A stretch of 64,000 bases of DNA from an uncultured Bdellovibrionales bacterium. GTDB taxonomy: Bacteria; Patescibacteriota; Minisyncoccia; Moranbacterales; UBA1568. The notes beneath the pieces were generated by a model. It worked only from the letters and a program-made list of their open reading frames with translations, searched no databases and had not been told where the DNA came from. The stretch covers positions 71,957 to 135,956 of the forward strand of contig CAZTBI010000001.1 in assembly GCA_964612055.1 (NCBI GenBank), written 5' to 3'. The position numbers and the translations under genes are program-made. Within the stretch, counting starts at the first letter, position 1. Each line of letters starts with the position of its first letter. This document shows, one piece after another, positions 1 to 64,000 of the stretch.

Positions 1-474
1 TCGATCAACGATGAGAAGGATTCTGCTTTGGAGACGAGCACCTTACTTGAAACGTATCTCGATACCAGACGTCATGGACTCGGAGATGAGGTGAAACGGC
101 GTATCATGCTTGGGACGCACAGCTTGTCCTCGGGGTATTACGATGCCTATTATCTCAAAGCGCAGAAAGTCCGGGCTCTCTTGAAACAGGATTTTGAAAA
201 GGCGTTTGAAGAAGTGGATCTCATTTTTTCTCCGACTGCACCAGAGCCAGCCTTCAAGATTGGAGAGAAGACAACGGATCCGCTCAAGATGTATCTCGGT
301 GATATCTATACGGTTACAGCCAACCTGACCGGTGTCCCGGCGATATCCTTTCCTATCGGTACTGTCCTGGAAGAAGGAAAGAATCTTCCTATTGGAGGGC
401 AGCTTTTAGGCAAATGGTTTGATGAAGAGACACTTCTTTCCGTAGCGCACGCTTTCGAAACACAAAAACAATAG
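1..474 (+). CDS. gatA: Glutamyl-tRNA(Gln) amidotransferase subunit A, C-terminal part (5' truncated by window edge)
   Basis: Frame-1 ORF open from base 1. Translation ...[17 protein letters not shown]...[14 protein letters not shown]... matches the conserved GatA C-terminus. gatB lies 6.3 kb downstream. Confidence 0.85.
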
Positions 475-486
475 AAATTTTTCAAT

Positions 487-1017
487 ATGGAGGTTGATCT
501 GACACAAGTCGCCATACTTATTTGGTCGAAGCTGAGCTATTTCTTCGATCACTCGATTTTTTGGTCGGCCATAAAGTTTTTCCTCTTTGTCTATGTGGCG
601 GTGCTCTTTGTTGATGTCGTGCTCTTGCTTATGCTCAAGGGAGTCTCTTCCGACCTGAAAGCAGTGCTCTATGGTGCTGAGCGACCACTTATGTCTCAGA
701 GTAAGCTCATCAAGCGTTGGGAGGCGATAAAAGCGCGCCTCGGAAGTGATAACCCTTCACAGTACAAGGTCGCAGTCTTGGAAGCGGATGCCTTGGCCGA
801 TGAGATATTGGGCGGTATCGGCTACCAGGGGACGACTATGGCGGATAAGTTTGAGCAGGTACGCGGCGGACAGCTTGAAACCAAGGAACTTTTGATAGAG
901 GCTCACGAGGCCCGTAATCAGATCATTCATGATCCGAACCTCGTTCTTTCTCGGGATGACGCCAAGCGTTATTTGGACTATTTCCAGAAGTTTTTCGACG
1001 AAGTAGAGCTTTTTTAG
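487..1017 (+). CDS. hypothetical membrane-anchored protein (one N-terminal TM segment)
   Basis: ATG-started 176-aa ORF with a hydrophobic N-terminus and a charged soluble C-terminal domain. No recognisable family. Confidence 0.5.
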   Translation: MEVDLTQVAILIWSKLSYFFDHSIFWSAIKFFLFVYVAVLFVDVVLLLMLKGVSSDLKAVLYGAERPLMSQSKLIKRWEAIKARLGSDNPSQYKVAVLEADALADEILGGIGYQGTTMADKFEQVRGGQLETKELLIEAHEARNQIIHDPNLVLSRDDAKRYLDYFQKFFDEVELF

Positions 1018-1081
1018 CCCAGGAAGAGGGTGTTTTTGGCTCCGTTGACAATTCTTCCCTTTCCTGATATCTTTATTTCAC

Positions 1082-1103
1082 AAAGCCCTCGGGGCTTTTT
1101 TTA
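1082..1103 (+). terminator. rho-independent terminator (aaagccc-tcg-gggcttt + T7)
   Basis: Perfect 7-8 bp GC-containing stem followed by TTTTTTT, immediately after the 487..1017 ORF and before secE. Confidence 0.6.
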
Positions 1104-1116
1104 AGAGGCTCAAAAT

Positions 1117-1302
1117 ATGCAAGCGATACTGACATTTCTTCGAGAGGCTAAAGTAGAGCTTTTGCGGGTCAATTGGCCATCGCAAAAAGAAGTCGCTCGC
1201 TACACTTTTTTGGTAGTCGTGATGAGTCTCTCAGTCGCAATATTTTTGGGAAGTCTGGACTTTTTATTTGGTTTTCTCGTGGAGCGTTATCTCCTCCAAT
1301 AA
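1117..1302 (+). CDS. secE: preprotein translocase subunit SecE
   Basis: 61-aa protein with a single C-terminal TM helix (...YTFLVVVMSLSVAIFLGSLDFLFGFL...). It sits immediately upstream of nusG, the conserved secE-nusG arrangement. Confidence 0.85.
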   Translation: MQAILTFLREAKVELLRVNWPSQKEVARYTFLVVVMSLSVAIFLGSLDFLFGFLVERYLLQ

Positions 1303-1323
1303 TTTTTTACTCGTCAGTTTCGT

Positions 1324-1869
1324 ATGGCAAAGCAAACTCAACATCATGGTCGCGCCTGGTATGTGCTCCATACCTACTCTGGCTACGAAGACAACGTCGC
1401 TCGCAACTTGAAGCAGCGTATTGAGTCTATGGATATGCAGGACCATATTTTCGATGTCTTGGTTCCAAAGGAGAAGAAGATCAAGATCAAGGGTGGAAAG
1501 CGTGTGGTAGTAGAAGAGCGCATCTATCCTGGGTATGTACTCGTTGATATGATGGTTACCGATGCTTCTTGGTACGTCGTGCGCAATACTCCGAACGTGA
1601 CTGGTTTCATTGGTCTTGGTACCACTCCGACTCCGATTGATACGAAAGAAATTGATGCTCTGAAGAAGCGCATGGGTGTCGCTGAACCGAAGTACAAGAT
1701 TGATGTCCATGTTGGTGATGCCGTGAAGATTGTCGACGGACCGTTCAAGGAATTTGAAGGCAAGATTCAGGAAATTGATGAGGAAAAGGGGAAGGTAAAG
1801 GTGCTCGTCTCTATTTTCGGTCGTGAAACTCCTGTCGAGCTTGATTTCCTCCAGGTAAAGAAAGGCTAA
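1324..1869 (+). CDS. nusG: transcription termination/antitermination factor NusG
   Basis: NGN domain (WYVLHTYSGYE) plus C-terminal KOW motif (GDAVKIVDGPFKEFEGKIQEID). Confidence 0.92.
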   Translation: MAKQTQHHGRAWYVLHTYSGYEDNVARNLKQRIESMDMQDHIFDVLVPKEKKIKIKGGKRVVVEERIYPGYVLVDMMVTDASWYVVRNTPNVTGFIGLGTTPTPIDTKEIDALKKRMGVAEPKYKIDVHVGDAVKIVDGPFKEFEGKIQEIDEEKGKVKVLVSIFGRETPVELDFLQVKKG

Positions 1870-1890
1870 GTAACTGATTTTTAGAATACT

Positions 1891-2316
1891 ATGGCAAAGA
1901 CAATAAAGACCGTTATCAAACTGCAGATCGCCGCAGGCAAGGCGAATCCAGCTCCTCCAGTCGGACCGGCGCTTGGTCAGCACGGATTGAACATTCAGGA
2001 TTTCTGTAGCAAGTTCAATGCGGCTACCCAGGATCGTATGGGTGATGTGGTACCAGCTGAAATTACCGTGTACGAAGATCGTACCTTTACGTTTGTTTTG
2101 AAGACTTCACCAGCTTCTGATCTTTTGAAGAAGGCTGCCGGTATTGCAAAGGCTGCTGCCAACCCACTCAAGGACAAAGCGGGACAGGTGACTATGGCTC
2201 AGGTTCGTGAGATTGCTGAAAAGAAAATGTCTGATCTCTCAGCCAACGATGTCGAGGCTGCTATGAAGATTATTGCTGGTTCCGCTCGTTCGATGGGGAT
2301 AAAGGTAGTTGACTAG
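1891..2316 (+). CDS. rplK: 50S ribosomal protein L11
   Basis: [35 protein letters not shown]... is the canonical L11 N-terminus. Confidence 0.95.
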
Positions 2317-2371
2317 ATTTTAAATTGGTAATTGTGGGAGCCTTAAAAAGCGTTTGTACCACGAGAACACT

Positions 2372-3061
2372 ATGAAACACGGAAAAGTATATCGTAACGC
2401 CGTAGCGAAGCTCGAAGTCGGGAAAGAGTATGCTCCGGAAGAGGCCCTGGCATTTCTCAAGGACAATAAGACCGCCAAGTTTGACGAGTCTGTCGAGGTG
2501 CATGTGCGTCTCGGTATCAACCCAAAGAAATCCGACGAAATGGTTCGTGCCACGGTTATTTTGCCACATGGTACAGGCCGCGCTCAGAAGGTAGTAGTTA
2601 TTACTGGCACCAAAGAAGCAGAGGCTAAAGAAGCAGAGGCGGATCTGATCGGTGGCGAAGAAGTTATTGCCGACATTAAGTCCGGTAAGCTTTCTCCCGG
2701 GACAGATTTCGATGTGATCTTGGCGACTCCAGAAATGATGCCTAAATTGGCTGTCATTGCGAAGATCCTTGGACCAAAGGGTATGATGCCATCACCGAAG
2801 ACTGAGACTGTCACGGTCAAGATCAAGGAAGCAGTGGAGATGCTCAAGAAAGGAAAGAAAGTGAGCTTCAAGAATGATGACACCGGCAATGTGCACCAGG
2901 TGATTGGCAAACTCTCCTTTACAGCTGAACAACTTGCTGAGAACTACCAGACATTCCGTGAAACACTCGACAAATCCAAGCCTGAGAACATGAAGGGCAA
3001 ACTGATCAAGTCCCTCTCCGTGTGCTCGACCATGGGTCCAAGTCTGACTCTTAAAGCCTAA
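2372..3061 (+). CDS. rplA: 50S ribosomal protein L1
   Basis: MKHGKVYRNAVAKLEVGKEY...VHVRLGINPKKSDEMVRATVILPHGTG is typical L1. ATG at 2372 preferred over the upstream TTG at 2354. Confidence 0.92.
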   Translation: MKHGKVYRNAVAKLEVGKEYAPEEALAFLKDNKTAKFDESVEVHVRLGINPKKSDEMVRATVILPHGTGRAQKVVVITGTKEAEAKEAEADLIGGEEVIADIKSGKLSPGTDFDVILATPEMMPKLAVIAKILGPKGMMPSPKTETVTVKIKEAVEMLKKGKKVSFKNDDTGNVHQVIGKLSFTAEQLAENYQTFRETLDKSKPENMKGKLIKSLSVCSTMGPSLTLKA

Positions 3062-3119
3062 GCCTTTAAAAGAGATCCTCGCTTCAGGGTCTCTTTTGTC
3101 AAAAAAAAACAACACGCCT

Positions 3120-3701
3120 ATGATTCTCTCAGATCGTGACATCAAGAAGGAGCTCAAAACGAAGGAGATTACTATCAAGCCATTCAAAGCGGAATGTCTC
3201 CAGCCAGCAAGTTATGATGTGCACCTCGATCGTCATTTTCTGGTATTCAATACCAATGCTAATTTCGTCATTGACCCGAGGGATATTTCCAAGGACTTGA
3301 TGAAAAAGATTGACATCGCAAAAGATGAGCCGTTTATTCTCCATCCGGGAGAGTTTGCTCTTGGGGTATTACTCGAAGAGACGGGGGTTTCTGATAAGCT
3401 CGTTGGTCGTCTCGAAGGTAAGAGCTCTCTTGGGCGTCTCGGTCTCATCATTCATACAACAGCGGGTTTCTTGGATGCTGGAAATTGTCTCAAGATGACG
3501 CTGGAACTTTTCAATGCTGGAAAGATCCCGCTCAAGCTTTATTACGGCATGCCGATTGGCCAGATGGCTTTCGAGTACCTCTCCTCACCCTGTGAACGTC
3601 CGTATGGTTCCAAGGGACTTAATTCTAAGTACAAGGGTGACACGAAGCCCCAGGCCTCAAAAATGCACCTCAATTTCAAGAAAAAAAGCTCCTCCAAGTG
3701 A
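3120..3701 (+). CDS. dcd: dCTP deaminase
   Basis: MILSDRDIKKEL...LQPASYDVHL...GRLEGKSSLGRLGLIIHTTAGFLDAG matches Dcd/dUTPase-fold motifs. Confidence 0.88.
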   Translation: MILSDRDIKKELKTKEITIKPFKAECLQPASYDVHLDRHFLVFNTNANFVIDPRDISKDLMKKIDIAKDEPFILHPGEFALGVLLEETGVSDKLVGRLEGKSSLGRLGLIIHTTAGFLDAGNCLKMTLELFNAGKIPLKLYYGMPIGQMAFEYLSSPCERPYGSKGLNSKYKGDTKPQASKMHLNFKKKSSSK

Positions 3702-3778
3702 GGGGTTTTTCTTTGTTTGCCGAAGTCCTTTTTGTGCGATAAAATGAAATATTGAGAGATAATTTTTCCCATACTATT

Positions 3779-4696
3779 ATGCGCCAATATCTTGATCTTC
3801 TGAAGCATATCGAGGAGCACGGGGTCGACAAGGGTGACCGGACTGGTACCGGAACACGCAGTGTCTTCGGATATCAGATGCGTTTTGATCTCTCTCAAGG
3901 GTTTCCGCTCATGACGACCAAGAAGATGGCGCTTCGTTCAATCATCGTCGAGCTCCTTTGGTTTTTGAAAGGCGATTCCAATTTGAAATATTTGGCGGAG
4001 AATAATGTTCATATTTGGGACGAGTGGCCCTACAAGGCATACTTGCAGCGTACCGGACAAGCGGTGCCAGTAACGGGGAGTGCAGAGTGGAAAACTGGTA
4101 TCACGGCTTTTATCGAAAAGATCAAAACAGATGAAGCTTTTGCCAAAGACTATGGCGAGCTGGGACCAATTTATGGGTACCAGTGGCGCAATTGGCCAAC
4201 ACCAGATGGCCGGCATATTGATCAGATCACCCAGGTGATCGAGCGCATCAAGGCAAAACCAGATGATCGACGCTTAATTGTATCGGCTTGGAATGTCGCC
4301 GATATAGAGGAGATGGCCAAGGCGGGACTCCCACCGTGTCACTGCCTCTTTCAGTTCTATGTCGCCAACGGAAAATTGTCGTGCCAGCTCTACCAGCGGA
4401 GCTGCGACACCTTTCTCGGTGTGCCATTTAATATTGCTTCCTACGCACTCTTGACCATGATGGTAGCGCAGGTCTGTGATTTGGAACCAGGAGAATTCGT
4501 ATGGACTGGTGGTGATGTGCATATTTATAGCAATCATCATGATCAAGTGAAGGAGCAGCTTTCTCGTGATCCGTTGCCACTCCCAATCATGAAGCTCAAT
4601 CCGGCAGTGAAAAATATCTTTGATTTCAAACTTGAGGATTTCACCCTTGAGAATTATCAATCACACGAAGCGATCAAGGCTCCAATCGCCGTCTAA
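3779..4696 (+). CDS. thyA: thymidylate synthase (ThyA type, long form with insertion)
   Basis: [11 protein letters not shown]...[19 protein letters not shown]...[11 protein letters not shown]... gives the active-site Cys motif and the conserved ThyA N-terminus. Confidence 0.93.
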
Positions 4697-4728
4697 ACAC
4701 CTGTTACATGAATACTCCACGACTTAGT

Positions 4729-5196
4729 ATGATCGTTGCTGTTGATGAAGCGCGCGCCATCGGCAAAGACAATATGCTTCTTTGGCATATACCAGAAGAT
4801 TTGAAACGCTTCAAGGAATTGACGACGGGTCACGTTGTGATTATGGGTGAAAATACGTATCGTTCGATTGGGCGACCGCTTCCTAACCGGAAGAATATTG
4901 TCATGACTATGAGTGCGGATCTGGAACTTCCAGGATGCCTCGTGGCGCACTCACTTGATGAGGCGTTGCAAAAAGCTAAGGAAGAAGAATCGGAAGAAGT
5001 TTTTGTCATCGGTGGTGCGAGTATATATAAACAGTTTCTTCCGATGATTGATCGACTGTATCTGACTCTGGTGCAGGGGACGCACGAAGCAGACACTTTT
5101 TTCCCAGAGTATTCAGAATTTCAGAAAGTCATCAGTCAGGAAGAAGGTCAGAGCGGAGAATATCATTATACGTATTTTGTTCTCGAAAAGAATTAA
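4729..5196 (+). CDS. folA: dihydrofolate reductase
   Basis: MIVAVDEARAIGKDNMLLWHIPEDLKRFKELTTGHVVIMGENTYRSIG is the DHFR signature. Alternative ATG at 4708. Confidence 0.9.
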   Translation: MIVAVDEARAIGKDNMLLWHIPEDLKRFKELTTGHVVIMGENTYRSIGRPLPNRKNIVMTMSADLELPGCLVAHSLDEALQKAKEEESEEVFVIGGASIYKQFLPMIDRLYLTLVQGTHEADTFFPEYSEFQKVISQEEGQSGEYHYTYFVLEKN

Positions 5197-5205
5197 CTCA
5201 ATATC

Positions 5206-5763
5206 ATGGCAAAGATTATTTTAGGTGTGGCAGGCGAGATCGGCGCTGGGAAAGATACAGTGACTTCATACATCACGGAAACGCATGGTGCCAAGTATTA
5301 TCGCTATTCCATTATCCTAAAGGATATTTTGAAGCGTCTCCATTTGCCTTATGACCGTATCAGTTTAGCGAATCTTGCTGAGGCGCTCCGGGCATATTTC
5401 GGGGAAAATGTTCTTTCTCGTACGTTGGTGGCTGATGCGGAGGTTGATGCAGATGCTGAAATCATTGTTTTTGATGGTATTCGTAAGGTGGCTGAGCTTG
5501 AATTTCTGAAAACATTTCCTCATTTTAAGTTTATTTTTGTTGATGCAGAGATGAAGGTGCGGTATGACCGGTTAGTAAAGCGTGGAGAAAAGTCTGACGA
5601 TGCTGGTAAAACGATGGAACAGTTTATGAAGGATCATGAGCACGCGGCTGATAACGTGATCTTAAAATTAAGAGAGTACGCTGATGTCGTAATTGATAAT
5701 AATGGAACTTTGGAGGATCTGTATGCGCAGATTGACAAAGCTTTGGTTGATCTAAAGAAATAA
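5206..5763 (+). CDS. P-loop nucleotide kinase, T4 gp1-like deoxynucleoside monophosphate kinase (putative)
   Basis: Walker A GVAGEIGAGKDTVTSYI resembles the T4 dNMP kinase N-terminus (SGVKRSGKDTTADFI). The gene is embedded between folA and tmk in a dTTP-synthesis operon. Confidence 0.55.
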   Translation: MAKIILGVAGEIGAGKDTVTSYITETHGAKYYRYSIILKDILKRLHLPYDRISLANLAEALRAYFGENVLSRTLVADAEVDADAEIIVFDGIRKVAELEFLKTFPHFKFIFVDAEMKVRYDRLVKRGEKSDDAGKTMEQFMKDHEHAADNVILKLREYADVVIDNNGTLEDLYAQIDKALVDLKK

Positions 5764-5775
5764 TTCTGTGACTGT

Positions 5776-6375
5776 ATGAAAAAAGGAAAATTCATCGTTT
5801 TTGAAGGGTTGGATGGGGCCGGGCAAGGGACACAAATCGCGTTGCTTGAGAAATATCTCAAGTCAAAAAATGAGAAGGTGTATGTAACTTCAGAGCCAAC
5901 ACAAAATTTAATTGGCGGACTCATACGATCTTTACTCAGGCATCACTGGTCACTGAGTAATACCGGTATCCAGCTTCTTTACTCTGCGGATCGTGCCCAT
6001 CATCTCGAGGCTGAGATATACCCTGTACAAGAAAAGGGCCATCATGTTATTTCAGGTCGCTACTTCTTTTCCACTATTGCCTTCGGATCACTCAATAATG
6101 ATGTGAAGTGGTTGAAAGCTATTAGTGAAAAATTTCCTAACCCCGATGTGACTATATTTCTGAAAGTTACTCCAAAAGAGTGCATTCGTCGTATTAATAG
6201 TGGTCGGCCACTGAAAGAGTTCTTTGAGAAAGAGAAAATTTTGCAGAAGGTCTATAAGACCTATCTAGCTCTTGTCAAAGATAAGAAATATAAGAATGTG
6301 TATGTTGTTGATGGGGAGCAGTCAATGGAAAAGGTTGCTCAAGATATCCAAAAGATTATCAACAAGCATATCTAG
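5776..6375 (+). CDS. tmk: thymidylate (dTMP) kinase
   Basis: MKKGKFIVFEGLDGAGQGTQIALLEKYL is the Tmk P-loop, with an LID region downstream. Confidence 0.9.
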   Translation: MKKGKFIVFEGLDGAGQGTQIALLEKYLKSKNEKVYVTSEPTQNLIGGLIRSLLRHHWSLSNTGIQLLYSADRAHHLEAEIYPVQEKGHHVISGRYFFSTIAFGSLNNDVKWLKAISEKFPNPDVTIFLKVTPKECIRRINSGRPLKEFFEKEKILQKVYKTYLALVKDKKYKNVYVVDGEQSMEKVAQDIQKIINKHI

Positions 6376-6380
6376 TCTGT

Positions 6381-6806
6381 ATGAAACTAAATGTCAAAAA
6401 ATTGTATCCAGATGCGACCGTGCCTGCTCGGGCGCATCATGATGATGCGGGTTTAGATCTCTACTCGTACGAAACATTTGAATTGGCGGCTGGGGAAAGA
6501 CGAACGGTTAAAACTGGTATTGCACTCGCTATCCCTTCTGGTTTTGTCGGTCTCATCTGGGATAAGTCGAGTGTGCCGCATAAGTGGGGAGTCAAAACTA
6601 TGGGTGGCGTCATTGATGCATCGTACCGTGGAGAAATCGGAGTTATTATGGTGAATCTTTCAGAAGAGACTCAGAAGTTCGAAAAAGGCGCTAAAATAAG
6701 CCAATTATTGATCCAAAGAGTGGAATTACCAGAAGTTTGCGAAGTGACCGAGTTAGATGATACCATAAGAGGTGAAGGTGGATTTGGCAGTACCGGCACT
6801 CATTAG
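6381..6806 (+). CDS. dut: dUTP diphosphatase (dUTPase)
   Basis: dUTPase motifs are present (AGLDLYS, GLIWDKSS, GVIDASYRGEIGVIMVN, RGEGGFGSTG). Confidence 0.92.
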   Translation: MKLNVKKLYPDATVPARAHHDDAGLDLYSYETFELAAGERRTVKTGIALAIPSGFVGLIWDKSSVPHKWGVKTMGGVIDASYRGEIGVIMVNLSEETQKFEKGAKISQLLIQRVELPEVCEVTELDDTIRGEGGFGSTGTH

Positions 6807-6818
6807 AGAATTTTAGGT

Positions 6819-8294
6819 ATGAAATACAACGTGACTATCGGCATGGAAGTGCATGCTGAGCTCAAAACGAAATCGAAGATGTTCTGCTCCTGCAAGAATG
6901 GTTTGGGTATGGAAACAGAACCGAACGTGAACATCTGTCCGGTGTGTACAGCGCAGCCTGGGGCATTACCAGTACCCAACGCTGCTGCTATCAAGGCGGT
7001 GCAGCGTGTCGGACTTGCTTTGGGTTGCACCCTACGTCTCCAGTCGAAATTTGATCGCAAGAATTATTTCTATCCTGATCTGCCAAAGGGCTATCAGATT
7101 TCTCAGTACGATGAACCCTTTTGTGAAAAAGGGACAATGGTGATTGGGGACAAATCATTTCGAATTACCCGTATTCATCTGGAAGAAGATACAGGGAAGT
7201 CAATGCATCCGGGAGGAGCAGACTATACGCTCGTTGACTACAATCGTGCCGGGGTGCCGCTCATGGAACTGGTGACCGAGCCTGATTTCACTAACAGCAA
7301 GGATGTCGGATTGTTTTGTCAGACGCTCCGTCAGACTTTGCGCTATCTCGATGTTTCTAATGCTGATATGGAAAAGGGGCAGATGCGTTGTGAAGTGAAC
7401 ATCTCGCTCTATCCAGAAGGCTCTGATCGTTTGTCTGGTACGAAAGTTGAGGTCAAGAATATCAACTCGTTCCGTTCTGTTGAGCGTGCTATTGAGTATG
7501 AGATTGTCCGTCAGACCGAGGCGCTTGATAAAGGGGAGAAGCTGATCCAGGAAACGAGGGGTTGGGATGAGAATAAGAACATCACCGTCTCTCAGCGCAA
7601 GAAAGAATCAGCCCATGATTATCGTTATTTCCCTGAGCCAGATATTCCACCCTTTGAATTTGATGAGGCATATGTCGAAGAGCTTCGCGCGACACTCCCT
7701 GAGTTACCTCATGCCAAGCTGAAGCGTTTCGTTACGCAGTATGGCCTGCCAGAGAATGACGCCATTATTTTGACCGAAGAACGAAAGTTTTCGGAATACT
7801 TCGAGGCGGTGGTGAGCGAGCTTGAAGAAAAAGTGCAGGCCAAAGAAGTAATAGCGCCCCTTGAGCGTGCCGTGAAACTCGCGGCGAACTACATGTTGAC
7901 CGAACTCCGCAAGCATCTTACTGAAAATAACCAGTCTATCGAAGATCTGCCTATCAAAGCAGAAAACTACGCTGAGTTTATCGGTATTGTGGCTGATGGT
8001 AAGATCAACTCCAGTGCGGCGCAGACAGTCCTGGGAGAGATGTATCGTGGCTCTGATGGTGACACGGATCCGACGCACATCATCGATCGTCTCAACTTGG
8101 GCCAGGTGAATGATACTGAAGCGCTCGAAAAAGCGGTGGATTTGGTCTTGGAGCGAAATGAGCAGTCAGTGACCGACTACAAGGCTGGTAAACAAAATGC
8201 CTTTCAATACTTGATTGGTCAGGTGATGAAGGAATCGAAAGGGAAGGCCAATCCTCAAATGGTTTCAGAAATACTTCGCAAAAAACTTGCATAA
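6819..8294 (+). CDS. gatB: aspartyl/glutamyl-tRNA amidotransferase subunit B
   Basis: MKYNVTIGMEVHAELKTKSKMFCSC...PNVNICPVCTAQPGALP is the GatB N-terminus. The C-terminal YqeY-like domain is present. Confidence 0.93.
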   Translation: MKYNVTIGMEVHAELKTKSKMFCSCKNGLGMETEPNVNICPVCTAQPGALPVPNAAAIKAVQRVGLALGCTLRLQSKFDRKNYFYPDLPKGYQISQYDEPFCEKGTMVIGDKSFRITRIHLEEDTGKSMHPGGADYTLVDYNRAGVPLMELVTEPDFTNSKDVGLFCQTLRQTLRYLDVSNADMEKGQMRCEVNISLYPEGSDRLSGTKVEVKNINSFRSVERAIEYEIVRQTEALDKGEKLIQETRGWDENKNITVSQRKKESAHDYRYFPEPDIPPFEFDEAYVEELRATLPELPHAKLKRFVTQYGLPENDAIILTEERKFSEYFEAVVSELEEKVQAKEVIAPLERAVKLAANYMLTELRKHLTENNQSIEDLPIKAENYAEFIGIVADGKINSSAAQTVLGEMYRGSDGDTDPTHIIDRLNLGQVNDTEALEKAVDLVLERNEQSVTDYKAGKQNAFQYLIGQVMKESKGKANPQMVSEILRKKLA

Positions 8295-8370
8295 AACCTA
8301 CTTGCTTAAATTTCTTGTTTAAGCTACTTTTGGTGTGGGAATAATCCCGCAAACAACGAGGGGATTCACC

Positions 8371-8544
8371 ATGGACAAAAGTCCGCCTTCCAAGCTGGAG
8401 CTGGACCCGGTCGCTTCGGCGAGAATTCAGGCCTGGTATCGGAAGTACTTGGAACGATGGAAGCAACACTCGCTTGAACGGGAGCAAGCAATGCGTGCTG
8501 CTGCGCAACGTGCCGAAGACGTGCGCGATACGCCGCTGTTCTGA
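8371..8544 (+). CDS. small hypothetical protein (57 aa), GC-rich ORF
   Basis: ORF MDKSPPSKLELDPVASARIQAWYRKYLERWKQH... sits between gatB and miaA and is locally GC-rich. It is followed by a clean intrinsic terminator. No homology is recognisable. Confidence 0.3.
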   Translation: MDKSPPSKLELDPVASARIQAWYRKYLERWKQHSLEREQAMRAAAQRAEDVRDTPLF

Positions 8545-8571
8545 GAAGTACGGATTCGGAAGAACGTCAGA

Positions 8572-8605
8572 GGTGCTACGAGAAAATTCGGAGCACCTTT
8601 TTTAT
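8572..8605. terminator. bidirectional rho-independent terminator (ggtgct...agcacc + T7)
   Basis: 6-bp GC stem with a 13-nt loop, followed by TTTTTTATT. It is located between convergent genes (small + ORF and miaA on -). Confidence 0.6.
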
Positions 8606-8608
8606 TCC

Positions 8609-9505
8609 TTAGAAAAGTTTTTCTGCTTCTTTAGCTTCGGTAATCCAATGAATCTTGGCGCCCATTTTTTCGAAACGGCGCAGCCAGGTGATTTGGCGCT
8701 TGGCGTAGTGGCGGATTTCAAAGTTCAGACGTTCTTTCATTTCTTCTTTTGAAATTTTTCCTTGGAGAAAAAGAGCGATGTATTTGTATTCTAGGCCGAA
8801 GCTTTCGAGTTTTTTGAAGCTCAGTCCGCTGGCACGTAAGTTCTTTACTTCAGCGAGCATGCCTTTTTTGAGACGCTTCTCTAGCCGCGTCTCGATGTTC
8901 TTATTGAGTGTTTCTTTTGGCGGATTGAGAGCGATAATGAGGAAAGATTCCCGATCTTTGATCTTCGGTTTTTGGACGGGAGGGACTTTACCAAGTGCAG
9001 CGACGATCTCCAGGGCTCGGATGAGACGAATCTTATTCTTGGGATCAATATTTTTGGCACGAGTAGAATCTTTCTTTTTCAGTTGCGCGAAGAGCTCTTC
9101 AGCTGAGAGTTTATCAAGCTTCTTCCGGAGTGCCATATCAGGTTTTACGGCTGGAAAAGTATTTTCTTCGAGGAGGGCTTGAATCCAAAATCCAGTACCA
9201 CCGCAGATAATCGGGTTTTTCTGGCGCTTTTTGATATCGTTTATAATTTTCTTAGCATCGCGGACGAAATGAGTGACGTTGTAATTTCGCTTTGGACTGC
9301 CAACGTCGAGAAGGTGATGTTTGGCCAGTTTTTGTTCAGCCTTGGTCACTTTGCCAGTACCGATATCCATGCCACGGTAGACTTGTCGGCTATCGGCCGA
9401 GATGATTTCGCCATTGTATTTTTGAGCGAGAGCAATGGCTAAATCCGACTTGCCAGAAGCTGTCGGTCCCATAATGACAAGAGTTTTGTGGAATGATTTT
9501 CGCAT
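8609..9505 (-). CDS. miaA: tRNA dimethylallyltransferase MiaA
   Basis: LVIMGPTASGKSDLAIALAQKYNGEIISADSRQVYRGMDIGTGK is the MiaA P-loop and signature. Confidence 0.92.
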   Translation of the reverse strand: MRKSFHKTLVIMGPTASGKSDLAIALAQKYNGEIISADSRQVYRGMDIGTGKVTKAEQKLAKHHLLDVGSPKRNYNVTHFVRDAKKIINDIKKRQKNPIICGGTGFWIQALLEENTFPAVKPDMALRKKLDKLSAEELFAQLKKKDSTRAKNIDPKNKIRLIRALEIVAALGKVPPVQKPKIKDRESFLIIALNPPKETLNKNIETRLEKRLKKGMLAEVKNLRASGLSFKKLESFGLEYKYIALFLQGKISKEEMKERLNFEIRHYAKRQITWLRRFEKMGAKIHWITEAKEAEKLF

Positions 9506-9561
9506 CGCACTAGTATGTCATATTTCTCTTTTTTGGCAAAGAATTTATAAATTTCTGCATC

Positions 9562-9695
9562 AGCAAGCAACCTTTCAAAGTACCGCTTGCTTGCCCTGGC
9601 GTGGCAAGCTGCTCTACGCTTCCACCCGCACTCTTTTTCCTTCGGAAAAAACCATGCCCGTTCGGGTTCCAGGGTTACTTTGGAAGATTCTTGCT
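9562..9695 (+). repeat. structured intergenic repeat R1, copy 1 (candidate ncRNA)
   Basis: About 135 nt. It is about 90% identical outside the variable P3 hairpin to 49893..50037. It forms three hairpins inside a closing helix, with compensatory differences between copies. Confidence 0.6.
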
Positions 9696-9738
9696 GAAAG
9701 AAATTTGGCGTCTCAAGTGAGCTCCTTCGCTCTTTCAT

Positions 9739-12700
9739 TTAAGAAATTCTCTCAACACCATCAATCGTTTTAATCTGAGCAAGGTTGTCTTCGGTGGGGG
9801 CGACAGAAAAAGTGGTCTCGATAGTGGTGCTGGCAAGCTTCACGGAAACTTTCTTGGTGCCTGTTGGGAGAGTTTTGAGGAGCTTCGAGAGAGTCTCGAT
9901 GGTTTTAGTTGGTTCGCTTCCGCCGATAGTGATCATGAGCTTTTCTTTACTTTCTGCAGAAGGAACTGGCTCTGCAGCGCGAGGACGTTCCAGTTTGGTA
10001 CGAGTAGCTTCGGCGCGAGCGAAGTGTTGCAATGTATCAGGTGAGATTTTTTCTACTCCTTCAGCCAGACAACGTAGCTGACCTTCTTTGAAAGAGACTC
10101 GAGCATCGACGATGACGATCTCTCCAGGAATCCAAGAATCACCAGTCCGTTCAGCTGCTTTGCCAAAAACCAGCATCTCGACGCGACCCGTCATATCTTC
10201 GAGACCAACAAAGTACATGTTGCTTCCAGTTTTGGTGAGTACTTTGCGCACGGTCGTGATGACGCCGCCGAGGCGAACCCGAGCACCATCTCCTTGTTTC
10301 TCGAGGCTTCCGAGTGGAGTAGCAGTGCGGTTGAAGTAGGCTTGGTATTCGCTTGTTGGATGGTCGCTGACATAGAGACCGAGGAGTTCTTTTTCCCAAA
10401 CGAGACGGGTTTTCTTGTCAGCTTTAGCGGATGGAGCGAACTTTATCTTGCTGGCGGGCATAGCCATGCTGCCGAAGAGACTATCGGCATGAGTTTCTGA
10501 TATAGTTCTCAAATTTTTACCATGACGCAAGATAGCGTCGAGATTATCGAGGAGCATCTGGCGTTCACCGAAATCCTCCAGAGCACCGACCTTGATCAGG
10601 GCTTCGACGGATTTCCTGTTGAGATCTTTGGTCTGTACGCGTTCCACGAAGTCTTCGAGAGTCACATATTTGCCACCACGTTTCCGCTCGGCGACGATTT
10701 CGTTGGTCACGACGGAACCGACATTCTTTACGGCATTTAGCCCGAAGCGTAACCGTTCCGTCCCGTCATCATCGATGATCACTGAAAATTCCTCGAAACT
10801 TTCATTGACGGAAGGTGGCATGACTTCCAGGCCCATTTCCCGAGCCTCGGTCACTTCGATGGCAATACGATCAATGTTGTCTTGGTCGGACGTCAGGAGG
10901 GCGGCCATGAACTCTGTCGGGTAGTGCGCTTTCAAATAGGCAGTCTGATAACCGATCAAGGCGTAACAGGCAGCATGAGCGCGGTTGAAACCATAACGAG
11001 CGAACGGTTCGATAAAGTCCCAGACCTCTTCAGCCTGCTTCCGGGTGATATCGGGATTGCGGACAGCGCCACTGATAAATTTCTCGCGTTGCTCATCGAG
11101 AAGTTCCTTGATCTTCTTACCCACCGCCTTACGGAGGATGTCGGCCTCGGCATAGGAGAAGCCGGCGAACTTTCGGGCGATTTCGAGTACCTGGTCTTGG
11201 GTGACGATGACACCGTAGGTATTCTGCAAGATCGGCTCGAGGAGTGGATGAAGGTACGTCACCTTCTTCCGCCCGTGCTTGCTTTCGATGAAGTCGGGAA
11301 TAGCATCCATCGGACCAGGACGGTAGAGGGCGACCATCGCCAAGATGTCTTCGAAGACGGTTGGTTTCAACTGTTTCAAATAGCGTTTCATGCCTGAACT
11401 TTCCAACTGGAAGACTCCGGTAGTGTGAGCTTCCTGGAGCAGCTTGTACGAAGCAGTGTCGTCGAGTGGCAGGTGATCGAGAATAGCGGAAACAGCGGTG
11501 TTGTTCGGATCAATGCCAAGTTTTCCACACAGTTCCGGCATTTTCTTCAGGGCCTTGACGATGCGGAGGGTGTTTTGGATGATAGTGAGGTTTTTCAATC
11601 CCAAGAAGTCCATCTTGAGCAATCCAATCTTTTCGACAGCGTTTGATTTGGTTGATGCAGCGTACTGTGTCACGACCCCTTCTCGACTTCCGGAAACGCG
11701 TTGGAGAGGAGTGTATTCGGTGACTGGATCTTTGGTGATGACTACGCCGCAAGCATGCATCGAGGCATGACGGACCAAGCCTTCGAGTTTGAGAGCGGTA
11801 TCGATAAGTTTTTTGGCATCGGCATTTTCGCTGTACCATTGTTTGAATTCCGGTACTTCTTCGAGCGCTTTGGCGATCGAGGTGAACATCGGGATCATCT
11901 TTGATGTTTTGTCGCAGAAGTCGTAAGGGAGTCCGAGGGCGCGGCCGACATCACGCACAGCAGCTCGTGCAGCCATAGTTCCAAAGGTAATGATCTGTGC
12001 CACACGATCATTTCCGTATTTTTCCCGGACATAGTTCAAGACATCATCACGACGGTCATCGGCAAAGTCCATGTCGATATCTGGCATGGAGACACGCTCT
12101 GGGTTCAGGAAGCGTTCAAAAATGAGATTGAATGCTATCGGATCAACGTTGGTGATTCTGGTGAGGTAGGCAACGAACGATCCGGCAGCTGAACCGCGTC
12201 CTGGGCCGACGATGACCCCGTTATCCTTGGCCCAGTTGGTAAAGTCCTGGACGATCAAGAAGTATGAGGCAAAGCCCATCTTCTCGATAACGGAGAGCTC
12301 ATAGTCCATGCGCTCCCGCTCCACGGCTGTGGCCTCACGATCAGGATAGCGTTTTTTGAGACCGATTTCACAGAGTTCGCGCAGGGCGCTATCAGCTGTC
12401 ACGCCGGGAGGCAAGGGAAATTCTGGCAGATGATTTTCTCCCATTTGGATGGTGACGTTGCAGACATCGGCAATCTTCCCAGTATTCGTTATAGCCTCCG
12501 GGATGTCTTTGAAGATCTCAGCCATTTCTTCTCCTGAACGGAGTGAGAGGTCGAACTCTTTCATGCTGAAGCGTTCGTGATCCGTCACCTTCTTGTTGTC
12601 GCGGATACAAAGGAGAATATCTTGGGTTTCGGCGTGCTCTTTTTTGACATAGTGAACGTCGACAGCGGCGACCACGGGGATACCGGTTTCTTGACTGATC

Positions 12701-13275
12701 TGCACCAATCCCTGATTTACCGCAATCTGATTTTCGTTTTCAGTGTGTGGACCGAGTTCGAGGTAAAAATTATCCTTGCCAAAGATGTCCTGATACTCCA
12801 AGGCAATCGCTTTGGCACGTTCGTAGTTACCATAGACGATTTCGCTTGGAATTTCTCCCTGGAGTGACCCAGAAAGGGCGATCAGTCCGTCGTGGTATTG
12901 GCGCAGAAGTTTTTTGTCGGCTCGAGCCTTGTAGTAGAAGCCGTCGAGCTGAGCGACAGAGATGATCTTCATCAGGTTTTTGTAACCCCGATCATTTTTG
13001 GCGAGGAGCACGAGTTGGGTGCGTCTGCGATCTTCGCTGGTATTGTTCTTGCTGTAGAGGTCTTTGCAGACGTAGATTTCGGTTCCGATGATTGCTTTGA
13101 TACCGTATTCTTTGGCTTTGCTATAGAACTCCACGGCACCGTACATGGCGGAAGTGTCGGTCAGCGCGATGGACGTCATCCCGTACTCTTTGGCCTGCGC
13201 CAAGAGTTCCTCGATTTTCGGGAGAGCAGTGAGGAGGCTGTAGTGGGAGTGAACGTGGAGGTGAGTGAACGGCAT
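9739..13275 (-). CDS. dnaE: DNA polymerase III alpha subunit
   Basis: 1178 aa. N-terminal PHP domain (HLHVHSHYSLL), polymerase core, OB fold. Uninterrupted ORF. Confidence 0.95.
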   Translation of the reverse strand: MPFTHLHVHSHYSLLTALPKIEELLAQAKEYGMTSIALTDTSAMYGAVEFYSKAKEYGIKAIIGTEIYVCKDLYSKNNTSEDRRRTQLVLLAKNDRGYKNLMKIISVAQLDGFYYKARADKKLLRQYHDGLIALSGSLQGEIPSEIVYGNYERAKAIALEYQDIFGKDNFYLELGPHTENENQIAVNQGLVQISQETGIPVVAAVDVHYVKKEHAETQDILLCIRDNKKVTDHERFSMKEFDLSLRSGEEMAEIFKDIPEAITNTGKIADVCNVTIQMGENHLPEFPLPPGVTADSALRELCEIGLKKRYPDREATAVERERMDYELSVIEKMGFASYFLIVQDFTNWAKDNGVIVGPGRGSAAGSFVAYLTRITNVDPIAFNLIFERFLNPERVSMPDIDMDFADDRRDDVLNYVREKYGNDRVAQIITFGTMAARAAVRDVGRALGLPYDFCDKTSKMIPMFTSIAKALEEVPEFKQWYSENADAKKLIDTALKLEGLVRHASMHACGVVITKDPVTEYTPLQRVSGSREGVVTQYAASTKSNAVEKIGLLKMDFLGLKNLTIIQNTLRIVKALKKMPELCGKLGIDPNNTAVSAILDHLPLDDTASYKLLQEAHTTGVFQLESSGMKRYLKQLKPTVFEDILAMVALYRPGPMDAIPDFIESKHGRKKVTYLHPLLEPILQNTYGVIVTQDQVLEIARKFAGFSYAEADILRKAVGKKIKELLDEQREKFISGAVRNPDITRKQAEEVWDFIEPFARYGFNRAHAACYALIGYQTAYLKAHYPTEFMAALLTSDQDNIDRIAIEVTEAREMGLEVMPPSVNESFEEFSVIIDDDGTERLRFGLNAVKNVGSVVTNEIVAERKRGGKYVTLEDFVERVQTKDLNRKSVEALIKVGALEDFGERQMLLDNLDAILRHGKNLRTISETHADSLFGSMAMPASKIKFAPSAKADKKTRLVWEKELLGLYVSDHPTSEYQAYFNRTATPLGSLEKQGDGARVRLGGVITTVRKVLTKTGSNMYFVGLEDMTGRVEMLVFGKAAERTGDSWIPGEIVIVDARVSFKEGQLRCLAEGVEKISPDTLQHFARAEATRTKLERPRAAEPVPSAESKEKLMITIGGSEPTKTIETLSKLLKTLPTGTKKVSVKLASTTIETTFSVAPTEDNLAQIKTIDGVERIS

Positions 13276-13425
13276 AATTCAGAAATCAAGCAAACAAAAA
13301 ACCAGACTTATAAAAGCTGGAGGTGCGAAGGGTGTAGTTTTTCATAGCGTTGTATTCCCTCATAGCCCAGGATATACCATTGGGTTCTGCAGAGAAGTTA
13401 TCTGTGCATAGTATATAATGAAGCT

Positions 13426-14130
13426 ATGCAAACGACAACCTTTGAAAAAGAGCGGGAAATTATCTCAAGAGGAGAGGTTTTTGTTGTTGGGGTAGATGAG
13501 GCGGGACGAGGGCCTTTGTGCGGGCCAGTGGTCGCAGCGGCAGTGTATTATAAGCGTCCGGACTTTATCATTCCTCCGGAACTTGAAAAAGACTTTACTC
13601 TGATTCGTGATTCGAAGAAGCTTTCTGAAAAGCAACGAGAAAAAATATTTTCTCTAATCCAAGAACACTTTCATGTCGGGGTTGGTATTGTGAATGCCGA
13701 AACCATTGATCGGGTGAATATTTTGCAGGCAACATTTCTGGCTATGAAGACGGCTCTATCTGATTTATTGCGTTCTATACCGGAAGCACGCGGGAAAGAA
13801 TATCTTTTAGTTGATGGGAATCAGCTTCTCCCGAGTTTCTCTGGGGCGCAGGAAGCGGTAGTATCGGGTGACAGTACGGTGAAGTCTATTGCGGCTGCGT
13901 CGATCATAGCCAAGGTGACGCGAGACCGGTTGATTACGGAATATGACCAGGAGTATCCGCAGTATGGCTTTGCTCGACATAAGGGCTACGGCACCAAGGA
14001 GCATATGGATTCGCTTCGCAAGTATGGCCCGAGTCCAATCCATCGTATGTCTTTTAAACCGGTACTTCTTTCTATTCCCGAGAATGCCAACAAGCGGTTC
14101 TCAAGTGTCTTGAAACCGAAGAAGAAGTAA
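13426..14130 (+). CDS. rnhB: ribonuclease HII
   Basis: GVDEAGRGPLCGPVVAAAV...LVDGN...GDSTVKSIAAASIIAKVTRD gives the catalytic DEDD motifs of RNase HII. Confidence 0.9.
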   Translation: MQTTTFEKEREIISRGEVFVVGVDEAGRGPLCGPVVAAAVYYKRPDFIIPPELEKDFTLIRDSKKLSEKQREKIFSLIQEHFHVGVGIVNAETIDRVNILQATFLAMKTALSDLLRSIPEARGKEYLLVDGNQLLPSFSGAQEAVVSGDSTVKSIAAASIIAKVTRDRLITEYDQEYPQYGFARHKGYGTKEHMDSLRKYGPSPIHRMSFKPVLLSIPENANKRFSSVLKPKKK

Positions 14131-14131
14131 G

Positions 14132-14271
14132 AACTCCGTGTTCCCAGAAATTCCCTTGTGCCACAAAAACACCAGCATGTTTTTGTTACTCTTCACCGAA
14201 ACTTTTCAGAAGACTGAAAAGACCATGCTTTCGGCTCCAGGCGTGCCCAAGGGAACTCCGGGAACACGGAG
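14132..14271 (+). other. structured intergenic element with 25-nt long-range inverted repeat (possible rpmF leader / small RNA)
   Basis: 5' arm aactccgtgttcccagaaattcccttg pairs with 3' arm caagggaactccgggaacacggag. Internal hairpins caaaaac/gtttttg and cttttcag/ctgaaaag. Confidence 0.4.
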
Positions 14272-14352
14272 CGCAGAGCCTGAGTCTTGCCAAAAGGGAA
14301 ATCCCGTGTTACATTGAGAGCAACGTAAATTTTCAGAGGAACCGTTACTGTT

Positions 14353-14559
14353 ATGGCTCTACCAAAGCAAAGACATACAAGGCATCGTCGTGATCGTGCT
14401 CGTAAGCAGTACGATGTAAAGTTGGTGAATACCAAAGAGTGTCCGAAGTGTAAGGCTCCTGTTTTGGGACACCGTGCATGCCCAGCTTGTGGTTTTTACA
14501 AAGGAAAAGAAGTGGTCAAAATGGCTCCGAAACTGGAAACATCCAAAAAGTCTGCCTAG
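14353..14559 (+). CDS. rpmF: 50S ribosomal protein L32
   Basis: MALPKQRHTRHRRDRARKQYD...CPKCKAPVLGHRACPACGFYKGKEV is L32 with a CxxC..CxxC zinc ribbon. GAGGA Shine-Dalgarno sits upstream. Confidence 0.92.
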   Translation: MALPKQRHTRHRRDRARKQYDVKLVNTKECPKCKAPVLGHRACPACGFYKGKEVVKMAPKLETSKKSA

Positions 14560-14666
14560 AAACCCCTCGATCCCTGCCCGCCTCTGGAGGGTTTGCTCAA
14601 TTATGTTTATAATAGAGCTATACAGAGTAGGGTAGTAATTTTTGGGTTTCTAGCAGCAAAACAAAA

Positions 14667-15242
14667 ATGGCAAACCGGCATCTTCAAAGATCAGTAGCAA
14701 TGCAGTCACTCTTCGAGTGGGATTTTTTGGGCAAGCAAGATGATCATGCGCGTGATATCTTGAAGCACAATATTGCTGAATTCGCTCCGGGTCTTGAAGA
14801 CACTATTTTTGCTGAGCACCTGATGGAAGGGACGCTTCGTGAGCGTGCTACGATCGATAAGCTTATTGAAAAGTGTGCTCCAGAATGGCCACTTGAGCAG
14901 GTAACAGTCGTGGATAGAAATGTCTTGCGTCTTGGTATCTACGAGCTCATGTTTGGGAACTATGAGGAAGTGCCGCCGAAAGTAGCGATCAACGAGGCCA
15001 TCGAACTGGCCAAGACCTTTGGGAGCGATGCTAGTCCGCGTTTTGTGAATGGAGTTTTGGGAACGATTTATCGTGAGATGGGCGAGCCGATGAAGGATGA
15101 TGTTTCCCAGAATCACAAGCATGGAGAAGGAGCTCATCCGAAAGAAGAAACTGTCTCTCCAGATGATGAAAAGAAAATAAAGAAGCCTGCCAAGACTGCT
15201 CCGAAAGGAAAGTCCGCTGTTTCCCATAAGAAAGAGAAGTAG
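14667..15242 (+). CDS. nusB: transcription antitermination factor NusB (with Lys-rich C-terminal tail)
   Basis: NusB fold motifs (RxxAxQxLFxW, RFVNGVLG). The protein has an extra roughly 50-aa basic tail. Confidence 0.85.
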
Positions 15243-15288
15243 GCGCTCATGTTGGCGCCTTTTTCATAAGAACAATGACTGAAAAGGT

Positions 15289-15987
15289 ATGAATAGAGAG
15301 ATTGATATCGAAAAACTGAAGAAAGATTTGGGGATTGAAGTGCGTCAGATTGCTTTGTTTCAAGAAGCGTTGACTCACCGTTCCTACCTCAATGAACACA
15401 AGGGGTACCAGTATCCTCACAATGAACGCCTGGAATTTTTGGGTGATGCGGTATTGGAATTGGTGGTGACAGAAAATTTGTTTCACAATTACGAGAATCC
15501 GGAAGGGGAGCTCACGAGTTTTCGAGCCGCCTTGGTTAATGGCGATATGCTGGCCAAGATCGGTCGTGATTTGGGGATGCAAGATTTCCTGCTTATGAGT
15601 CGGGGAGAGGCCAAGGATACCGGTCGGGCTCGGGGGTATTTGGTGGCTAACGCGGTAGAAGCGATCATCGGAGCACTCTACCTTGATCAGGGCTACGATG
15701 CAGCCAAAGACTTTATTTTAAAATACGTCATGAGTCATTTGCCGGAGGTCTTTGAACAGGGACTTCATACGGATGCCAAAAGTCGTTTTCAGGAGTTGGC
15801 TCAGGAAAAAATGGGCATTACTCCGGGGTATCGAGTCATCAAGGAGTGGGGACCGGATCACGACCGACATTTCATTGCCGGAGTTTATTTGGGCGAAGAG
15901 AAGATCGCCGAAGGAGAGGGCGCTTCCAAGCAGGAATCACAACGCGAAGCCGCTAAACAAGCTCTTATCGCCAAAGGCTGGCAGTAA
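15289..15987 (+). CDS. rnc: ribonuclease III
   Basis: RNase III signature ERLEFLGDAVLELVV plus a C-terminal dsRBD. Confidence 0.93.
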   Translation: MNREIDIEKLKKDLGIEVRQIALFQEALTHRSYLNEHKGYQYPHNERLEFLGDAVLELVVTENLFHNYENPEGELTSFRAALVNGDMLAKIGRDLGMQDFLLMSRGEAKDTGRARGYLVANAVEAIIGALYLDQGYDAAKDFILKYVMSHLPEVFEQGLHTDAKSRFQELAQEKMGITPGYRVIKEWGPDHDRHFIAGVYLGEEKIAEGEGASKQESQREAAKQALIAKGWQ

Positions 15988-16049
15988 ATCGCTTGCGGTT
16001 TCTAGCTTTCAGGAAAGTCTCGAAAGAGACTTTTTTCTTTTGGTTGAAA

Positions 16050-18401
16050 ATGCTTTATAATGAAGAAAAGTCGTTCTGGCTTTTCTTTTTGAATTTTACT
16101 TCACCTTCCGTGTATCTCAAGAAACTCGAAATTAGTGGCTTTAAGTCTTTTGCCAATAAGACGACTTTGGATTTTCTGCCGGAATGCAATATTGCCGAAG
16201 GAGGCAAGTGCGGTATTACGGCGATTGTGGGGCCCAATGGCTCTGGAAAGTCCAACGTGGCTGATGCTATTCGGTGGGCTATTGGTGAGCAGTCATCGAA
16301 AAACTTGCGTGGTAAGAAATCGGAAGACGTTATCTTTGCCGGGACAGATAAGAAAACGCGCCTCGGAGCCGCTTCGGTGACGCTCTATTTTGATAACTCT
16401 GACAAGCGTATCCCAATTGAGTTTGCGGAGGTTTCGATCACACGCAAGATTTATCGGAGCGGTGAAAGCGAATACCTGATCAACGGTTCACGAGTCCGTC
16501 TCATGGACATCGTGGATTTATTGGCCAAAGCCGGTATCGGCAAGGACAGCTACTGTGTTATCACTCAGGGTATGTCTGATGCCGTGCTCAATGCGACGCC
16601 GATTGAGCGGCGTGCTATTTTCGAGGACGCAGCCGGCGTGAAGCAATACCAGATTGAAAAAGAGCGAGCCCTGCGGAAACTGGAAAGTACTCGGGAAAAT
16701 CTGGTGCGTGTCGATGCGCTGACCACGGAGATCGAGCCGCATCTGAAGAATCTCCGTCGTCAGGCAGAAAAGGCATCCCAAGGAAAGGATATTGCCCTCA
16801 AATTACGAGAGAAACAAGTGCTTCTCTATAGTTACCTCTGGGATAACTTTCAGGGAGAGCGAGGGAAGCTCGCGGGAGAGCGTGATGTTTTGCAAAAGTC
16901 AGTTTTTGATATCGAAGTCGAAACCAATACGCTCCAGCGGGAAGTGACGGAAGCTTCGGCGACCATGGAAGATCAGAGCAAGGAAGAGAATATCAATACC
17001 GAATTATCAAAATTGCGTGAGGAGGCGAATACGCTCCTGCGTGATCGCAGTGTCGTCGAAGGAAAAATTGAGATCGAAAAGGAGAAACAAAAGGAACAGG
17101 AAGTTATCCGGGTGATACCGGTCGATTTGAACTATGTCCGCAAAGCGCTTGATGAAATTCGGACCCATCAAGCTGAATTGATCGATCGTATCCAGCATGT
17201 TGAAAAACTAGAAGATCTGCAGGATATCCGGGAATTTGCTCAGGTGATTAAGCAGAAACTCCATGACCTGGACCAGAAGGCTGGCGAGGGCAGTGTCAAA
17301 GAAAAGAAGGTGATTGCTCTGCCAGATGATGAAAAGAAAGCGAGTGACGAACGTTTGGCTCAGTATGAAGCAGAAAAGAAGATGCTTAATACCAAACTCG
17401 AGCAGGCACAGAAACTCTTGTCTCAGAAGGAGAGTGAATTGCAGATGATTCGAGAAGTCAGTCGTACGAGTCGAGAGACCTTCTTTACGAAAGAAAAATT
17501 GTGGCGTGAAAAGGAAAGACAGTTGACGCTGCTCAAGGATCAGCTGAATGAGGTGAAGGTGCGTTTGGCGCGTGTCGAAGTACGCGAAGAGGATCTGGTG
17601 ACATTAGTACGCGAAGAGCTTTCCGTGAAGCCCGATGATTTGAAATACGACGGTACAGCCGTGGAACGCGAAAAACTAGAACGTGAAATTGCCCGGCTCA
17701 AGGTGGAGGTGGAGCATATTGGCACTATCGATCCATTAGTAGTGGAAGAATACCAAGAAACAGAAGAGCGTTTCCAATTTTTGACTCGTGAATCAGCTGA
17801 TTTGAAACAGGCGAGTGAGTCATTACGGGTGGTGGTGAAAGAAATGGATCAAAAGATCGATAGCGTGTTCCAGGACGCCTTCAAAGAAATTCGGAAGAAA
17901 TTTGAAGCCTACTTCAAGATTATTTTTGCTGGTGGCAAGGCGGAACTTGATATCGTGAAAATAAAGCGGCGCAAAAGTGCGGAAGAAGATGGTGAAGAAG
18001 TGGAATCAGAAGAAGAGTCTGAAGAAGATGATCAGTTTGGTATTGAGATTTTTGCCTGTCCTCCTGGGAAGAAAATTACCAACCTTTCGATGTTGTCTGG
18101 CGGAGAGCGCTCTCTAACGTCACTGGCTCTTCTCTTTGCTATTATTTCCCACAATCCGCCACCGTTTGCCGTGCTTGATGAAGTGGAGGCGGCTCTCGAC
18201 GAGGCGAATTCCCGACGTTTTTCCAAGATGCTTCAAGAGCTCTCTGATCACACTCAGTTTATTGCGATTACTCATAACCGTGAGACTATGGCTCAAGCCG
18301 GGCTGCTCTACGGTGTCACTATGGGTGCCGATGGTGTTTCCCAGCTTCTCTCAATCCGTCTCGATCAAATAGGGGAGGGCGGGAAACTGGCAGTAAAGTA
18401 A
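16050..18401 (+). CDS. smc: chromosome segregation protein SMC, unusually short (~765-785 aa)
   Basis: N-terminal head LEISGFKSFA...GPNGSGKSNVADAIRWAIG. C-terminal head LSGGERSLTSLALLFAI...FAVLDEVEAALDEAN. The coiled coil is about half the usual length. Start is ATG 16050 or GTG 16110. Confidence 0.85.
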   Translation: MLYNEEKSFWLFFLNFTSPSVYLKKLEISGFKSFANKTTLDFLPECNIAEGGKCGITAIVGPNGSGKSNVADAIRWAIGEQSSKNLRGKKSEDVIFAGTDKKTRLGAASVTLYFDNSDKRIPIEFAEVSITRKIYRSGESEYLINGSRVRLMDIVDLLAKAGIGKDSYCVITQGMSDAVLNATPIERRAIFEDAAGVKQYQIEKERALRKLESTRENLVRVDALTTEIEPHLKNLRRQAEKASQGKDIALKLREKQVLLYSYLWDNFQGERGKLAGERDVLQKSVFDIEVETNTLQREVTEASATMEDQSKEENINTELSKLREEANTLLRDRSVVEGKIEIEKEKQKEQEVIRVIPVDLNYVRKALDEIRTHQAELIDRIQHVEKLEDLQDIREFAQVIKQKLHDLDQKAGEGSVKEKKVIALPDDEKKASDERLAQYEAEKKMLNTKLEQAQKLLSQKESELQMIREVSRTSRETFFTKEKLWREKERQLTLLKDQLNEVKVRLARVEVREEDLVTLVREELSVKPDDLKYDGTAVEREKLEREIARLKVEVEHIGTIDPLVVEEYQETEERFQFLTRESADLKQASESLRVVVKEMDQKIDSVFQDAFKEIRKKFEAYFKIIFAGGKAELDIVKIKRRKSAEEDGEEVESEEESEEDDQFGIEIFACPPGKKITNLSMLSGGERSLTSLALLFAIISHNPPPFAVLDEVEAALDEANSRRFSKMLQELSDHTQFIAITHNRETMAQAGLLYGVTMGADGVSQLLSIRLDQIGEGGKLAVK

Positions 18402-18415
18402 AAAGCACCCTTTTG

Positions 18416-18444
18416 TTGACAGAGATCGAGAAATGGGCTAGAAT
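18416..18444 (+). promoter_or_regulatory. sigma70-type promoter (TTGACA-17-TAGAAT) for rpsP
   Basis: Consensus -35, 17-nt spacer and near-consensus -10, about 57 nt upstream of the rpsP ATG. Confidence 0.6.
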
Positions 18445-18501
18445 GGGCTTTGTACCCTCCACAGGCGGGTAAATATCTCTAAAATCTTGTAGTTATCTGA
18501 T

Positions 18502-18954
18502 ATGTTGGCTATCCGTCTCAACCGTACAGGCAAAAGAAACCGCGCTCATTTCCGAGTGGTGGTGCAAGAACATACCAAGGCTCCTGGAAAGCGTCATGTG
18601 GAGATCGTAGGAAGCTATGATCCACACAAGAAAACCACGATCCTCAACAAAGATCGTATTTTGTACTGGGTTTCTCAGGGCGCTCAGGTTTCTGATGCTG
18701 TGCATAATATGCTCGTTCGTGAAGGTATCGTTGAGGCTAAGAAGATTGCCAAGAAAATGCCTCGTCCAGTAGTGAAGGAAGCTCCAGTTGCTGAGGTTGC
18801 GCCAGCTGAAGAAGTAAAGGCTGAAGAGGTTCCTGTCGCCGAGACCGCGTCAGTAGTTGAGGCTGCTCCCGTCGCCGAGGCTACGCCTGCCGAAGCAGAA
18901 GTGACTCCAGTAGCTGAAGAGCCTGCTGCTCCTGAAACAGAACCAAAGGCCTAA
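18502..18954 (+). CDS. rpsP: 30S ribosomal protein S16 with low-complexity Ala/Glu/Val/Pro-rich C-terminal extension
   Basis: MLAIRLNRTGKRNRAHFRVVV...SYDPH is canonical S16 (about 80 aa). It is followed by a roughly 70-aa repeat-like tail (AEVAPAEEVKAEEVPVAE...). Confidence 0.9.
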   Translation: MLAIRLNRTGKRNRAHFRVVVQEHTKAPGKRHVEIVGSYDPHKKTTILNKDRILYWVSQGAQVSDAVHNMLVREGIVEAKKIAKKMPRPVVKEAPVAEVAPAEEVKAEEVPVAETASVVEAAPVAEATPAEAEVTPVAEEPAAPETEPKA

Positions 18955-19143
18955 GGCTTGACGATAAGTAAGAAAGAGCGTACCCTAGGTATACAACCAA
19001 ATACTCCGTAGACATGAGGCAGCGCCTAAGCGCAGAAGTCCCTCACGAGGAAACACTCTCGATGACAGTCGAAAAGATAGCGTCAAGAGTAAGATTCTTC
19101 GAAGTCTGCGGTCATACCGCAGATTTTTGTTTTAGAAAAAATT
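18955..19143 (+). promoter_or_regulatory. rplJ (L10) leader with terminator-like attenuator hairpin
   Basis: 190-nt untranslated leader. Hairpin tctgcgg-tcata-ccgcaga (19105..19123) followed by TTTTTGTTTT, 11 nt before the rplJ start. Confidence 0.5.
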
Positions 19144-19668
19144 ATGCAACATACGAAACAACAGAAAGAGGCTCTGGTGCAGCAAGTTACCGAGAGCATC
19201 AAGAGTTCCAAGGCGTTGGTTTTTGCCAACTACAAGGGCGTGACCGTAAAGGACATCACCGCTATTCGTCAGGAATTGCGTAAGAGTGGCTCGAGTTGGC
19301 AGGTGATGAAGAAGACGCTTCTCAATATTGCTCTCAAGAATGCCGGTGTCGAAGTTGATGCCCGAGCGCTCGAGGGACAGGTCGGTGTGGCGTTTTCTCA
19401 TGATGAAGTCGCTGCCGCCAAGGTTATCGCTGATTTCCAGAAGGCGCACAAAGAAGTAACACTTTCAATTGAAGGTGGAGCTTTGGGGACAAAGGCCCTC
19501 TCTGCTCTTGAGGTCAAGGCGCTTTCGAAACTGCCAAGTCAGGATGAAATGCGGGCCAAGCTCGTGGGTACACTTCAGGCTCCGATCGCCAGTTTTGTCA
19601 GAGTCATGGGTGGGAATCTCAGTGGATTGGTGCAGGTGCTGAAGGCTATTGAAGGGAAGAAGGCGTAA
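19144..19668 (+). CDS. rplJ: 50S ribosomal protein L10
   Basis: Typical L10 N-domain (KALVFANYKGVTVKDITAIRQELRK). Confidence 0.92.
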   Translation: MQHTKQQKEALVQQVTESIKSSKALVFANYKGVTVKDITAIRQELRKSGSSWQVMKKTLLNIALKNAGVEVDARALEGQVGVAFSHDEVAAAKVIADFQKAHKEVTLSIEGGALGTKALSALEVKALSKLPSQDEMRAKLVGTLQAPIASFVRVMGGNLSGLVQVLKAIEGKKA

Positions 19669-19708
19669 ATTCATTTGTTATTAAGTAAGTAATCATAACG
19701 TTAATCGT

Positions 19709-20110
19709 ATGTCAGAAGAAAAGAAGGACGTCGTTGTTCCAGAGAAGTTTGAAAAGCTCGTATCTGAGATTGAAAAGATGAGCGTGCTCGATCTTTCCGA
19801 ACTCGTTGGTGTGCTTGAAGACAAGTTTGGTGTTTCTGCTGCTGCTCCTGTGATGATGGGTGCTGCTCCAGCTGCTGCTGCCGAAGCTGCCGAGGAAAAG
19901 ACTGAATTCGATGTTGAACTGACTGCTGCTGGTGCTCAGAAGATCAATGTCATCAAGGTGGTTCGTGAAGTCACTGGTCTCGGTCTCAAGGAAGCCAAGG
20001 ATATGGTAGATGCTGCTCCAAAGGTTATCAAGGAGAAGATCGCCAAGGCTGATGCCGAAGCTATCGTGAAGAAGCTTGTAGAAGCTGGTGCAACTGCTGT
20101 TGCCAAGTAG
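19709..20110 (+). CDS. rplL: 50S ribosomal protein L7/L12
   Basis: N-terminal dimerisation helix, Ala/Pro hinge, C-terminal domain [24 protein letters not shown]. Confidence 0.95.
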
Positions 20111-20132
20111 GTTTCCAAAGCCTGCTCTTTTG

Positions 20133-20166
20133 AAATCCCTGCCGTAAGGTGGGGATTTTTGTTTTG
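20133..20166 (+). terminator. rho-independent terminator after rplL (GNRA-capped stem + T-run)
   Basis: cctgcc-GTAA-ggtggg stem including G-U pairs, followed by ATTTTTGTTTT. Confidence 0.6.
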
Positions 20167-20243
20167 ACAAAAAAAGACGAAAGGAGGATACTAATTCTGT
20201 TGTCAGATTTTTCTGACCTTTTCTTTTTTAAGGAGTAAACGCT

Positions 20244-22334
20244 ATGTCGCTCGAAATGGTACTATCTTTTTTCGTTCTGCTGCTCATCTCACTCGGAACG
20301 TATTTTATCTCCCGGCGCATCCGCCTGCCATATACGGTGCTCTTGGTGTTGGTCGGCTCGCTCCTGGTTCCACTCACACATTTTTCGTTCTTCTCTTTCC
20401 TCCAGGAATTCCGTCTGACACCTGAGCTCCTTTTCTACTTTTTCCTGCCTATCCTCATCTTCGAATCGGCGTATAACATGCGGGTGAGGGATCTCATGAC
20501 TAATATCCGGGCGGTTTCTTGGTTCTCGATTGGCAGTCTCATTATTTCCATGTTCTTCATCGCCTTCGCGCTCTATGCCGTGCTCTGGCTTATCGGGATG
20601 GAAGTGCCATTTTTGGCGACGTTGCTTTTCGGAGCGCTCATTTCCGCGACTGACCCTGTGGCGGTACTAGCGCTTTTCAAGGAATTCGGGGTTCCTCGCC
20701 GTCTAGCATTTCTTTTTGAGGGAGAAAGCCTCTTCAATGACGGGACATCACTCGCTGCTTTCCTGGTCGTTCTCGAAGTCATCCTCAAGGGCTTTTCTGG
20801 CGTGCCAACGATCCTTGAGGGTATCTTTACGTTTGGCACTATGGTGTTCGGCGGTGTCGCCTTTGGTATCTTCATGGGCTTCCTTTTTGCTAAGCTGATC
20901 GAGAAAGTCGAGGATAACGAACACATCGAGATTACGCTCACCATGCTTGTTGCGCACCTCACATTCATCCTTTCCGAGGTCATTTCACACTACTTCGTTC
21001 TGTTTGGCCAGGAGATAAAGCTTTCGTCTATCATCGCGACGGTGATGGCTGCCATGGTGATCGGCAACTACGGCCGTTCCAAGCTCTCCCTCACGAGTCA
21101 TCATTTTATGGAGAGTTTCTGGGGCTATTTCGCCTTTCTCGTGAACTCGCTCGTCTTTATTACTATGGGTTTCCTCTTCGCCAGCCTGCCGATTGAACTC
21201 AAGCAGTTCATCCTCCCGATTATCCTGACGGTCGTGGTTGTGGCAGTCGGTCGGGCACTCTCCATATATCCGGTCGCCAAGTGGCTCAACCGGAGCAAGA
21301 AGGAAGAGGAAATCCCGCTCAATTGGCAGCATCTGCTCTCCTGGGGGAGTCTGCGTGGAGCGCTCGCTGTCATCATGGTGCTGCTCATTCCGGATGGACT
21401 GACCCTTCCAGGTTGGCAGTTCGATTTTACACTGAAGGAATTCATCACAGCGCTCACGATCGGCTGCATCTACTTCACGTTGTTCGTAAAGGCGCTCAGC
21501 ATAGGATCCATGATTAGAAAGTACAAGCTTGATGCTCTGACTCCGGTTGAGCAAGCAGGATACCGACAGGCCCGCTCTCTCATTCTTTCGTTCGGACAGG
21601 GAAAACTTGATGATTTTCTCGAGAAGCATTACATGAATACGGCTACTTATGAGAAATTGAAGCAAGATGTCTGCTTAAAGCAGGATCTTGAACGGAAGGA
21701 GTGCCGAAGCATCATTGAGATGAATGAGAATGATTTTGAAGAAGCGCTTCGTGTCTATGCTCTTGGTATAGAGAAGCACTTTTTGGGATTACTGTTCCAG
21801 TATCAAGAGGTGAGCGAGCCCGTCTATAAACGGGTCCTGACCAAGCTTGATGTCCAGCTCGAGCGCGTGGAACGGGGCGGACTTCAGACACAGTCTCTCG
21901 ACGAGGATTTTGAACCGGATTGGTTCGAGCAGATCGCGGCTTTTATGAGAAGAGCTCTTTTTATACGCCAGGAAGAGGCCGATCGGTTGAAGGATCAATA
22001 TATGTATTACCGGGCGCAGGAGATCATCGCTCGCAAGGTGATCAAGGAATTTAAGCGGCTCAAGAATCATCCGGCATTTAATTTTGAGACGTACGATATT
22101 CTTTTGGAGAGGGTAGTGAACACGTATCAGATCTTTCACGACGATGCCGCTACCAGGAAACAGATGCTTCTGTCTGGTCATGAAGAGCTTCTTTCGGCGC
22201 TTGATCAGGAATTTGGCAGTGAGAGTTTGCACAAAGCCTTTGTTGATGGATTGCATCAACTGACACGCAAGAACATGTTGCCTGGGAAACTTGCTATTCT
22301 CTTACGGGAAGAGTTTACTTCCAAAGAGTTTTAG
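20244..22334 (+). CDS. monovalent cation:proton antiporter, CPA1/NhaP family, with ~270-aa cytoplasmic C-terminal domain
   Basis: About 12 TM segments with the NhaP/NHE motif FLFEGESLFNDGTSLAAF, then a long soluble charged tail. Confidence 0.85.
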   Translation: MSLEMVLSFFVLLLISLGTYFISRRIRLPYTVLLVLVGSLLVPLTHFSFFSFLQEFRLTPELLFYFFLPILIFESAYNMRVRDLMTNIRAVSWFSIGSLIISMFFIAFALYAVLWLIGMEVPFLATLLFGALISATDPVAVLALFKEFGVPRRLAFLFEGESLFNDGTSLAAFLVVLEVILKGFSGVPTILEGIFTFGTMVFGGVAFGIFMGFLFAKLIEKVEDNEHIEITLTMLVAHLTFILSEVISHYFVLFGQEIKLSSIIATVMAAMVIGNYGRSKLSLTSHHFMESFWGYFAFLVNSLVFITMGFLFASLPIELKQFILPIILTVVVVAVGRALSIYPVAKWLNRSKKEEEIPLNWQHLLSWGSLRGALAVIMVLLIPDGLTLPGWQFDFTLKEFITALTIGCIYFTLFVKALSIGSMIRKYKLDALTPVEQAGYRQARSLILSFGQGKLDDFLEKHYMNTATYEKLKQDVCLKQDLERKECRSIIEMNENDFEEALRVYALGIEKHFLGLLFQYQEVSEPVYKRVLTKLDVQLERVERGGLQTQSLDEDFEPDWFEQIAAFMRRALFIRQEEADRLKDQYMYYRAQEIIARKVIKEFKRLKNHPAFNFETYDILLERVVNTYQIFHDDAATRKQMLLSGHEELLSALDQEFGSESLHKAFVDGLHQLTRKNMLPGKLAILLREEFTSKEF

Positions 22335-22383
22335 TTTTTCTTGAGCTAAGGTATACTAGGAATACTATCATTATCTGCTTTCT

Positions 22384-22989
22384 ATGACCTTTTTTGGGAT
22401 CGACCTTGTTTCGCTTATTGAAACTATCGGGTATATCGGAGTATTTAGTATTGTTTTTGCAGAGACTGGTCTTTTTCTCGGATTTTTCTTTCCGGGGGAT
22501 AGTCTACTTTTTGTAGCGGGTTTCCTCGCTTCTCAGGAAATTTTCTCTCTCCCGTTTCTTATGGTAGGTATTTTCTTGTCTGCGGTGCTTGGTAATTTTT
22601 TCGGCTACGAGTTTGGAAAACGGGTGGGACCGAAGCTTTTTAGTCGGGAAGATTCTCTCATTTTCAAGAAAGCCCATGCCTTGAAGGCACAGGCTTTCTA
22701 TGAAAAACATGGACCAAAAACGATCGTTTTGGCACGTTTCATGCCTATTGTCCGCACCTTCGCTCCGATTGTAGCTGGTATTGCCAATATGCATTTCCGC
22801 ACCTTCTTCATCTACAACTTGGTTGGGGCGCTTTTATGGACTTTGGGATTGGTACTTATGGGGTATTCGCTCGGCAGCGTCATCGACGTTGATCGTTATC
22901 TCCTCCCCATCATCCTTTTGATCGTTTTTCTCTCCTTTTTGCCTGGTATCATTGGGTATCTCAAGGAGCGTTCGCAGAGGGGAAAATAG
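22384..22989 (+). CDS. DedA/TVP38 family membrane protein
   Basis: Motifs GDSLLFVAGFLA and ARFMPIVRTFAPIVAGIANM with the typical DedA topology. Confidence 0.85.
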   Translation: MTFFGIDLVSLIETIGYIGVFSIVFAETGLFLGFFFPGDSLLFVAGFLASQEIFSLPFLMVGIFLSAVLGNFFGYEFGKRVGPKLFSREDSLIFKKAHALKAQAFYEKHGPKTIVLARFMPIVRTFAPIVAGIANMHFRTFFIYNLVGALLWTLGLVLMGYSLGSVIDVDRYLLPIILLIVFLSFLPGIIGYLKERSQRGK

Positions 22990-23136
22990 GGGAAGTCGTG
23001 GTTTTGACAAAAATTGGAAAAAGAGTAAGATGGGAATGTTCCTAAAAGATGGTTTCAGACCCTCTTTTCTTTTTTCCGCCAGAGGGTGGATCCGCCTTGG
23101 GCGGAGGGTAGACTGATATGGTTGAATTTCTCTGCT

Positions 23137-23673
23137 ATGTATCGCTTGCTCCGAAAAATCGTGACGACTCCAAAATTGATCATTCCAGAGCAGGAACTGC
23201 TTAGTCTGGATACGGCTGTTTTGGGCGAGAAAATAGAGGCTTCTGTAAAGAAACTGTTCCAGGGCTCGCTCGCTATCCGCGAAGTGGCAGCTGGTTCCAG
23301 TAATGCAGAAGAACAAGAATTGACAGCACTTGGCAATGTTTATTACGATGTCGAGCGTTTTGGTATTCACTTTGTGGCCTCTCCTCGACATGCCGATATG
23401 TTGTTTGTGACTGGTCCAGTATCACGCAATATGGCTGAGGGATTGCGTCATACCTATGATGCTATGCCGACACCGCGTTTTGTCGTCGCTATCGGTGATG
23501 GTGCCATTGACGGAGGTATCTATCGTGATTCCTACGCTATTCACAACAGTGTCGAAGAAATTATCCCGGTTGATTTCAAGATTCCTGGTGATCCGCCATC
23601 TCCAAAGGTTGTTTTGGCATCGCTACTCCATATTTTCCAGGATCTCGAGTCGCAGAATCTTCTGAATAAGTAG
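23137..23673 (+). CDS. NuoB/HyfI-like small subunit of a group-4-hydrogenase/complex-I-like module, Fe-S ligand cysteines all substituted
   Basis: The conserved NuoB core is present (ERFGI..ASPRHADMLFVTGPVS...IIPVDFKIPGDPPSP). The four N2-cluster Cys positions read S, S, D, D (AAGSSNAEE for LACCA, IGDGAIDGG for GACA, PGDPP for PGCPP). Confidence 0.8.
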   Translation: MYRLLRKIVTTPKLIIPEQELLSLDTAVLGEKIEASVKKLFQGSLAIREVAAGSSNAEEQELTALGNVYYDVERFGIHFVASPRHADMLFVTGPVSRNMAEGLRHTYDAMPTPRFVVAIGDGAIDGGIYRDSYAIHNSVEEIIPVDFKIPGDPPSPKVVLASLLHIFQDLESQNLLNK

Positions 23674-23678
23674 TTCAT

Positions 23679-25742
23679 ATGGATATTCTTCTCTCACCAA
23701 TCGGCGTCCTCACTTTTGTAACGATATTTCTCGTCGGTGCTTTCGGCGCTCTTTTTCTCTCTCGTTTTCTTAATGATCAGGGAAGATGGGCTGGATATTT
23801 CGCTCATGGGGCAGCGCTTCTTGGTTCGCTTCTCGCGTTGTTTATCGCAGCTGGTGTTCTGCTTTCTGGTCAGGGGATTGCCTTCTCTCTTCCCAGTGTT
23901 TTGCCTGGGGTGCTGAATTTTGATTTCAGGCTTGATGGTCTAGCTGCTTTTTTCTTAGGGGTCATAGCACTGATCGCAACTGCATCGTCCTTGTACGGAT
24001 TTTCCTATCAAAAGCATTTCTACGGTAAGTACGATCTTGGTTACCTTGGTTTTTTCTACAATGTATTCATCATTAGCACCATGTTGGTGACGTTGGCCAA
24101 TCAGGCGCTGTTCTTTCTCTTGGTTTGGGAATGCATGTCTCTTGCCTCATACTTCCTCGTTATCTATGAGTATCGAAAAAAAGAAAACATTCGCGCCGGC
24201 TACCTCTATTTCTTGATGACGCATTTCGGAACGCTGTGTATCATGCTGGCATTTTTCTTTGCTTACAAGGCAATTGGTTCTTTTGATTTCGATGCTTGGC
24301 GAGCGGCAGCAGGAACAGTAACTTCGGGAATGCAGACGCTTATTCTTTCCTTCGCTCTCATTGGTTTTGGTATCAAGGCTGGTATTATTCCGCTTCATAT
24401 TTGGCTACCTGGTGCTCACTCGGCTGCTCCGACCCATGTTTCTGCACTTCTTTCGGGGGTCATGATCAAGACGGCTATTCTCATGTTCATTCGCTTCTTC
24501 TTTGACTTCTTTCCAGGCGCACCACTGGAGTGGGGGCTCATCTTCTTGGTCTTGGGAGGCATTTCCTCGCTTCTGGGAGTGTTATACGCGCTCTCAGAGC
24601 ATGATATCAAGCGTCTTTTGGCCTATCACAGCATTGAAAATATCGGTATCATCTTGCTCGGAGTAGGGGCGGGGATTACTTTTTTTGCTCTTGGACTGGA
24701 AACGTTTGCTCTCTTTGCCTTGGCAGCAGCGCTGTATCACACGATGAACCACGCTATTTTCAAGGCACTGTTGTTCTTGGGTGCTGGTTCGGTTGTTTCG
24801 GCGACAGGGACACGTAATATGGAATCCTACGGGGGATTGATTCGCGTTCTTCCTTACACCGCATTTTTCTTTCTCATCGGATCACTCGCTATCTCTGCTT
24901 TCCCGCCGTTCAATGGTTTTGCGAGTGAATGGCTTACTTTTCAGGCCTTGTTTGTTGGTATCAGTTCAGCGAGCGTTGTCGTCAAAGCGGTATTTATCTT
25001 TGCTATCGGGAGCCTGGCCTTTACTGGGGGATTGGCAGCGGCTTGTTTCGTCAAAGCGTTTGGAACGACCTTTTTAGCCCGTTCTCGTAGTGCTGCCCCT
25101 TTGGAAGGGGTGCACGAAGGGGGAGTGTTGATGTTCGTAGCGATGGGACTTTTGGCGCTCCTCACACTGGTCCTTGGATTTTTTTCAACGGTCGTGATTG
25201 CTTCGCTTGTAGGAGTAGTGGCGAGTATCGGACTTTCTGATCCGCTCACGCTTCGTTTTCCATTTACTGAATTTATCGAAGCACGTCATCAATTTGCTGA
25301 TGTCTTGCCGCTTGATATGGTCGCAATACTGTTGGTCGCGGTACTTGCGATAGTGGTCGCGGTAGTCACTTGGGGGACGCGTGCTCGGAAAGTTGTCATC
25401 GGTACGACTTGGGATTGTGGTACGCCACTGACCAATCGCACAGAAGTGACGGCGACGAGTTTTTCCCGTGCTTTGATAACAATCTTCCGGGGGGTTCTTC
25501 GTCCGACCAAGCAGACGGAAGTGGAGTATCATGATGAAAAGATGCGTTACTTCATCAAATCACAAGAAGTGAAGACATCGATCGGTGATCCGTACCGAAA
25601 GGCCCTCTATCATCCGCTCAATGCCATTCTTCTTTTCATTGCTTCGAAGGTGCGCCGTATTCATACCGGTAATGTCAACATTTATATTCTCTATATCTTT
25701 GTCACCCTCCTTATCCTCTTAGTGTGGACACTCCGCGCCTAA
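23679..25742 (+). CDS. NuoL/MrpA/HyfB-like antiporter-type membrane subunit
   Basis: 687 aa, polytopic. WECMSLASYFLV...GIIPLHIWLPGAHSAAPTHVSALLSGVMIKTAI are motifs of NuoL/HyfB. Confidence 0.85.
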   Translation: MDILLSPIGVLTFVTIFLVGAFGALFLSRFLNDQGRWAGYFAHGAALLGSLLALFIAAGVLLSGQGIAFSLPSVLPGVLNFDFRLDGLAAFFLGVIALIATASSLYGFSYQKHFYGKYDLGYLGFFYNVFIISTMLVTLANQALFFLLVWECMSLASYFLVIYEYRKKENIRAGYLYFLMTHFGTLCIMLAFFFAYKAIGSFDFDAWRAAAGTVTSGMQTLILSFALIGFGIKAGIIPLHIWLPGAHSAAPTHVSALLSGVMIKTAILMFIRFFFDFFPGAPLEWGLIFLVLGGISSLLGVLYALSEHDIKRLLAYHSIENIGIILLGVGAGITFFALGLETFALFALAAALYHTMNHAIFKALLFLGAGSVVSATGTRNMESYGGLIRVLPYTAFFFLIGSLAISAFPPFNGFASEWLTFQALFVGISSASVVVKAVFIFAIGSLAFTGGLAAACFVKAFGTTFLARSRSAAPLEGVHEGGVLMFVAMGLLALLTLVLGFFSTVVIASLVGVVASIGLSDPLTLRFPFTEFIEARHQFADVLPLDMVAILLVAVLAIVVAVVTWGTRARKVVIGTTWDCGTPLTNRTEVTATSFSRALITIFRGVLRPTKQTEVEYHDEKMRYFIKSQEVKTSIGDPYRKALYHPLNAILLFIASKVRRIHTGNVNIYILYIFVTLLILLVWTLRA

Positions 25743-25751
25743 TTTTCGCTT

Positions 25752-26717
25752 ATGGACATTCTTATTTTTCTCCTCCAATTCCTCTTCATCCCAATGGTTT
25801 CGCCACTGGCTGTTGGCATTATTCGCAAGGTGAAGGCTCATATGCAGAATCGTGTGGGAGCGAGTATTTTCCAGCCCTACCGTGATTTGTGGAAATTGTT
25901 TCATAAGGACGAGGTTATTTCACAGGAAACATCTTGGATCTTTCGTTTTGCCCCGTATCTGATTTTCTCTATCACAGTTTTGATCGGAGCCAGTGTCCCG
26001 ATCATTACTACCGTTATTCCTTCGCTTTTTGAAGGATCTTCTTTTGTTCTTTCTTTGTTACCGAGCGGAGATTTTATCACGATCATCTACCTCTTTGCGC
26101 TGGCAACCTTTTTCTTGGCTCTTGCTGGTATGGATGCGGGGAGTGGTTTCGGGGGATTTGGTTCTAGTCGTGAAATGACCATGGCAGCCTTGGCTGAGGG
26201 TGGACTCTTCTTCTCTCTTCTCGTGGCCTCAGCCATCGCTCAAACGGGTAATGTCATGACCATGGTAGGAAGTTTGCAAGCACTTCCTTTTCAAGCCTAC
26301 ATCCCACTTTCTATTGCTTTCATTGCATTCTTCATCGCGCTTTTAGCTGAAAACTCACGCTTCCCGGTTGATAATCCTGCGACGCACCTTGAATTGACCA
26401 TGATTCATGAAGCCATGATCTTGGAGTACTCGGGAAAGCGCTTGGCGCTTATCGAATGGGCAAGTTGGAGCAAGCTTTTGGTGTTTATTGCCTTGGGTGC
26501 GAATATTTTCTTTCCGTGGGGAGTGGCGACGTCGTTTGTGCCGCAGACGCTTTTTGTAGCGATGCTGTGGTTTGCCGCGAAAGCCACTTGTTTTCTTTTT
26601 GCTATCGCCTTTATCGAGTCAACTATGGCGAAATTCCGTATCTTCCGTGTTCCTGACCTCCTCTTCACTTCTTTTGTTCTCTCAGTGATTGCGCTTGCTA
26701 TTACGATTACCTTTTAA
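25752..26717 (+). CDS. NuoH/HyfC(HycD)-like membrane subunit
   Basis: 321-aa polytopic protein resembling formate hydrogenlyase subunit 4 / NuoH (FRFAPYLIF..., FGGFGSSREMTMAALAEG). Confidence 0.75.
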   Translation: MDILIFLLQFLFIPMVSPLAVGIIRKVKAHMQNRVGASIFQPYRDLWKLFHKDEVISQETSWIFRFAPYLIFSITVLIGASVPIITTVIPSLFEGSSFVLSLLPSGDFITIIYLFALATFFLALAGMDAGSGFGGFGSSREMTMAALAEGGLFFSLLVASAIAQTGNVMTMVGSLQALPFQAYIPLSIAFIAFFIALLAENSRFPVDNPATHLELTMIHEAMILEYSGKRLALIEWASWSKLLVFIALGANIFFPWGVATSFVPQTLFVAMLWFAAKATCFLFAIAFIESTMAKFRIFRVPDLLFTSFVLSVIALAITITF

Positions 26718-26724
26718 CACGAGT

Positions 26725-27384
26725 ATGCTCGAACATTCCCGCGAACTCTATTTCTCACTTGATCTCATCGCATTTCTCGCGACGATTGTTATGCATGTGA
26801 TCAAGACGAATCGCAACCTCATTCGTCTCTATTTACTCCAGTCCTTGGTAGTAGGAATTTTCCTCTTGAGCCTCGGTCTGACCGAAGGGAATAACGGCCT
26901 TATATTTGTGGCTGGACTGACGCTTTTGATCAAGGTGGTTCTGGCTCCTATCTTCTTTTCTCGATTGGTGCGTCGCTATGGAACACGTTTTACAGTCAAT
27001 AATTACCTCTCGACACCGCTCACCCTTATTGTTCTTACGGCATTGGTTCTCTTTTCTTATTCACGCGTCTTTCTTCCGCTCAGTATTTTGGTACCAGAGG
27101 CGTTGGGGCTCTTCCCGCTCAATCTGGCAGTCATCCTGATTTCGATTTTCATGCTTATCAACCGACGCGGAGCCTTCTCTCAGATGATTGGCATCTTATC
27201 GCTTGAGAATAGCATCCTTCTCCTGGCTGCATTTATCGGTATCAAGCAGCCGCTGGCGCTTGAAGTGGGAATTATTTTCGATATTGTTATCTGGATGATT
27301 ATTGCTCAAGTATTTATTTCCATGATCTATAAACAATTTGGATCGCTCAACGTCACTCAGATGAAGCGTCTTATTGAAGAGTAA
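26725..27384 (+). CDS. HyfE-like (NuoK-related) membrane subunit
   Basis: Pattern IGILSLENSILLLAAF...ALEVGIIFDIVIW...QFGSLNVTQMKRL parallels the E. coli HyfE C-terminal half. Start is ATG 26725 (the ORF's upstream TTG at 26689 overlaps the previous gene). Confidence 0.65.
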   Translation: MLEHSRELYFSLDLIAFLATIVMHVIKTNRNLIRLYLLQSLVVGIFLLSLGLTEGNNGLIFVAGLTLLIKVVLAPIFFSRLVRRYGTRFTVNNYLSTPLTLIVLTALVLFSYSRVFLPLSILVPEALGLFPLNLAVILISIFMLINRRGAFSQMIGILSLENSILLLAAFIGIKQPLALEVGIIFDIVIWMIIAQVFISMIYKQFGSLNVTQMKRLIEE

Positions 27385-27389
27385 ATTCT

Positions 27390-28844
27390 ATGCTGCTTAC
27401 CTTCCTCATTTCATTGCCACTCCTCGCTGCTTGTTTCATTGGCCTGCTTCAGTCAAAGCATGTCCGTGTGATTGAAAGAGCAGTGTTTGTTTCGAGTGTT
27501 CTCGAGCTTGGATTGATTCTGTCGCTCCTTCCGCAGGTAGTGACTCGGGGTTCAGTGGAGGCGTCGGCCCTTTTCTCGCTTGATCCGCTCGGAGCCTTCC
27601 TTTCTCTTCTCATTGCTTTGGTCGGTTTCTTTGCGAGTCTGTATTCAATCGGATACTTGCGTGCTGAAGTACAGAAAGAAATTATTGGGCTGCGGCGTGT
27701 TCGTCAGTATTTTCTTCTTCTCAAACTTTTCATGTTTGCCATGTTTTTGGCCGTAGCGACCATGAGTCCGATGGTCATGTGGATTGCTATCGAAGCAACG
27801 ACGCTTTCAACGGCATTCCTGATTAGTTTCTACAACAAGCAATCCGCGATAGAGGCCGCCTGGAAGTATCTTATTATCAACTCTCTTGGACTCCTCCTCA
27901 GTCTTTTGGGAACGCTCTTGTTTCTGGCGCTGCCAGAAGCACGCGAAAGTGCTTTTACCTGGGAAGCTCTTGCGGAAAATGCCGCCAATCTTTCTCCGCT
28001 TATCATCAAGATAGCCTTCATCTTCGTCTTGGTTGGGTATGGAACGAAGGTGGGCTTGGTACCGCTCCATACTTGGAAGCCGGATACGTACGCCAAGGCA
28101 CCGACACCGATTGCGGCACTGCTTTCGAGCGTACTCTTAAACGTTGCCTTTTTTGCAATCTTGCGCTTTAAGGGGGTGACGGATGCTGCTCTGGGTTCAA
28201 ATTTCGCTTCTGAGCTCCTCATTTTCTTTGGTATGCTCTCACTTGGTTTTGCTGCCCTCATCATTTTTGTACAGACGAATTACAAGCGCCTTCTCGCGTA
28301 CTCGAGCATTGAGCATGCTGGACTCTTGGCTCTGGGATTTGGTTTCGGAGGTGTTGGCGTGTTCGCTTCGCTTCTCCATATGCTCTACCATGCCTTGGGG
28401 AAAACACTTATCTTCTTTGCGGCAGGAAATATTTTCTTGAAGTATAGTTCGACCAAGATGCGTCATGTCACTGGCATGGTGAAGACCCTGCCGCTTTCTT
28501 CAATCGTCTTGTTCATAGCATTTATCGCCCTCTTAGGCCTGCCGCCTTTTGGTTTATTTATGACAGAGTTCCTGCTTCTTTCAGCGGGTATGGAGCAGTA
28601 CCCGTATCTGGTTATTGCCGCTCTCTTGTCATTGGCCGTTGTTTTCTTTGGATTCCTGAGACATCTCATGGGGATGTTCTTTGGTGAAGTGCCACAGGGC
28701 ATCGAATGTGGCGAGTCTAACAAGCTTACACAGCTTCCACTCCTTCTGGTTTTGGCCCTCCTTCTGGTTTTGAGCTGGTATTTACCTGAGACGTTGTCGG
28801 CGCTTATAGAGCTTGCAGCACGGGGTCTTTCGCTTCATTCTTAG
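27390..28844 (+). CDS. NuoN/NuoM/HyfF-like antiporter-type membrane subunit
   Basis: 484 aa with WIAIEATTLSTAFLISF...GYGTKVGLVPLHTWKPDTYAKAPTPIAALLSSV, motifs of the NuoM/N/HyfF family. Confidence 0.85.
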   Translation: MLLTFLISLPLLAACFIGLLQSKHVRVIERAVFVSSVLELGLILSLLPQVVTRGSVEASALFSLDPLGAFLSLLIALVGFFASLYSIGYLRAEVQKEIIGLRRVRQYFLLLKLFMFAMFLAVATMSPMVMWIAIEATTLSTAFLISFYNKQSAIEAAWKYLIINSLGLLLSLLGTLLFLALPEARESAFTWEALAENAANLSPLIIKIAFIFVLVGYGTKVGLVPLHTWKPDTYAKAPTPIAALLSSVLLNVAFFAILRFKGVTDAALGSNFASELLIFFGMLSLGFAALIIFVQTNYKRLLAYSSIEHAGLLALGFGFGGVGVFASLLHMLYHALGKTLIFFAAGNIFLKYSSTKMRHVTGMVKTLPLSSIVLFIAFIALLGLPPFGLFMTEFLLLSAGMEQYPYLVIAALLSLAVVFFGFLRHLMGMFFGEVPQGIECGESNKLTQLPLLLVLALLLVLSWYLPETLSALIELAARGLSLHS

Positions 28845-28856
28845 TATTTTTCTCTT

Positions 28857-30440
28857 ATGTCTGAACCAACACTTCTCGCCCGCTACGGACTTGCGACCTA
28901 CGTTCCAGAACAGGAAGGAAATCTTTTCTTGTTTCATGTCACCGAAAAAGATCTGGAGCTTGTCATAAAGACACTTAAGCATGATCATGCGCTCCCGTTA
29001 AAAACGGTCGCTGCTACTGATGAACGGAAAGAACGAGGGACATTTCGTATCCACTATATTTTCGGTGTACCAAAGGAAAACATTTTTATTGTTCCGTACA
29101 TTTCAGTCGATAAAAATGCCGAGACATTTCCGTCTTTGACTCCGATAGACCAAGAGTTTTCTCTGTACGAACAAGAAATCAAGACATTCTTTGGTCTTTC
29201 TCCAGAGGGTCACCCTCGTGCAACGCGCATCATTCTTCATGAGGAGAACTTTCCGAAGGATGTCTACCCATTGCGTAAGGACTTTGCCTGGGATACCAAG
29301 GTGACGCCACCAACGGAGAAGTTTGTTCCGACATTTCAAAAATACGAAGGTGAGGGAGTGTATGAGATTCCGGTCGGACCAGTGCATGCTGGCATTATTG
29401 AGCCGGGACATTTTCGATTCAGTGTTTTGGGCGAAGAGATTCTGCGTCTGGAGGCGCGCCTCGGGTATGTGCACAAGGGAACAGAAAAGCTTTTTGAGCA
29501 ATTACCACTGGAGAAAAAATTGACCCTTTCGGAGCGTATTTCCGGGGATAGCTCCTATCATCATGCCTTGGCCTTAGCTCAGGCAGTAGAGCGTCTCGCA
29601 TCTATAGAGGTACCAGCCCGTGGTCGTTTGCTCCGCGTGGTATACGCAGAACTCGAGCGCTTGGCAAATCATTTCAATGATCTCGCTTTTATCATGCTTG
29701 ATACGGGGTTTAGTTTTGGCGGCAGTCATGGTTCGCGTCTCCGTGAGCGTGTTATGCAGTGGAATGAGCGTCTCACAGGAAGTCGCTTTCTCCGGGGGGT
29801 TGTCACTTATGGTGGTGTGACTCGCGATATAAGTGGAGAGACCTTGCAAGCGTTGCATAATGATTTGGAATTGCTCGAAAAGGATTTCATGGAGGTGATC
29901 GCCGTGACCAAGGAAAGCGATTCCGTACAGAATCGTTTGAAGGGGACAGGGCGTTTGGATGCGACCGTGGCCAGAGATCTTGGGGCAGTAGGAATTGCCG
30001 CTCGGGCTTGCGGACAAGAAATCGATGCTCGGGCTGATTATCCGTACGCCGCCTATGATGTGGTGCAGTTTGGTATCATGACGGAGAAATCCGGCGATGT
30101 CTATGCCCGCTTCCGGGTCCGGGCTCGTGAGGTGACGCAGTCTTTCCGTCTTTTGAATCAGGTGTTGGCGCTTCTCGTGCACGAGTCTGGGGCGATTGCC
30201 TCGCCAGTGCACGCTCTTCCTGCCAATCGTCATGCGGTCTCTCTCGTCGAAGGGTGGCGTGGAGATATTGTGTATTTCGTCGCTACTGACAGTGACGGCG
30301 TGATCAGTCGAGTGAAGGTACGTGACCCATCGTTTTTGAACTGGACCCTCTTTCCGTACGTCATCGGTCAGGATATGGTGCCTGACTTCCCGCTCATTAA
30401 TAAGAGCTTCAACCTTTCCTATACAGGAAACGATCTCTAG
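28857..30440 (+). CDS. fused NuoC-NuoD / HyfG(HycE)-like large subunit lacking Ni-Fe ligand cysteines
   Basis: The N-terminal roughly 150 aa is NuoC-like. The remainder is NuoD/HycE-like (YEIPVGPVHAGIIEPGHFRF, ERISGDSSYHH, ...VRDPSFLNW). Both CxxC Ni-Fe motifs (RxCGxC and DPCxxC) are replaced (SGDS, DPSFLN). Confidence 0.8.
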   Translation: MSEPTLLARYGLATYVPEQEGNLFLFHVTEKDLELVIKTLKHDHALPLKTVAATDERKERGTFRIHYIFGVPKENIFIVPYISVDKNAETFPSLTPIDQEFSLYEQEIKTFFGLSPEGHPRATRIILHEENFPKDVYPLRKDFAWDTKVTPPTEKFVPTFQKYEGEGVYEIPVGPVHAGIIEPGHFRFSVLGEEILRLEARLGYVHKGTEKLFEQLPLEKKLTLSERISGDSSYHHALALAQAVERLASIEVPARGRLLRVVYAELERLANHFNDLAFIMLDTGFSFGGSHGSRLRERVMQWNERLTGSRFLRGVVTYGGVTRDISGETLQALHNDLELLEKDFMEVIAVTKESDSVQNRLKGTGRLDATVARDLGAVGIAARACGQEIDARADYPYAAYDVVQFGIMTEKSGDVYARFRVRAREVTQSFRLLNQVLALLVHESGAIASPVHALPANRHAVSLVEGWRGDIVYFVATDSDGVISRVKVRDPSFLNWTLFPYVIGQDMVPDFPLINKSFNLSYTGNDL

Positions 30441-30447
30441 AGAATAC

Positions 30448-30484
30448 AAAAAACACCCTGAGCTTGTCGAAGGGTGTTTTTTGT
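30448..30484. terminator. bidirectional rho-independent terminator
   Basis: AAAAAACACCCT-gagcttgtcga-AGGGTGTTTTTTG between convergent genes. A-tract upstream and T-tract downstream allow function on both strands. Confidence 0.65.
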
Positions 30485-31104
30485 TATTGGGTCAGGCGAG
30501 CGAGAAGCTCTTCTCTGGTATCAACGGTTTCTGCGCCAGCTTTTTCCAAAGCTTCTTTGCTATTTAGGCCCCAGGTCACAGCGACGATCTTGAGGCCCGC
30601 TTTTTGACAGGCTTCGACATCGCGTACCTCGTCTCCTACGTAGAGCGTGTCAGAAGCATCCAGGTGTTCTTTTTTGAGTGTTTCCTGAAGTGACCGAGCC
30701 TTGTTGAAAAGTTTTCCGTGGTAAACGAAATCAACAGGAAGTGTATGACGTTTCACGAGTGCCTGGATGGTATCAAGTCTACTGGAAGAAACAACGCCAA
30801 TACGATAGCCCTGGCTATTGAGGGTATTTAAGAGTTCTTTGATACCAGAAAATAATTTTACTTCTGGAACCAGCGTATTATATTCTTCTCGTCCTCGCTT
30901 CAGCATCCAAGGAAGGAGAATGGCCCGCCATCCGAGACGCTGCCAGACGAGATTCTTCAGGTGAAATTTTTTCAGGCCAGGCATTTCTTCTTGGGAAAGT
31001 GGGGTGTAGCCAAATTCTGAGGATAATTTATTGAAGAGATGAAAAAAAAGAGGTTCGATATCAACCAGTGTGCCATCGAGATCAAAGATGATAGTTTTTT
31101 TCAT
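30484..31104 (-). CDS. HAD-superfamily hydrolase (phosphatase / beta-PGM-like)
   Basis: MKKTIIFDLDGTLVD is HAD motif I. VVSSS.. and GDEVRDVEACQKAGL are motifs II-IV. Confidence 0.8.
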   Translation of the reverse strand: MKKTIIFDLDGTLVDIEPLFFHLFNKLSSEFGYTPLSQEEMPGLKKFHLKNLVWQRLGWRAILLPWMLKRGREEYNTLVPEVKLFSGIKELLNTLNSQGYRIGVVSSSRLDTIQALVKRHTLPVDFVYHGKLFNKARSLQETLKKEHLDASDTLYVGDEVRDVEACQKAGLKIVAVTWGLNSKEALEKAGAETVDTREELLARLTQ

Positions 31105-31118
31105 GGAAGTGAGAGGGG

Positions 31119-31925
31119 TTAGAGACTGATGAACCGAGTGGCGACAATCACGTAGAGGAGAATCAGTATCCAGAAACTTGTAATAAAGAAGCGTCGGCCC
31201 CGAGTTATAAGTGAAGCATCCGGAGCAATTTCTTTCGGAGTAAGGCCAAAGTCTTTGAAGAGGAAGAATGACTCGTAGAGGCGGACAATTACGACCCAGG
31301 TCAGGAAGAGGGTCACGAGCATGCCAAGTCCCGGCATGAGAGGGTGAGCGAGTTCAGGGGTGACGCTGCCACCTTGTTTCAGCCACTTCATCCAACCATT
31401 CCACTTCATGACGTACACATGGATGAGGGTGAGGAGAATGACGAGGCGCAGCCCCCATCGCTGCAGGAACCACCAGCGGCTTCCACCGAGGAGATCGATG
31501 GCTTTCTTGAAAGAGATAATGAAGAGGAATACGAGAAGAAAGGCTCCGACCAGTCCGGCGGCGAAGGTAAGAGAGGCGAAATCGAGCTTTGATGCGGGGA
31601 ACTTGAGAGGGAGGAGGAAGTACGAGATGATGCCATGGGAGATGGCAAGAAATCCGCCTACGATCCCGATCTCCTTGCGATAACCGAGCCAGGCATCAAG
31701 GCGATCGAAGTAACGGACGATAGGGCCGATCAGAAAAGTGAGGGCTAGGAGAATGGTACCGGCTCCGACCAGTACTTTATTGAAAACATAAAGGGTATCG
31801 GCAGTCGGCGGGGCATCAAAGAGGTAGCCGCGACGTATGAAGAGGTAGAGGCTGAAGAACGCAACCAGCGCTCCGGCTATGAGGGACGCGATGACGTAGT
31901 CTCGGAAGGTGGATGGCTTGTGCAT
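31119..31925 (-). CDS. polytopic membrane protein, possibly ferric-reductase-like (bis-His) transmembrane domain
   Basis: About 6 TM helices with conserved His in TMs (AISHGIISYF, LTLIHVYVMKW) reminiscent of heme-binding FRD/MsrQ-like domains. The family call is tentative. The upstream GTG at 31979 extends the ORF. Confidence 0.45.
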   Translation of the reverse strand: MHKPSTFRDYVIASLIAGALVAFFSLYLFIRRGYLFDAPPTADTLYVFNKVLVGAGTILLALTFLIGPIVRYFDRLDAWLGYRKEIGIVGGFLAISHGIISYFLLPLKFPASKLDFASLTFAAGLVGAFLLVFLFIISFKKAIDLLGGSRWWFLQRWGLRLVILLTLIHVYVMKWNGWMKWLKQGGSVTPELAHPLMPGLGMLVTLFLTWVVIVRLYESFFLFKDFGLTPKEIAPDASLITRGRRFFITSFWILILLYVIVATRFISL

Positions 31926-31985
31926 AGCTATTTGTTTTAAAAATATTACTCTGAAAGAGTAAACGTTTATTTTCTCCAAAAGGTG

Positions 31986-32303
31986 TCACTTTAGTTCCCA
32001 GAGAACGCTTTGGAAGTTCTTGATGCGATCTTTTTCATCGAGTTCGATACCTTCTTTTTTGTAGAGCTTCAGACGTTCTTTACGATGCTTGTCATCGACC
32101 CAGATGTGACCATCAGCGTAGACGATACGGTGGAAGGGAATATTCTTTTCGCCGTTCTTCCAGGCTTTTCCAAGGATGCTAGTGATGCTTTGTGAAGCCA
32201 TGGTTCCGCCACCGGCAGCGCGAGCGATACGGCCATAGGTCGTGACCCGTCCCGTAGGAATGGAGAGAGCGATTTTTATGACACGTTCACTGAAAGTTAT
32301 CAT
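31986..32303 (-). CDS. alkyltransferase-like (ATL) protein, MGMT DNA-binding domain without active-site Cys
   Basis: Methylguanine methyltransferase C-terminal fold (TTYGRIARAAGGG...IPFHRIVYADG). PFHRIV replaces the catalytic PCHRV. Confidence 0.7.
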   Translation of the reverse strand: MITFSERVIKIALSIPTGRVTTYGRIARAAGGGTMASQSITSILGKAWKNGEKNIPFHRIVYADGHIWVDDKHRKERLKLYKKEGIELDEKDRIKNFQSVLWELK

Positions 32304-32311
32304 AACGTACT

Positions 32312-32878
32312 TTAAGCCACTTCTTTTGATTTTTGGTGGGCCAGGTAAGTGAGGGAGAGGATGGCGACGAAGACGACGAGTGCCATGAAAGGAATAGTTA
32401 TGAAGCCAAAGGTGACAATAGGGGAGTTGCTACAAGATGATTCAAGTGGGTTGGTAGAGCAAGGAAGGAGAAAGGGATTGCCGGCGACGTACTTCTGATA
32501 GTGACCATAGTAGTGATAGGCAGCGATCGGAAGTCCGATAGCGGCCATGATGCCTACGATCAGGTGATTCATCTTGGTCTTGGTCCAGAGAGTCACGGCA
32601 ATGATGATTTCAATCGGAAACATGAAAATACGCTGCCACCAGCAGAGAACACAGACAGGAGTGAGGTAGACATACTGATAGGTGAGGGCGCCGAGCGTGG
32701 CGATAGTAGCGAGGAGGGCGATAGCCTGGAGGAGGCAGGTGTAGGAAATGGCGGAGAGCTTTGTTCGTAGGGACTGGGAGTAAAAGGCGCCGAGTATCGA
32801 GAGGATGGTAGCGGCACCCAGGAGGAGAACCAAAACGGACAGAACGGTCGAATACTGCTCAAGATTCATAGCAAGCAA
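32312..32878 (-). CDS. disulfide bond formation protein DsbB-like
   Basis: Four TM helices. The first periplasmic-loop redox pair is CVLC (the same motif as E. coli DsbB). Second-loop cysteines are LLPCS...SSCS. Confidence 0.6.
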   Translation of the reverse strand: MLAMNLEQYSTVLSVLVLLLGAATILSILGAFYSQSLRTKLSAISYTCLLQAIALLATIATLGALTYQYVYLTPVCVLCWWQRIFMFPIEIIIAVTLWTKTKMNHLIVGIMAAIGLPIAAYHYYGHYQKYVAGNPFLLPCSTNPLESSCSNSPIVTFGFITIPFMALVVFVAILSLTYLAHQKSKEVA

Positions 32879-32992
32879 TCATGAATTATGCCCTTATTAT
32901 AGCGCTTTTTCTCGTGATACGAAAGTTCTCCCTCTGGTTGTTGACTTTTTGATAAAAGTGGGTGATTGTAAGCTTTCTGTTACAATAGGATT

Positions 32993-34240
32993 ATGAACTA
33001 CGATGTCATCGTTATTGGAGGAGGGCCGGCTGGCATGATGGCAGCTGGCCGAGCGGCTGAGCGCGGTGTTCGGGTCGCTTTGCTTGAGAAAAATGCCTCT
33101 TTGGGTCAAAAACTTCTCATTACTGGTGGTGGTCGTTCCAATGTGACCAACGCCGAATTTGACGAGCATATTTTTTTAGCCAAGTTCGGGACAGCTTCAA
33201 AGTTTCTCTACTCACCACTGTCTCAGTTTGGAGTACAGTCTGCCCTTGATTTCTTTCATAGTCACGGTATGCCGACCAAGGTGGAAGCTGAGAAACGCGT
33301 CTTTCCGGTGAGTGATAGCGCTCAGTCAGTGTGGGATGCATTGGTTGGGTATATGCGAGAGGGGAATGTCACGATACTGACCGGTATGGCAGTTTCTGGT
33401 TTGGAAACAGCCGCTGATGGTATCAGTTGCGTTCGTTTGAAAAATGGCACGGTCTTGCAGGCTCGTTCGTATATTCTGGCTACTGGCGGTCAATCACGTC
33501 CAGAGACGGGATCAACGGGGGACGGCTTTCATTTCCTTGAGAAGATAGGGCATACCGTAGTTGAGCCCCGACCATCCCTGGTACCACTTCGGGTACGCGA
33601 ATCATGGGTAGCTGAACTTTCAGGGGTGAGTTTTTCTGATGCCAAGCTTTCGTATTTTCAGAAAGACAGAAAGATTGAGAGTCGTAAGGGAAAGGTGTTA
33701 TTTACTCACGTGGGACTGAGTGGCCCCTTGGTTTTGAACATGAGTCGCAATATCAGCGAGTTTCTCCAGTATGGTGAAGTAAAGGTATCACTCGATCTTG
33801 TCCCAGGTAAAAACATCGGAGAGATCGATCATGATATCCAGATACTGTTTCAATCTCAGAAAAACAAGCAGGTAAAAAACAGTCTTGATGGTTTTCTTCA
33901 GCCGGCCATGATTCCGGTATTTTTAGAGCTTGCCAATATCAATCCAGAGACACCGGTGCATAGTATCTCCCGTGACGAGCGTATGACACTGGCACGCCTA
34001 GCCAAGGATCTCCGACTGACGGTAACGGGACTTCTTGGTGCTGACAAGGCTATTGTGACGAGTGGCGGAGTAACGCTCGAAGAAGTGGATTTCAAATATA
34101 TGTGCTCTCGAAAATTTTCCAATTTGTACTTAGTCGGCGATGTCTTGAATATCGATCGGCCATCAGGCGGGTATAGTCTGCAACTCTGTTGGACCACCGG
34201 GTATGTCGCTGGAACTTCAGCTGCCGAAAAAGGTATTTGA
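32993..34240 (+). CDS. HI0933/BaiN-family NAD(FAD)-utilising flavoprotein
   Basis: MNYDVIVIGGGPAGMMAAGRAAERG is a Rossmann FAD motif. Length and motif spacing are typical of the HI0933-like family. Confidence 0.8.
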   Translation: MNYDVIVIGGGPAGMMAAGRAAERGVRVALLEKNASLGQKLLITGGGRSNVTNAEFDEHIFLAKFGTASKFLYSPLSQFGVQSALDFFHSHGMPTKVEAEKRVFPVSDSAQSVWDALVGYMREGNVTILTGMAVSGLETAADGISCVRLKNGTVLQARSYILATGGQSRPETGSTGDGFHFLEKIGHTVVEPRPSLVPLRVRESWVAELSGVSFSDAKLSYFQKDRKIESRKGKVLFTHVGLSGPLVLNMSRNISEFLQYGEVKVSLDLVPGKNIGEIDHDIQILFQSQKNKQVKNSLDGFLQPAMIPVFLELANINPETPVHSISRDERMTLARLAKDLRLTVTGLLGADKAIVTSGGVTLEEVDFKYMCSRKFSNLYLVGDVLNIDRPSGGYSLQLCWTTGYVAGTSAAEKGI

Positions 34241-34312
34241 CACTCTCGCAACTGAACAGTAGGATAAGGAGTTGCCAAATGGGAGTAGTTTAAAAATAGG
34301 AAGGGGTCGGAG

Positions 34313-34825
34313 ATGGTTACCAATGCATATTTTCTCACGGATAGGCAGCGAAAGCGACTTCCACCGATGACTCTTTTAGGGGATCTCAATGGTGAAAGAC
34401 CAAAGGGGCATCCAAGACTCGAGCTCGGACCAAAAGGAAAGGTACTTCTTGCTCCGCGGCAAGTATGGGTGATGCGTCACAACCAGGAACTTTGGGTGAT
34501 CCGCGGGTGTGATGATCATCTCAATAAGGGGAGGTACGAGGTTCACCTGAGCCGCTATGGAAGCACGCACATTGAACGCAGTATTTCCGAAGCGAATCTT
34601 CGTACTAATTATTCCGTATGGGAACGTATGGTCGAAGAGCTTGGAACGATCGTGCGGAAGGTGCGCGGAATGATTGAGAGGGGAGAAGGGGAACCTTTTG
34701 GCCATATGACTGGAAATATCAGTAGGGTACTTGAGGGATTCTTCGAGGTTGATCCGGTAACTGGTGCCAAAAGGACGCAGGGTTCTCAGGAGTCTCGGTT
34801 GCGAGTAGTCAAGCAAAAGAGGTGA
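34313..34825 (+). CDS. hypothetical protein
   Basis: 170-aa ORF with charged composition. Its stop codon sits inside the stem of a strong intrinsic terminator. An overlapping antisense ORF exists (34376..34843), so strand is uncertain. Confidence 0.35.
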   Translation: MVTNAYFLTDRQRKRLPPMTLLGDLNGERPKGHPRLELGPKGKVLLAPRQVWVMRHNQELWVIRGCDDHLNKGRYEVHLSRYGSTHIERSISEANLRTNYSVWERMVEELGTIVRKVRGMIERGEGEPFGHMTGNISRVLEGFFEVDPVTGAKRTQGSQESRLRVVKQKR

Positions 34826-34856
34826 TACGGCATAGCCGATCACCCCTTTTTTATTT
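34821..34856. terminator. rho-independent terminator (ggtgat-...-atcacc + CCTTTTTTATTT), usable from both strands
   Basis: 6-bp stem with a 12-nt loop followed by a T-run. It lies between the + ORF ending 34825 and the convergent GH5 gene ending 34876. Confidence 0.55.
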
Positions 34857-34875
34857 CTGTAGAAACTTTATAACA

Positions 34876-36063
34876 CTATTGTTTCAGGAATTTTGAAATC
34901 ACGCTGAGAAGCTCGGTTTTTTCAGACCAGATACCGGAATGACTCTTCTCTTCGTAGAGAACGCCGTATCCCTTGTCATTCTGATTGTGTTGTTTATAAG
35001 TCCACCAGGTCCAGCCAACATTATTTTGATTCAAAAGAGAAAGCACGGCTGCTGCGTATACTCGATTGGGATCCTCGCCTGATTCAGATCCCGTTTGTTG
35101 GACAAATATAGGAACATTATATTTCGTTCGGAGGTCGAGGAGAGACTGAAGTCTTTCGCGGAGATTAGCAATATTTTCTTCCTGAGATTTTCCTGTGAAG
35201 ACAAAGAGGTTACCAGTGTAAATAAGTGGTACGTCTGTTTGTATATACCCTTCGGCGGAAGCTTTTTTAATAGTGTAGCTTGGACCCGCTCCCACAAGCA
35301 AAGGAGTACGAGGGTCTACTTCATGAATGGCAGTGATAAGTTCGCTATAAAATTGACGGATATCTGCATTACTGACGCCGGTTGGATTTGGTTCTGGTAG
35401 GAGTTCGTACATACCTATATAAGGAGTATCTTTGTAACGATTGGCGATAAATTTCCAGACCTCAATAAACTCCGCGCGCATAGCTGGGTCAGTCCAGAAG
35501 TTGTGACCCTTGTCTCCGTAAGAGTTATTAGGATCGCAGAATAATTTTTGATCTTCCTGGGTACCATTTTGTCCGCAATCAGAATCAATAAAAAGATCAA
35601 TCCAAAGATGCTGCGCGGAAGCCCAAGCAATGTACTGGTCGAGTTGTGCGAGATGAGCAGGATCAATGTGTCCGGGAGCGCTATCTTTGCGGCTATCAAT
35701 GGATGCTTCGGAGTATTTCCCCCACCATCGCAGAGGCATACGGATGATATTGGCGCCTTGCTTGACGTTATCGGCGGCATCTTTTTCCTCGGCGGTGCCC
35801 CATGAGCCCCAGTTCATCCCACGAAGCATGATTGGGTTTCCATTTTGATCCAAGATTTCTGAACCGCGGAGAGAGAGTTTCTCTGGAGTAGTGGATTGTG
35901 GAACGGTTGTGGGGGAAGTAGTAGTTGAAGAAGTAGGTGAGGAAGAAGATGGGTTTGTAGTGGTAGGGGCTGGTTTTTTAGAAAACTGTGTTATGCCAAA
36001 CGCCACAACTACGATAAGCGCGAGAAAGGCTACAGAGAGTACGAGGACTTTTGATGATTTCAT
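34876..36063 (-). CDS. secreted glycoside hydrolase family 5 (cellulase/mannanase-like) with Ser/Thr/Pro-rich linker
   Basis: Signal-peptide-like N-terminus, then a low-complexity TTTNPSSSSPTSSTTTSPTT linker. GH5 motifs are present (NWGSWG, IIRMPLRW, ELLPEPN around the catalytic Glu). Confidence 0.7.
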   Translation of the reverse strand: MKSSKVLVLSVAFLALIVVVAFGITQFSKKPAPTTTNPSSSSPTSSTTTSPTTVPQSTTPEKLSLRGSEILDQNGNPIMLRGMNWGSWGTAEEKDAADNVKQGANIIRMPLRWWGKYSEASIDSRKDSAPGHIDPAHLAQLDQYIAWASAQHLWIDLFIDSDCGQNGTQEDQKLFCDPNNSYGDKGHNFWTDPAMRAEFIEVWKFIANRYKDTPYIGMYELLPEPNPTGVSNADIRQFYSELITAIHEVDPRTPLLVGAGPSYTIKKASAEGYIQTDVPLIYTGNLFVFTGKSQEENIANLRERLQSLLDLRTKYNVPIFVQQTGSESGEDPNRVYAAAVLSLLNQNNVGWTWWTYKQHNQNDKGYGVLYEEKSHSGIWSEKTELLSVISKFLKQ

Positions 36064-36166
36064 ATGAAAAGATTTTTAGAGTATATCTCTAGTATACACC
36101 CTTCTTTTTCATACGATTGAGAGAGGAAATAAGACTCAATTTTTCTTAATAATGAGAGAAGAAACT

Positions 36167-36979
36167 CTATTTTTCTTGGTTTACAAGATAACGGATAGCC
36201 GGCTCTTGCATAATGGCGTGAGTGGCACCGTAGACGATGAAGAGACTTTTTCCTTCGTGCCATTTTTTCTCAATCTCTTTCAATATGTACTGATCACGGA
36301 GGATGCTCGTTGCTCGTGCTACTTGATTACTGACAGAGTAGATATTGGCTGGGTCAGAGGCTTTTTCAAAGTGCTCTAAATCATTCAGATCAAGCTCCGT
36401 CCCGAATATTTTTTTGTGCGTCTCAGAAAGGGTAATGAAAATATCCTGCGTGACCCTAAGTGCCTTGGCTTCATCAGAAACAAGTCGTTGAGCGTATTGT
36501 AAAGCATCCCCACCATTGTCTACCTTTTTCCACTGATCGACAGAGCGAGAAAAGTAGTAATAGAGTATCTTTTCTTTCGAAAATTGTTTAAGAAGTTCTG
36601 TCACTTCATAGGCAAGGGGAGGCTCAGGCGACTCTACGGTTATGCCAGTCTGTTCTGCTAGATATGTTGCCAAGCCGGCCTCGCCATCATTTCTGATGGT
36701 TTCCTCTTCATTGTCAGTGTTATCTCGCGTACCTCCCTCTACTAGGACAACGGATTGGCCCTTTTCGATTTTTGAAGCGAAACTTTTCCAGGCATCCTTT
36801 ATCTCTGCTATTTGTTCATGGTGAGGATCGTAAATGTGATCAGCTCCAAAATATGAAATGTGCCGGCCATTTTTTTCAACTTCGAAAAAGTGCGGAAAAA
36901 TCTGCTCCGCATTTTCATACTCTTCGTATGTCATCAGACGATCAATCCTAGAGTTTTTGATAGTTGGTATTTGCTCCAT
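36167..36979 (-). CDS. hypothetical protein
   Basis: Long ORF (300 aa from upstream GTG at 37069; ATG MEQIPTIKN at 36979). No recognisable family. Confidence 0.45.
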   Translation of the reverse strand: MEQIPTIKNSRIDRLMTYEEYENAEQIFPHFFEVEKNGRHISYFGADHIYDPHHEQIAEIKDAWKSFASKIEKGQSVVLVEGGTRDNTDNEEETIRNDGEAGLATYLAEQTGITVESPEPPLAYEVTELLKQFSKEKILYYYFSRSVDQWKKVDNGGDALQYAQRLVSDEAKALRVTQDIFITLSETHKKIFGTELDLNDLEHFEKASDPANIYSVSNQVARATSILRDQYILKEIEKKWHEGKSLFIVYGATHAIMQEPAIRYLVNQEK

Positions 36980-37059
36980 AAATATATTGCTGGGCTTATT
37001 GGACGTGCTCAGAACTGTCGATAGGGGAAAATAAGGGAAGATTTGAAGGTTTGGGAACT

Positions 37060-37476
37060 TTAGAGCCAATCAGGTTTTGTTTCTTGGGTAGGAATTGCCG
37101 CATCGAACTCCAGGTAATTGTTCGTCAGTTCTTCATCGGGAAGTATGTCTCTGTTCGCTACAAAGTATGGTTCGGGTGAAATCTTACTATCTGTAACCAC
37201 TGTCAAATTGTTTGAAGTCGGGTTGTGGTTTGTATAAAGTGCAGGGTCATTTTCTGGAGGAAAGATATACTTACCTGACGACGCTGAGAGGTAGGCAACT
37301 TTTTCCATATACTTTTTTTCTTCACCATCGAGCTTTTCGTAATCTTCCACCGAGATAGATTTATCGTGCTCAGCAACGTACTTCCACGCGATTTCACCCT
37401 TCTTAATTTTCTGAGAAGTAAAAACGCCTTTGCCTTCAATCTCTGATGGTTTTGTGTAAACGGGGACTAGATACAT
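37060..37476 (-). CDS. SET-domain protein (putative lysine methyltransferase)
   Basis: MYLVPVYTKPSEIEGKGVFTSQKIKKGEIAWKY...YTNHNPTSNNL (NHxCxPN-like) suggests a SET fold. The in-frame N-terminal extension of the ORF overlaps the tRNA-Gln gene, so the start is set at ATG 37476. Confidence 0.55.
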   Translation of the reverse strand: MYLVPVYTKPSEIEGKGVFTSQKIKKGEIAWKYVAEHDKSISVEDYEKLDGEEKKYMEKVAYLSASSGKYIFPPENDPALYTNHNPTSNNLTVVTDSKISPEPYFVANRDILPDEELTNNYLEFDAAIPTQETKPDWL

Positions 37477-37490
37477 AGTTTTTTTGAGTG

Positions 37491-37562
37491 CTGGGGAGGA
37501 AGGGATCGAACCTTCGCATGGAGGCTTCAAAGGCCCCTGCCTTACCGCTTGGCTACTCCCCA
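37491..37562 (-). tRNA. tRNA-Gln (anticodon UUG)
   Basis: 72-nt cloverleaf on the minus strand (TGGGGAGTAGCCAAGCGGTAAGGCAGGGGCCTTTGAAGCCTCCATGCGAAGGTTCGATCCCTTCCTCCCCAG). U1-A72 pair, anticodon loop CUUUGAA, T-loop GGTTCGATCC. CCA is not encoded. Confidence 0.9.
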
Positions 37563-37815
37563 ATATGTTTATAATTCTCGACTATCTTTTTCAATTCTCT
37601 TCTCCTACTTTTCGTCTTTAAATACTGCTCCTGTTTTCTGGCTTCAGTCAGAGTATCGTACTCTTTGTGATAGATCAAGATTAGTGGAGTGCGGTATTTT
37701 GTGGAAATGTTTTTTCCAGAATTGTGTTCTTGAATACGCTGCTCCAAGTTATCCGTTGACCCTGTATAGGTACGAGCATCTTTTTGGCTCAGGAGAACGT
37801 AGATGTAGCCTTTCA
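37553..37815 (-). CDS. small GIY-YIG nuclease-superfamily protein (~87 aa)
   Basis: MKGYIYVLLSQKDARTYTGSTDNLEQRIQEHNSG...TPLILIYHKEYDTLTEARKQEQYLK matches the GIY-YIG catalytic motifs. The last four codons (HIGE*) are encoded by the first 10 nt of the tRNA-Gln gene. Confidence 0.8.
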
Positions 37816-37945
37816 TAGAAGTTCCTGCCTTATCCGTCCTCGTTTGACTCGGCCGAGACAAGCCGCTTGGCCCGTCTCGACTCGGTCTCACCGAGGTGGA
37901 CCTGCTTCGGTGAGCGAAGCGAGACGAGCTACTCCCCAATGGAAT
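37816..37945 (-). pseudogene. degenerate duplicate of tRNA-Gln 5' portion interrupted by GC-rich palindromic inserts
   Basis: Minus-strand read: TTGGGGAGTAGC-[55 nt hairpin cluster]-GCCAAGCGG-[30 nt palindrome]-TAAGGCAGG. This reproduces tRNA-Gln positions 1-11, the D-loop and positions 20-28, in order. Confidence 0.5.
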
Positions 37946-37946
37946 C

Positions 37947-39533
37947 CTAGTTTTCGGTCACGACGTGACCACCAAGCATACTGAGTGCCTGGTTGATGAG
38001 AGGATTTTCATCGACACTCTGACTGGAAGCTGCTGTCTTGGTCTCGTCGAGCTTGATAACAAGCTTCATTTTGGCTCCTAGGATGGTATCAAAGGCCTTT
38101 TCCAGTGTCAATTGATTGGCTTTTTCCTCCAGGCGTTCTTTGTGAAAGGGGTATTTCACCGCGATGACAATAGTAGACCCGGTCGTTTCAATAGGGCGGG
38201 CAGTGGAGAGGCCAAGGGAGAGGGAAGCATTGAGCTTTTTGGCAGTATCAAGAATAGCCAGCCAGTGCTCTTTGATATGGGACAAATCAAAAACAGATTC
38301 AATAACTTCTTTACTTTCGCTCGCTATTGGTAATTCCTCGGTCTGAGTTTCTATTTTCGTTGGTGTTTTTGTATCAGCTTTTTTTTCGTGAACGAGAGGA
38401 GTTTTTGGTTCTGGGGGATTACTAGGTGGTGTAGCCTCTTTGTTCTGAGCCAAGATTTTTACGATAGCAATTTCGAGAGGCAGTTCCGGGATAACAGCCG
38501 TCTTGCTGGTGATATGAGCTATCTGAAACTCTTCCAGCATATGTACAATGTGCGCTGGCGTAAAAAGTGAAGAGAGTTCCAGCAGGATTGCTTGTTGTTC
38601 CTTTGTGAGTTCACCAAGTTCAGCGAGGCCGAGCTTTTGATTGGTGTTGACGAGGAGGAGGTCGCGTAGGGTATGAAGAATGAGTCCAGCAAAAAGCGAG
38701 AGATCAGTCCCATTCCCGGAAACCTCACGAACAAAAGAAAGGCTCTGGTACAACTGATTTTCTCCGATGAGACTGAGGAGATGAGTGACGTTGGCTTTTT
38801 TCGTCGTACCGAGCGCGTCAATGATCGTATCTTCGGTGATCGGTGAAATACCAAGCGAAGCAATCTGCATCAAGAGTGACTCAGCATCGCGCATACCACC
38901 CTCAGCCGCAAAAGCAATCATTTGCAGTGCTTCGTCACTGACTTTTAGTTTCTCTGCTTTGGCGATATAAGAAAGTTTTTCGACGATGCCTTTGACCGGA
39001 AAACGAGTCAGATCGAAACGCTGACAACGCGAAAGAATGGTATCAGGTACTTTATGAAGAGCGGTGGTAGCGAGAATGAAGACGACGTGCGCTGGTGGTT
39101 CCTCCAGGGTTTTGAGAAGGGCATTGAAGGCGCCAATAGAAAGCATGTGGACTTCGTCGATGATGTAGACCTTGTGAGAACCAAGGGCTGGCGGGAGAAC
39201 GACGGTCTCGCGGAGTTCACGAATATTGTCGACTCCGGTATGAGAGGCGGCGTCAATTTCGATGACATCAAAACTTTGTCCCTCAGCCATGATGAGACAG
39301 TGTTCGCATTTCCCACACGCCTCGGCGCCTTTGCGATTGGAACAGTTGATAGCTTTGGCAAAGAGTCTGGCAAGGGTTGTCTTGCCGGTGCCACGGGGAC
39401 CGGTAAAGAGATAGGCCTGACCAACTTTTCCGAGTTTGAGGGCGTTCTCGAGAGTGGTGACGACGTGTTTCTGCCCAATTACTTCGGAAAATTTCTGAGG
39501 ACGGTATTTGCGGTAAAAAGTCGAGGAGGACAT
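37947..39533 (-). CDS. dnaX: DNA polymerase III subunit gamma/tau
   Basis: YRKYRPQKFSEVIGQKHV...LFTGPRGTGKTTLARLFAKAINC...CGKCEHC gives the clamp-loader Walker A and zinc module. Confidence 0.93.
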   Translation of the reverse strand: MSSSTFYRKYRPQKFSEVIGQKHVVTTLENALKLGKVGQAYLFTGPRGTGKTTLARLFAKAINCSNRKGAEACGKCEHCLIMAEGQSFDVIEIDAASHTGVDNIRELRETVVLPPALGSHKVYIIDEVHMLSIGAFNALLKTLEEPPAHVVFILATTALHKVPDTILSRCQRFDLTRFPVKGIVEKLSYIAKAEKLKVSDEALQMIAFAAEGGMRDAESLLMQIASLGISPITEDTIIDALGTTKKANVTHLLSLIGENQLYQSLSFVREVSGNGTDLSLFAGLILHTLRDLLLVNTNQKLGLAELGELTKEQQAILLELSSLFTPAHIVHMLEEFQIAHITSKTAVIPELPLEIAIVKILAQNKEATPPSNPPEPKTPLVHEKKADTKTPTKIETQTEELPIASESKEVIESVFDLSHIKEHWLAILDTAKKLNASLSLGLSTARPIETTGSTIVIAVKYPFHKERLEEKANQLTLEKAFDTILGAKMKLVIKLDETKTAASSQSVDENPLINQALSMLGGHVVTEN

Positions 39534-39680
39534 AGGAAAAGGCTCAAAAAAAGAATCGCCTGAAGTTCATTCAGTATGTTGTCATTATATCACACCTGCC
39601 CGCCATGCCTCCGGCAGGTAAACCTTTGGAGGGAGACAAAAACCTCCCTGAAGAGAGGTTTTCTATATTGGGAAGATTGG

Positions 39681-40283
39681 CTATTTCTTGAAAACGAAGA
39701 ATTTGTAGCCGATGAAGTTCCAGGTGAGTACCAGGATAGAGGCCGTGAGGCCACCGATATTGGCCCAGGTCTTGTCGGCCATCCCGGCTGGAGCGCTGAT
39801 GACGTTTACCACGAAAGCGGTGATGCCAACGTTTAAGAGAAGTCCAACGAGACTGACCATGAGGAATTGAGTAAATTCTTCTCCGACGTTATGAACCTCT
39901 TTTTTCTCAAAGGACCAGAATTTATTCCAAACATAACTATTGACGATGGCAGCTAGGACGGAGAATGACTTGAAAACAACGATGAGATAACCGCTCGAGA
40001 CATCACTCAGATAGATAAAGAGATTGTAGATACCGAGGTCGACAACGGTATTGGCCACACCGATCAAGCCGAATTTCGCCAACTGGAAAAAGAACGAGCG
40101 GATTTTTGAGAGGAGATAGCCAGCGGCAATGCCAAGAGCCGAGAGCGTTGCTAAGAGAGGGACAAAGATGACAATAGGAACAGGAAGTTTCAGGGCAAGA
40201 TTGCTAAAAATGAATGGTGCCAAGATTCCAATAAAAGCACCATTGATAGCGCCAAATATAATATCGCGAGAAGAGAGGCGCAT
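39681..40283 (-). CDS. GtrA-family membrane protein (extended, ~200 aa)
   Basis: The C-terminal 130 aa has the GtrA signature (FGLIGVANTVVDLGIYNLF...W). There is an N-terminal extra TM hairpin. Confidence 0.6.
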   Translation of the reverse strand: MRLSSRDIIFGAINGAFIGILAPFIFSNLALKLPVPIVIFVPLLATLSALGIAAGYLLSKIRSFFFQLAKFGLIGVANTVVDLGIYNLFIYLSDVSSGYLIVVFKSFSVLAAIVNSYVWNKFWSFEKKEVHNVGEEFTQFLMVSLVGLLLNVGITAFVVNVISAPAGMADKTWANIGGLTASILVLTWNFIGYKFFVFKK

Positions 40284-40286
40284 AGG

Positions 40287-41066
40287 CTACTTCTGATTGT
40301 TGATTTCTTTTTCAATTTCTTCCATATCTCGCACCCAAGCATCAAGGGGGGAAGTGCTGATAGGCACCTCCTCAACATGAGGAGTAGGAGGGGGAGTGAT
40401 ATCTTTCAAATCCTTCCTCCAATTATTGATGACGCTATTTTGATCTGTAGCCTTGGCCATTTCACCCTGCCAGTCTTTGCTCGTGCCTTTCTGGATGACG
40501 TTTTCTATAGCAGCCCAGGAACTATCGATATCACGAGGAAGGACGACGGCTACCTCATCTCCAGGAGTGGCTTTGAAGTAGGTGATAGACGCCAAAAGTA
40601 CTCGGTGCGGTTTGCCATTGGCTAAGACGTAGTAATTGCCAGATTCGTCCTGGGTAACGATACCAAGGGCGTGACGACGCTCGATGGGGCCAATCTGTTT
40701 ATAAAGAAAAGTGCCAGTGTCAGTGATAGTGAGCTTGAGCATGTCGCCTTCAACCAATTTAGACTTGGAAGCGTAGTTGGCGGGAACAGGGTATTGCTTG
40801 CCATCGGTGCCAATCATAATCTGACCGTCAAAGGTTCCTTCGACGATAGTACCGCCGTTTTCGTCGACATCTACTTTTCGTGGTCGGCCAGACTTCTTCT
40901 TTCCTTCCAGCTGCAAAAGCATCGCCTTGGCGCTTTGGATGGTTTTTTCGGCGTTTCCTACCATATCGCGGAGCGCCTGGATTTTCATGGCTTGTTCAGC
41001 CTCGCCCGTTGTTTCCTCTTCGGGAGGAGTAATATGCTTGACCATAATTTTTTGTGTTTCGCGCAT
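40287..41066 (-). CDS. hypothetical protein
   Basis: 259-aa charged protein. No family recognised. Confidence 0.45.
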   Translation of the reverse strand: MRETQKIMVKHITPPEEETTGEAEQAMKIQALRDMVGNAEKTIQSAKAMLLQLEGKKKSGRPRKVDVDENGGTIVEGTFDGQIMIGTDGKQYPVPANYASKSKLVEGDMLKLTITDTGTFLYKQIGPIERRHALGIVTQDESGNYYVLANGKPHRVLLASITYFKATPGDEVAVVLPRDIDSSWAAIENVIQKGTSKDWQGEMAKATDQNSVINNWRKDLKDITPPPTPHVEEVPISTSPLDAWVRDMEEIEKEINNQK

Positions 41067-41225
41067 CCCAGAAAAAATTCTGTTCCAAGAGATGGCGCCC
41101 CTTTTAGTTTTTGTTTGGATATTCTTATTATAAACGAAACTTTTTTGTCGAGCAAGTGTGTGTTCTTTTTTCGAGCTGGGATTTCAAGGAAAAGAGGGCA
41201 CTTTTTTGACGGGACGTAGCGGCTC

Positions 41226-41255
41226 TTGACAAAATATAGGAATATGCGCTAATAT
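41226..41255 (+). promoter_or_regulatory. sigma70-type promoter (TTGACA-18-TAATAT)
   Basis: Consensus -35 and strong -10, about 70 nt upstream of the 41324 ORF. Confidence 0.55.
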
Positions 41256-41323
41256 GAGGCGATAGCATAAGTGATTTTTGCATCTCTCCATTAAGTCAAT
41301 TTTTCGTTAAAGACGCTCACTCT

Positions 41324-42385
41324 ATGACCACCCCCAAAGGAACCCCATCTCTCGATCCTCTCGACGCATCAAAGGTGCTTTTTTCGTCGACCCTCCAGAC
41401 CCTTTTGGAGCACCTGCCACCACGTTCCCGGAGCATTGTCGAGGAGCGTTTTGGTGTCGGTACTGGTACTCCAAAGACTCTCGAGGAAATCGGGAAGTCA
41501 TATCAGATTACTCGCGAGCGCGTGCGTCAGGTCATCGGGAGTGCTCTAGGATTTCTTTCTCATGAAAAGGGTCATCCTTCGATTGGCCAAGTCGTTGATT
41601 CTATACAGAAAGCTTTGAACGAAAAGCATGGCGTCATGAAGGCTGATGAATTACTTGAAAAACTTTCTTCTCAGAGCAAGAAGGAGCGCGGAGCGTTGCT
41701 CGCTTTTCTCGAAGCCCTGTCAGTTGTCAAAGAAGAGAAGGCAACAAAGGAATATGAAAAACTGTATCGTTTGAAAGATTTTTCACTCAGTCATTTGCAT
41801 GAGGTAAAGGAATTGGCCAAGAAAGTTCTCATCGAAGCGAAGGATGCTCTCGATGCGACCGAGTTTTATGCTCGTTTCAAAAAACTGCGTCCGGAACTTA
41901 CCAAGCAGGAACTTTTCAATCTTCTTTCCGTATCGAAAGAAATAAAGCAGAACGTTTTCGGGAAGTGGGGACTGGCGAGTTGGAGTGATATCCGACCTCG
42001 AGGAACCCGTGAAAAGGCCTACTTGGTTTTGAAAACTGCCGAGAAGCCACTGCACTTCCGTGATATTGCAAAATTGATTGATAGTTACGGTCTCCAAAAG
42101 AGAAACCGCAGTCATCCTCAGACGGTGCACAATGAGCTCATCAAAGATAAGGGCTTCGTCTTAGTCGGGCGCGGTATCTATGCGTTGTCTGAATGGGGCT
42201 ACAAGCGTGGAACCGTGAAGGATGTCATTGCTGATATTCTGAAAGTTTCCGGAAAGGCCCTTTCTCGAGAAGAAGTATTGGTGGAAGTACTGAAAGTGCG
42301 CCAAGTGAAAAAATCAACAGTCGTGATCAACTTGAATACATTCTTTGCGCGGACGGGAAAGAACGCGTATACTATCAAGCAGTAA
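41324..42385 (+). CDS. sigma-70 region-4-like HTH domain protein (CPR-type, N-terminal r4 helix-turn-helix)
   Basis: RSIVEERFGVGTGTPKTLEEIGKSYQITRERVRQV resembles sigma-70 region 4.2. The remaining roughly 270 aa are unassigned. Confidence 0.55.
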   Translation: MTTPKGTPSLDPLDASKVLFSSTLQTLLEHLPPRSRSIVEERFGVGTGTPKTLEEIGKSYQITRERVRQVIGSALGFLSHEKGHPSIGQVVDSIQKALNEKHGVMKADELLEKLSSQSKKERGALLAFLEALSVVKEEKATKEYEKLYRLKDFSLSHLHEVKELAKKVLIEAKDALDATEFYARFKKLRPELTKQELFNLLSVSKEIKQNVFGKWGLASWSDIRPRGTREKAYLVLKTAEKPLHFRDIAKLIDSYGLQKRNRSHPQTVHNELIKDKGFVLVGRGIYALSEWGYKRGTVKDVIADILKVSGKALSREEVLVEVLKVRQVKKSTVVINLNTFFARTGKNAYTIKQ

Positions 42386-42404
42386 GGCTTGTTATGTGTG
42401 ACGA

Positions 42405-42552
42405 GGGTCAACCCCGCACTATTTTGGCGCTAAGAATTTTTTAAAAAAAGTCAGACACGAAAGTGTTCTGACATGGTCCATCGATATAACCACTCTTTTG
42501 GTTTCAGAATGCCTTCGGCATTTGCGCCAAGAGAGTGCGGGGTCAACGCACC
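42405..42552 (+). promoter_or_regulatory. structured 5' leader: ~150-nt long-range inverted repeat enclosing two hairpins (one UUCG-capped)
   Basis: Arms gaccccgcact..ttggcgc (42408..42430) and gcgccaa..agtgcggggtc (42524..42546). Internal hairpins gtcagacacgaaagtgttctgac and aatgcc-TTCG-ggcatt. The element ends 10 nt before the ATG at 42562. Confidence 0.45.
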
Positions 42553-42561
42553 TCTTTTGCC

Positions 42562-43866
42562 ATGAGTACTCTTTTTTCCAATATAACTGAAGCGTTTTCT
42601 CTTATGGGAAGCGTTTTTTCCGTTGTCATGAGTGTGTGGTTTATTCTTTTTCCACCACTTTTGTATTTCTTGTTCAAGCTCCTCTGGATGTTTCATGTTT
42701 GGGGGCACTATGGGAGTAAAATTCAGTGGGTGCTCCTTGAGATCGTGCCGCCACGAGATATTGAGAAGAGTCCGGCCCTGATGGAGTCTATCTTTTCTGG
42801 CTTCGCTGGTGTCATGAAGTCACCGAGTGCCATGGAGGAACTGATCAAAGGGGAGTACCCGACATCATTTTCTTTGGAGATAGCGAGCAACGAAGGACAG
42901 GTGCACTTTTATGTACGTACTCAAGCTGGTTTTCGTAACCTCGTAGAAGCTCATTTTTACGCTCAGTATCCTGGCATCGAATTGGTAGAGGTAGAGGATT
43001 ATGTCAATTTGGTGCCGAAGACGATTCCGAATAAAGATTGGGATTTGTGGGGGACGGATTTCGTTTTCGTGAAACCGGACCTTTATCCGATCAAGACCTA
43101 TCGTTTTTTTGAAGAAACCGTGACCGGGAAGATGATTGATCCTTTGGCCGGACTCATTGAAACCATGGCCAAGACCGGTCCAAAGCAGTACATCTGGCTA
43201 CAGTTCATCATCACTCCCTATAGTGAGAAATGGTATGCCACTGGCCAGGGGACAATTGATGAATTTTTAGGCAAGGTGAAAGAAGAAAAGCAGGGCATGA
43301 TCAGCCGAATTTTTTGGGATATTTTAGACGTTTTTGCCAATCTGGGCCGTGGTCTCCTGGGTCAGGAAGTTATTTTTTCTGGCAGTGAAGAAGCTGCCAA
43401 GAAGGAGGAGCAACCATTGGAGTTTCGCTTGTCGCCGGGTCAGAAAAAGGTGTTGGAAGCGCTCGAGAACAATCTCGGGAAGCAGATGTTCAAGACGCGT
43501 ATGCGCCATGTCTACGTCGGTCGAAGAGAAGCGTTCAATAAACCAACTGGAGTTTCTTCTTTTATTGGGGCCATCAAACAGTTCAATGACTTCAACTTAA
43601 ATAGCGTGAAGCCAGATGATAACTCAAAGACGTACGCCAGTTATATTTTTGCTGAAGAGCGTTTGCGTTACCGTCAGCGGCGTTTGTTTCGTCGCTATGC
43701 GACTCGTGATTCTGATCCGCAGAGCTCTCGTTTTATGTTGAGTAGCGAAGAGTTAGCTACTGTTTTCCATATTCCAGATATGGCAGTTATGGCACCGACA
43801 CTGACTCGTGTGGCAGCACGTCGTGGCGGCGCTCCGATGAACCTCCCTATCCAAGAAACCGAATAA
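42562..43866 (+). CDS. membrane-anchored hypothetical protein (N-terminal TM hairpin + ~380-aa soluble domain), partner of downstream ATPase
   Basis: Two N-terminal TM helices (VFSVVMSVWFILFPPLLYFLFKLLWMF). There is a 4-nt gap to the next gene. No recognised family. Confidence 0.55.
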   Translation: MSTLFSNITEAFSLMGSVFSVVMSVWFILFPPLLYFLFKLLWMFHVWGHYGSKIQWVLLEIVPPRDIEKSPALMESIFSGFAGVMKSPSAMEELIKGEYPTSFSLEIASNEGQVHFYVRTQAGFRNLVEAHFYAQYPGIELVEVEDYVNLVPKTIPNKDWDLWGTDFVFVKPDLYPIKTYRFFEETVTGKMIDPLAGLIETMAKTGPKQYIWLQFIITPYSEKWYATGQGTIDEFLGKVKEEKQGMISRIFWDILDVFANLGRGLLGQEVIFSGSEEAAKKEEQPLEFRLSPGQKKVLEALENNLGKQMFKTRMRHVYVGRREAFNKPTGVSSFIGAIKQFNDFNLNSVKPDDNSKTYASYIFAEERLRYRQRRLFRRYATRDSDPQSSRFMLSSEELATVFHIPDMAVMAPTLTRVAARRGGAPMNLPIQETE

Positions 43867-43870
43867 TACT

Positions 43871-46048
43871 ATGCTTGATCAGAACGAAATTACTTTTTTT
43901 GCCAAGACGAACTTCCGCAATCAGGAGCGGGTTTTTGGTATCAAAACAGATGATCGACGCCGTCACATGTATGTGATCGGAAAGACGGGTATGGGAAAAA
44001 CCAACCTCTTGGAAAACCTAGCTATCCAGGATATTCAAAAAGGTCACGGTATTGCCTTTATCGATCCGCACGGTGATACGGCAGAAAAACTGATCAAAGC
44101 CATTCCGAGCAACCGTATCAATGATGTTATTTATTTCAACCCGGCTGATCAGGATTTTCCTATCGCGTTCAATGTGATGGAGAAGGTTGATCCAGAGTAT
44201 CGCCACCTTGTCGCTTCCGGTTTGGTCGGCGTGTTCAAAAAAATCTGGGCGGACTCCTGGGGACCACGTCTCGAATATATCTTGCGCAATGCTATTTTGG
44301 GACTGCTGGAATATCCGGGCAGTACGCTTCTCGGGGTGACGCGTATTTTGGTGGACAAATCTTATCGTGAACGCGTGGTAGAAAAAATCACCGACCCGGT
44401 GGTGCGTTCTTTCTGGGTGGATGAATTCTCAAAGTGGGATCCCCGCGTGCTTCAGGAGGTGATCTCGCCGATCCAGAACAAGGTGGGGCAGTTTCTTTCG
44501 AGCGCCCTTATCAGAAATATCGTTGGTCAGACAGTATCATCTTTCGATGTGCGCAAGATCATGGATGAACGCAAGATCCTCATCATGAACCTTTCCAAAG
44601 GTCGCCTCGGTGAAGATAATAGCGCCCTTCTGGGAGCCATGATGATTACCAAGATACAGCTCGCCGCTATGGGTCGGGTGGACATTCCTGAAGAGACCCG
44701 CGCTGACTTTTATCTCTACGTTGATGAATTCCAGAACTTTGCCACGGAGTCGTTTGCGAATATCCTTTCTGAAGCTCGTAAGTATCACTTGAACCTCATC
44801 CTGGCTAATCAGTACGTGACCCAGATTGATGAAGAGGTGCGTGATGCTATTTTCGGAAACGCAGGCTCTATCATCTCATTTCGAGTGGGCGCTATGGACG
44901 CCGAATTTTTGGAAAAGGAATTCGAGCCGGTTTTTATGATGAATGATATCGTCAATTTGGCGAAGTATCAGATTTACCTCAAGCTCATGATTGATGGTAT
45001 CGCGGGAGATGCTTTCAGTGCTACGACGCTGCCACCAATCAAACTTGAGACCGCTGCTAATGAGCAGAAGATTATTGATGCTTCTCGAGAACGTTATACG
45101 ACGAAGAAAGAAGAGGTAGAGGAGAAAATTCGTCGTTGGAGCGGCATGTTGTCAGCCGAAGAGCGTCAAGCCCTCGTTCAGCCAAGAAGCCCTGCTCCGA
45201 TTCCGGCAGCTCGACCAAAGGAACCTGTCAGGTCTCAAGCTCCCGCTCCGGCGCGTTCACAATCCGTGCCAGCTGCTCCGAGGGTAGAGCGGTCCGGAGA
45301 AGGTCGTTACGCCGCTCCCAAGGCCCCTGTCGCTCCTTCTATTCCGAAAGCTCCAGCCCCGGTAGTGTCTAAAGTTGCACCAGTCCAGAAGGAGGGGGCG
45401 TATTCTCCGAAACAAGCATCAGCCGTCTTGCAATCTGCTCTGACGCAGAAGCAAGCTCCAACTCCCGTCGCTCCGAAGCCAGATTTTGTGCCGCCCATGG
45501 CACCGAAGAAGGAACCGATGATTTCACTCGATGAATTTGAAAAGGAAGAGGAGAGGAGTCAGCTTCGGCTAGAAGAAAAAGAAGAGCCAGGGGATCAGGG
45601 AATAGTAGGGGGTGTCGAAACAGAAGCTTTGGCAGAGGTGCCGGAGAAGAAGCTCTACCAAGCACAGTGCGCCACCTGCGGCACTGATATTGAGGTGCCT
45701 TTTGAGCCAGATGGGAGTAGGCCAACTTTCTGCAAGGACTGTCTGCGTGATTATCAACGAGCGACCGCCAAGGCCCGCAATGAGATAGAGAAAAACCAAG
45801 CCACGAGAGCGGCGATGGGAAATGGAGGGGGCATGCCGCGGCAGAATGCTCCAGAACGGCGCGATATTCCTCGAGACCGCGTGGTTTCTCACCAATCCTA
45901 TGCTTCATCTGAACGGCCGCTTTCTTTGGCTCAGGTGCAACATATTGAACCCAAGAAATTCAAGGCCTTGAGAAAGCGACCAGAACTCAATCTCTCTGAG
46001 GTGCGAGCACTGATTGATGATACTCGAAGAACTCAAGGGGGCGCGTAG
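43871..46048 (+). CDS. VirD4/TraG/TraD-like (T4 coupling protein family) P-loop ATPase with Pro/Ala-rich linker and C-terminal CxxC...CxxC zinc ribbon
   Basis: Walker A VIGKTGMGKTNLL followed by the T4CP-typical IAFIDPHGD. Walker B is FYLYVDEFQNF. The C-terminus has QCATCGTDIEVPFEPDGSRPTFCKDCL. Confidence 0.55.
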   Translation: MLDQNEITFFAKTNFRNQERVFGIKTDDRRRHMYVIGKTGMGKTNLLENLAIQDIQKGHGIAFIDPHGDTAEKLIKAIPSNRINDVIYFNPADQDFPIAFNVMEKVDPEYRHLVASGLVGVFKKIWADSWGPRLEYILRNAILGLLEYPGSTLLGVTRILVDKSYRERVVEKITDPVVRSFWVDEFSKWDPRVLQEVISPIQNKVGQFLSSALIRNIVGQTVSSFDVRKIMDERKILIMNLSKGRLGEDNSALLGAMMITKIQLAAMGRVDIPEETRADFYLYVDEFQNFATESFANILSEARKYHLNLILANQYVTQIDEEVRDAIFGNAGSIISFRVGAMDAEFLEKEFEPVFMMNDIVNLAKYQIYLKLMIDGIAGDAFSATTLPPIKLETAANEQKIIDASRERYTTKKEEVEEKIRRWSGMLSAEERQALVQPRSPAPIPAARPKEPVRSQAPAPARSQSVPAAPRVERSGEGRYAAPKAPVAPSIPKAPAPVVSKVAPVQKEGAYSPKQASAVLQSALTQKQAPTPVAPKPDFVPPMAPKKEPMISLDEFEKEEERSQLRLEEKEEPGDQGIVGGVETEALAEVPEKKLYQAQCATCGTDIEVPFEPDGSRPTFCKDCLRDYQRATAKARNEIEKNQATRAAMGNGGGMPRQNAPERRDIPRDRVVSHQSYASSERPLSLAQVQHIEPKKFKALRKRPELNLSEVRALIDDTRRTQGGA

Positions 46049-46118
46049 AAGGTTTTTCGTGGTTGTCCAGAGGCATTTTTTTTGCTACCATAGTACAGTA
46101 AGCGTTGAAAAGAAGTGT

Positions 46119-46229
46119 ATGAGTTTTAGACGGTGGCACAAAAAGATCTATGCATTTTGGGTGGTTATTTCCGTGCTCGTAGTAGTATCGATGATTGGTT
46201 TTCTTTTTGCGCCGTTCTTCATGTATTGA
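46119..46229 (+). CDS. possible small single-TM membrane protein (36 aa)
   Basis: MSFRRWHKKIYAFWVVISVLVVVSMIGFLFAPFFMY, immediately upstream of the ftsB-like gene. Speculative. Confidence 0.25.
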   Translation: MSFRRWHKKIYAFWVVISVLVVVSMIGFLFAPFFMY

Positions 46230-46237
46230 GGTTGATT

Positions 46238-46630
46238 ATGACAGCGAAGTATTTGATGCGGGCAGGCGTTGTTATCATCGTTGCCTTGATCTCTTGGGCA
46301 GTGTATGTTTCTTCGAAGCAGCTTTCTCGGAATCAGCGGATTGAGGATGAGGTGAGCGCTCTCCAGGAAGAAGCCAACAAGATCAGTCGTGAAAACGAAA
46401 CCTTGACCGAAAAGATTCGCTATTTTGATTCCAATGATTTCCGTGAGCAAGAAGCAAAGGAAAAACTTGGCATGAAGAAGGCAGGGGAAGAGGTCGTGGT
46501 GATAAAATCATGGCAGCAAGATGAGGAGGAGGCATCACCGATAGACACCAAAGCAGCTTCCTTAGAGCAGATCGACGAACAGTCTCCGAATTATAAAAAG
46601 TGGTGGCATCTTTTCTTCAGCGAATTGTAA
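46238..46630 (+). CDS. septum formation initiator (FtsB/DivIC family)
   Basis: Single TM, coiled coil (EDEVSALQEEANKISRENETLTEKIRY), then a conserved E..AKEKLGM..GEEVV motif. Confidence 0.65.
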   Translation: MTAKYLMRAGVVIIVALISWAVYVSSKQLSRNQRIEDEVSALQEEANKISRENETLTEKIRYFDSNDFREQEAKEKLGMKKAGEEVVVIKSWQQDEEEASPIDTKAASLEQIDEQSPNYKKWWHLFFSEL

Positions 46631-46638
46631 ATATTTTT

Positions 46639-47685
46639 ATGGAACAAGCCTCTAAAAAAAGAATCCGTTGGTCCACGGTGCTGTATGGTATTCTCGCGCT
46701 TTGCGCCGTGCTTCTCTCGGCGAGCTTTTTGGCGGTGTATTTTTTCCCACGCTCTGAAATGGTGAACACGGTCGTAAAACGTCTGCCGTATCCAGCGGCC
46801 GTTGTTGATTATCGACAGACGATTTCCTTTCGCGAACTTGCCCAGAACATGCAGTCGATCCAGCGGTTCTATGAAAACCAGGACTTCTCACAGGTAGGGC
46901 TACGCATTGACTTCTCAACCGATGAAGGCAAGAAGCGCCTGAAGGTTCGTGAGAAGGAAGTGTTGAACAAGATGATTGAGGATCAGAGTATTATCGCCCT
47001 TGCCAAGGAACGAGGCATTTTTGTCACGGAGGAGATGGCTCGCCAGGGGGTGGCTCGCAAGCTTGAGGAGTATGGCAACGGTGATCAGGTCAAGGAGAAT
47101 CTCGAGCGTCTGTATGGTTGGACTCTCTCTGATTTCGAGGAAAAGATCGTATTGCCAAGCCTCTATGAAGAAAAGCTGAACGATATCTTTGTGAAAGAAA
47201 TGAATCCGGATGCCGCGGCGAAGGAAAAGATTGAGAAGGCAGCAGAACTCCTGCGTCAGGGATCGGACTTCACTGAAGTCGTGAAGCAGTACTCGGATGG
47301 ACAAACCGCTGATGCCGGTGGTGATCTCGGATGGTTTTCAATCGAAGATCTGGCACCAGAATTGCGTGGTTCAGTGGTACTGCAGAAGGTGGGTGTCTCA
47401 GGAAACGTGATAGAGAGTAGTCTCGGATTTCATATCATTCTCGTTGAAGAGGTGAAAAAAGAAAAAGACAAACAACTCTATCGAATTCGGCAGATCTTTG
47501 CGAGAAAAGAGACCTTTCCTCATTGGTTGTCAGAGGAGATGAGTTCGATGTCTATTTGGATACTGACTCCCGAATATCGCTTTGATCATGATACTGCTCG
47601 GGTGGAGTTCAAGGATCCAGAGTGGAAGAAATTTGAGGAAGATCTTTATAAAAAAGCGAGCGGCGATCCCTCTTTTCTTCTCTAA
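46639..47685 (+). CDS. peptidyl-prolyl cis-trans isomerase, parvulin (PpiC) type, membrane-anchored PrsA/SurA-like
   Basis: N-terminal TM. The parvulin domain gives SDGQTADAGGDLGWFSIEDLAPEL...SLGFHIILVEE. Confidence 0.8.
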   Translation: MEQASKKRIRWSTVLYGILALCAVLLSASFLAVYFFPRSEMVNTVVKRLPYPAAVVDYRQTISFRELAQNMQSIQRFYENQDFSQVGLRIDFSTDEGKKRLKVREKEVLNKMIEDQSIIALAKERGIFVTEEMARQGVARKLEEYGNGDQVKENLERLYGWTLSDFEEKIVLPSLYEEKLNDIFVKEMNPDAAAKEKIEKAAELLRQGSDFTEVVKQYSDGQTADAGGDLGWFSIEDLAPELRGSVVLQKVGVSGNVIESSLGFHIILVEEVKKEKDKQLYRIRQIFARKETFPHWLSEEMSSMSIWILTPEYRFDHDTARVEFKDPEWKKFEEDLYKKASGDPSFLL

Positions 47686-47744
47686 GAGTAGCTAAAAATA
47701 GAGTCACCTTGAGGGCTTATACTCATCCTTATCTTTTTCTTATG

Positions 47745-48977
47745 GAAAATACCTCTTTCAACGAACAGGGCAACACTGTCATCGAGCAGCCTCTTCCTCC
47801 AAAAAGTTATAGCAAAGGAAAACTCGTTGTTTTTTTGATTCTCGCTCTCTTGTGTGGATTCGCTGGTGGCATGATCGCGCCAGCGCTCCAAGAGCGCTTT
47901 GCTCAGTATCTGCCTGAAATACTTCGGCCGATGAATTCGGTACTGGAAAAAAATACAGTGGTTCTTTCTGAGGAAAGCGCCGTAGCTGATTTGGTAGAAA
48001 AAAATTCTCCGGGGGTGGTCAGTATTGTTATTAGTAAAGATGTTCCCAAGGTGCGGAGCTTTTTTGGATTTCCGTTTTTTGATTCGGAAACTGGCAATGC
48101 GGAAACGAAAAAGCAGAAAGTGGGGAGTGGTTCCGGATTCTTTGTTTCATCGGATGGTTTGATTGTGACAAATAAACACGTGGTTGCTGATGAGGAAGCT
48201 GATTACACGGTTCTTCTGGGAAACGGGGATGAGTATAAGGCGACTGTCTTGGCGCGGGATCCGAGTAATGATATCGCGGTCATTCAAATTGAGGGCAAGG
48301 ATTTCCCTGTTTTGACACTGGGTGATTCCGAAAAGATTCGCGTGGGAGAAACCATCATCGCTATCGGTAATCCTCTGGGTGAGTTTGAAAACTCGGTCAG
48401 TCGAGGGATTGTCTCTGGTCTCCGTCGAAACCTCGATGCTGGTTCGGGTCTCGGTGATTCCGAACATCTTTCAGAGATTATCCAGATTGATGCCGCTATC
48501 AATCCTGGGAATTCCGGTGGGCCACTTTTCAATCTGGCGGGCGAAGTTATTGGCGTGAACGTTGCTATGGCTCAAGGAGCCGAAAATATCGGCTTTTCGC
48601 TCCCGATTAATCAGATCAAGCGCATCGTAGAACAAGTGCGTACCACGGGGAGACTTTCTTTCCCGTATCTGGGAGTGCGTTCTATTACCTTGGATGATGA
48701 ATTGAAGAAAAAGACTGGCCTCCCATTCAATTATGGGGCACTAGTGCTGCGTGGACAAACGGTGACGGATTTTGCTGTTGTGCCAGGCTCGCCAGCAGAC
48801 AAGGCTGGCATTGTCGAAAATGATATCATCCTTGAAATTGATGGCAAAAAAGTAGATACTGATCATAGCCTTGTCTCCTTCATGGCGCAGTATTCGGTTG
48901 GGGATGAAGTGACGGTAAAACTCTGGCACAAGGGAGAAGTGAAGGATGTGACCGTGAAGCTCGAAGAACGCCAGTAG
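47745..48977 (+). CDS. HtrA/DegP-family serine protease with PDZ domain
   Basis: Catalytic triad motifs are present (TNKHVV, DIAVIQ, GNSGGPLFN), followed by a C-terminal PDZ. Confidence 0.88.
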   Translation, partial: ENTSFNEQGNTVIEQPLPPKSYSKGKLVVFLILALLCGFAGGMIAPALQERFAQYLPEILRPMNSVLEKNTVVLSEESAVADLVEKNSPGVVSIVISKDVPKVRSFFGFPFFDSETGNAETKKQKVGSGSGFFVSSDGLIVTNKHVVADEEADYTVLLGNGDEYKATVLARDPSNDIAVIQIEGKDFPVLTLGDSEKIRVGETIIAIGNPLGEFENSVSRGIVSGLRRNLDAGSGLGDSEHLSEIIQIDAAINPGNSGGPLFNLAGEVIGVNVAMAQGAENIGFSLPINQIKRIVEQVRTTGRLSFPYLGVRSITLDDELKKKTGLPFNYGALVLRGQTVTDFAVVPGSPADKAGIVENDIILEIDGKKVDTDHSLVSFMAQYSVGDEVTVKLWHKGEVKDVTVKLEERQ

Positions 48978-49016
48978 TACGGGAGATAATCTATTTAAAA
49001 GAAGATTGGCAACGAA

Positions 49017-49772
49017 ATGATTTTTCACCTTACTGTTTTTGTCTGGAGCTTAGCCTTTCTTGCTGGCCTTGAGGCGGTAGCACTCAATCCCATCTTTGCC
49101 TCTTGGAGTTGGTATCTTCTTTCTATTGGCGTGCTGGTCGCGATATCGCTCGGTGCCATTCGTCGTTTGACGGAGAATTCTTCAGATGCCTTTATTCCGA
49201 TTCTGCTTTCTCTCGCTTCGCCGACGCTCCTCTCGCTCGTCGATCATCCTGGTGAGCGGCAAGTGTTTGTTTTCCTAAGTGCGGTGATGTATTATTTCGC
49301 GCTCCTCGGGAACTACCGTCTCCACCATGCTCCTGCTGACAAAACGGGTGAGGCCTTTCTGAACTCAGCTGCGATGGCGGCCATGTTCTTCTTTTATGCC
49401 GGTCTGTACGGATTTTTTCTCAACTTCTCCTTTCCACTTTGGGGATTGATGCTTCTGTACTTTATTGGTACGGCACTGACCAGTTACGAGACGTTTATTA
49501 CCGTCGACAAGAAAGAACGCAAAAGAGTGATTCTCTACAGTGCGCTTCTCGGCTTTATCATGGGCGAGATGGTGCTCGTGATGAGTCTTTGGCCATTTGG
49601 GTACCTGACAACAGGGGCTCTCGGGACGATTCTTTTTTTCATCGCGTGGGATATTTCCTTTGATGCTTTTCGAGAGACGTTGTCATTGAAAAAGGCGATG
49701 ATTCGCATCCTATTTCTCATGATACTCGTCCTCCTTCTCCTTATCAGTTCTCCGTGGCGGATATTGGTGTAG
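49017..49772 (+). CDS. hypothetical polytopic membrane protein
   Basis: 251 aa with 6-7 predicted TM helices. No family recognised. Confidence 0.5.
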   Translation: MIFHLTVFVWSLAFLAGLEAVALNPIFASWSWYLLSIGVLVAISLGAIRRLTENSSDAFIPILLSLASPTLLSLVDHPGERQVFVFLSAVMYYFALLGNYRLHHAPADKTGEAFLNSAAMAAMFFFYAGLYGFFLNFSFPLWGLMLLYFIGTALTSYETFITVDKKERKRVILYSALLGFIMGEMVLVMSLWPFGYLTTGALGTILFFIAWDISFDAFRETLSLKKAMIRILFLMILVLLLLISSPWRILV

Positions 49773-49892
49773 AGCGTATTCTTGTTGTTCGTGACGGTTT
49801 TGCGATAGAGTTTCTTGGGAGTGAAAAATTACATACTTTTGGGGAGTTGTTTCCCAAAAATACCTTCCCTTTTCTTTTTAAGGAATTCCTAA

Positions 49893-50037
49893 ACCAAGCA
49901 ACCTCCCAAAGTACCGCTTGCTTGCCCCGGCGTGGCAAGCTGCTCTACGCTTCCACCCGCACTCTTTTTCTTCTGCCAGCTGGCAGAAGAAAAAACCATG
50001 CCCGTGCGGGCTCCAGAGTTACTTTGGAAGATTCTTG
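49893..50037 (+). repeat. structured intergenic repeat R1, copy 2
   Basis: Near-identical to 9562..9695 except that the P3 hairpin is extended (tttttcttctgcc-agc-tggcagaagaaaaa versus tttttcc-TTCG-ggaaaaa), with stem-preserving changes. Confidence 0.6.
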
Positions 50038-50091
50038 TTTAGGGATTCTCGGTATGCGCAGCGTTTTCGAAAATATTTTCATTTTCTTCAG

Positions 50092-50203
50092 CCGTGTCCT
50101 GTCGGTCACATTTGTCATGAGTGTACCGGTAACAGTCGAGCGTAATGAGTGGCTTCCGTCAGATAGCTCCCTGTTCGGCGAAGCGATTGAGAAATGTTCG
50201 ATA
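50092..50203 (+). repeat. intergenic repeat R2, copy 1
   Basis: About 112 nt. About 85% identical to the reverse complement of 59381..59497, with a shared core gtcggtNacatttgtNatgagtgNaccggtaacagtcgagcgtaa...agctccctgttcggc...gaaatgttcga. Confidence 0.55.
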
Positions 50204-50314
50204 GGACTAAAGGGGGAGAAAAGGGAACATATTTTTGAAAACGTACATACCATTTTTTGTTCAGAGGCATTTCTTGCCGAAAATGGTGAAATATGATAGA
50301 AGTAAAGCACTGTT

Positions 50315-51499
50315 ATGGCATCATTTTTCATCAAAAAAGCCCTTCTTTTCAGTTTTTTAGCCATCATCGTGCTCATCTTGGGCGGGGTGGGGGGTGTTTT
50401 TTTTGAGCGTTCACTGGTGCCGCGTTTGGCTGCTACAGAATACTTTGGGAACTGGGATATCTTCAAGAAAGCCGCAGAGCACGTGACGGTCATCAACAAG
50501 ACTGAGCAGATCGTGATCCGTGAAGATGATACCGTTGAAAGAATCGTTTCTCAGCCAGCAACGGCAGTGGTGAATATCGTGGCTTTGCCTGGGGTAAAGG
50601 GTGCGAAGGGGAGTACGGCCGCTTTGGGCGCAGCCGCAGAGACGGTCGTGACGACTACGGGTGTGCTGCTGACGAATGACGGTCTGGTAGCGACCTACAG
50701 CGAGCTTCCTTTTGATACTGAAAAGACAGAGTATTCCATCTTGCTTTACGATGGCTCGATCCACCAAGCGACGTTTGCTGGTCGAGACAAGTTGACGAAT
50801 CTTTCATTTTTCCGAGTGAGCGATGCTTCCAATACGCCGGCCATTGCTTTTGCAAATTCCGATGACGCACGCGTAGGAAGAAAGCTGATTGCGATCGGGA
50901 ATACATTTGCGGAATATCAGAATCGTTTGGCCGTAGGTATCCTTTCCAATATCAATCGCATCTTCAATCTTTCTGGAAAAACGGTTGCTTCCTCAGAAAA
51001 GTGGGAAGGAGTCTTTGAGATGGATCTGGCTAGACCAGAATCGTTCGTCGGTGGTCCGGTGATCGGTTTCAATGGGGAGATGGTTGGTATCGTAGGAACA
51101 CTCGCCATCAACAATACACTCCAGTCGTTTGTCATTCCATCGAATGTGGTGCGCGATGCTCTTAATCGTCTGATCGCTGGGACATTGGAGAGGCGGCCGA
51201 TTCTTGGTGCGTACTATCTCTCGATTACGAAAGCTTTGGCACTGGGTCAAGGTCTCGCTCGTGATCGTGGGGCGCTTGTCTATTCGCGCTCTGGTTCCAC
51301 TGGTCTTGCCCTGATCGCTGATTCACCGGCCATGAAGGCTGGGATTCTGGCAGGGGATATTATTATCTCGGTAAACGGTACCGAAGTGAATCTCGACAAT
51401 CCGCTCCCAGAGATACTGTCACGCTTCAATGTTGGCGACACGCTTTCTCTGGTCATTCTCCGCAACAATGAGGAGCGGACCATCGAAGTGAAACTGTAA
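50315..51499 (+). CDS. HtrA-like pseudo-protease with PDZ domain (catalytic His and Ser substituted)
   Basis: Trypsin-fold/PDZ architecture aligns with the neighbouring HtrA. The His motif reads TNDGLV and the Ser motif reads ESFVGGPV (no GNSGGP). Confidence 0.7.
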   Translation: MASFFIKKALLFSFLAIIVLILGGVGGVFFERSLVPRLAATEYFGNWDIFKKAAEHVTVINKTEQIVIREDDTVERIVSQPATAVVNIVALPGVKGAKGSTAALGAAAETVVTTTGVLLTNDGLVATYSELPFDTEKTEYSILLYDGSIHQATFAGRDKLTNLSFFRVSDASNTPAIAFANSDDARVGRKLIAIGNTFAEYQNRLAVGILSNINRIFNLSGKTVASSEKWEGVFEMDLARPESFVGGPVIGFNGEMVGIVGTLAINNTLQSFVIPSNVVRDALNRLIAGTLERRPILGAYYLSITKALALGQGLARDRGALVYSRSGSTGLALIADSPAMKAGILAGDIIISVNGTEVNLDNPLPEILSRFNVGDTLSLVILRNNEERTIEVKL

Positions 51500-51520
51500 A
51501 TCTCTTCTCAAAAATACTGA

Positions 51521-51551
51521 AAAAAGAGGCTTGGTATAGCCTCTTTTTTGC
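51521..51551 (+). terminator. rho-independent terminator
   Basis: agaggct-tggtat-agcctct followed by TTTTTTG, 25 nt after the stop of the HtrA-like gene. Confidence 0.65.
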
Positions 51552-51564
51552 TATCTCTAGGACA

Positions 51565-51593
51565 TTGACTTTTATACTAAAAAGTGATATAAT
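51565..51593 (+). promoter_or_regulatory. sigma70-type promoter TTGACT-17-TATAAT
   Basis: Perfect -10 and near-perfect -35 with 17-nt spacing. It drives the GC-rich ORF at 51706 through a roughly 105-nt leader ending in a strong AAGGAG SD. Confidence 0.65.
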
Positions 51594-51705
51594 AGTAGGT
51601 CGTTGATTTTGTCGACGACGAGCACGTTTACAAGAAGAATAAGCATTCATCAATCTGGGCATCAGCCCATCATCAACGAGCGTTTGAGCTCACAAGGAGT
51701 TTGAC

Positions 51706-53034
51706 ATGGCACCACTGCCAGTTGATAAGATCCCGACTCATACCGGGTTCCATTTCGATGAGGTCCTGGGGATTTTCCAGATGTGGAATTATCCGCAGCA
51801 TTCCGAACCGCTTTTCCCTGGCATCAGCAACGCCAGTGTGGTTTTCTGGAATGCCGGCCGCAAGACGCCGGATGGCTACTACGCTGACGAAGGCTGGATC
51901 CGGAAGAATCGGATGTGTCCTGTCGGTTGTGGCGGCAGCATCTTTGACGAGCACCCCAAAGAAGAAGAGTCTGAGGAAGAGGAGCGCCTTCGTCCACAGA
52001 CCTGCGCGGCCCTGTTGGTTGCTCAGAAGCTCGGCATCGATCAGTTGCCACGGCTCCAGTCCTGCCTCCGATTCGCGGTGGAAGTCGATAACAATGCGAC
52101 GGATCATCCGCACAGCATTGCTGCGACCATCAAGAAGCTCCACAACAACCGTGAGACGACGCCGGGTCATGTCAGGAAGTGGGTGAAGGATCCGGAACAG
52201 GCAAAGAGGATCAAAGAACTCCTCCAGCGTCGGATCTCGATCGGTGATGTGTTCGAATGGGTGCAGCAAGGGATCTACGCCAAGATGTGCGAACAACCCC
52301 AGACCGACGACTTCACGATCGAAAAGATCGGTGAACTCATGCAGCTGCAAGGCATGCATGAACCGTTTTCGGCTGAGGACTGGTTGCGCATCGGCACTGA
52401 TGCGATGGAGCTCGATCAGTTGCTTTTTGACACGGTGACGGCTGAGCAGTACCAGGCGTTCAAGACCATTGTTCCTTTCCGAGGAATCGGCAGAGGGAGC
52501 AAGGTCATGGACATGAAGATCGCCGTAGTTCCGTCGGATGATGTGCGCATCGATCGTTACGCCCGATCAAAGTTGGGCGATCAAGTAGCGGTCACCGTCA
52601 TCAAAAGGTCGACTGGCAACATCGTCGTCATGGTGAACAAGTATTACGGTCTCCGTACCTATGACATCGCTCGGGCGATCAAGACGGAAGAATGTCTCAT
52701 GAGAGGCATCGAACTTCCGCGCTGGGATCAGATGAGGCGGCAGCTTCAGCACAGTGTGTGGTACTACCATGCGCCGGGCGGCAACCTCTTTAATGGGGCC
52801 AAGACCTCGCCGGATACGCCGCCGACCGTAATCCCGCTGCCGAGGATTGTCCAGTTGGTGAAGATGGCAGTTTCGTCTGAGGCGTTCGAATCGTCTCGGA
52901 GCGAATGCTGCCTGCAGGGGATCTGCAGTTCGACTCCACGGCAACCCTGTTCGTGGTACAAGTACGGCCTGTCCCGTTGTCAGACAATCCGCTTTGAAGC
53001 ACGACGTGACGCGGAGGCCGAGCTGAATAAGTAG
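51706..53034 (+). CDS. hypothetical protein (442 aa) encoded in a GC-rich island; possible horizontally acquired gene
   Basis: It is the only ORF spanning the whole island. It has a strong SD (AAGGAG 7 nt upstream) and its own promoter and terminator. GC is visibly higher than flanking DNA, with many spurious all-frame ORFs. No family recognised. Confidence 0.55.
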   Translation: MAPLPVDKIPTHTGFHFDEVLGIFQMWNYPQHSEPLFPGISNASVVFWNAGRKTPDGYYADEGWIRKNRMCPVGCGGSIFDEHPKEEESEEEERLRPQTCAALLVAQKLGIDQLPRLQSCLRFAVEVDNNATDHPHSIAATIKKLHNNRETTPGHVRKWVKDPEQAKRIKELLQRRISIGDVFEWVQQGIYAKMCEQPQTDDFTIEKIGELMQLQGMHEPFSAEDWLRIGTDAMELDQLLFDTVTAEQYQAFKTIVPFRGIGRGSKVMDMKIAVVPSDDVRIDRYARSKLGDQVAVTVIKRSTGNIVVMVNKYYGLRTYDIARAIKTEECLMRGIELPRWDQMRRQLQHSVWYYHAPGGNLFNGAKTSPDTPPTVIPLPRIVQLVKMAVSSEAFESSRSECCLQGICSSTPRQPCSWYKYGLSRCQTIRFEARRDAEAELNK

Positions 53035-53053
53035 GTTCCAAGCAACATTGAAA

Positions 53054-53096
53054 GACCCGAAAGACGAGAAACATCGTCCGGGTCTTTTTTCTTTGA
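53054..53096 (+). terminator. rho-independent terminator
   Basis: agacccg-(19 nt loop)-cgggtct followed by TTTTTTCTTT. Confidence 0.55.
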
Positions 53097-53122
53097 CCAA
53101 AAGGCCAATTTCGGCTATGATG
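53094..53122 (+). promoter_or_regulatory. sigma70-type promoter TTGACC-17-TATGAT for proS operon
   Basis: Good -35 and -10 hexamers with a 17-nt spacer, 20 nt upstream of the proS ATG. Confidence 0.55.
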
Positions 53123-53142
53123 AAAGAAATTTAGCCTATTTT

Positions 53143-54378
53143 ATGAAACAATCACACCTGTTTACCAAGACTAAAAAAGAAGCTCCAAAGGATGAAGTGA
53201 GCCGCAATGCCCAGTTATTGATTCGGGCTGGCTATGTCTACAAAGTGATGGCGGGAGTCTATGCCTATACGCCACTTGGTCTGCGGGTGCTCGAGAACAT
53301 CAAGCGAATTGTCCGCGAGGAGATGAACACTATTGGCGGACAGGAGCTGATCATGACCAATCTGCAACGGAAAGACACCTGGGAGGTGACGGGACGCTGG
53401 AGTGATGAGGCGGTCGATGTGTGGTTCAAGACAAAGCTCCAAGATGGGGTGGAGCTCGGACTGGCTTGGAGTCACGAAGAGGCTATCATGGAAATGATGC
53501 AGCAGTTTGTGGAAAGTTACAAAGATTTACCGATCAGTGTCTACCAGTTCCAAACCAAACTGCGGAACGAACTGCGTGCCAAAAGCGGCATCATGCGTGG
53601 TCGTGAATTCGTGATGAAAGATATGTACTCGCTCCATGCGACAGAAAAGGACATGGATCAGTACTATGAGCGAGTTATCGAAGCGTACAAAAAGATCTAT
53701 CAGCGGCTTGGTATTGGTGATGAGACGTACGTGACCTTTGCGAGTGGCGGCGCTTTTACGAAGTTCAGTCATGAATTTCAGACGATTTGTACTGCTGGTG
53801 AAGATGTCTTGTATGTGAATGCCGACAGGACGGTGGCGGTCAATGAAGAAGTGCTCGATGATGCGACACAGGAGCTTGGTGTCGATAAAAAAACGTTGTC
53901 ACCAGTAACCACCGCGGAGGTCGGAAATATCTTCAAATTTGGTACGGAGAAGAGTGATAAGATGCATGTTGTATACAAGGATGCCGAAGGAAAGCAGCAA
54001 CCGATATATCTTGCTTCCTATGGAATCGGAATCACGCGTGTCATGGGGGTGATTGTAGAAAAGTTTTCTGACGATAAGGGCCTGGTATGGCCGGAGGCGG
54101 TAGCGCCGTTTCAGGTGCATTTGCTTTCGCTTGGAGCTGATGAAAAGGCAACCGAGATCTATGAGACACTGACCAAGGCTGGTATCGAGGTACTGTATGA
54201 CGATCGTGATCTTTCCGCTGGTGCTAAATTCGCTGAGAGTGACCTCTTGGGAATTCCGTGTCGGATCGTCGTTGGGAAGCGTTCTCTCGAGTCTGGTAAA
54301 GCGGAGGTGAAGAAACGGACCGAAGGGGACGCTACCGAAGTAGCCTTTGATGATCTCGTTTCGTTGTTTAGAAAATAA
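53143..54378 (+). CDS. proS: proline--tRNA ligase (short form without INS editing domain)
   Basis: N-terminus LFTKTKKEAPKDEVSRNAQLLIRAGYVYKVMAGVYAYTPLG. Class II motifs and a C-terminal anticodon-binding domain. 411 aa. Confidence 0.85.
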   Translation: MKQSHLFTKTKKEAPKDEVSRNAQLLIRAGYVYKVMAGVYAYTPLGLRVLENIKRIVREEMNTIGGQELIMTNLQRKDTWEVTGRWSDEAVDVWFKTKLQDGVELGLAWSHEEAIMEMMQQFVESYKDLPISVYQFQTKLRNELRAKSGIMRGREFVMKDMYSLHATEKDMDQYYERVIEAYKKIYQRLGIGDETYVTFASGGAFTKFSHEFQTICTAGEDVLYVNADRTVAVNEEVLDDATQELGVDKKTLSPVTTAEVGNIFKFGTEKSDKMHVVYKDAEGKQQPIYLASYGIGITRVMGVIVEKFSDDKGLVWPEAVAPFQVHLLSLGADEKATEIYETLTKAGIEVLYDDRDLSAGAKFAESDLLGIPCRIVVGKRSLESGKAEVKKRTEGDATEVAFDDLVSLFRK

Positions 54379-54396
54379 CTTCTCAGTATACTTCGC

Positions 54397-55122
54397 ATGA
54401 ACGCTCATCAGAAAAAAGAACGGATCATCATTTCGCTCGGGGGATCGCTTTTGGTTCCGGAAAGTATTGATGCGGAGTTTGTCGGAAATTTCAAAAAGTT
54501 CATCGTTTCTCATATTAAAAAAGGGTATCGTTTTATTCTCGTGACTGGTGGTGGAAAAACAGCCCGGCGCTATATTGAAGCCGCTGGGCAGGTGACCAAA
54601 ATTACTGATGAGGATCGTGATTGGCTGGGTATTCATGCCACCCGTATGAATGCTCACTTGGTGCGTACTATTTTCCGTGAATATGCTCACCCGCGGATCA
54701 ACACCAACCCACACGACCTCGAAGATTTTTACTCAGCGCCGGAGCCGATCTTGGTGGCGGCTGGCTGGCGCCCGGGCTTCTCAACGGATTTTGATGCGGT
54801 GGTCATCGGAAAGTATCTCGATGTGAAGCGTATTATCAATTTGTCGAACATCGAACGTGTCTACGACAAGGATCCGCGTCTCCATGCTGATGCCACGCCG
54901 TATGACCACATGACTTGGAAAGGGTTTCGCAAAATCGTCGGGAGCAAGTGGAATCCAGGCATGAACGTGCCGTTTGATCCGATTGCTTCGCAGATGGCCC
55001 AAAAAGAGGGCATGGAAGTGGCTATCATGAATGGTGGCGACCTGAAAAATGTTACCAACTATGTTGCCGGGAAACCATTTATTGGCACTCTGATCAAGGA
55101 TGAATCTGAAACGACTGAGTAA
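54397..55122 (+). CDS. pyrH: uridylate kinase (amino-acid-kinase fold, archaeal-type PyrH)
   Basis: IIISLGGSLL...ILVTGGGKTARRY...VAAGWRPGFSTD are amino-acid kinase family motifs consistent with UMP kinase. Confidence 0.7.
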   Translation: MNAHQKKERIIISLGGSLLVPESIDAEFVGNFKKFIVSHIKKGYRFILVTGGGKTARRYIEAAGQVTKITDEDRDWLGIHATRMNAHLVRTIFREYAHPRINTNPHDLEDFYSAPEPILVAAGWRPGFSTDFDAVVIGKYLDVKRIINLSNIERVYDKDPRLHADATPYDHMTWKGFRKIVGSKWNPGMNVPFDPIASQMAQKEGMEVAIMNGGDLKNVTNYVAGKPFIGTLIKDESETTE

Positions 55123-55139
55123 CGATCGAAACGGATACT

Positions 55140-56108
55140 ATGGAAACAGTGAAAAAGATATTACTGGCATCTCCGAGAGGATTCTGCGCTGGAGTGGCTC
55201 GTGCCGTCAAAGCGGTAGAAGATACGCTTGAAATTTTCGGTGCGCCAGTCTATGTGAAGCACGAAATCGTGCATAATAAGCACGTGGTGAAGGATTTGGA
55301 GGGGAAGGGTGCCATCACCATAGAAACGCTTGATGAAGCTCCGGAAGGGGCGGTAGTGGTTTTTTCAGCTCACGGTTCGCCACCTCGGCACTATGCTGAG
55401 GCGAAGGCGCGTGGTATACGCCTCATTGACGCCACCTGTCCTTTGGTGACCAAGGTGCATCTCGAGGTGCAACGTTTTATCAAAGACGGTTACCAGATTA
55501 TTTATATTGGACACAAAGGGCATATCGAGGGCGTCGGTGTGTTGGGGGAAGCGCCCGGAGTAGAGATTCCTTTGATTGAAACCGTAGAAGATGTCTTGGG
55601 ACTCGAAATCGGCAATCCGGAAAAACTCGTGTATCTGACGCAGACGACTTTGTCACTTGATGATACGAAATCAGTTATTGAAGCACTGAAAAAGAAGTAC
55701 CCACAGATTATCGCGCCACCACTCGAAGATATCTGCTATGCGACGACCAATCGCCAGACAGCGGTAAAGGAGCTCGCCAAGGAATGCGAGTTGGTGCTGA
55801 TTGTTGGATCGAGATCGTCTTCCAATTCAACTCGTCTCATGGAAACAGCCAATGCCTATGGTTCTATCGCCTATCTCGTTGATGATGCTACGCACCTTGA
55901 TCCACTGTGGTTCAAAGAAGTGGAAGTAGTCGGTATCAGTGCGGGCGCCAGTGCCCCTGAACATTTGGTGCAAGATATTGTGCAGCGCATCATGTCTCTG
56001 AGTAAAGCGTCTGTCGAAGAGTTCATCGTCAAACCAGAAACCATGAAGTTTGTCGAACCGCTGGAACTTATGAAGATTCGTGCTGAAAAGAAAGTCTCTC
56101 AAGTATAA
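55140..56108 (+). CDS. ispH: 4-hydroxy-3-methylbut-2-enyl diphosphate reductase
   Basis: SPRGFCAGVARAV...IVHNKHVV...SAHGSPP...ATCPLVTKVH is the IspH/LytB signature with three Cys. Confidence 0.9.
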   Translation: METVKKILLASPRGFCAGVARAVKAVEDTLEIFGAPVYVKHEIVHNKHVVKDLEGKGAITIETLDEAPEGAVVVFSAHGSPPRHYAEAKARGIRLIDATCPLVTKVHLEVQRFIKDGYQIIYIGHKGHIEGVGVLGEAPGVEIPLIETVEDVLGLEIGNPEKLVYLTQTTLSLDDTKSVIEALKKKYPQIIAPPLEDICYATTNRQTAVKELAKECELVLIVGSRSSSNSTRLMETANAYGSIAYLVDDATHLDPLWFKEVEVVGISAGASAPEHLVQDIVQRIMSLSKASVEEFIVKPETMKFVEPLELMKIRAEKKVSQV

Positions 56109-56112
56109 CTCT

Positions 56113-57228
56113 ATGCGTGTCGCCATTCAGGCTTCAGATCTGGATCATAGCCGTATCGATGGCACGCGTGTCTATCTCCGTGAATTACTTAAGCGTTTTG
56201 GAGTGCTTTCTCCCGAGACCGAGTTTGCTTTGTATCACAAAAAGACTTTTAATCCGGTTCTCGCGCCACCGGAATTTTCCAACTATTTCGTACGGACACT
56301 TTCGTTCCCGATCGCTTGGATGCAAACTAGGTTTGCCTGGGAACTTTTTCGGACAAAACCGAAGAAGTTATTTCTGCCCATTCAGGCTGCCCCGGTTTTT
56401 CTTCCAAACTCGGTCGAAGTCACGGCCACCATTCATGATCTCGCGTTCAAGCGTTACCCTGCAACCTTTCCCAAGAGGGATCTTTTCAAGCTTAATTTTA
56501 TGCTTGAAACAGCAGTGAAACGCGCTGATAAATTGATTGCTGTTTCAGAGTCAACGAAACGCGATCTCTTGGAATTTTTCCCAAAGCTAGCGCCATCAAA
56601 GATCCGGGTTATTCATCATGGTTTTGATGGTGAATTTTTTGGTACTCGAGTTTCTCAAGAGGAACTTGCTTCCAGACTTAAAAAATATCAGCTTCATGAA
56701 AAGGACTACTGCCTCTATGTCGGCGCTCTTCAACCAAGAAAGAATCTCACACGATTGATTCAGGCATTTGAACAGGCCAAAAAGGCAGTGCCAGAAATGA
56801 AACTGGTCTTGGCAGGGGAGGCGGCCTGGTTGGCGGAAAGTATTCTCACGGTGCGGGAGAAAAGTGTCTATCGAGAGGATATCCTTTTGATGGGTAGGGT
56901 GTCGTTTGAAGATGTGCGAGCGCTCTATCAAGGGGCCCGCTTGTTTGTGTTTCCATCTTTGTACGAGGGTTTTGGCTTACCGATTCTCGAAGCTTTTGCT
57001 TCAGGGGTTCCAGTACTCACAGCGAGTAACTCCAGTCTGACCGAAGTAGCGGGCCGTGCAGCGCTCTACTGCAATGCTGAGAGTGTTCCGGATATTGCAG
57101 AGAAATTGGAGTATCTTTGGAGAGATGAGGCGCTCCGCAAGAACTTGGTTGCTCGAGGAACGGAACAATTGAAGCATTTTTCCTGGGAAAAGTGTGCCAA
57201 GGAGACGCTCGGGTACATTCTTTCCTGA
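56113..57228 (+). CDS. glycosyltransferase family 4 (GT-B)
   Basis: The C-terminal domain has E(x7)E-type motifs (FVFPSLYEGFGLPILEAFASGVPVL). Confidence 0.85.
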   Translation: MRVAIQASDLDHSRIDGTRVYLRELLKRFGVLSPETEFALYHKKTFNPVLAPPEFSNYFVRTLSFPIAWMQTRFAWELFRTKPKKLFLPIQAAPVFLPNSVEVTATIHDLAFKRYPATFPKRDLFKLNFMLETAVKRADKLIAVSESTKRDLLEFFPKLAPSKIRVIHHGFDGEFFGTRVSQEELASRLKKYQLHEKDYCLYVGALQPRKNLTRLIQAFEQAKKAVPEMKLVLAGEAAWLAESILTVREKSVYREDILLMGRVSFEDVRALYQGARLFVFPSLYEGFGLPILEAFASGVPVLTASNSSLTEVAGRAALYCNAESVPDIAEKLEYLWRDEALRKNLVARGTEQLKHFSWEKCAKETLGYILS

Positions 57229-57229
57229 C

Positions 57230-57258
57230 TTGATTTTTGCCTCAAAAGAAGCTAGAAT
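57230..57258 (+). promoter_or_regulatory. sigma70-type promoter TTGATT-17-TAGAAT
   Basis: Immediately after the GT4 stop, driving the GC-rich ORF at 57312 (GGAGG SD 6 nt upstream of its ATG). Confidence 0.55.
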
Positions 57259-57311
57259 AGATCGCAAGATGAAGAGTCCTTTTGAAGGGTTATGCAAATA
57301 CGGAGGTTGCA

Positions 57312-57749
57312 ATGCAACGAGTTTTTACGCTTGATGGACAGCTCAGCGTTCCGGTGGAGCCTTCCGTCGAGGCGCTTCTCGAAGAAGTCGCAGGCCTGGT
57401 GGATGCGGTGTGTAGTTTCAATCGATACAACCCGCTGATACAGATGTGGTTTGCCATCGGTCCTGGCGCCAAGGACGAAGCCTACAGGAACGCCCAAAAG
57501 ATCTACGGCCTTCCTGATGTCGCCGATGAAGAACGGGAAAAGCCACATGGTCTGGTCTTTTTCTGGTCGAGGATCCGGGATCTGCTCGAGTCCGAACTGG
57601 ACAGATTGCGCAAGACGGTGGAGCCGTGCGATCATCCGTTCCTGGTGACGATGCCTCATCGAGAGGGTGGTGGCGAACCAAATGGGGATTTCATTTCCCC
57701 GGGCGAAGGGCCTTACGATCCCTTGGCGATCCATCCTTTTGCCGAATGA
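57312..57749 (+). CDS. hypothetical protein (145 aa) in a second GC-rich island
   Basis: ATG with a strong SD, its own promoter and a terminator (57764..57803). GC is markedly above flanks. No family recognised. Confidence 0.5.
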   Translation: MQRVFTLDGQLSVPVEPSVEALLEEVAGLVDAVCSFNRYNPLIQMWFAIGPGAKDEAYRNAQKIYGLPDVADEEREKPHGLVFFWSRIRDLLESELDRLRKTVEPCDHPFLVTMPHREGGGEPNGDFISPGEGPYDPLAIHPFAE

Positions 57750-57763
57750 CGATGTTCTTCTGA

Positions 57764-57803
57764 GCGACTTATGGCCAATGGTCAGAAGTCGTTTTTTCTT
57801 TCC
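57764..57803 (+). terminator. rho-independent terminator
   Basis: cgactt-(15 nt)-aagtcg followed by TTTTTTCTTT. Confidence 0.55.
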
Positions 57804-57867
57804 CCTTGCAATTCCGAGAAATTCGTGTCACAATACTTCTGCTCCATTTCGGAGCTTTTGTTGAAAT

Positions 57868-59325
57868 ATGGCCAAAGATAACGTCGTTCTCAGATTTGAT
57901 AAAGTGTCCTTCGAATACGGGCACAAAAAGCCTATTTTAGATGAGGTGAGTTTTAGCATGCGCAGTGGCTCCAAGATCACGCTCATGGGACAAAACGGCG
58001 CTGGTAAAAGCTCGCTTTTTAAGCTCATCACTGGTGAAGAAAAACCACAGAGCGGGCGTATTTCTCTTGATAGGGATGCTGTGGTAGCTATCGGTCGCCA
58101 GACGATTCCGCGCGATCAGCTCGATATGACAGTGGAAGATTTTTTCCAACAGTTTTTTCATGAGAAGAAGTGGAACCTTCCCGCTTTGATCAAGGATGTT
58201 TTGGAAGTGGTCAATCTGCCGGTGCCGCCGCTTGAGAAAAAGATCCGTCAATTTTCTGGTGGTCAGCAGGCACGCTTGCTTCTTGCCTCAGCACTTATTC
58301 AGGATCCAGACATCCTGCTCCTTGATGAACCGACCAACAACCTTGATTACGCTGGTATCTCACACCTGACGCAGTTTCTGATCGATTACAAGAAGACGGT
58401 TATCGTCATTTCTCACGATGCGGAGTTTTTGAATGCTTTTACCGAGGGCGTGTTTTACCTTGATGTTTTCACTCATCAAATTGAGCAGTACACGGGTAAC
58501 TACTATGACGTGGTAGAGGAGATCGCTAGACGTATTGCCAAGGCGCAGAGCGAAAACGTTCGTTTGGAGCGTACCATACAGGAAAAGAAAGATCAGGCGA
58601 ACGTCTTTGCCAACAAAGGAGGAAAGCTCCGTGCTGTCGCGAAGCGGATGCGTACATTGGCTGAAGAGCTTGAAGAGAACAAAGTCGACGTCCGTCGTGA
58701 AGATAAAACACTTTCTCCTTTTGAAATTTCTACCAATGATGTCGTGGGACCGATTGTGAATATCAAAACGGTTTCGGTTTTGGGTGAGTTTGGTCCCAAT
58801 ATCAAACGAGTTGACATGATACTGAAGAAAAATACTCACCTCGTTGTCTCTGGTCCAAACGGTATTGGCAAGAGCACGTTTCTCGAAGAATTGGCGACGG
58901 GCAATACCGAACGCGCTGAAATTACACCGGGCGTGAAAGTCGGTTACTACCGCCAGGATTTCTCGACGCTTGATTTTGATAAAACAGTAGCAGAGACGCT
59001 CCTTGCTTCACTTCCAGAGAAGAATACTGAATTGGCCTACAAAGTGGCAACGAAATTTCTGGTGCCGTCTGAGCTCCTCCAGAACAAAGTCGCCAGTCTT
59101 TCAGAGGGACAGAAGGGACTCCTTATGTTTGCCTGTCTCTACGCCGAAAAGCCAGACCTTCTCATTCTTGATGAACCGACAAACCATATCAACTTTCGTC
59201 ATTTACCAGTGATTGCTGAGGCGCTCGACAATTACAAAGGCGCTCTGATACTAGTTTCCCACGTTCCAGACTTTGTAGCGCAAATCCGCATCGACGAAGT
59301 GTTGGATTTGGAATCTTTGAGCTAG
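57868..59325 (+). CDS. ABC-F family ATPase (two tandem ABC domains, no TMD)
   Basis: Two Walker A motifs (GQNGAGKSSLF, GPNGIGKSTFL), two LSGGQ-like signatures (FSGGQQARL, LSEGQKGLL) and two Walker B motifs (LLLDEPTN, LILDEPTN). Confidence 0.88.
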   Translation: MAKDNVVLRFDKVSFEYGHKKPILDEVSFSMRSGSKITLMGQNGAGKSSLFKLITGEEKPQSGRISLDRDAVVAIGRQTIPRDQLDMTVEDFFQQFFHEKKWNLPALIKDVLEVVNLPVPPLEKKIRQFSGGQQARLLLASALIQDPDILLLDEPTNNLDYAGISHLTQFLIDYKKTVIVISHDAEFLNAFTEGVFYLDVFTHQIEQYTGNYYDVVEEIARRIAKAQSENVRLERTIQEKKDQANVFANKGGKLRAVAKRMRTLAEELEENKVDVRREDKTLSPFEISTNDVVGPIVNIKTVSVLGEFGPNIKRVDMILKKNTHLVVSGPNGIGKSTFLEELATGNTERAEITPGVKVGYYRQDFSTLDFDKTVAETLLASLPEKNTELAYKVATKFLVPSELLQNKVASLSEGQKGLLMFACLYAEKPDLLILDEPTNHINFRHLPVIAEALDNYKGALILVSHVPDFVAQIRIDEVLDLESLS

Positions 59326-59380
59326 GTGTTGTTAGGCCTGACTTCGGAGAAGATTTAATTTTTCTGACCACTTTCGTTTC

Positions 59381-59497
59381 GTCGAACATTTCTGACTCGT
59401 TCTGCCGAACAGGGAGCTAGCCGCTCGAAACCATCGCGTTACGCTCGACTGTTACCGGTTCACTCATCACAAATGTTACCGACGGCACACGGGATGC
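59381..59497 (-). repeat. intergenic repeat R2, copy 2 (inverted)
   Basis: Its reverse complement aligns along its length with 50092..50203. It lies between convergent genes. Confidence 0.55.
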
Positions 59498-59567
59498 AGA
59501 AAAATCAAACCTTTCCTTCGCTATACTCGGGTATTTCGGCCGTATTAGATTTTCTATGCGGCCTTGA

Positions 59568-60014
59568 TTATTTTTCCTTTTCGAAAAATATGTTCCAGAA
59601 AAGGTAGCCGGCGAGAAAGAAGCCGGCGATGAAGACAGGAATGAGGAGTGGGGGAAATTTGATGAGTGAGACTGAGAGGATGCCAACTGCCCAGAAGATA
59701 CCGAGCCACAGAAGGGGGCTCTTTTTTGTGATGTTCCAGGAAAATGAAAGATTGAGGTAGCGCCCGAGGAGGGCGGTGGCGAAAGTGGAGAGCGTGAGGA
59801 TGAGCAAGAACTTGGCGAGGCTGAAACGTGTGGTTACGAACGTTGGGAGGAGTGTTTCAATGGTGAAGAAGCCGGCAAAATAGAGGTAGCCGATGATAAG
59901 AGCTTCAACAGCGAGGGCATAGACGATATGGAGCGCTCCAGATGTGCGCCACTTTTCGAGAGAAGGGGTGAGTTGCTTGAATAAGAAATCCATAAGAGTG
60001 TTTTTAGGCGTCAC
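59568..60014 (-). CDS. hypothetical small polytopic membrane protein
   Basis: 148 aa with 4 TM helices. Overlaps the upstream gene by 11 nt. Confidence 0.5.
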   Translation of the reverse strand: MTPKNTLMDFLFKQLTPSLEKWRTSGALHIVYALAVEALIIGYLYFAGFFTIETLLPTFVTTRFSLAKFLLILTLSTFATALLGRYLNLSFSWNITKKSPLLWLGIFWAVGILSVSLIKFPPLLIPVFIAGFFLAGYLFWNIFFEKEK

Positions 60015-61155
60015 CGAAGCGAGCGAGTAAACGTTGCTTGATTTTTGAGAGAAGCGTCATTAAGTTCTCTTGATTCTTGGCGGTTTCAAAGGAAACAGAG
60101 AGGGCACTTATTTCAACGCTAGTTTTTTGATTGGTGATTTGGAGCTCGAAATCATTACCGAAGCCCGGAGTGAGGGTAGTGATAGGGGTGGTACAGGCAA
60201 GTTTGGTACTGAAAATATTGGGCAAAAGAGAACAATGAGCAGATTGTGTACTTGCCTGTGTCGAGACGATTATTGGATGCTTGTCTGTAACGAGGAAGTC
60301 TCGATAGGTGCCAGGAAGGAGCGGTCGCTTCGTTCCTTGGTCAATCAGGTAGTAACTCTCATTATCTTGGTCGAAAAGAACTGTACCGTCAGGATGAGCG
60401 GCGCCGAGGAGAAAAATCCGGCCACGTTTGTATACCCCCAGTTCTTCTTCGCTCGCTTCGATGACGTCCTGGAAGTCATAGCCCAGTGCCAGGAAAATTT
60501 CAGCACTTCCTACTGGACGGGCTTCGGTTTCACTGGTCACTACAAAGACGCCCATGGCATTGGCGAGAAGCGACCCGATACGGAAACCAAGCCACTCTTC
60601 TGACACAGGGTAACGTTCGAGGAGTGTATCATCAGATGCTTCGGCGTATTCTTCGGGAAAGCGGGAGAGATAGGCTGCTTCGCTTACGAAGGGGAAGAGG
60701 GTGTCGCTGCGAAGAGCGTAATAAGTGCCGTCAATGACGTACAGATTTTCTTTTGGGAAGTCAGTGACTGGGGCGCCAGTCGGGTAGAAGAAGCTCTGAT
60801 AGGAGCGGCGTAGGGAAAAATCGAGTGTTTCCGGTACGGCAGAATTCTTTTCCAGGGTGACGCTTGCTTTGACGAGTGAGAAGTCGCCAACGACGGCAGT
60901 GTCTGCGACCAGGGTTCCGCCCTGTTCAATTTTGCCGTTGCTGCGGTCAGTATTATCTGGAGAGCGTGGCAGGAGGATGGTGTTTTTACTGGCGCTGGCT
61001 GAGCGAAAATCAAAACCTTGCTCGATGGTTGGGAAAAAGACATTGAGAGCGAGTAGAATCGTCAGGATGATGATTCCAAGATAGAGGAGGGCGCGGAGCT
61101 TGTGATAGCGACTCTGCCAGTGTTCCGGGATGACGATCGGTGAGGGGAAAAACAT
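60004..61155 (-). CDS. hypothetical membrane-anchored protein
   Basis: 383 aa with an N-terminal TM anchor and a large extracytoplasmic domain. No family recognised. Confidence 0.5.
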   Translation of the reverse strand: MFFPSPIVIPEHWQSRYHKLRALLYLGIIILTILLALNVFFPTIEQGFDFRSASASKNTILLPRSPDNTDRSNGKIEQGGTLVADTAVVGDFSLVKASVTLEKNSAVPETLDFSLRRSYQSFFYPTGAPVTDFPKENLYVIDGTYYALRSDTLFPFVSEAAYLSRFPEEYAEASDDTLLERYPVSEEWLGFRIGSLLANAMGVFVVTSETEARPVGSAEIFLALGYDFQDVIEASEEELGVYKRGRIFLLGAAHPDGTVLFDQDNESYYLIDQGTKRPLLPGTYRDFLVTDKHPIIVSTQASTQSAHCSLLPNIFSTKLACTTPITTLTPGFGNDFELQITNQKTSVEISALSVSFETAKNQENLMTLLSKIKQRLLARFGDA

Positions 61156-61164
61156 AGAGCGGTG

Positions 61165-62952
61165 TTAGTAAATTTGAAAGAGGAAGTTCTTAGTTTCAGG
61201 GCTGATTTTTTCCGGGAGACGGAAAGGTACTTCTTCGGAGAGGGTGATATTTTCGAGCTGCTCCAAAGAAAAGGTGAAGGATTTTTTGAATACCAGGCGA
61301 TCACCAAAGACTGCGGCATAACGACCCTGACTTTCTTCTGGTGTCAGGAGGTAGATGTGATCAAAATGTGTCGTGTCGAGGGCAGAAAGGTCGTAAGGGT
61401 TGAAGAAGTAAACGGTATTCTTTCCGAAGAGGAACTGGCCGGGACCAGAAAGCATGAAGAAGCCGTTTCCGGTAGCGTTCTGATCAACTAGGATGAGATC
61501 TTTGTCCGAAAATTCCTGGCTGAAAAGAGCGATCTGATCTTTCAGTCCGCGTCCTTCGGCGAAGGTAAGCTGCGTGCTCCAGGCAGGGTACTGGAGAAGA
61601 ATGAGACCAAGAAAAATAATCGTCACGAGAAGAAGTCTTTTCCCCCTTGGTTGTTCGAAGAGGGAAGTTTTTTCTTTGGCGAAAAGGAAAGCTATGCCTA
61701 CGACAGCTGAAAAGAGGAGGGTCGGAAAAAGTGAGAAGAGATAACGCCTGAGCATCCAAGGATGATCAGGGGTAATATTGGGGTGGAAAAGATAGAGAAA
61801 GGTTGGGAGAGCGATGAAAGTGGGAATCAAGAGGAGCCAGCGTTTTTTCTTGAGAAAAAGAAGGATGCCGAAGAATCCGAGGAGGGCGAGAGCCAGTAAT
61901 CCGTAGAGAAAAAAGATGGAACCGAGGCCAAGTGATGCGCCTTGTTCGATGACGCTTTCATTTGAGCCTGAAAAGCCACGAAGAAATTTGAAGAGCGCTT
62001 TCCCGATCATCTTGTAGTAAGGGAGGTTGATGAAGAAGTCGCGCAAGAAAAAGAACGTAAAAAGAAGTCCTGGAATGACGATGCTTTTCCAAGGATAGGT
62101 ACGGAAGATGGCCCGAGTATGAGGATGAAGAGCGATGAGTAAAAGAGCGAGACCAAGGAAAGCAAACCCCTCAATTCGAGTAAAGGCAAAAAGGGCTCCA
62201 GAGAGTAGGATGCCAGCATAGAAAAGAAATTTTCCCTCACGAAAGAAGAGGACGAGATTGTAGACGAGAAAAATAAAGAGGAAGACAGCCAGGTTTTCGG
62301 TCAGAGTAATTTTGGCGAACCAGCTTGGGAGGAAAGAGGTCATGGCAAGGAGGAGTCCAGCTCCCGCATAGTAGGGGTGAACAAAGAGGCGCAAGAGTTG
62401 ATAGAAAAAGAAAAGCGCGAGGAAGAGGAGTATGGCATTGCCGATGGCGAATCCATGTATCCCAAAGAGTGAGACGAAGCTTCCAAGCCAGGCGGTATAA
62501 CCGAGTGGAAATTGGGTCAGAAGATAACCCTCTTTGGTATACGCGAAGCCAGGGAAGTTGAGGGCGGTCCCAGCGCCATAGATCTGGAAGAAGCTGTCGC
62601 TTGCCGGGGTAGAAAAGGCGAGTTCGGTGTTTTGAGCTAAACGATAGGCGGCCTCGGCGATAGAGCCCTGGTCGCGGCCAGAGAACAAGGTTGGTTCGGA
62701 AACGAATCCAACAAAGACAGCGTAGAGGAGAGTGGTAATAAAAACAACACGGAGATCGAGTGCCGCGAAACGAATGAGTTTGAAGGAGATGAGAAAAACG
62801 AGCGTGGCAAAAAGAACGAATCCAGTCACGAGGAGTGGAAAGAGAAAAAGGCTACCAAGTGTCAGACAGAAAGCAAACCACCCGAAGACGACAAAAGAAA
62901 GTCCGAAGAGCGCGATGAGACTGTCGGTTTTTTCGAGGGAAAGAAGTTTCAT
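61165..62952 (-). CDS. GT-C fold glycosyltransferase (ArnT/PMT, GT39/GT83-like) polytopic membrane protein
   Basis: About 12 TM helices with a periplasmic C-terminal domain. The architecture is typical of undecaprenyl/dolichyl-phosphate sugar transferases. The start is set at ATG MKLLSLEK (the ORF extends to 63078). Confidence 0.55.
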   Translation of the reverse strand: MKLLSLEKTDSLIALFGLSFVVFGWFAFCLTLGSLFLFPLLVTGFVLFATLVFLISFKLIRFAALDLRVVFITTLLYAVFVGFVSEPTLFSGRDQGSIAEAAYRLAQNTELAFSTPASDSFFQIYGAGTALNFPGFAYTKEGYLLTQFPLGYTAWLGSFVSLFGIHGFAIGNAILLFLALFFFYQLLRLFVHPYYAGAGLLLAMTSFLPSWFAKITLTENLAVFLFIFLVYNLVLFFREGKFLFYAGILLSGALFAFTRIEGFAFLGLALLLIALHPHTRAIFRTYPWKSIVIPGLLFTFFFLRDFFINLPYYKMIGKALFKFLRGFSGSNESVIEQGASLGLGSIFFLYGLLALALLGFFGILLFLKKKRWLLLIPTFIALPTFLYLFHPNITPDHPWMLRRYLFSLFPTLLFSAVVGIAFLFAKEKTSLFEQPRGKRLLLVTIIFLGLILLQYPAWSTQLTFAEGRGLKDQIALFSQEFSDKDLILVDQNATGNGFFMLSGPGQFLFGKNTVYFFNPYDLSALDTTHFDHIYLLTPEESQGRYAAVFGDRLVFKKSFTFSLEQLENITLSEEVPFRLPEKISPETKNFLFQIY

Positions 62953-63076
62953 ATCGCTTTTAGTATACCTCAAAAGGGGCATGTCTTTCAATTCTTTTCC
63001 TGTTTGCCAATGGCCGGTTGAGAGGTTACAATACAGAGAAAAGAATAGGCAGGTCTGTTTTTGTCTCGACCCACTC

Positions 63077-64000
63077 ATGAATCGATATTTTTTTCTTTGG
63101 TACTACACAAAAGGACTTTTTTCTTCCGGGACACTTTCCTGGAATCTGGTTCGTTTTGTCGTCTGGAAGTTTCATATCTTTGGCCTTCTCGCTACGCTTA
63201 TTTCTCCGTGGAAGAGAGACGTGACATTCAAGGATTGGCGTGGGCTGCATCCGGTGAAGTCGCTCCAACTCATCTTTGAAAATCTCATTTCTCGTTTTCT
63301 CGGGATGATGCTCCGTCTCGTGGTGATCGGAGCGGGTATTGTCGTCTTGGTACTGGTTTTGATTTCGAGTCTGGCAGCGTTTCTTTTGTATACGCTTGCG
63401 CCGCTGTCTCTTGCTTTTGGAATAGTGTTTCTTTTGATGGCGCCGACCTTTGGGATAGTGCTCCTTGCGGCTGGTATTGTTGGGGTGATGGCGGCCTTTG
63501 TCGGATACCTGTTTCGTGAGCAGGATGAGCCAGAGACGACAGACATGGCGAAGCTTTGTCACCGACCTTGGTTTGAGAGGCTCTTAGGGAGATTAGGCCT
63601 TGAAAAGAAAGAACTTGGCAGGGAGCTTTTGACCGATACCGAAGCTTTTGTCGATTATCTTACTTCTTTGGGTCTCAATCGGGAGATATTCGAACAAGCG
63701 GTCTTGATAGAACGGACTGCCGCCTTGGCGCGCGCCAGGAAGGGACAGTTTCTTTCTTGGGAGAACCTTCACAAGAGCACGCCTATCGGCAAAGGTTGGC
63801 AGTATGCCTATACGCCTCATCTCGATCGCTACTCTCTCGATCTCTCGGCCTTTGATCCGACGGAGTACCGGAATCTTGTTTTGGTCGGAAGAGAAGACGA
63901 GTTGCGAGTGGCAACCCTAGTATTGGAACGGCCAGCGCAGAACAGCGTCTTTTTGGTCGGTGACCCTGGTATTGGCAAGAAGACGTTGGTGCATCATTTG
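63077..64000 (+). CDS. membrane-anchored Clp/Hsp100-like AAA+ ATPase (3' truncated by window edge)
   Basis: Open frame with no stop to the window end. N-terminal 4-TM domain. ...NLVLVGREDELRVATLVLERPAQNSVFLVGDPGIGKKTLVHHL parallels ClpA/B/C D1 (VIGRDEEI...NPVLIGEPGVGKTAI). Confidence 0.6.
   Translation, partial: MNRYFFLWYYTKGLFSSGTLSWNLVRFVVWKFHIFGLLATLISPWKRDVTFKDWRGLHPVKSLQLIFENLISRFLGMMLRLVVIGAGIVVLVLVLISSLAAFLLYTLAPLSLAFGIVFLLMAPTFGIVLLAAGIVGVMAAFVGYLFREQDEPETTDMAKLCHRPWFERLLGRLGLEKKELGRELLTDTEAFVDYLTSLGLNREIFEQAVLIERTAALARARKGQFLSWENLHKSTPIGKGWQYAYTPHLDRYSLDLSAFDPTEYRNLVLVGREDELRVATLVLERPAQNSVFLVGDPGIGKKTLVHHL

Follow-up and report, generated by a model that had tools for sequence, protein, structure and literature searches.

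We consider it likely that the segment between a GT4 glycosyltransferase gene (from its stop codon on) and the promoter of a housekeeping-type ABC-F ATPase gene is a self-contained monocistronic cassette of Candidatus Moranbacteria (Patescibacteria/CPR), which encodes a protein of an undescribed family confined to a crown clade and whose alleles are exchanged between strains. The cassette lies in a stretch of 64,000 nucleotides that was analysed in full (the window). Positions are those of the window, and all features are on its forward (+) strand unless they are called antisense.

The small gene and its product

The coding sequence (57312-57749; 145 aa on translation) extends from an ATG at 57312 to a TGA at 57747-57749. 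A scan revealed a sigma-70-type promoter at 57230-57258, composed of TTGATT (57230-57235), a 17-nt spacer and TAGAAT (57253-57258), which begins 2 nt past the GT4 stop codon (57226-57228). A GGAGG Shine-Dalgarno sequence (57302-57306) stands 5 nt 5' of the ATG. Fold energy pointed to an intrinsic terminator (57762-57801), in which an interrupted hairpin (57762-57794; -16.5 kcal/mol, z -2.46) is followed by TTTTTTCTTT; owing to the interruption of the stem, it was not picked up by a simple scan. The promoter was no better than chance when taken alone (2 promoter-like sites found versus 0.9 expected), but a -35/-10 pair was kept at the same position in L001, L005-L007, L012 and L016. It was identical in L001 and read TTGACT-17-TATAAT or CATACT in L005-L007. 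Likewise, L001 and L005-L007 have the ACGGAGG Shine-Dalgarno, for which L012 and L016 have purine-rich counterparts. A hairpin with a T-run takes the place of the terminator in L001, L005-L007 and L012, its stem being built from another sequence. No RNA family was detected by an Rfam scan of 56900-58100. The promoter, Shine-Dalgarno and terminator that an earlier note on this DNA had read from the sequence were therefore confirmed, as was the placement of the gene between GT4 and the ABC-F ATPase (Pfam). To judge from signals conserved in the orthologues, the small gene is an independent bacterial transcription unit, its transcription itself being predicted.

The + frame was the sole frame open in all nine orthologues, with a dN/dS of 0.23-0.47 across all pairs and a pN lower than pS in every pair, and these values indicate that the small gene is real and under purifying selection.

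With a pI of 4.66, the protein is acidic. Reading its sequence gave no evidence of a signal peptide or a membrane segment, and it would be cytoplasmic. AlphaFold2, run with 14 sequences, predicted a helical-bundle core at residues 17-102 (57360-57617; helices 19-36, 41-47, 51-65, 72-75 and 78-102), with block-mean pLDDT values of 75-89 over residues 21-100. The core motif of the family is W..AY..AQ..YGLPGAS.EER.SPEG.L.FW. All the invariant residues lie in the predicted core; they comprise only L, W, A, G and P, none of them of a typical catalytic type. The Pro/Gly/Glu-rich C-terminal tail (residues 103-145; 57618-57746) is predicted to be disordered, with block-mean pLDDT values of 41-55 over residues 101-145 and values below 50 at residues 106-108, 111-133 and 143-145. 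It contains short repeated motifs (DHPF / YDPL, HR..GDF and G.Y.P...PF), which recur among allele classes in which the tail differs in sequence and length. With a helical-bundle core, no conserved catalytic-type residues and a disordered tail with short linear motifs, the protein is probably a non-enzymatic binding protein, a modulator, adaptor or inhibitor of another macromolecule.

The small protein had no match in Pfam, NCBIfam, PHROGs or PADLOC, and Pfam gave the same result with all 14 family members. A sequence-profile search of the PDB returned a designed coiled coil alone (E 0.003) and nothing meaningful; with a 6-sequence model of the protein, Foldseek found no PDB match below E 2. 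Fold scores against PezA/epsilon antitoxins and the 'immunity protein' 4nsr were at noise level, equal to those for designed coiled coils. Moreover, the small gene has no toxin gene beside it, and its product shows no sequence similarity to these proteins and matches nothing in PADLOC or Pfam; membership of the small protein in such a group is not supported.

The gene had been called an ORFan, a description that did not survive the searches, since 13 homologues were found, all in uncultured Moranbacteria-type genomes. Five came from 5.8e9 clusters (59-95% identity in the best local alignment), and eight were further cluster representatives (24-43% identity; 9 matches at E<=1e-3 among 1.84e9 representatives). 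Additional members were present in GTDB loci that had been gathered with the ABC-F gene as anchor (L016, L018, L026-L028 and L044). The small gene is thus a member of a small, undescribed family, here called family A, that is restricted to one crown clade of Moranbacteria.

The GT4/ABC-F slot and its alleles

The upstream border of the slot is the GT4 gene (56080-57228; Pfam Glycos_transf_1, 4.5e-30), of which the relatives begin at the ATG at 56113 (371 aa). Downstream lies the ABC-F ATPase gene (57868-59325; two Pfam ABC_tran matches), the constant neighbour of the small gene; its best NCBIfam match was a ribosomal-protection-like ABC-F model, below the cut-off of that model, and its product was 91% identical in L012. 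Scanning and alignment showed that the ABC-F gene is preceded by a promoter of its own and carries a conserved hairpin in its 5'UTR (57806-57860 together), with TTGCAA at 57806-57811, a 17-nt spacer, TGT-CACAAT at 57826-57834 and the hairpin at 57841-57855 followed by TTTTG. Both elements were invariant among all aligned relatives and directly followed the GT4 stop in L021, which has an empty slot.

All family A members with visible context were immediately upstream of the same ABC-F gene. The order was GT4, small gene, ABC-F in L001-L004, L007, L012 and L016, and P-type ATPase, small gene, ABC-F in L028 and L044; the same position was occupied in L001-L008, L012, L016 and L018. In about 20 Moranbacteria genomes the slot was empty (65-270 bp), GT4 being directly followed by the ABC-F promoter, and a comparison of L021 with L022 showed a clean presence/absence of the cassette. 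Filled slots were confined to a crown clade of the ABC-F tree and emptiness was seen only in more distant clades. A second family of small ORFs, family B, occupied the same slot in sister genomes, with A and B intermixed at the tips of the ABC-F tree. When the two families were compared by hhalign, the similarity was not significant even with enlarged profiles, and the alignment was colinear over the first ~57 residues only (E 0.04-0.067, probability ~1%). We also considered the 107-aa ORF in the slot of L011 as a diverged family A member and rejected it, as hhalign was not significant.

The cassette is ancient within the crown clade, and present, absent or replaced by family B in the relatives. 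The earlier description of an insertion between the two genes holds in an evolutionary sense, given the ~20 empty slots, but not as a recent event, since the gene is syntenic and its GC excess is a standing one. There were no tRNA genes at 45000-64000, flanking repeats were at chance level only, and no mobility genes were found, the neighbours being proS, pyrH, ispH, GT4 and ABC-F. No relatives were detected in phage and plasmid collections (tblastn) or in an IMG/VR scan.

Further information came from L001, a strain ~97% identical to the window. In a blastn comparison, a 96.7% identical block ended at 57410 and a 95.5% identical block began at 57787, and no alignment was obtained in between. 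This replaced tract (57411-57787) comprises the body of the ORF from codon 34 on and the terminator hairpin. The small proteins were about 51% identical and, from codon 34 to the end, pS was 0.73 (saturated) and dN 0.69, as compared with a dS of 0.07-0.20 for the neighbours. In comparisons with L005 and L007, the dS of the small gene (0.59-1.09) was below that of its neighbours (1.2-1.5). The allele of the window was present in L098-L101 with 99.8-100% identity, while the flanks differed by 5-6%, and the identical tract extended from ~57040 to 58140. The divergence was a mosaic over the whole 4 kb that were compared, so that the identical tract at the slot is not necessarily special. The strain comparison showed that whole alleles are exchanged between strains by homologous recombination. 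The crossovers fall within the first 33 codons, which are conserved, and within the region of the ABC-F promoter, likewise conserved.

A target of a diversity-generating retroelement was also considered and rejected: no second copy of any part of 57229-57867, be it a template repeat or a paralogue, was present in the window, the divergence included indels and all base types, and the allele was identical across 8 contigs from 6 sequencing runs.

The small gene evolves much faster than its neighbours: its dN/dS (about 0.25-0.4) was 5-20 times theirs (0.01-0.08). It was below 1 overall, with no sign of positive selection. None of the neighbours appeared to have co-evolved with the allele swap, the ABC-F, GT4 and 442-aa (see below) proteins being 99.8%, 97.6% and 99% identical to those of L001.

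The polymorphism of the slot, both in presence/absence and in alleles, makes a conflict-type role (immunity-like or anti-defence-like) one candidate. That the small gene is a polymorphic conflict gene, i.e. an immunity-like, anti-defence or host-interaction factor under balancing or diversifying selection, is possible, and we put it forward tentatively. Ancient allele classes in ~97% identical strains, identical alleles on diverged backgrounds, presence/absence variation with A/B intermixing and the elevated omega would all agree with it. However, dN/dS nowhere reaches 1, the small gene has neither a toxin partner nor a defence gene beside it, there was no PADLOC or PHROG match, the fold matches are unspecific and recombination is pervasive in this population. 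A bolder version, which we find doubtful, is that the slot is a dedicated polymorphic locus of an episymbiotic CPR clade. Its interchangeable inhibitor-like proteins (A, B and null alleles) would be maintained by balancing or frequency-dependent selection and shuffled by recombination, and would act as an anti-phage or anti-host-defence factor or as a strain-specific modulator of ABC-F or the ribosome.

One candidate target is ABC-F, or translation, because family A stays next to the ABC-F gene despite a change of upstream neighbour. It is rather unlikely that the small protein is an accessory factor or regulator of this translation ATPase. Its gene is immediately upstream and in the same orientation in both the GT4 and the P-type ATPase contexts, and the right-hand edge of the recombination tract is in the ABC-F promoter. 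Yet the two genes are separate units, with a terminator and then the conserved promoter of ABC-F between them, in most Moranbacteria this ABC-F occurs in the absence of the small gene, and there is no co-variation (99.8% versus 51% identity). Leader ORFs and attenuators are known to precede antibiotic-resistance ABC-F genes (regulation of msr, vga, lsa and vmlR); such leader peptides are short, ranging from a few codons to some tens, and exert their effect in cis, within one transcript. The arrangement seen here, an ORF and then a terminator directly upstream of an ABC-F gene, is similar. We rejected a leader peptide or attenuator nonetheless, as the small ORF, with 145 aa and the dN/dS given above, is too long and too constrained for one, and ABC-F has a separate conserved promoter after the terminator.

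Base composition and the 442-aa ORF

The GC anomaly that had drawn attention to this segment was real: the small ORF has a GC content of 0.559, as compared with a mean of 0.477 (sd 0.029) for the 59 long ORFs of the window (+2.8 sd), and this atypical composition (55.9% against 47.7%) is what is expected of an island. Only 1.7% of 438-bp windows had a GC content at or above that of the small ORF. The excess was distributed over the codon positions (GC1 0.671, +2.3 sd; GC3 0.603, +1.5 sd; GC2 0.404, +0.9 sd) and therefore results in part from the amino acid composition of the protein, which is high in P, E, D and G and low in K, I, T and S. The dinucleotide signature of the ORF was unremarkable (rank 19/59), and its codon usage correlated poorly with the background (r 0.17).

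The earlier note had paired the small gene with a second, compositionally similar island, which corresponds to a 442-aa ORF (51706-53034; GC 0.561) of a separate uncharacterised family. The likeness was upheld: these are the two GC-richest of the 59 genes, and their synonymous codon usage correlated with an r of 0.56, above that of all other 57 genes (mean 0.12, sd 0.14). In the 442-aa ORF, however, the GC excess was mainly at GC3 (0.693). This ORF has 14 homologues, with synteny in L001, L011 and L092, and a metagenome scan with the 442-aa alignment yielded 6 loci. No match to the protein was found in Pfam, NCBIfam or PADLOC. Its motifs THxGxHFDE and G.S.FDEH suggested a MYG1/DHH-like hydrolase, an assignment that we rejected as neither Pfam nor the PDB supported it. 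The L001 protein was 99% identical (dN 0.006).

In every host examined, the slot genes exceeded their background in GC, by +2.5 to +14.5 points at each locus and over background GC contents of 0.46-0.57. The raised GC is a lasting characteristic of these genes and does not betray a recent import. The GC3 excess may be due to GC-biased gene conversion at a recombination-prone site or to a constraint intrinsic to the family. Higher GC3 tends to mark recombining bacterial genes (Lassalle et al. 2015, PMC4450053). As a separate observation that goes against gene conversion, the 442-aa gene is equally GC-rich and showed no sign of recombination when the window was compared with L001 (dS 0.075).

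The suggestion that the two genes form a two-part system of the toxin/immunity kind, in which the small protein would be the immunity, antitoxin or regulatory partner of the 442-aa protein, is very unlikely. The common codon-usage bias is in line with it, as are the lack of Pfam matches and the limitation to related clades of both families, the absence of a 442-aa homologue upstream of proS from empty-slot genomes with enough upstream sequence, and a weak fold resemblance of the small protein to small helical immunity or antitoxin proteins. Against this, the genes are not adjacent but 4.3 kb apart, separated by four housekeeping genes (proS, pyrH, ispH and GT4), and they form separate transcription units, as a promoter and a terminator delimit the small gene. 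They do not co-vary either: from the window to L001, the 442-aa protein retains 99% identity and the small protein only 51%. Nor was their co-occurrence consistent: at seven loci of the 442-aa family (L009, L010 and L093-L097) neither a family A nor a family B gene was found within 10 kb, and L011 and the L092 type carry the 442-aa gene with family B, not A. Finally, no toxin, antitoxin, immunity or defence family was matched in Pfam, NCBIfam, PADLOC or PHROGs.

A common foreign source had been proposed as well. We judge it highly improbable that the small and 442-aa ORFs are a recent mini-island that came from a donor of higher GC content and has still to ameliorate. One can invoke their similar codon usage and their top two ranks in GC among the 59 genes, the emptiness of the slot in many Moranbacteria and the existence of possible donors among Moranbacteria genomes with 53-59% GC. 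The claim is contradicted by the synteny of both genes in L001, L011 and L092 relatives, where they are equally GC-rich next to neighbours down to about 70-90% identical, and by the persistence of the GC excess over backgrounds of 0.46-0.57. Nor are there hallmarks of mobility (tRNA genes, repeats, mobility genes, or phage, plasmid or viral homologues), and the dinucleotide signature of the small ORF is ordinary.

Long chance ORFs are common in GC-rich segments and an antisense ORF of 160 aa (57252-57734) has no stops in the window or in L005, L006 and L008, but we dismiss the idea that the small ORF is spurious or that this antisense ORF is the real gene, because the latter has 1-4 stops in five of the nine orthologues (L001, L007, L012, L016 and L018), in all of which the + frame is open, every pair shows a lower pN than pS when read in the + frame, the conserved promoter, Shine-Dalgarno and terminator are on the + strand, and Rfam gave no match.

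Relation to known systems and significance

A large share of the genes of Patescibacteria/CPR have no known function, and taken alone the small gene is an ordinary uncharacterised accessory gene. It resembles taxonomically restricted small proteins of these bacteria in having no Pfam or NCBIfam family, in being limited to one candidate phylum and in being a short gene within a string of housekeeping genes. It differs from them by its defined transcription unit, the traceable history of its slot and the documented replacement of its alleles.

Capsule and O-antigen loci, pilin genes and immunity-gene cassettes are strain-variable slots that are exchanged by homologous recombination via conserved flanks. 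The exchanged cassette described here shares with them sharp divergence boundaries within conserved flanks, presence/absence polymorphism, deep allele classes in close genomes and identical alleles on diverged backgrounds. In contrast to these slots, it is a single ~0.6-kb cassette for one small protein, which we infer to be cytoplasmic, with no evidence of a surface or secreted product, of a partner gene or of positive selection.

These findings also serve as a correction: a GC-rich, well-punctuated small ORF among housekeeping genes need be neither a foreign island nor one half of a toxin system. They define a new small protein family and, in a population of uncultured Patescibacteria, a cassette with clean boundaries that is exchanged by recombination. 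If the polymorphism is selected, the small gene would become a candidate conflict factor or translation-modulating factor. The cassette also provides a handle on strain-level recombination, and possibly on GC-biased gene conversion, in Patescibacteria.

The small gene, its family and its transcription unit

The small ORF (57312-57749, + strand; ATG at 57312, TGA at 57747-57749; 145 aa) lies between a glycosyltransferase (GT4) gene and an ABC-F gene, exactly as the earlier note had it, and the promoter, Shine-Dalgarno sequence and terminator which that note assigned to it all read as described. The GT4 stop codon (TGA, 57226-57228, + strand) marks the upstream edge of the slot, i.e. of the interval that ends at the ABC-F promoter. 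On the same strand, a promoter scan gave the promoter-like pair TTGATT (57230-57235) and TAGAAT (57253-57258) with a 17-nt spacer, followed by a GGAGG Shine-Dalgarno read in the sequence (57302-57306) and, past the ORF, by an interrupted hairpin running into TTTTTTCTTT (57762-57794; -16.5 kcal/mol, z = -2.46 vs shuffles), whose internal bulge made a simple terminator scan miss it. A single promoter-like match is not above chance (2 observed vs 0.9 expected). The related loci L001, L005-L007, L012 and L016 retain a -35/-10 pair, equally spaced, together with a purine-rich ribosome-binding site (the promoter being TTGACT-17-TATAAT in L006 and L007), and a hairpin plus T-run with a different stem sequence occupies the equivalent position in all aligned orthologues. 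Because these elements recur at the same positions across genomes, the comparison makes the putative transcription unit credible.

A separate promoter precedes the ABC-F gene: TTGCAA (57806-57811) and, after a 17-nt spacer, the extended -10 TGT-CACAAT (57826-57834). It is followed by a short 5'UTR hairpin, GCTCCATTTCGGAGC then TTTTG (57841-57860), which holds the sole GGAG before the ATG and may regulate ABC-F through translation or attenuation. Across all aligned relatives the promoter does not vary, nor does the hairpin except in L012; in L021, where the slot is empty, the promoter is present and a hairpin of different sequence stands in the same place. On the other side, the mechanical GT4 ORF begins with a GTG at 56080 (382 aa, 29-nt overlap with ispH), while most relatives' gene calls start at an ATG equivalent to 56113 (371 aa).

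The small gene had been called an ORFan, which does not hold: five homologues were found among 5.8 billion protein clusters, one of them annotated merely as a hypothetical protein in a Candidatus Moranbacteria MAG, 1.84 billion cluster representatives, searched exhaustively with a profile, gave nine matches at E<=1e-3, and further members of this family (family A) were found in GTDB loci. No match was obtained in Pfam, NCBIfam, PHROG, PADLOC or Rfam. The 14-member alignment displays the core motif W..AY..AQ..YGLPGAS.EER.SPEG.L.FW and eight invariant residues (L29, W46, A57, G66, P68, G80, W85 and L92), none of them a typical catalytic residue. The dN/dS ratio (Nei-Gojobori) was 0.23-0.47 in every pair, and of all reading frames only the + frame stays open throughout the nine orthologues. 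The antisense frame, fully open in the window, was rejected as a gene, being broken in five of the nine orthologues.

Slot history and allele exchange

With the highly conserved ABC-F as an anchor, 79 loci were retrieved from GTDB species representatives. The majority come from Moranbacteria-type genomes, as do all loci that entered the slot analysis. The order GT4, ABC-F is widespread, and in about 20 genomes a gap of just 65-270 bp separates the two genes; in L021, the ABC-F promoter starts <=10 nt past the GT4 stop codon. The gap is wider, about 500-840 bp, in a crown clade of the ABC-F tree, where it contains one + strand ORF of 108-145 aa. These ORFs form two groups, family A, the type of the window, found in this slot in L001, L012, L016 and L018, and family B, found in L011, L014, L015, L019, L022 and L025 (13 database members; 107-118 aa; consensus LFQEAQ..A..LRGV.EAK.L..LLVPQD..ATL). 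Family B is carried by sister genomes in the same orientation, also with raised GC, and profile-profile comparison with family A gave a colinear but non-significant match (probability about 1%). The two families interleave among the tips of the tree, with L018 (A) as sister to L019 (B), and empty slots also occur within the crown clade, as in L021 vs L022 (B), whose flanks are 88-92% identical. Filled, empty and replaced slots thus indicate that the cassette (the small gene with its promoter and terminator) is an old clade-specific addition, later lost, kept or replaced, and not a recent insertion. Intermediate slots of 351-386 bp with only 53-65-aa ORFs (L017 4650-5000, L024 4615-5000, L084 4645-5000) may be decayed remnants of slot cassettes. 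Family A also lies directly upstream of ABC-F in L026-L028 and L044, following a P-type ATPase rather than GT4 in L028 and L044; ABC-F is therefore its constant neighbour wherever the context could be examined.

Beyond ABC-F lies a second variable spacer (59326-59567), with identical flanks, which is non-homologous between strains: 242 bp in the window, 463 bp with a 93-aa ORF in L001 (L001 8465-8746), and about 205 bp of unrelated sequence in L098. Variable slots thus flank ABC-F on both sides. Further on, a 383-aa minus-strand ORF (60004-61155) has no Pfam match and hits phrog_9616 (unknown function; 3.8e-9); the adjoining 637-aa and 148-aa minus-strand ORFs gave no family match.

Blastn aligned the MAG contig L001 to the window at 95.5-96.7% identity in three blocks (50915-57410, 57787-59333 and 59568-63999) and left window 57410-57787 unaligned. 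This divergent tract begins after codon 33, within the strongly conserved EPSVxALLEEVAGLVD segment, and ends at the terminator T-run and ABC-F promoter. Since its synonymous sites are saturated (pS 0.73; dN 0.69) vs a dS of 0.07-0.20 (dN <=0.014) in the neighbouring genes, the two alleles are far older than the two genomes. The divergence reflects allele replacement or ancient polymorphism and is more than rapid evolution of the protein. In comparisons with the more distant L005 and L007, the small gene has a lower dS (0.59-1.09) than its neighbours (1.2-1.5). The exact window protein is encoded on 8 contigs, which come from 6 sequencing runs. Over ~1.1 kb (roughly 57040-58140), L098-L101 show 0-2 mismatches to the window, with flanks differing by 5-6%. 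Divergence is mosaic along the entire 4 kb compared; recombination is therefore pervasive in this population, the slot being its most extreme case. A diversity-generating retroelement was excluded because the allele stays the same in different samples and the window contains no template repeat or paralogue.

Base composition and the 442-aa gene

The compositional anomaly said to be shared by the small ORF and the 442-aa ORF (51706-53034) is real. With GC contents of 0.559 and 0.561, they are the two GC-richest of the 59 long ORFs of the window (mean 0.477, sd 0.029), and only 1.7% of 438-bp windows reach the value of the small ORF. When signatures were compared, the synonymous codon usage of the small ORF was nearest to that of the 442-aa ORF (r 0.56; mean 0.12, sd 0.14 for other genes), its dinucleotide signature being ordinary (rank 19/59). 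Its excess is spread over GC1 (0.671, +2.3 sd) and GC3 (0.603, +1.5 sd), reflecting a protein rich in Pro, Glu, Asp and Gly and poor in Lys and Ile, while that of the 442-aa ORF lies chiefly at GC3 (0.693).

In every host locus, genes of family A, family B and the 442 family exceed the remaining sequence in GC content (by +2.5 to +14.5 points, on backgrounds of 0.46 to 0.57), and the L001 orthologues have the same GC values as in the window. Candidate causes are amino-acid composition, a family-intrinsic constraint and GC-biased gene conversion at a recombining site. The last would fit the tendency of recombining bacterial genes toward higher GC3 (Lassalle et al. 2015, PMC4450053), but a comparison of the window with L001 shows no sign of recombination in the 442-aa gene. 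The common foreign source proposed earlier is not supported: un-ameliorated foreign DNA would not be expected to show so persistent an excess, the dinucleotide signature is ordinary, neither tRNA genes nor flanking repeats nor mobility genes were found around the small gene, and no phage, plasmid or IMG/VR relatives were found.

Nor do the data support the other proposal, a two-part toxin/immunity system. In its favour, genomes with an empty slot have no 442-aa homologue upstream of proS, wherever enough sequence is available there, and the slot-bearing lineages L011 and L092 do have the gene, so that both genes are additions of roughly one clade; this co-occurrence is weak. However, 4.3 kb and four genes (for ProRS, UMP kinase, IspH and GT4) separate the two, and the small gene appears from its signals to be transcriptionally autonomous. 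The 442-aa protein is 99% identical between the window and L001, across the allele swap, which is the opposite of what is expected of a cognate pair. Finally, 442-family members at 24-46% identity (L009, L010, L093-L097) occupy other contexts, after a DUF8128/TrwB-like ATPase in L009 and L010, and neither family A nor family B is represented within 10 kb of them.

The 442-aa protein belongs to an uncharacterised family (14 close members plus the distant ones at 24-46% identity) and had no match in Pfam, NCBIfam, PHROG, PADLOC or PDB sequences. Its invariant residues, among them T11, H12, D18, D81, E82 and H83, and a C-terminal four-Cys cluster (C402, C407, C415, C425) suggest a metal-dependent enzyme.

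Predicted structure and possible role of the small protein

An AlphaFold2 model built from 14 sequences predicts a helical bundle at residues about 17-102 (helices 19-36, 41-47, 51-65, 72-75 and 78-102; block-mean pLDDT 75-89 for residues 21-100) and a disordered tail (103-145). The short tail motifs DHPF/YDPL, HR..GDF and G.Y.P...PF recur in the different allele classes in spite of indels. With a pI of 4.66 the protein is acidic, and reading its sequence revealed no evident signal peptide or membrane segment. Fold searches retrieved generic helical bundles only (Foldseek E>2), pointing at most to a small helical binder; the protein is probably non-enzymatic and would act through binding. One candidate context is the adjacent ABC-F and translation machinery, in line with the conserved adjacency of family A to ABC-F, but ABC-F does not co-vary with the allele; nor does either of the other two neighbours checked (GT4 and the 442-aa protein). 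Inter-genomic conflict, to which the slot polymorphism points, is another candidate. The small gene is an uncharacterised, clade-restricted accessory gene of a familiar kind, whose one mildly unusual trait is to occupy a cleanly bounded slot, exchanged by recombination and variable in presence and absence.
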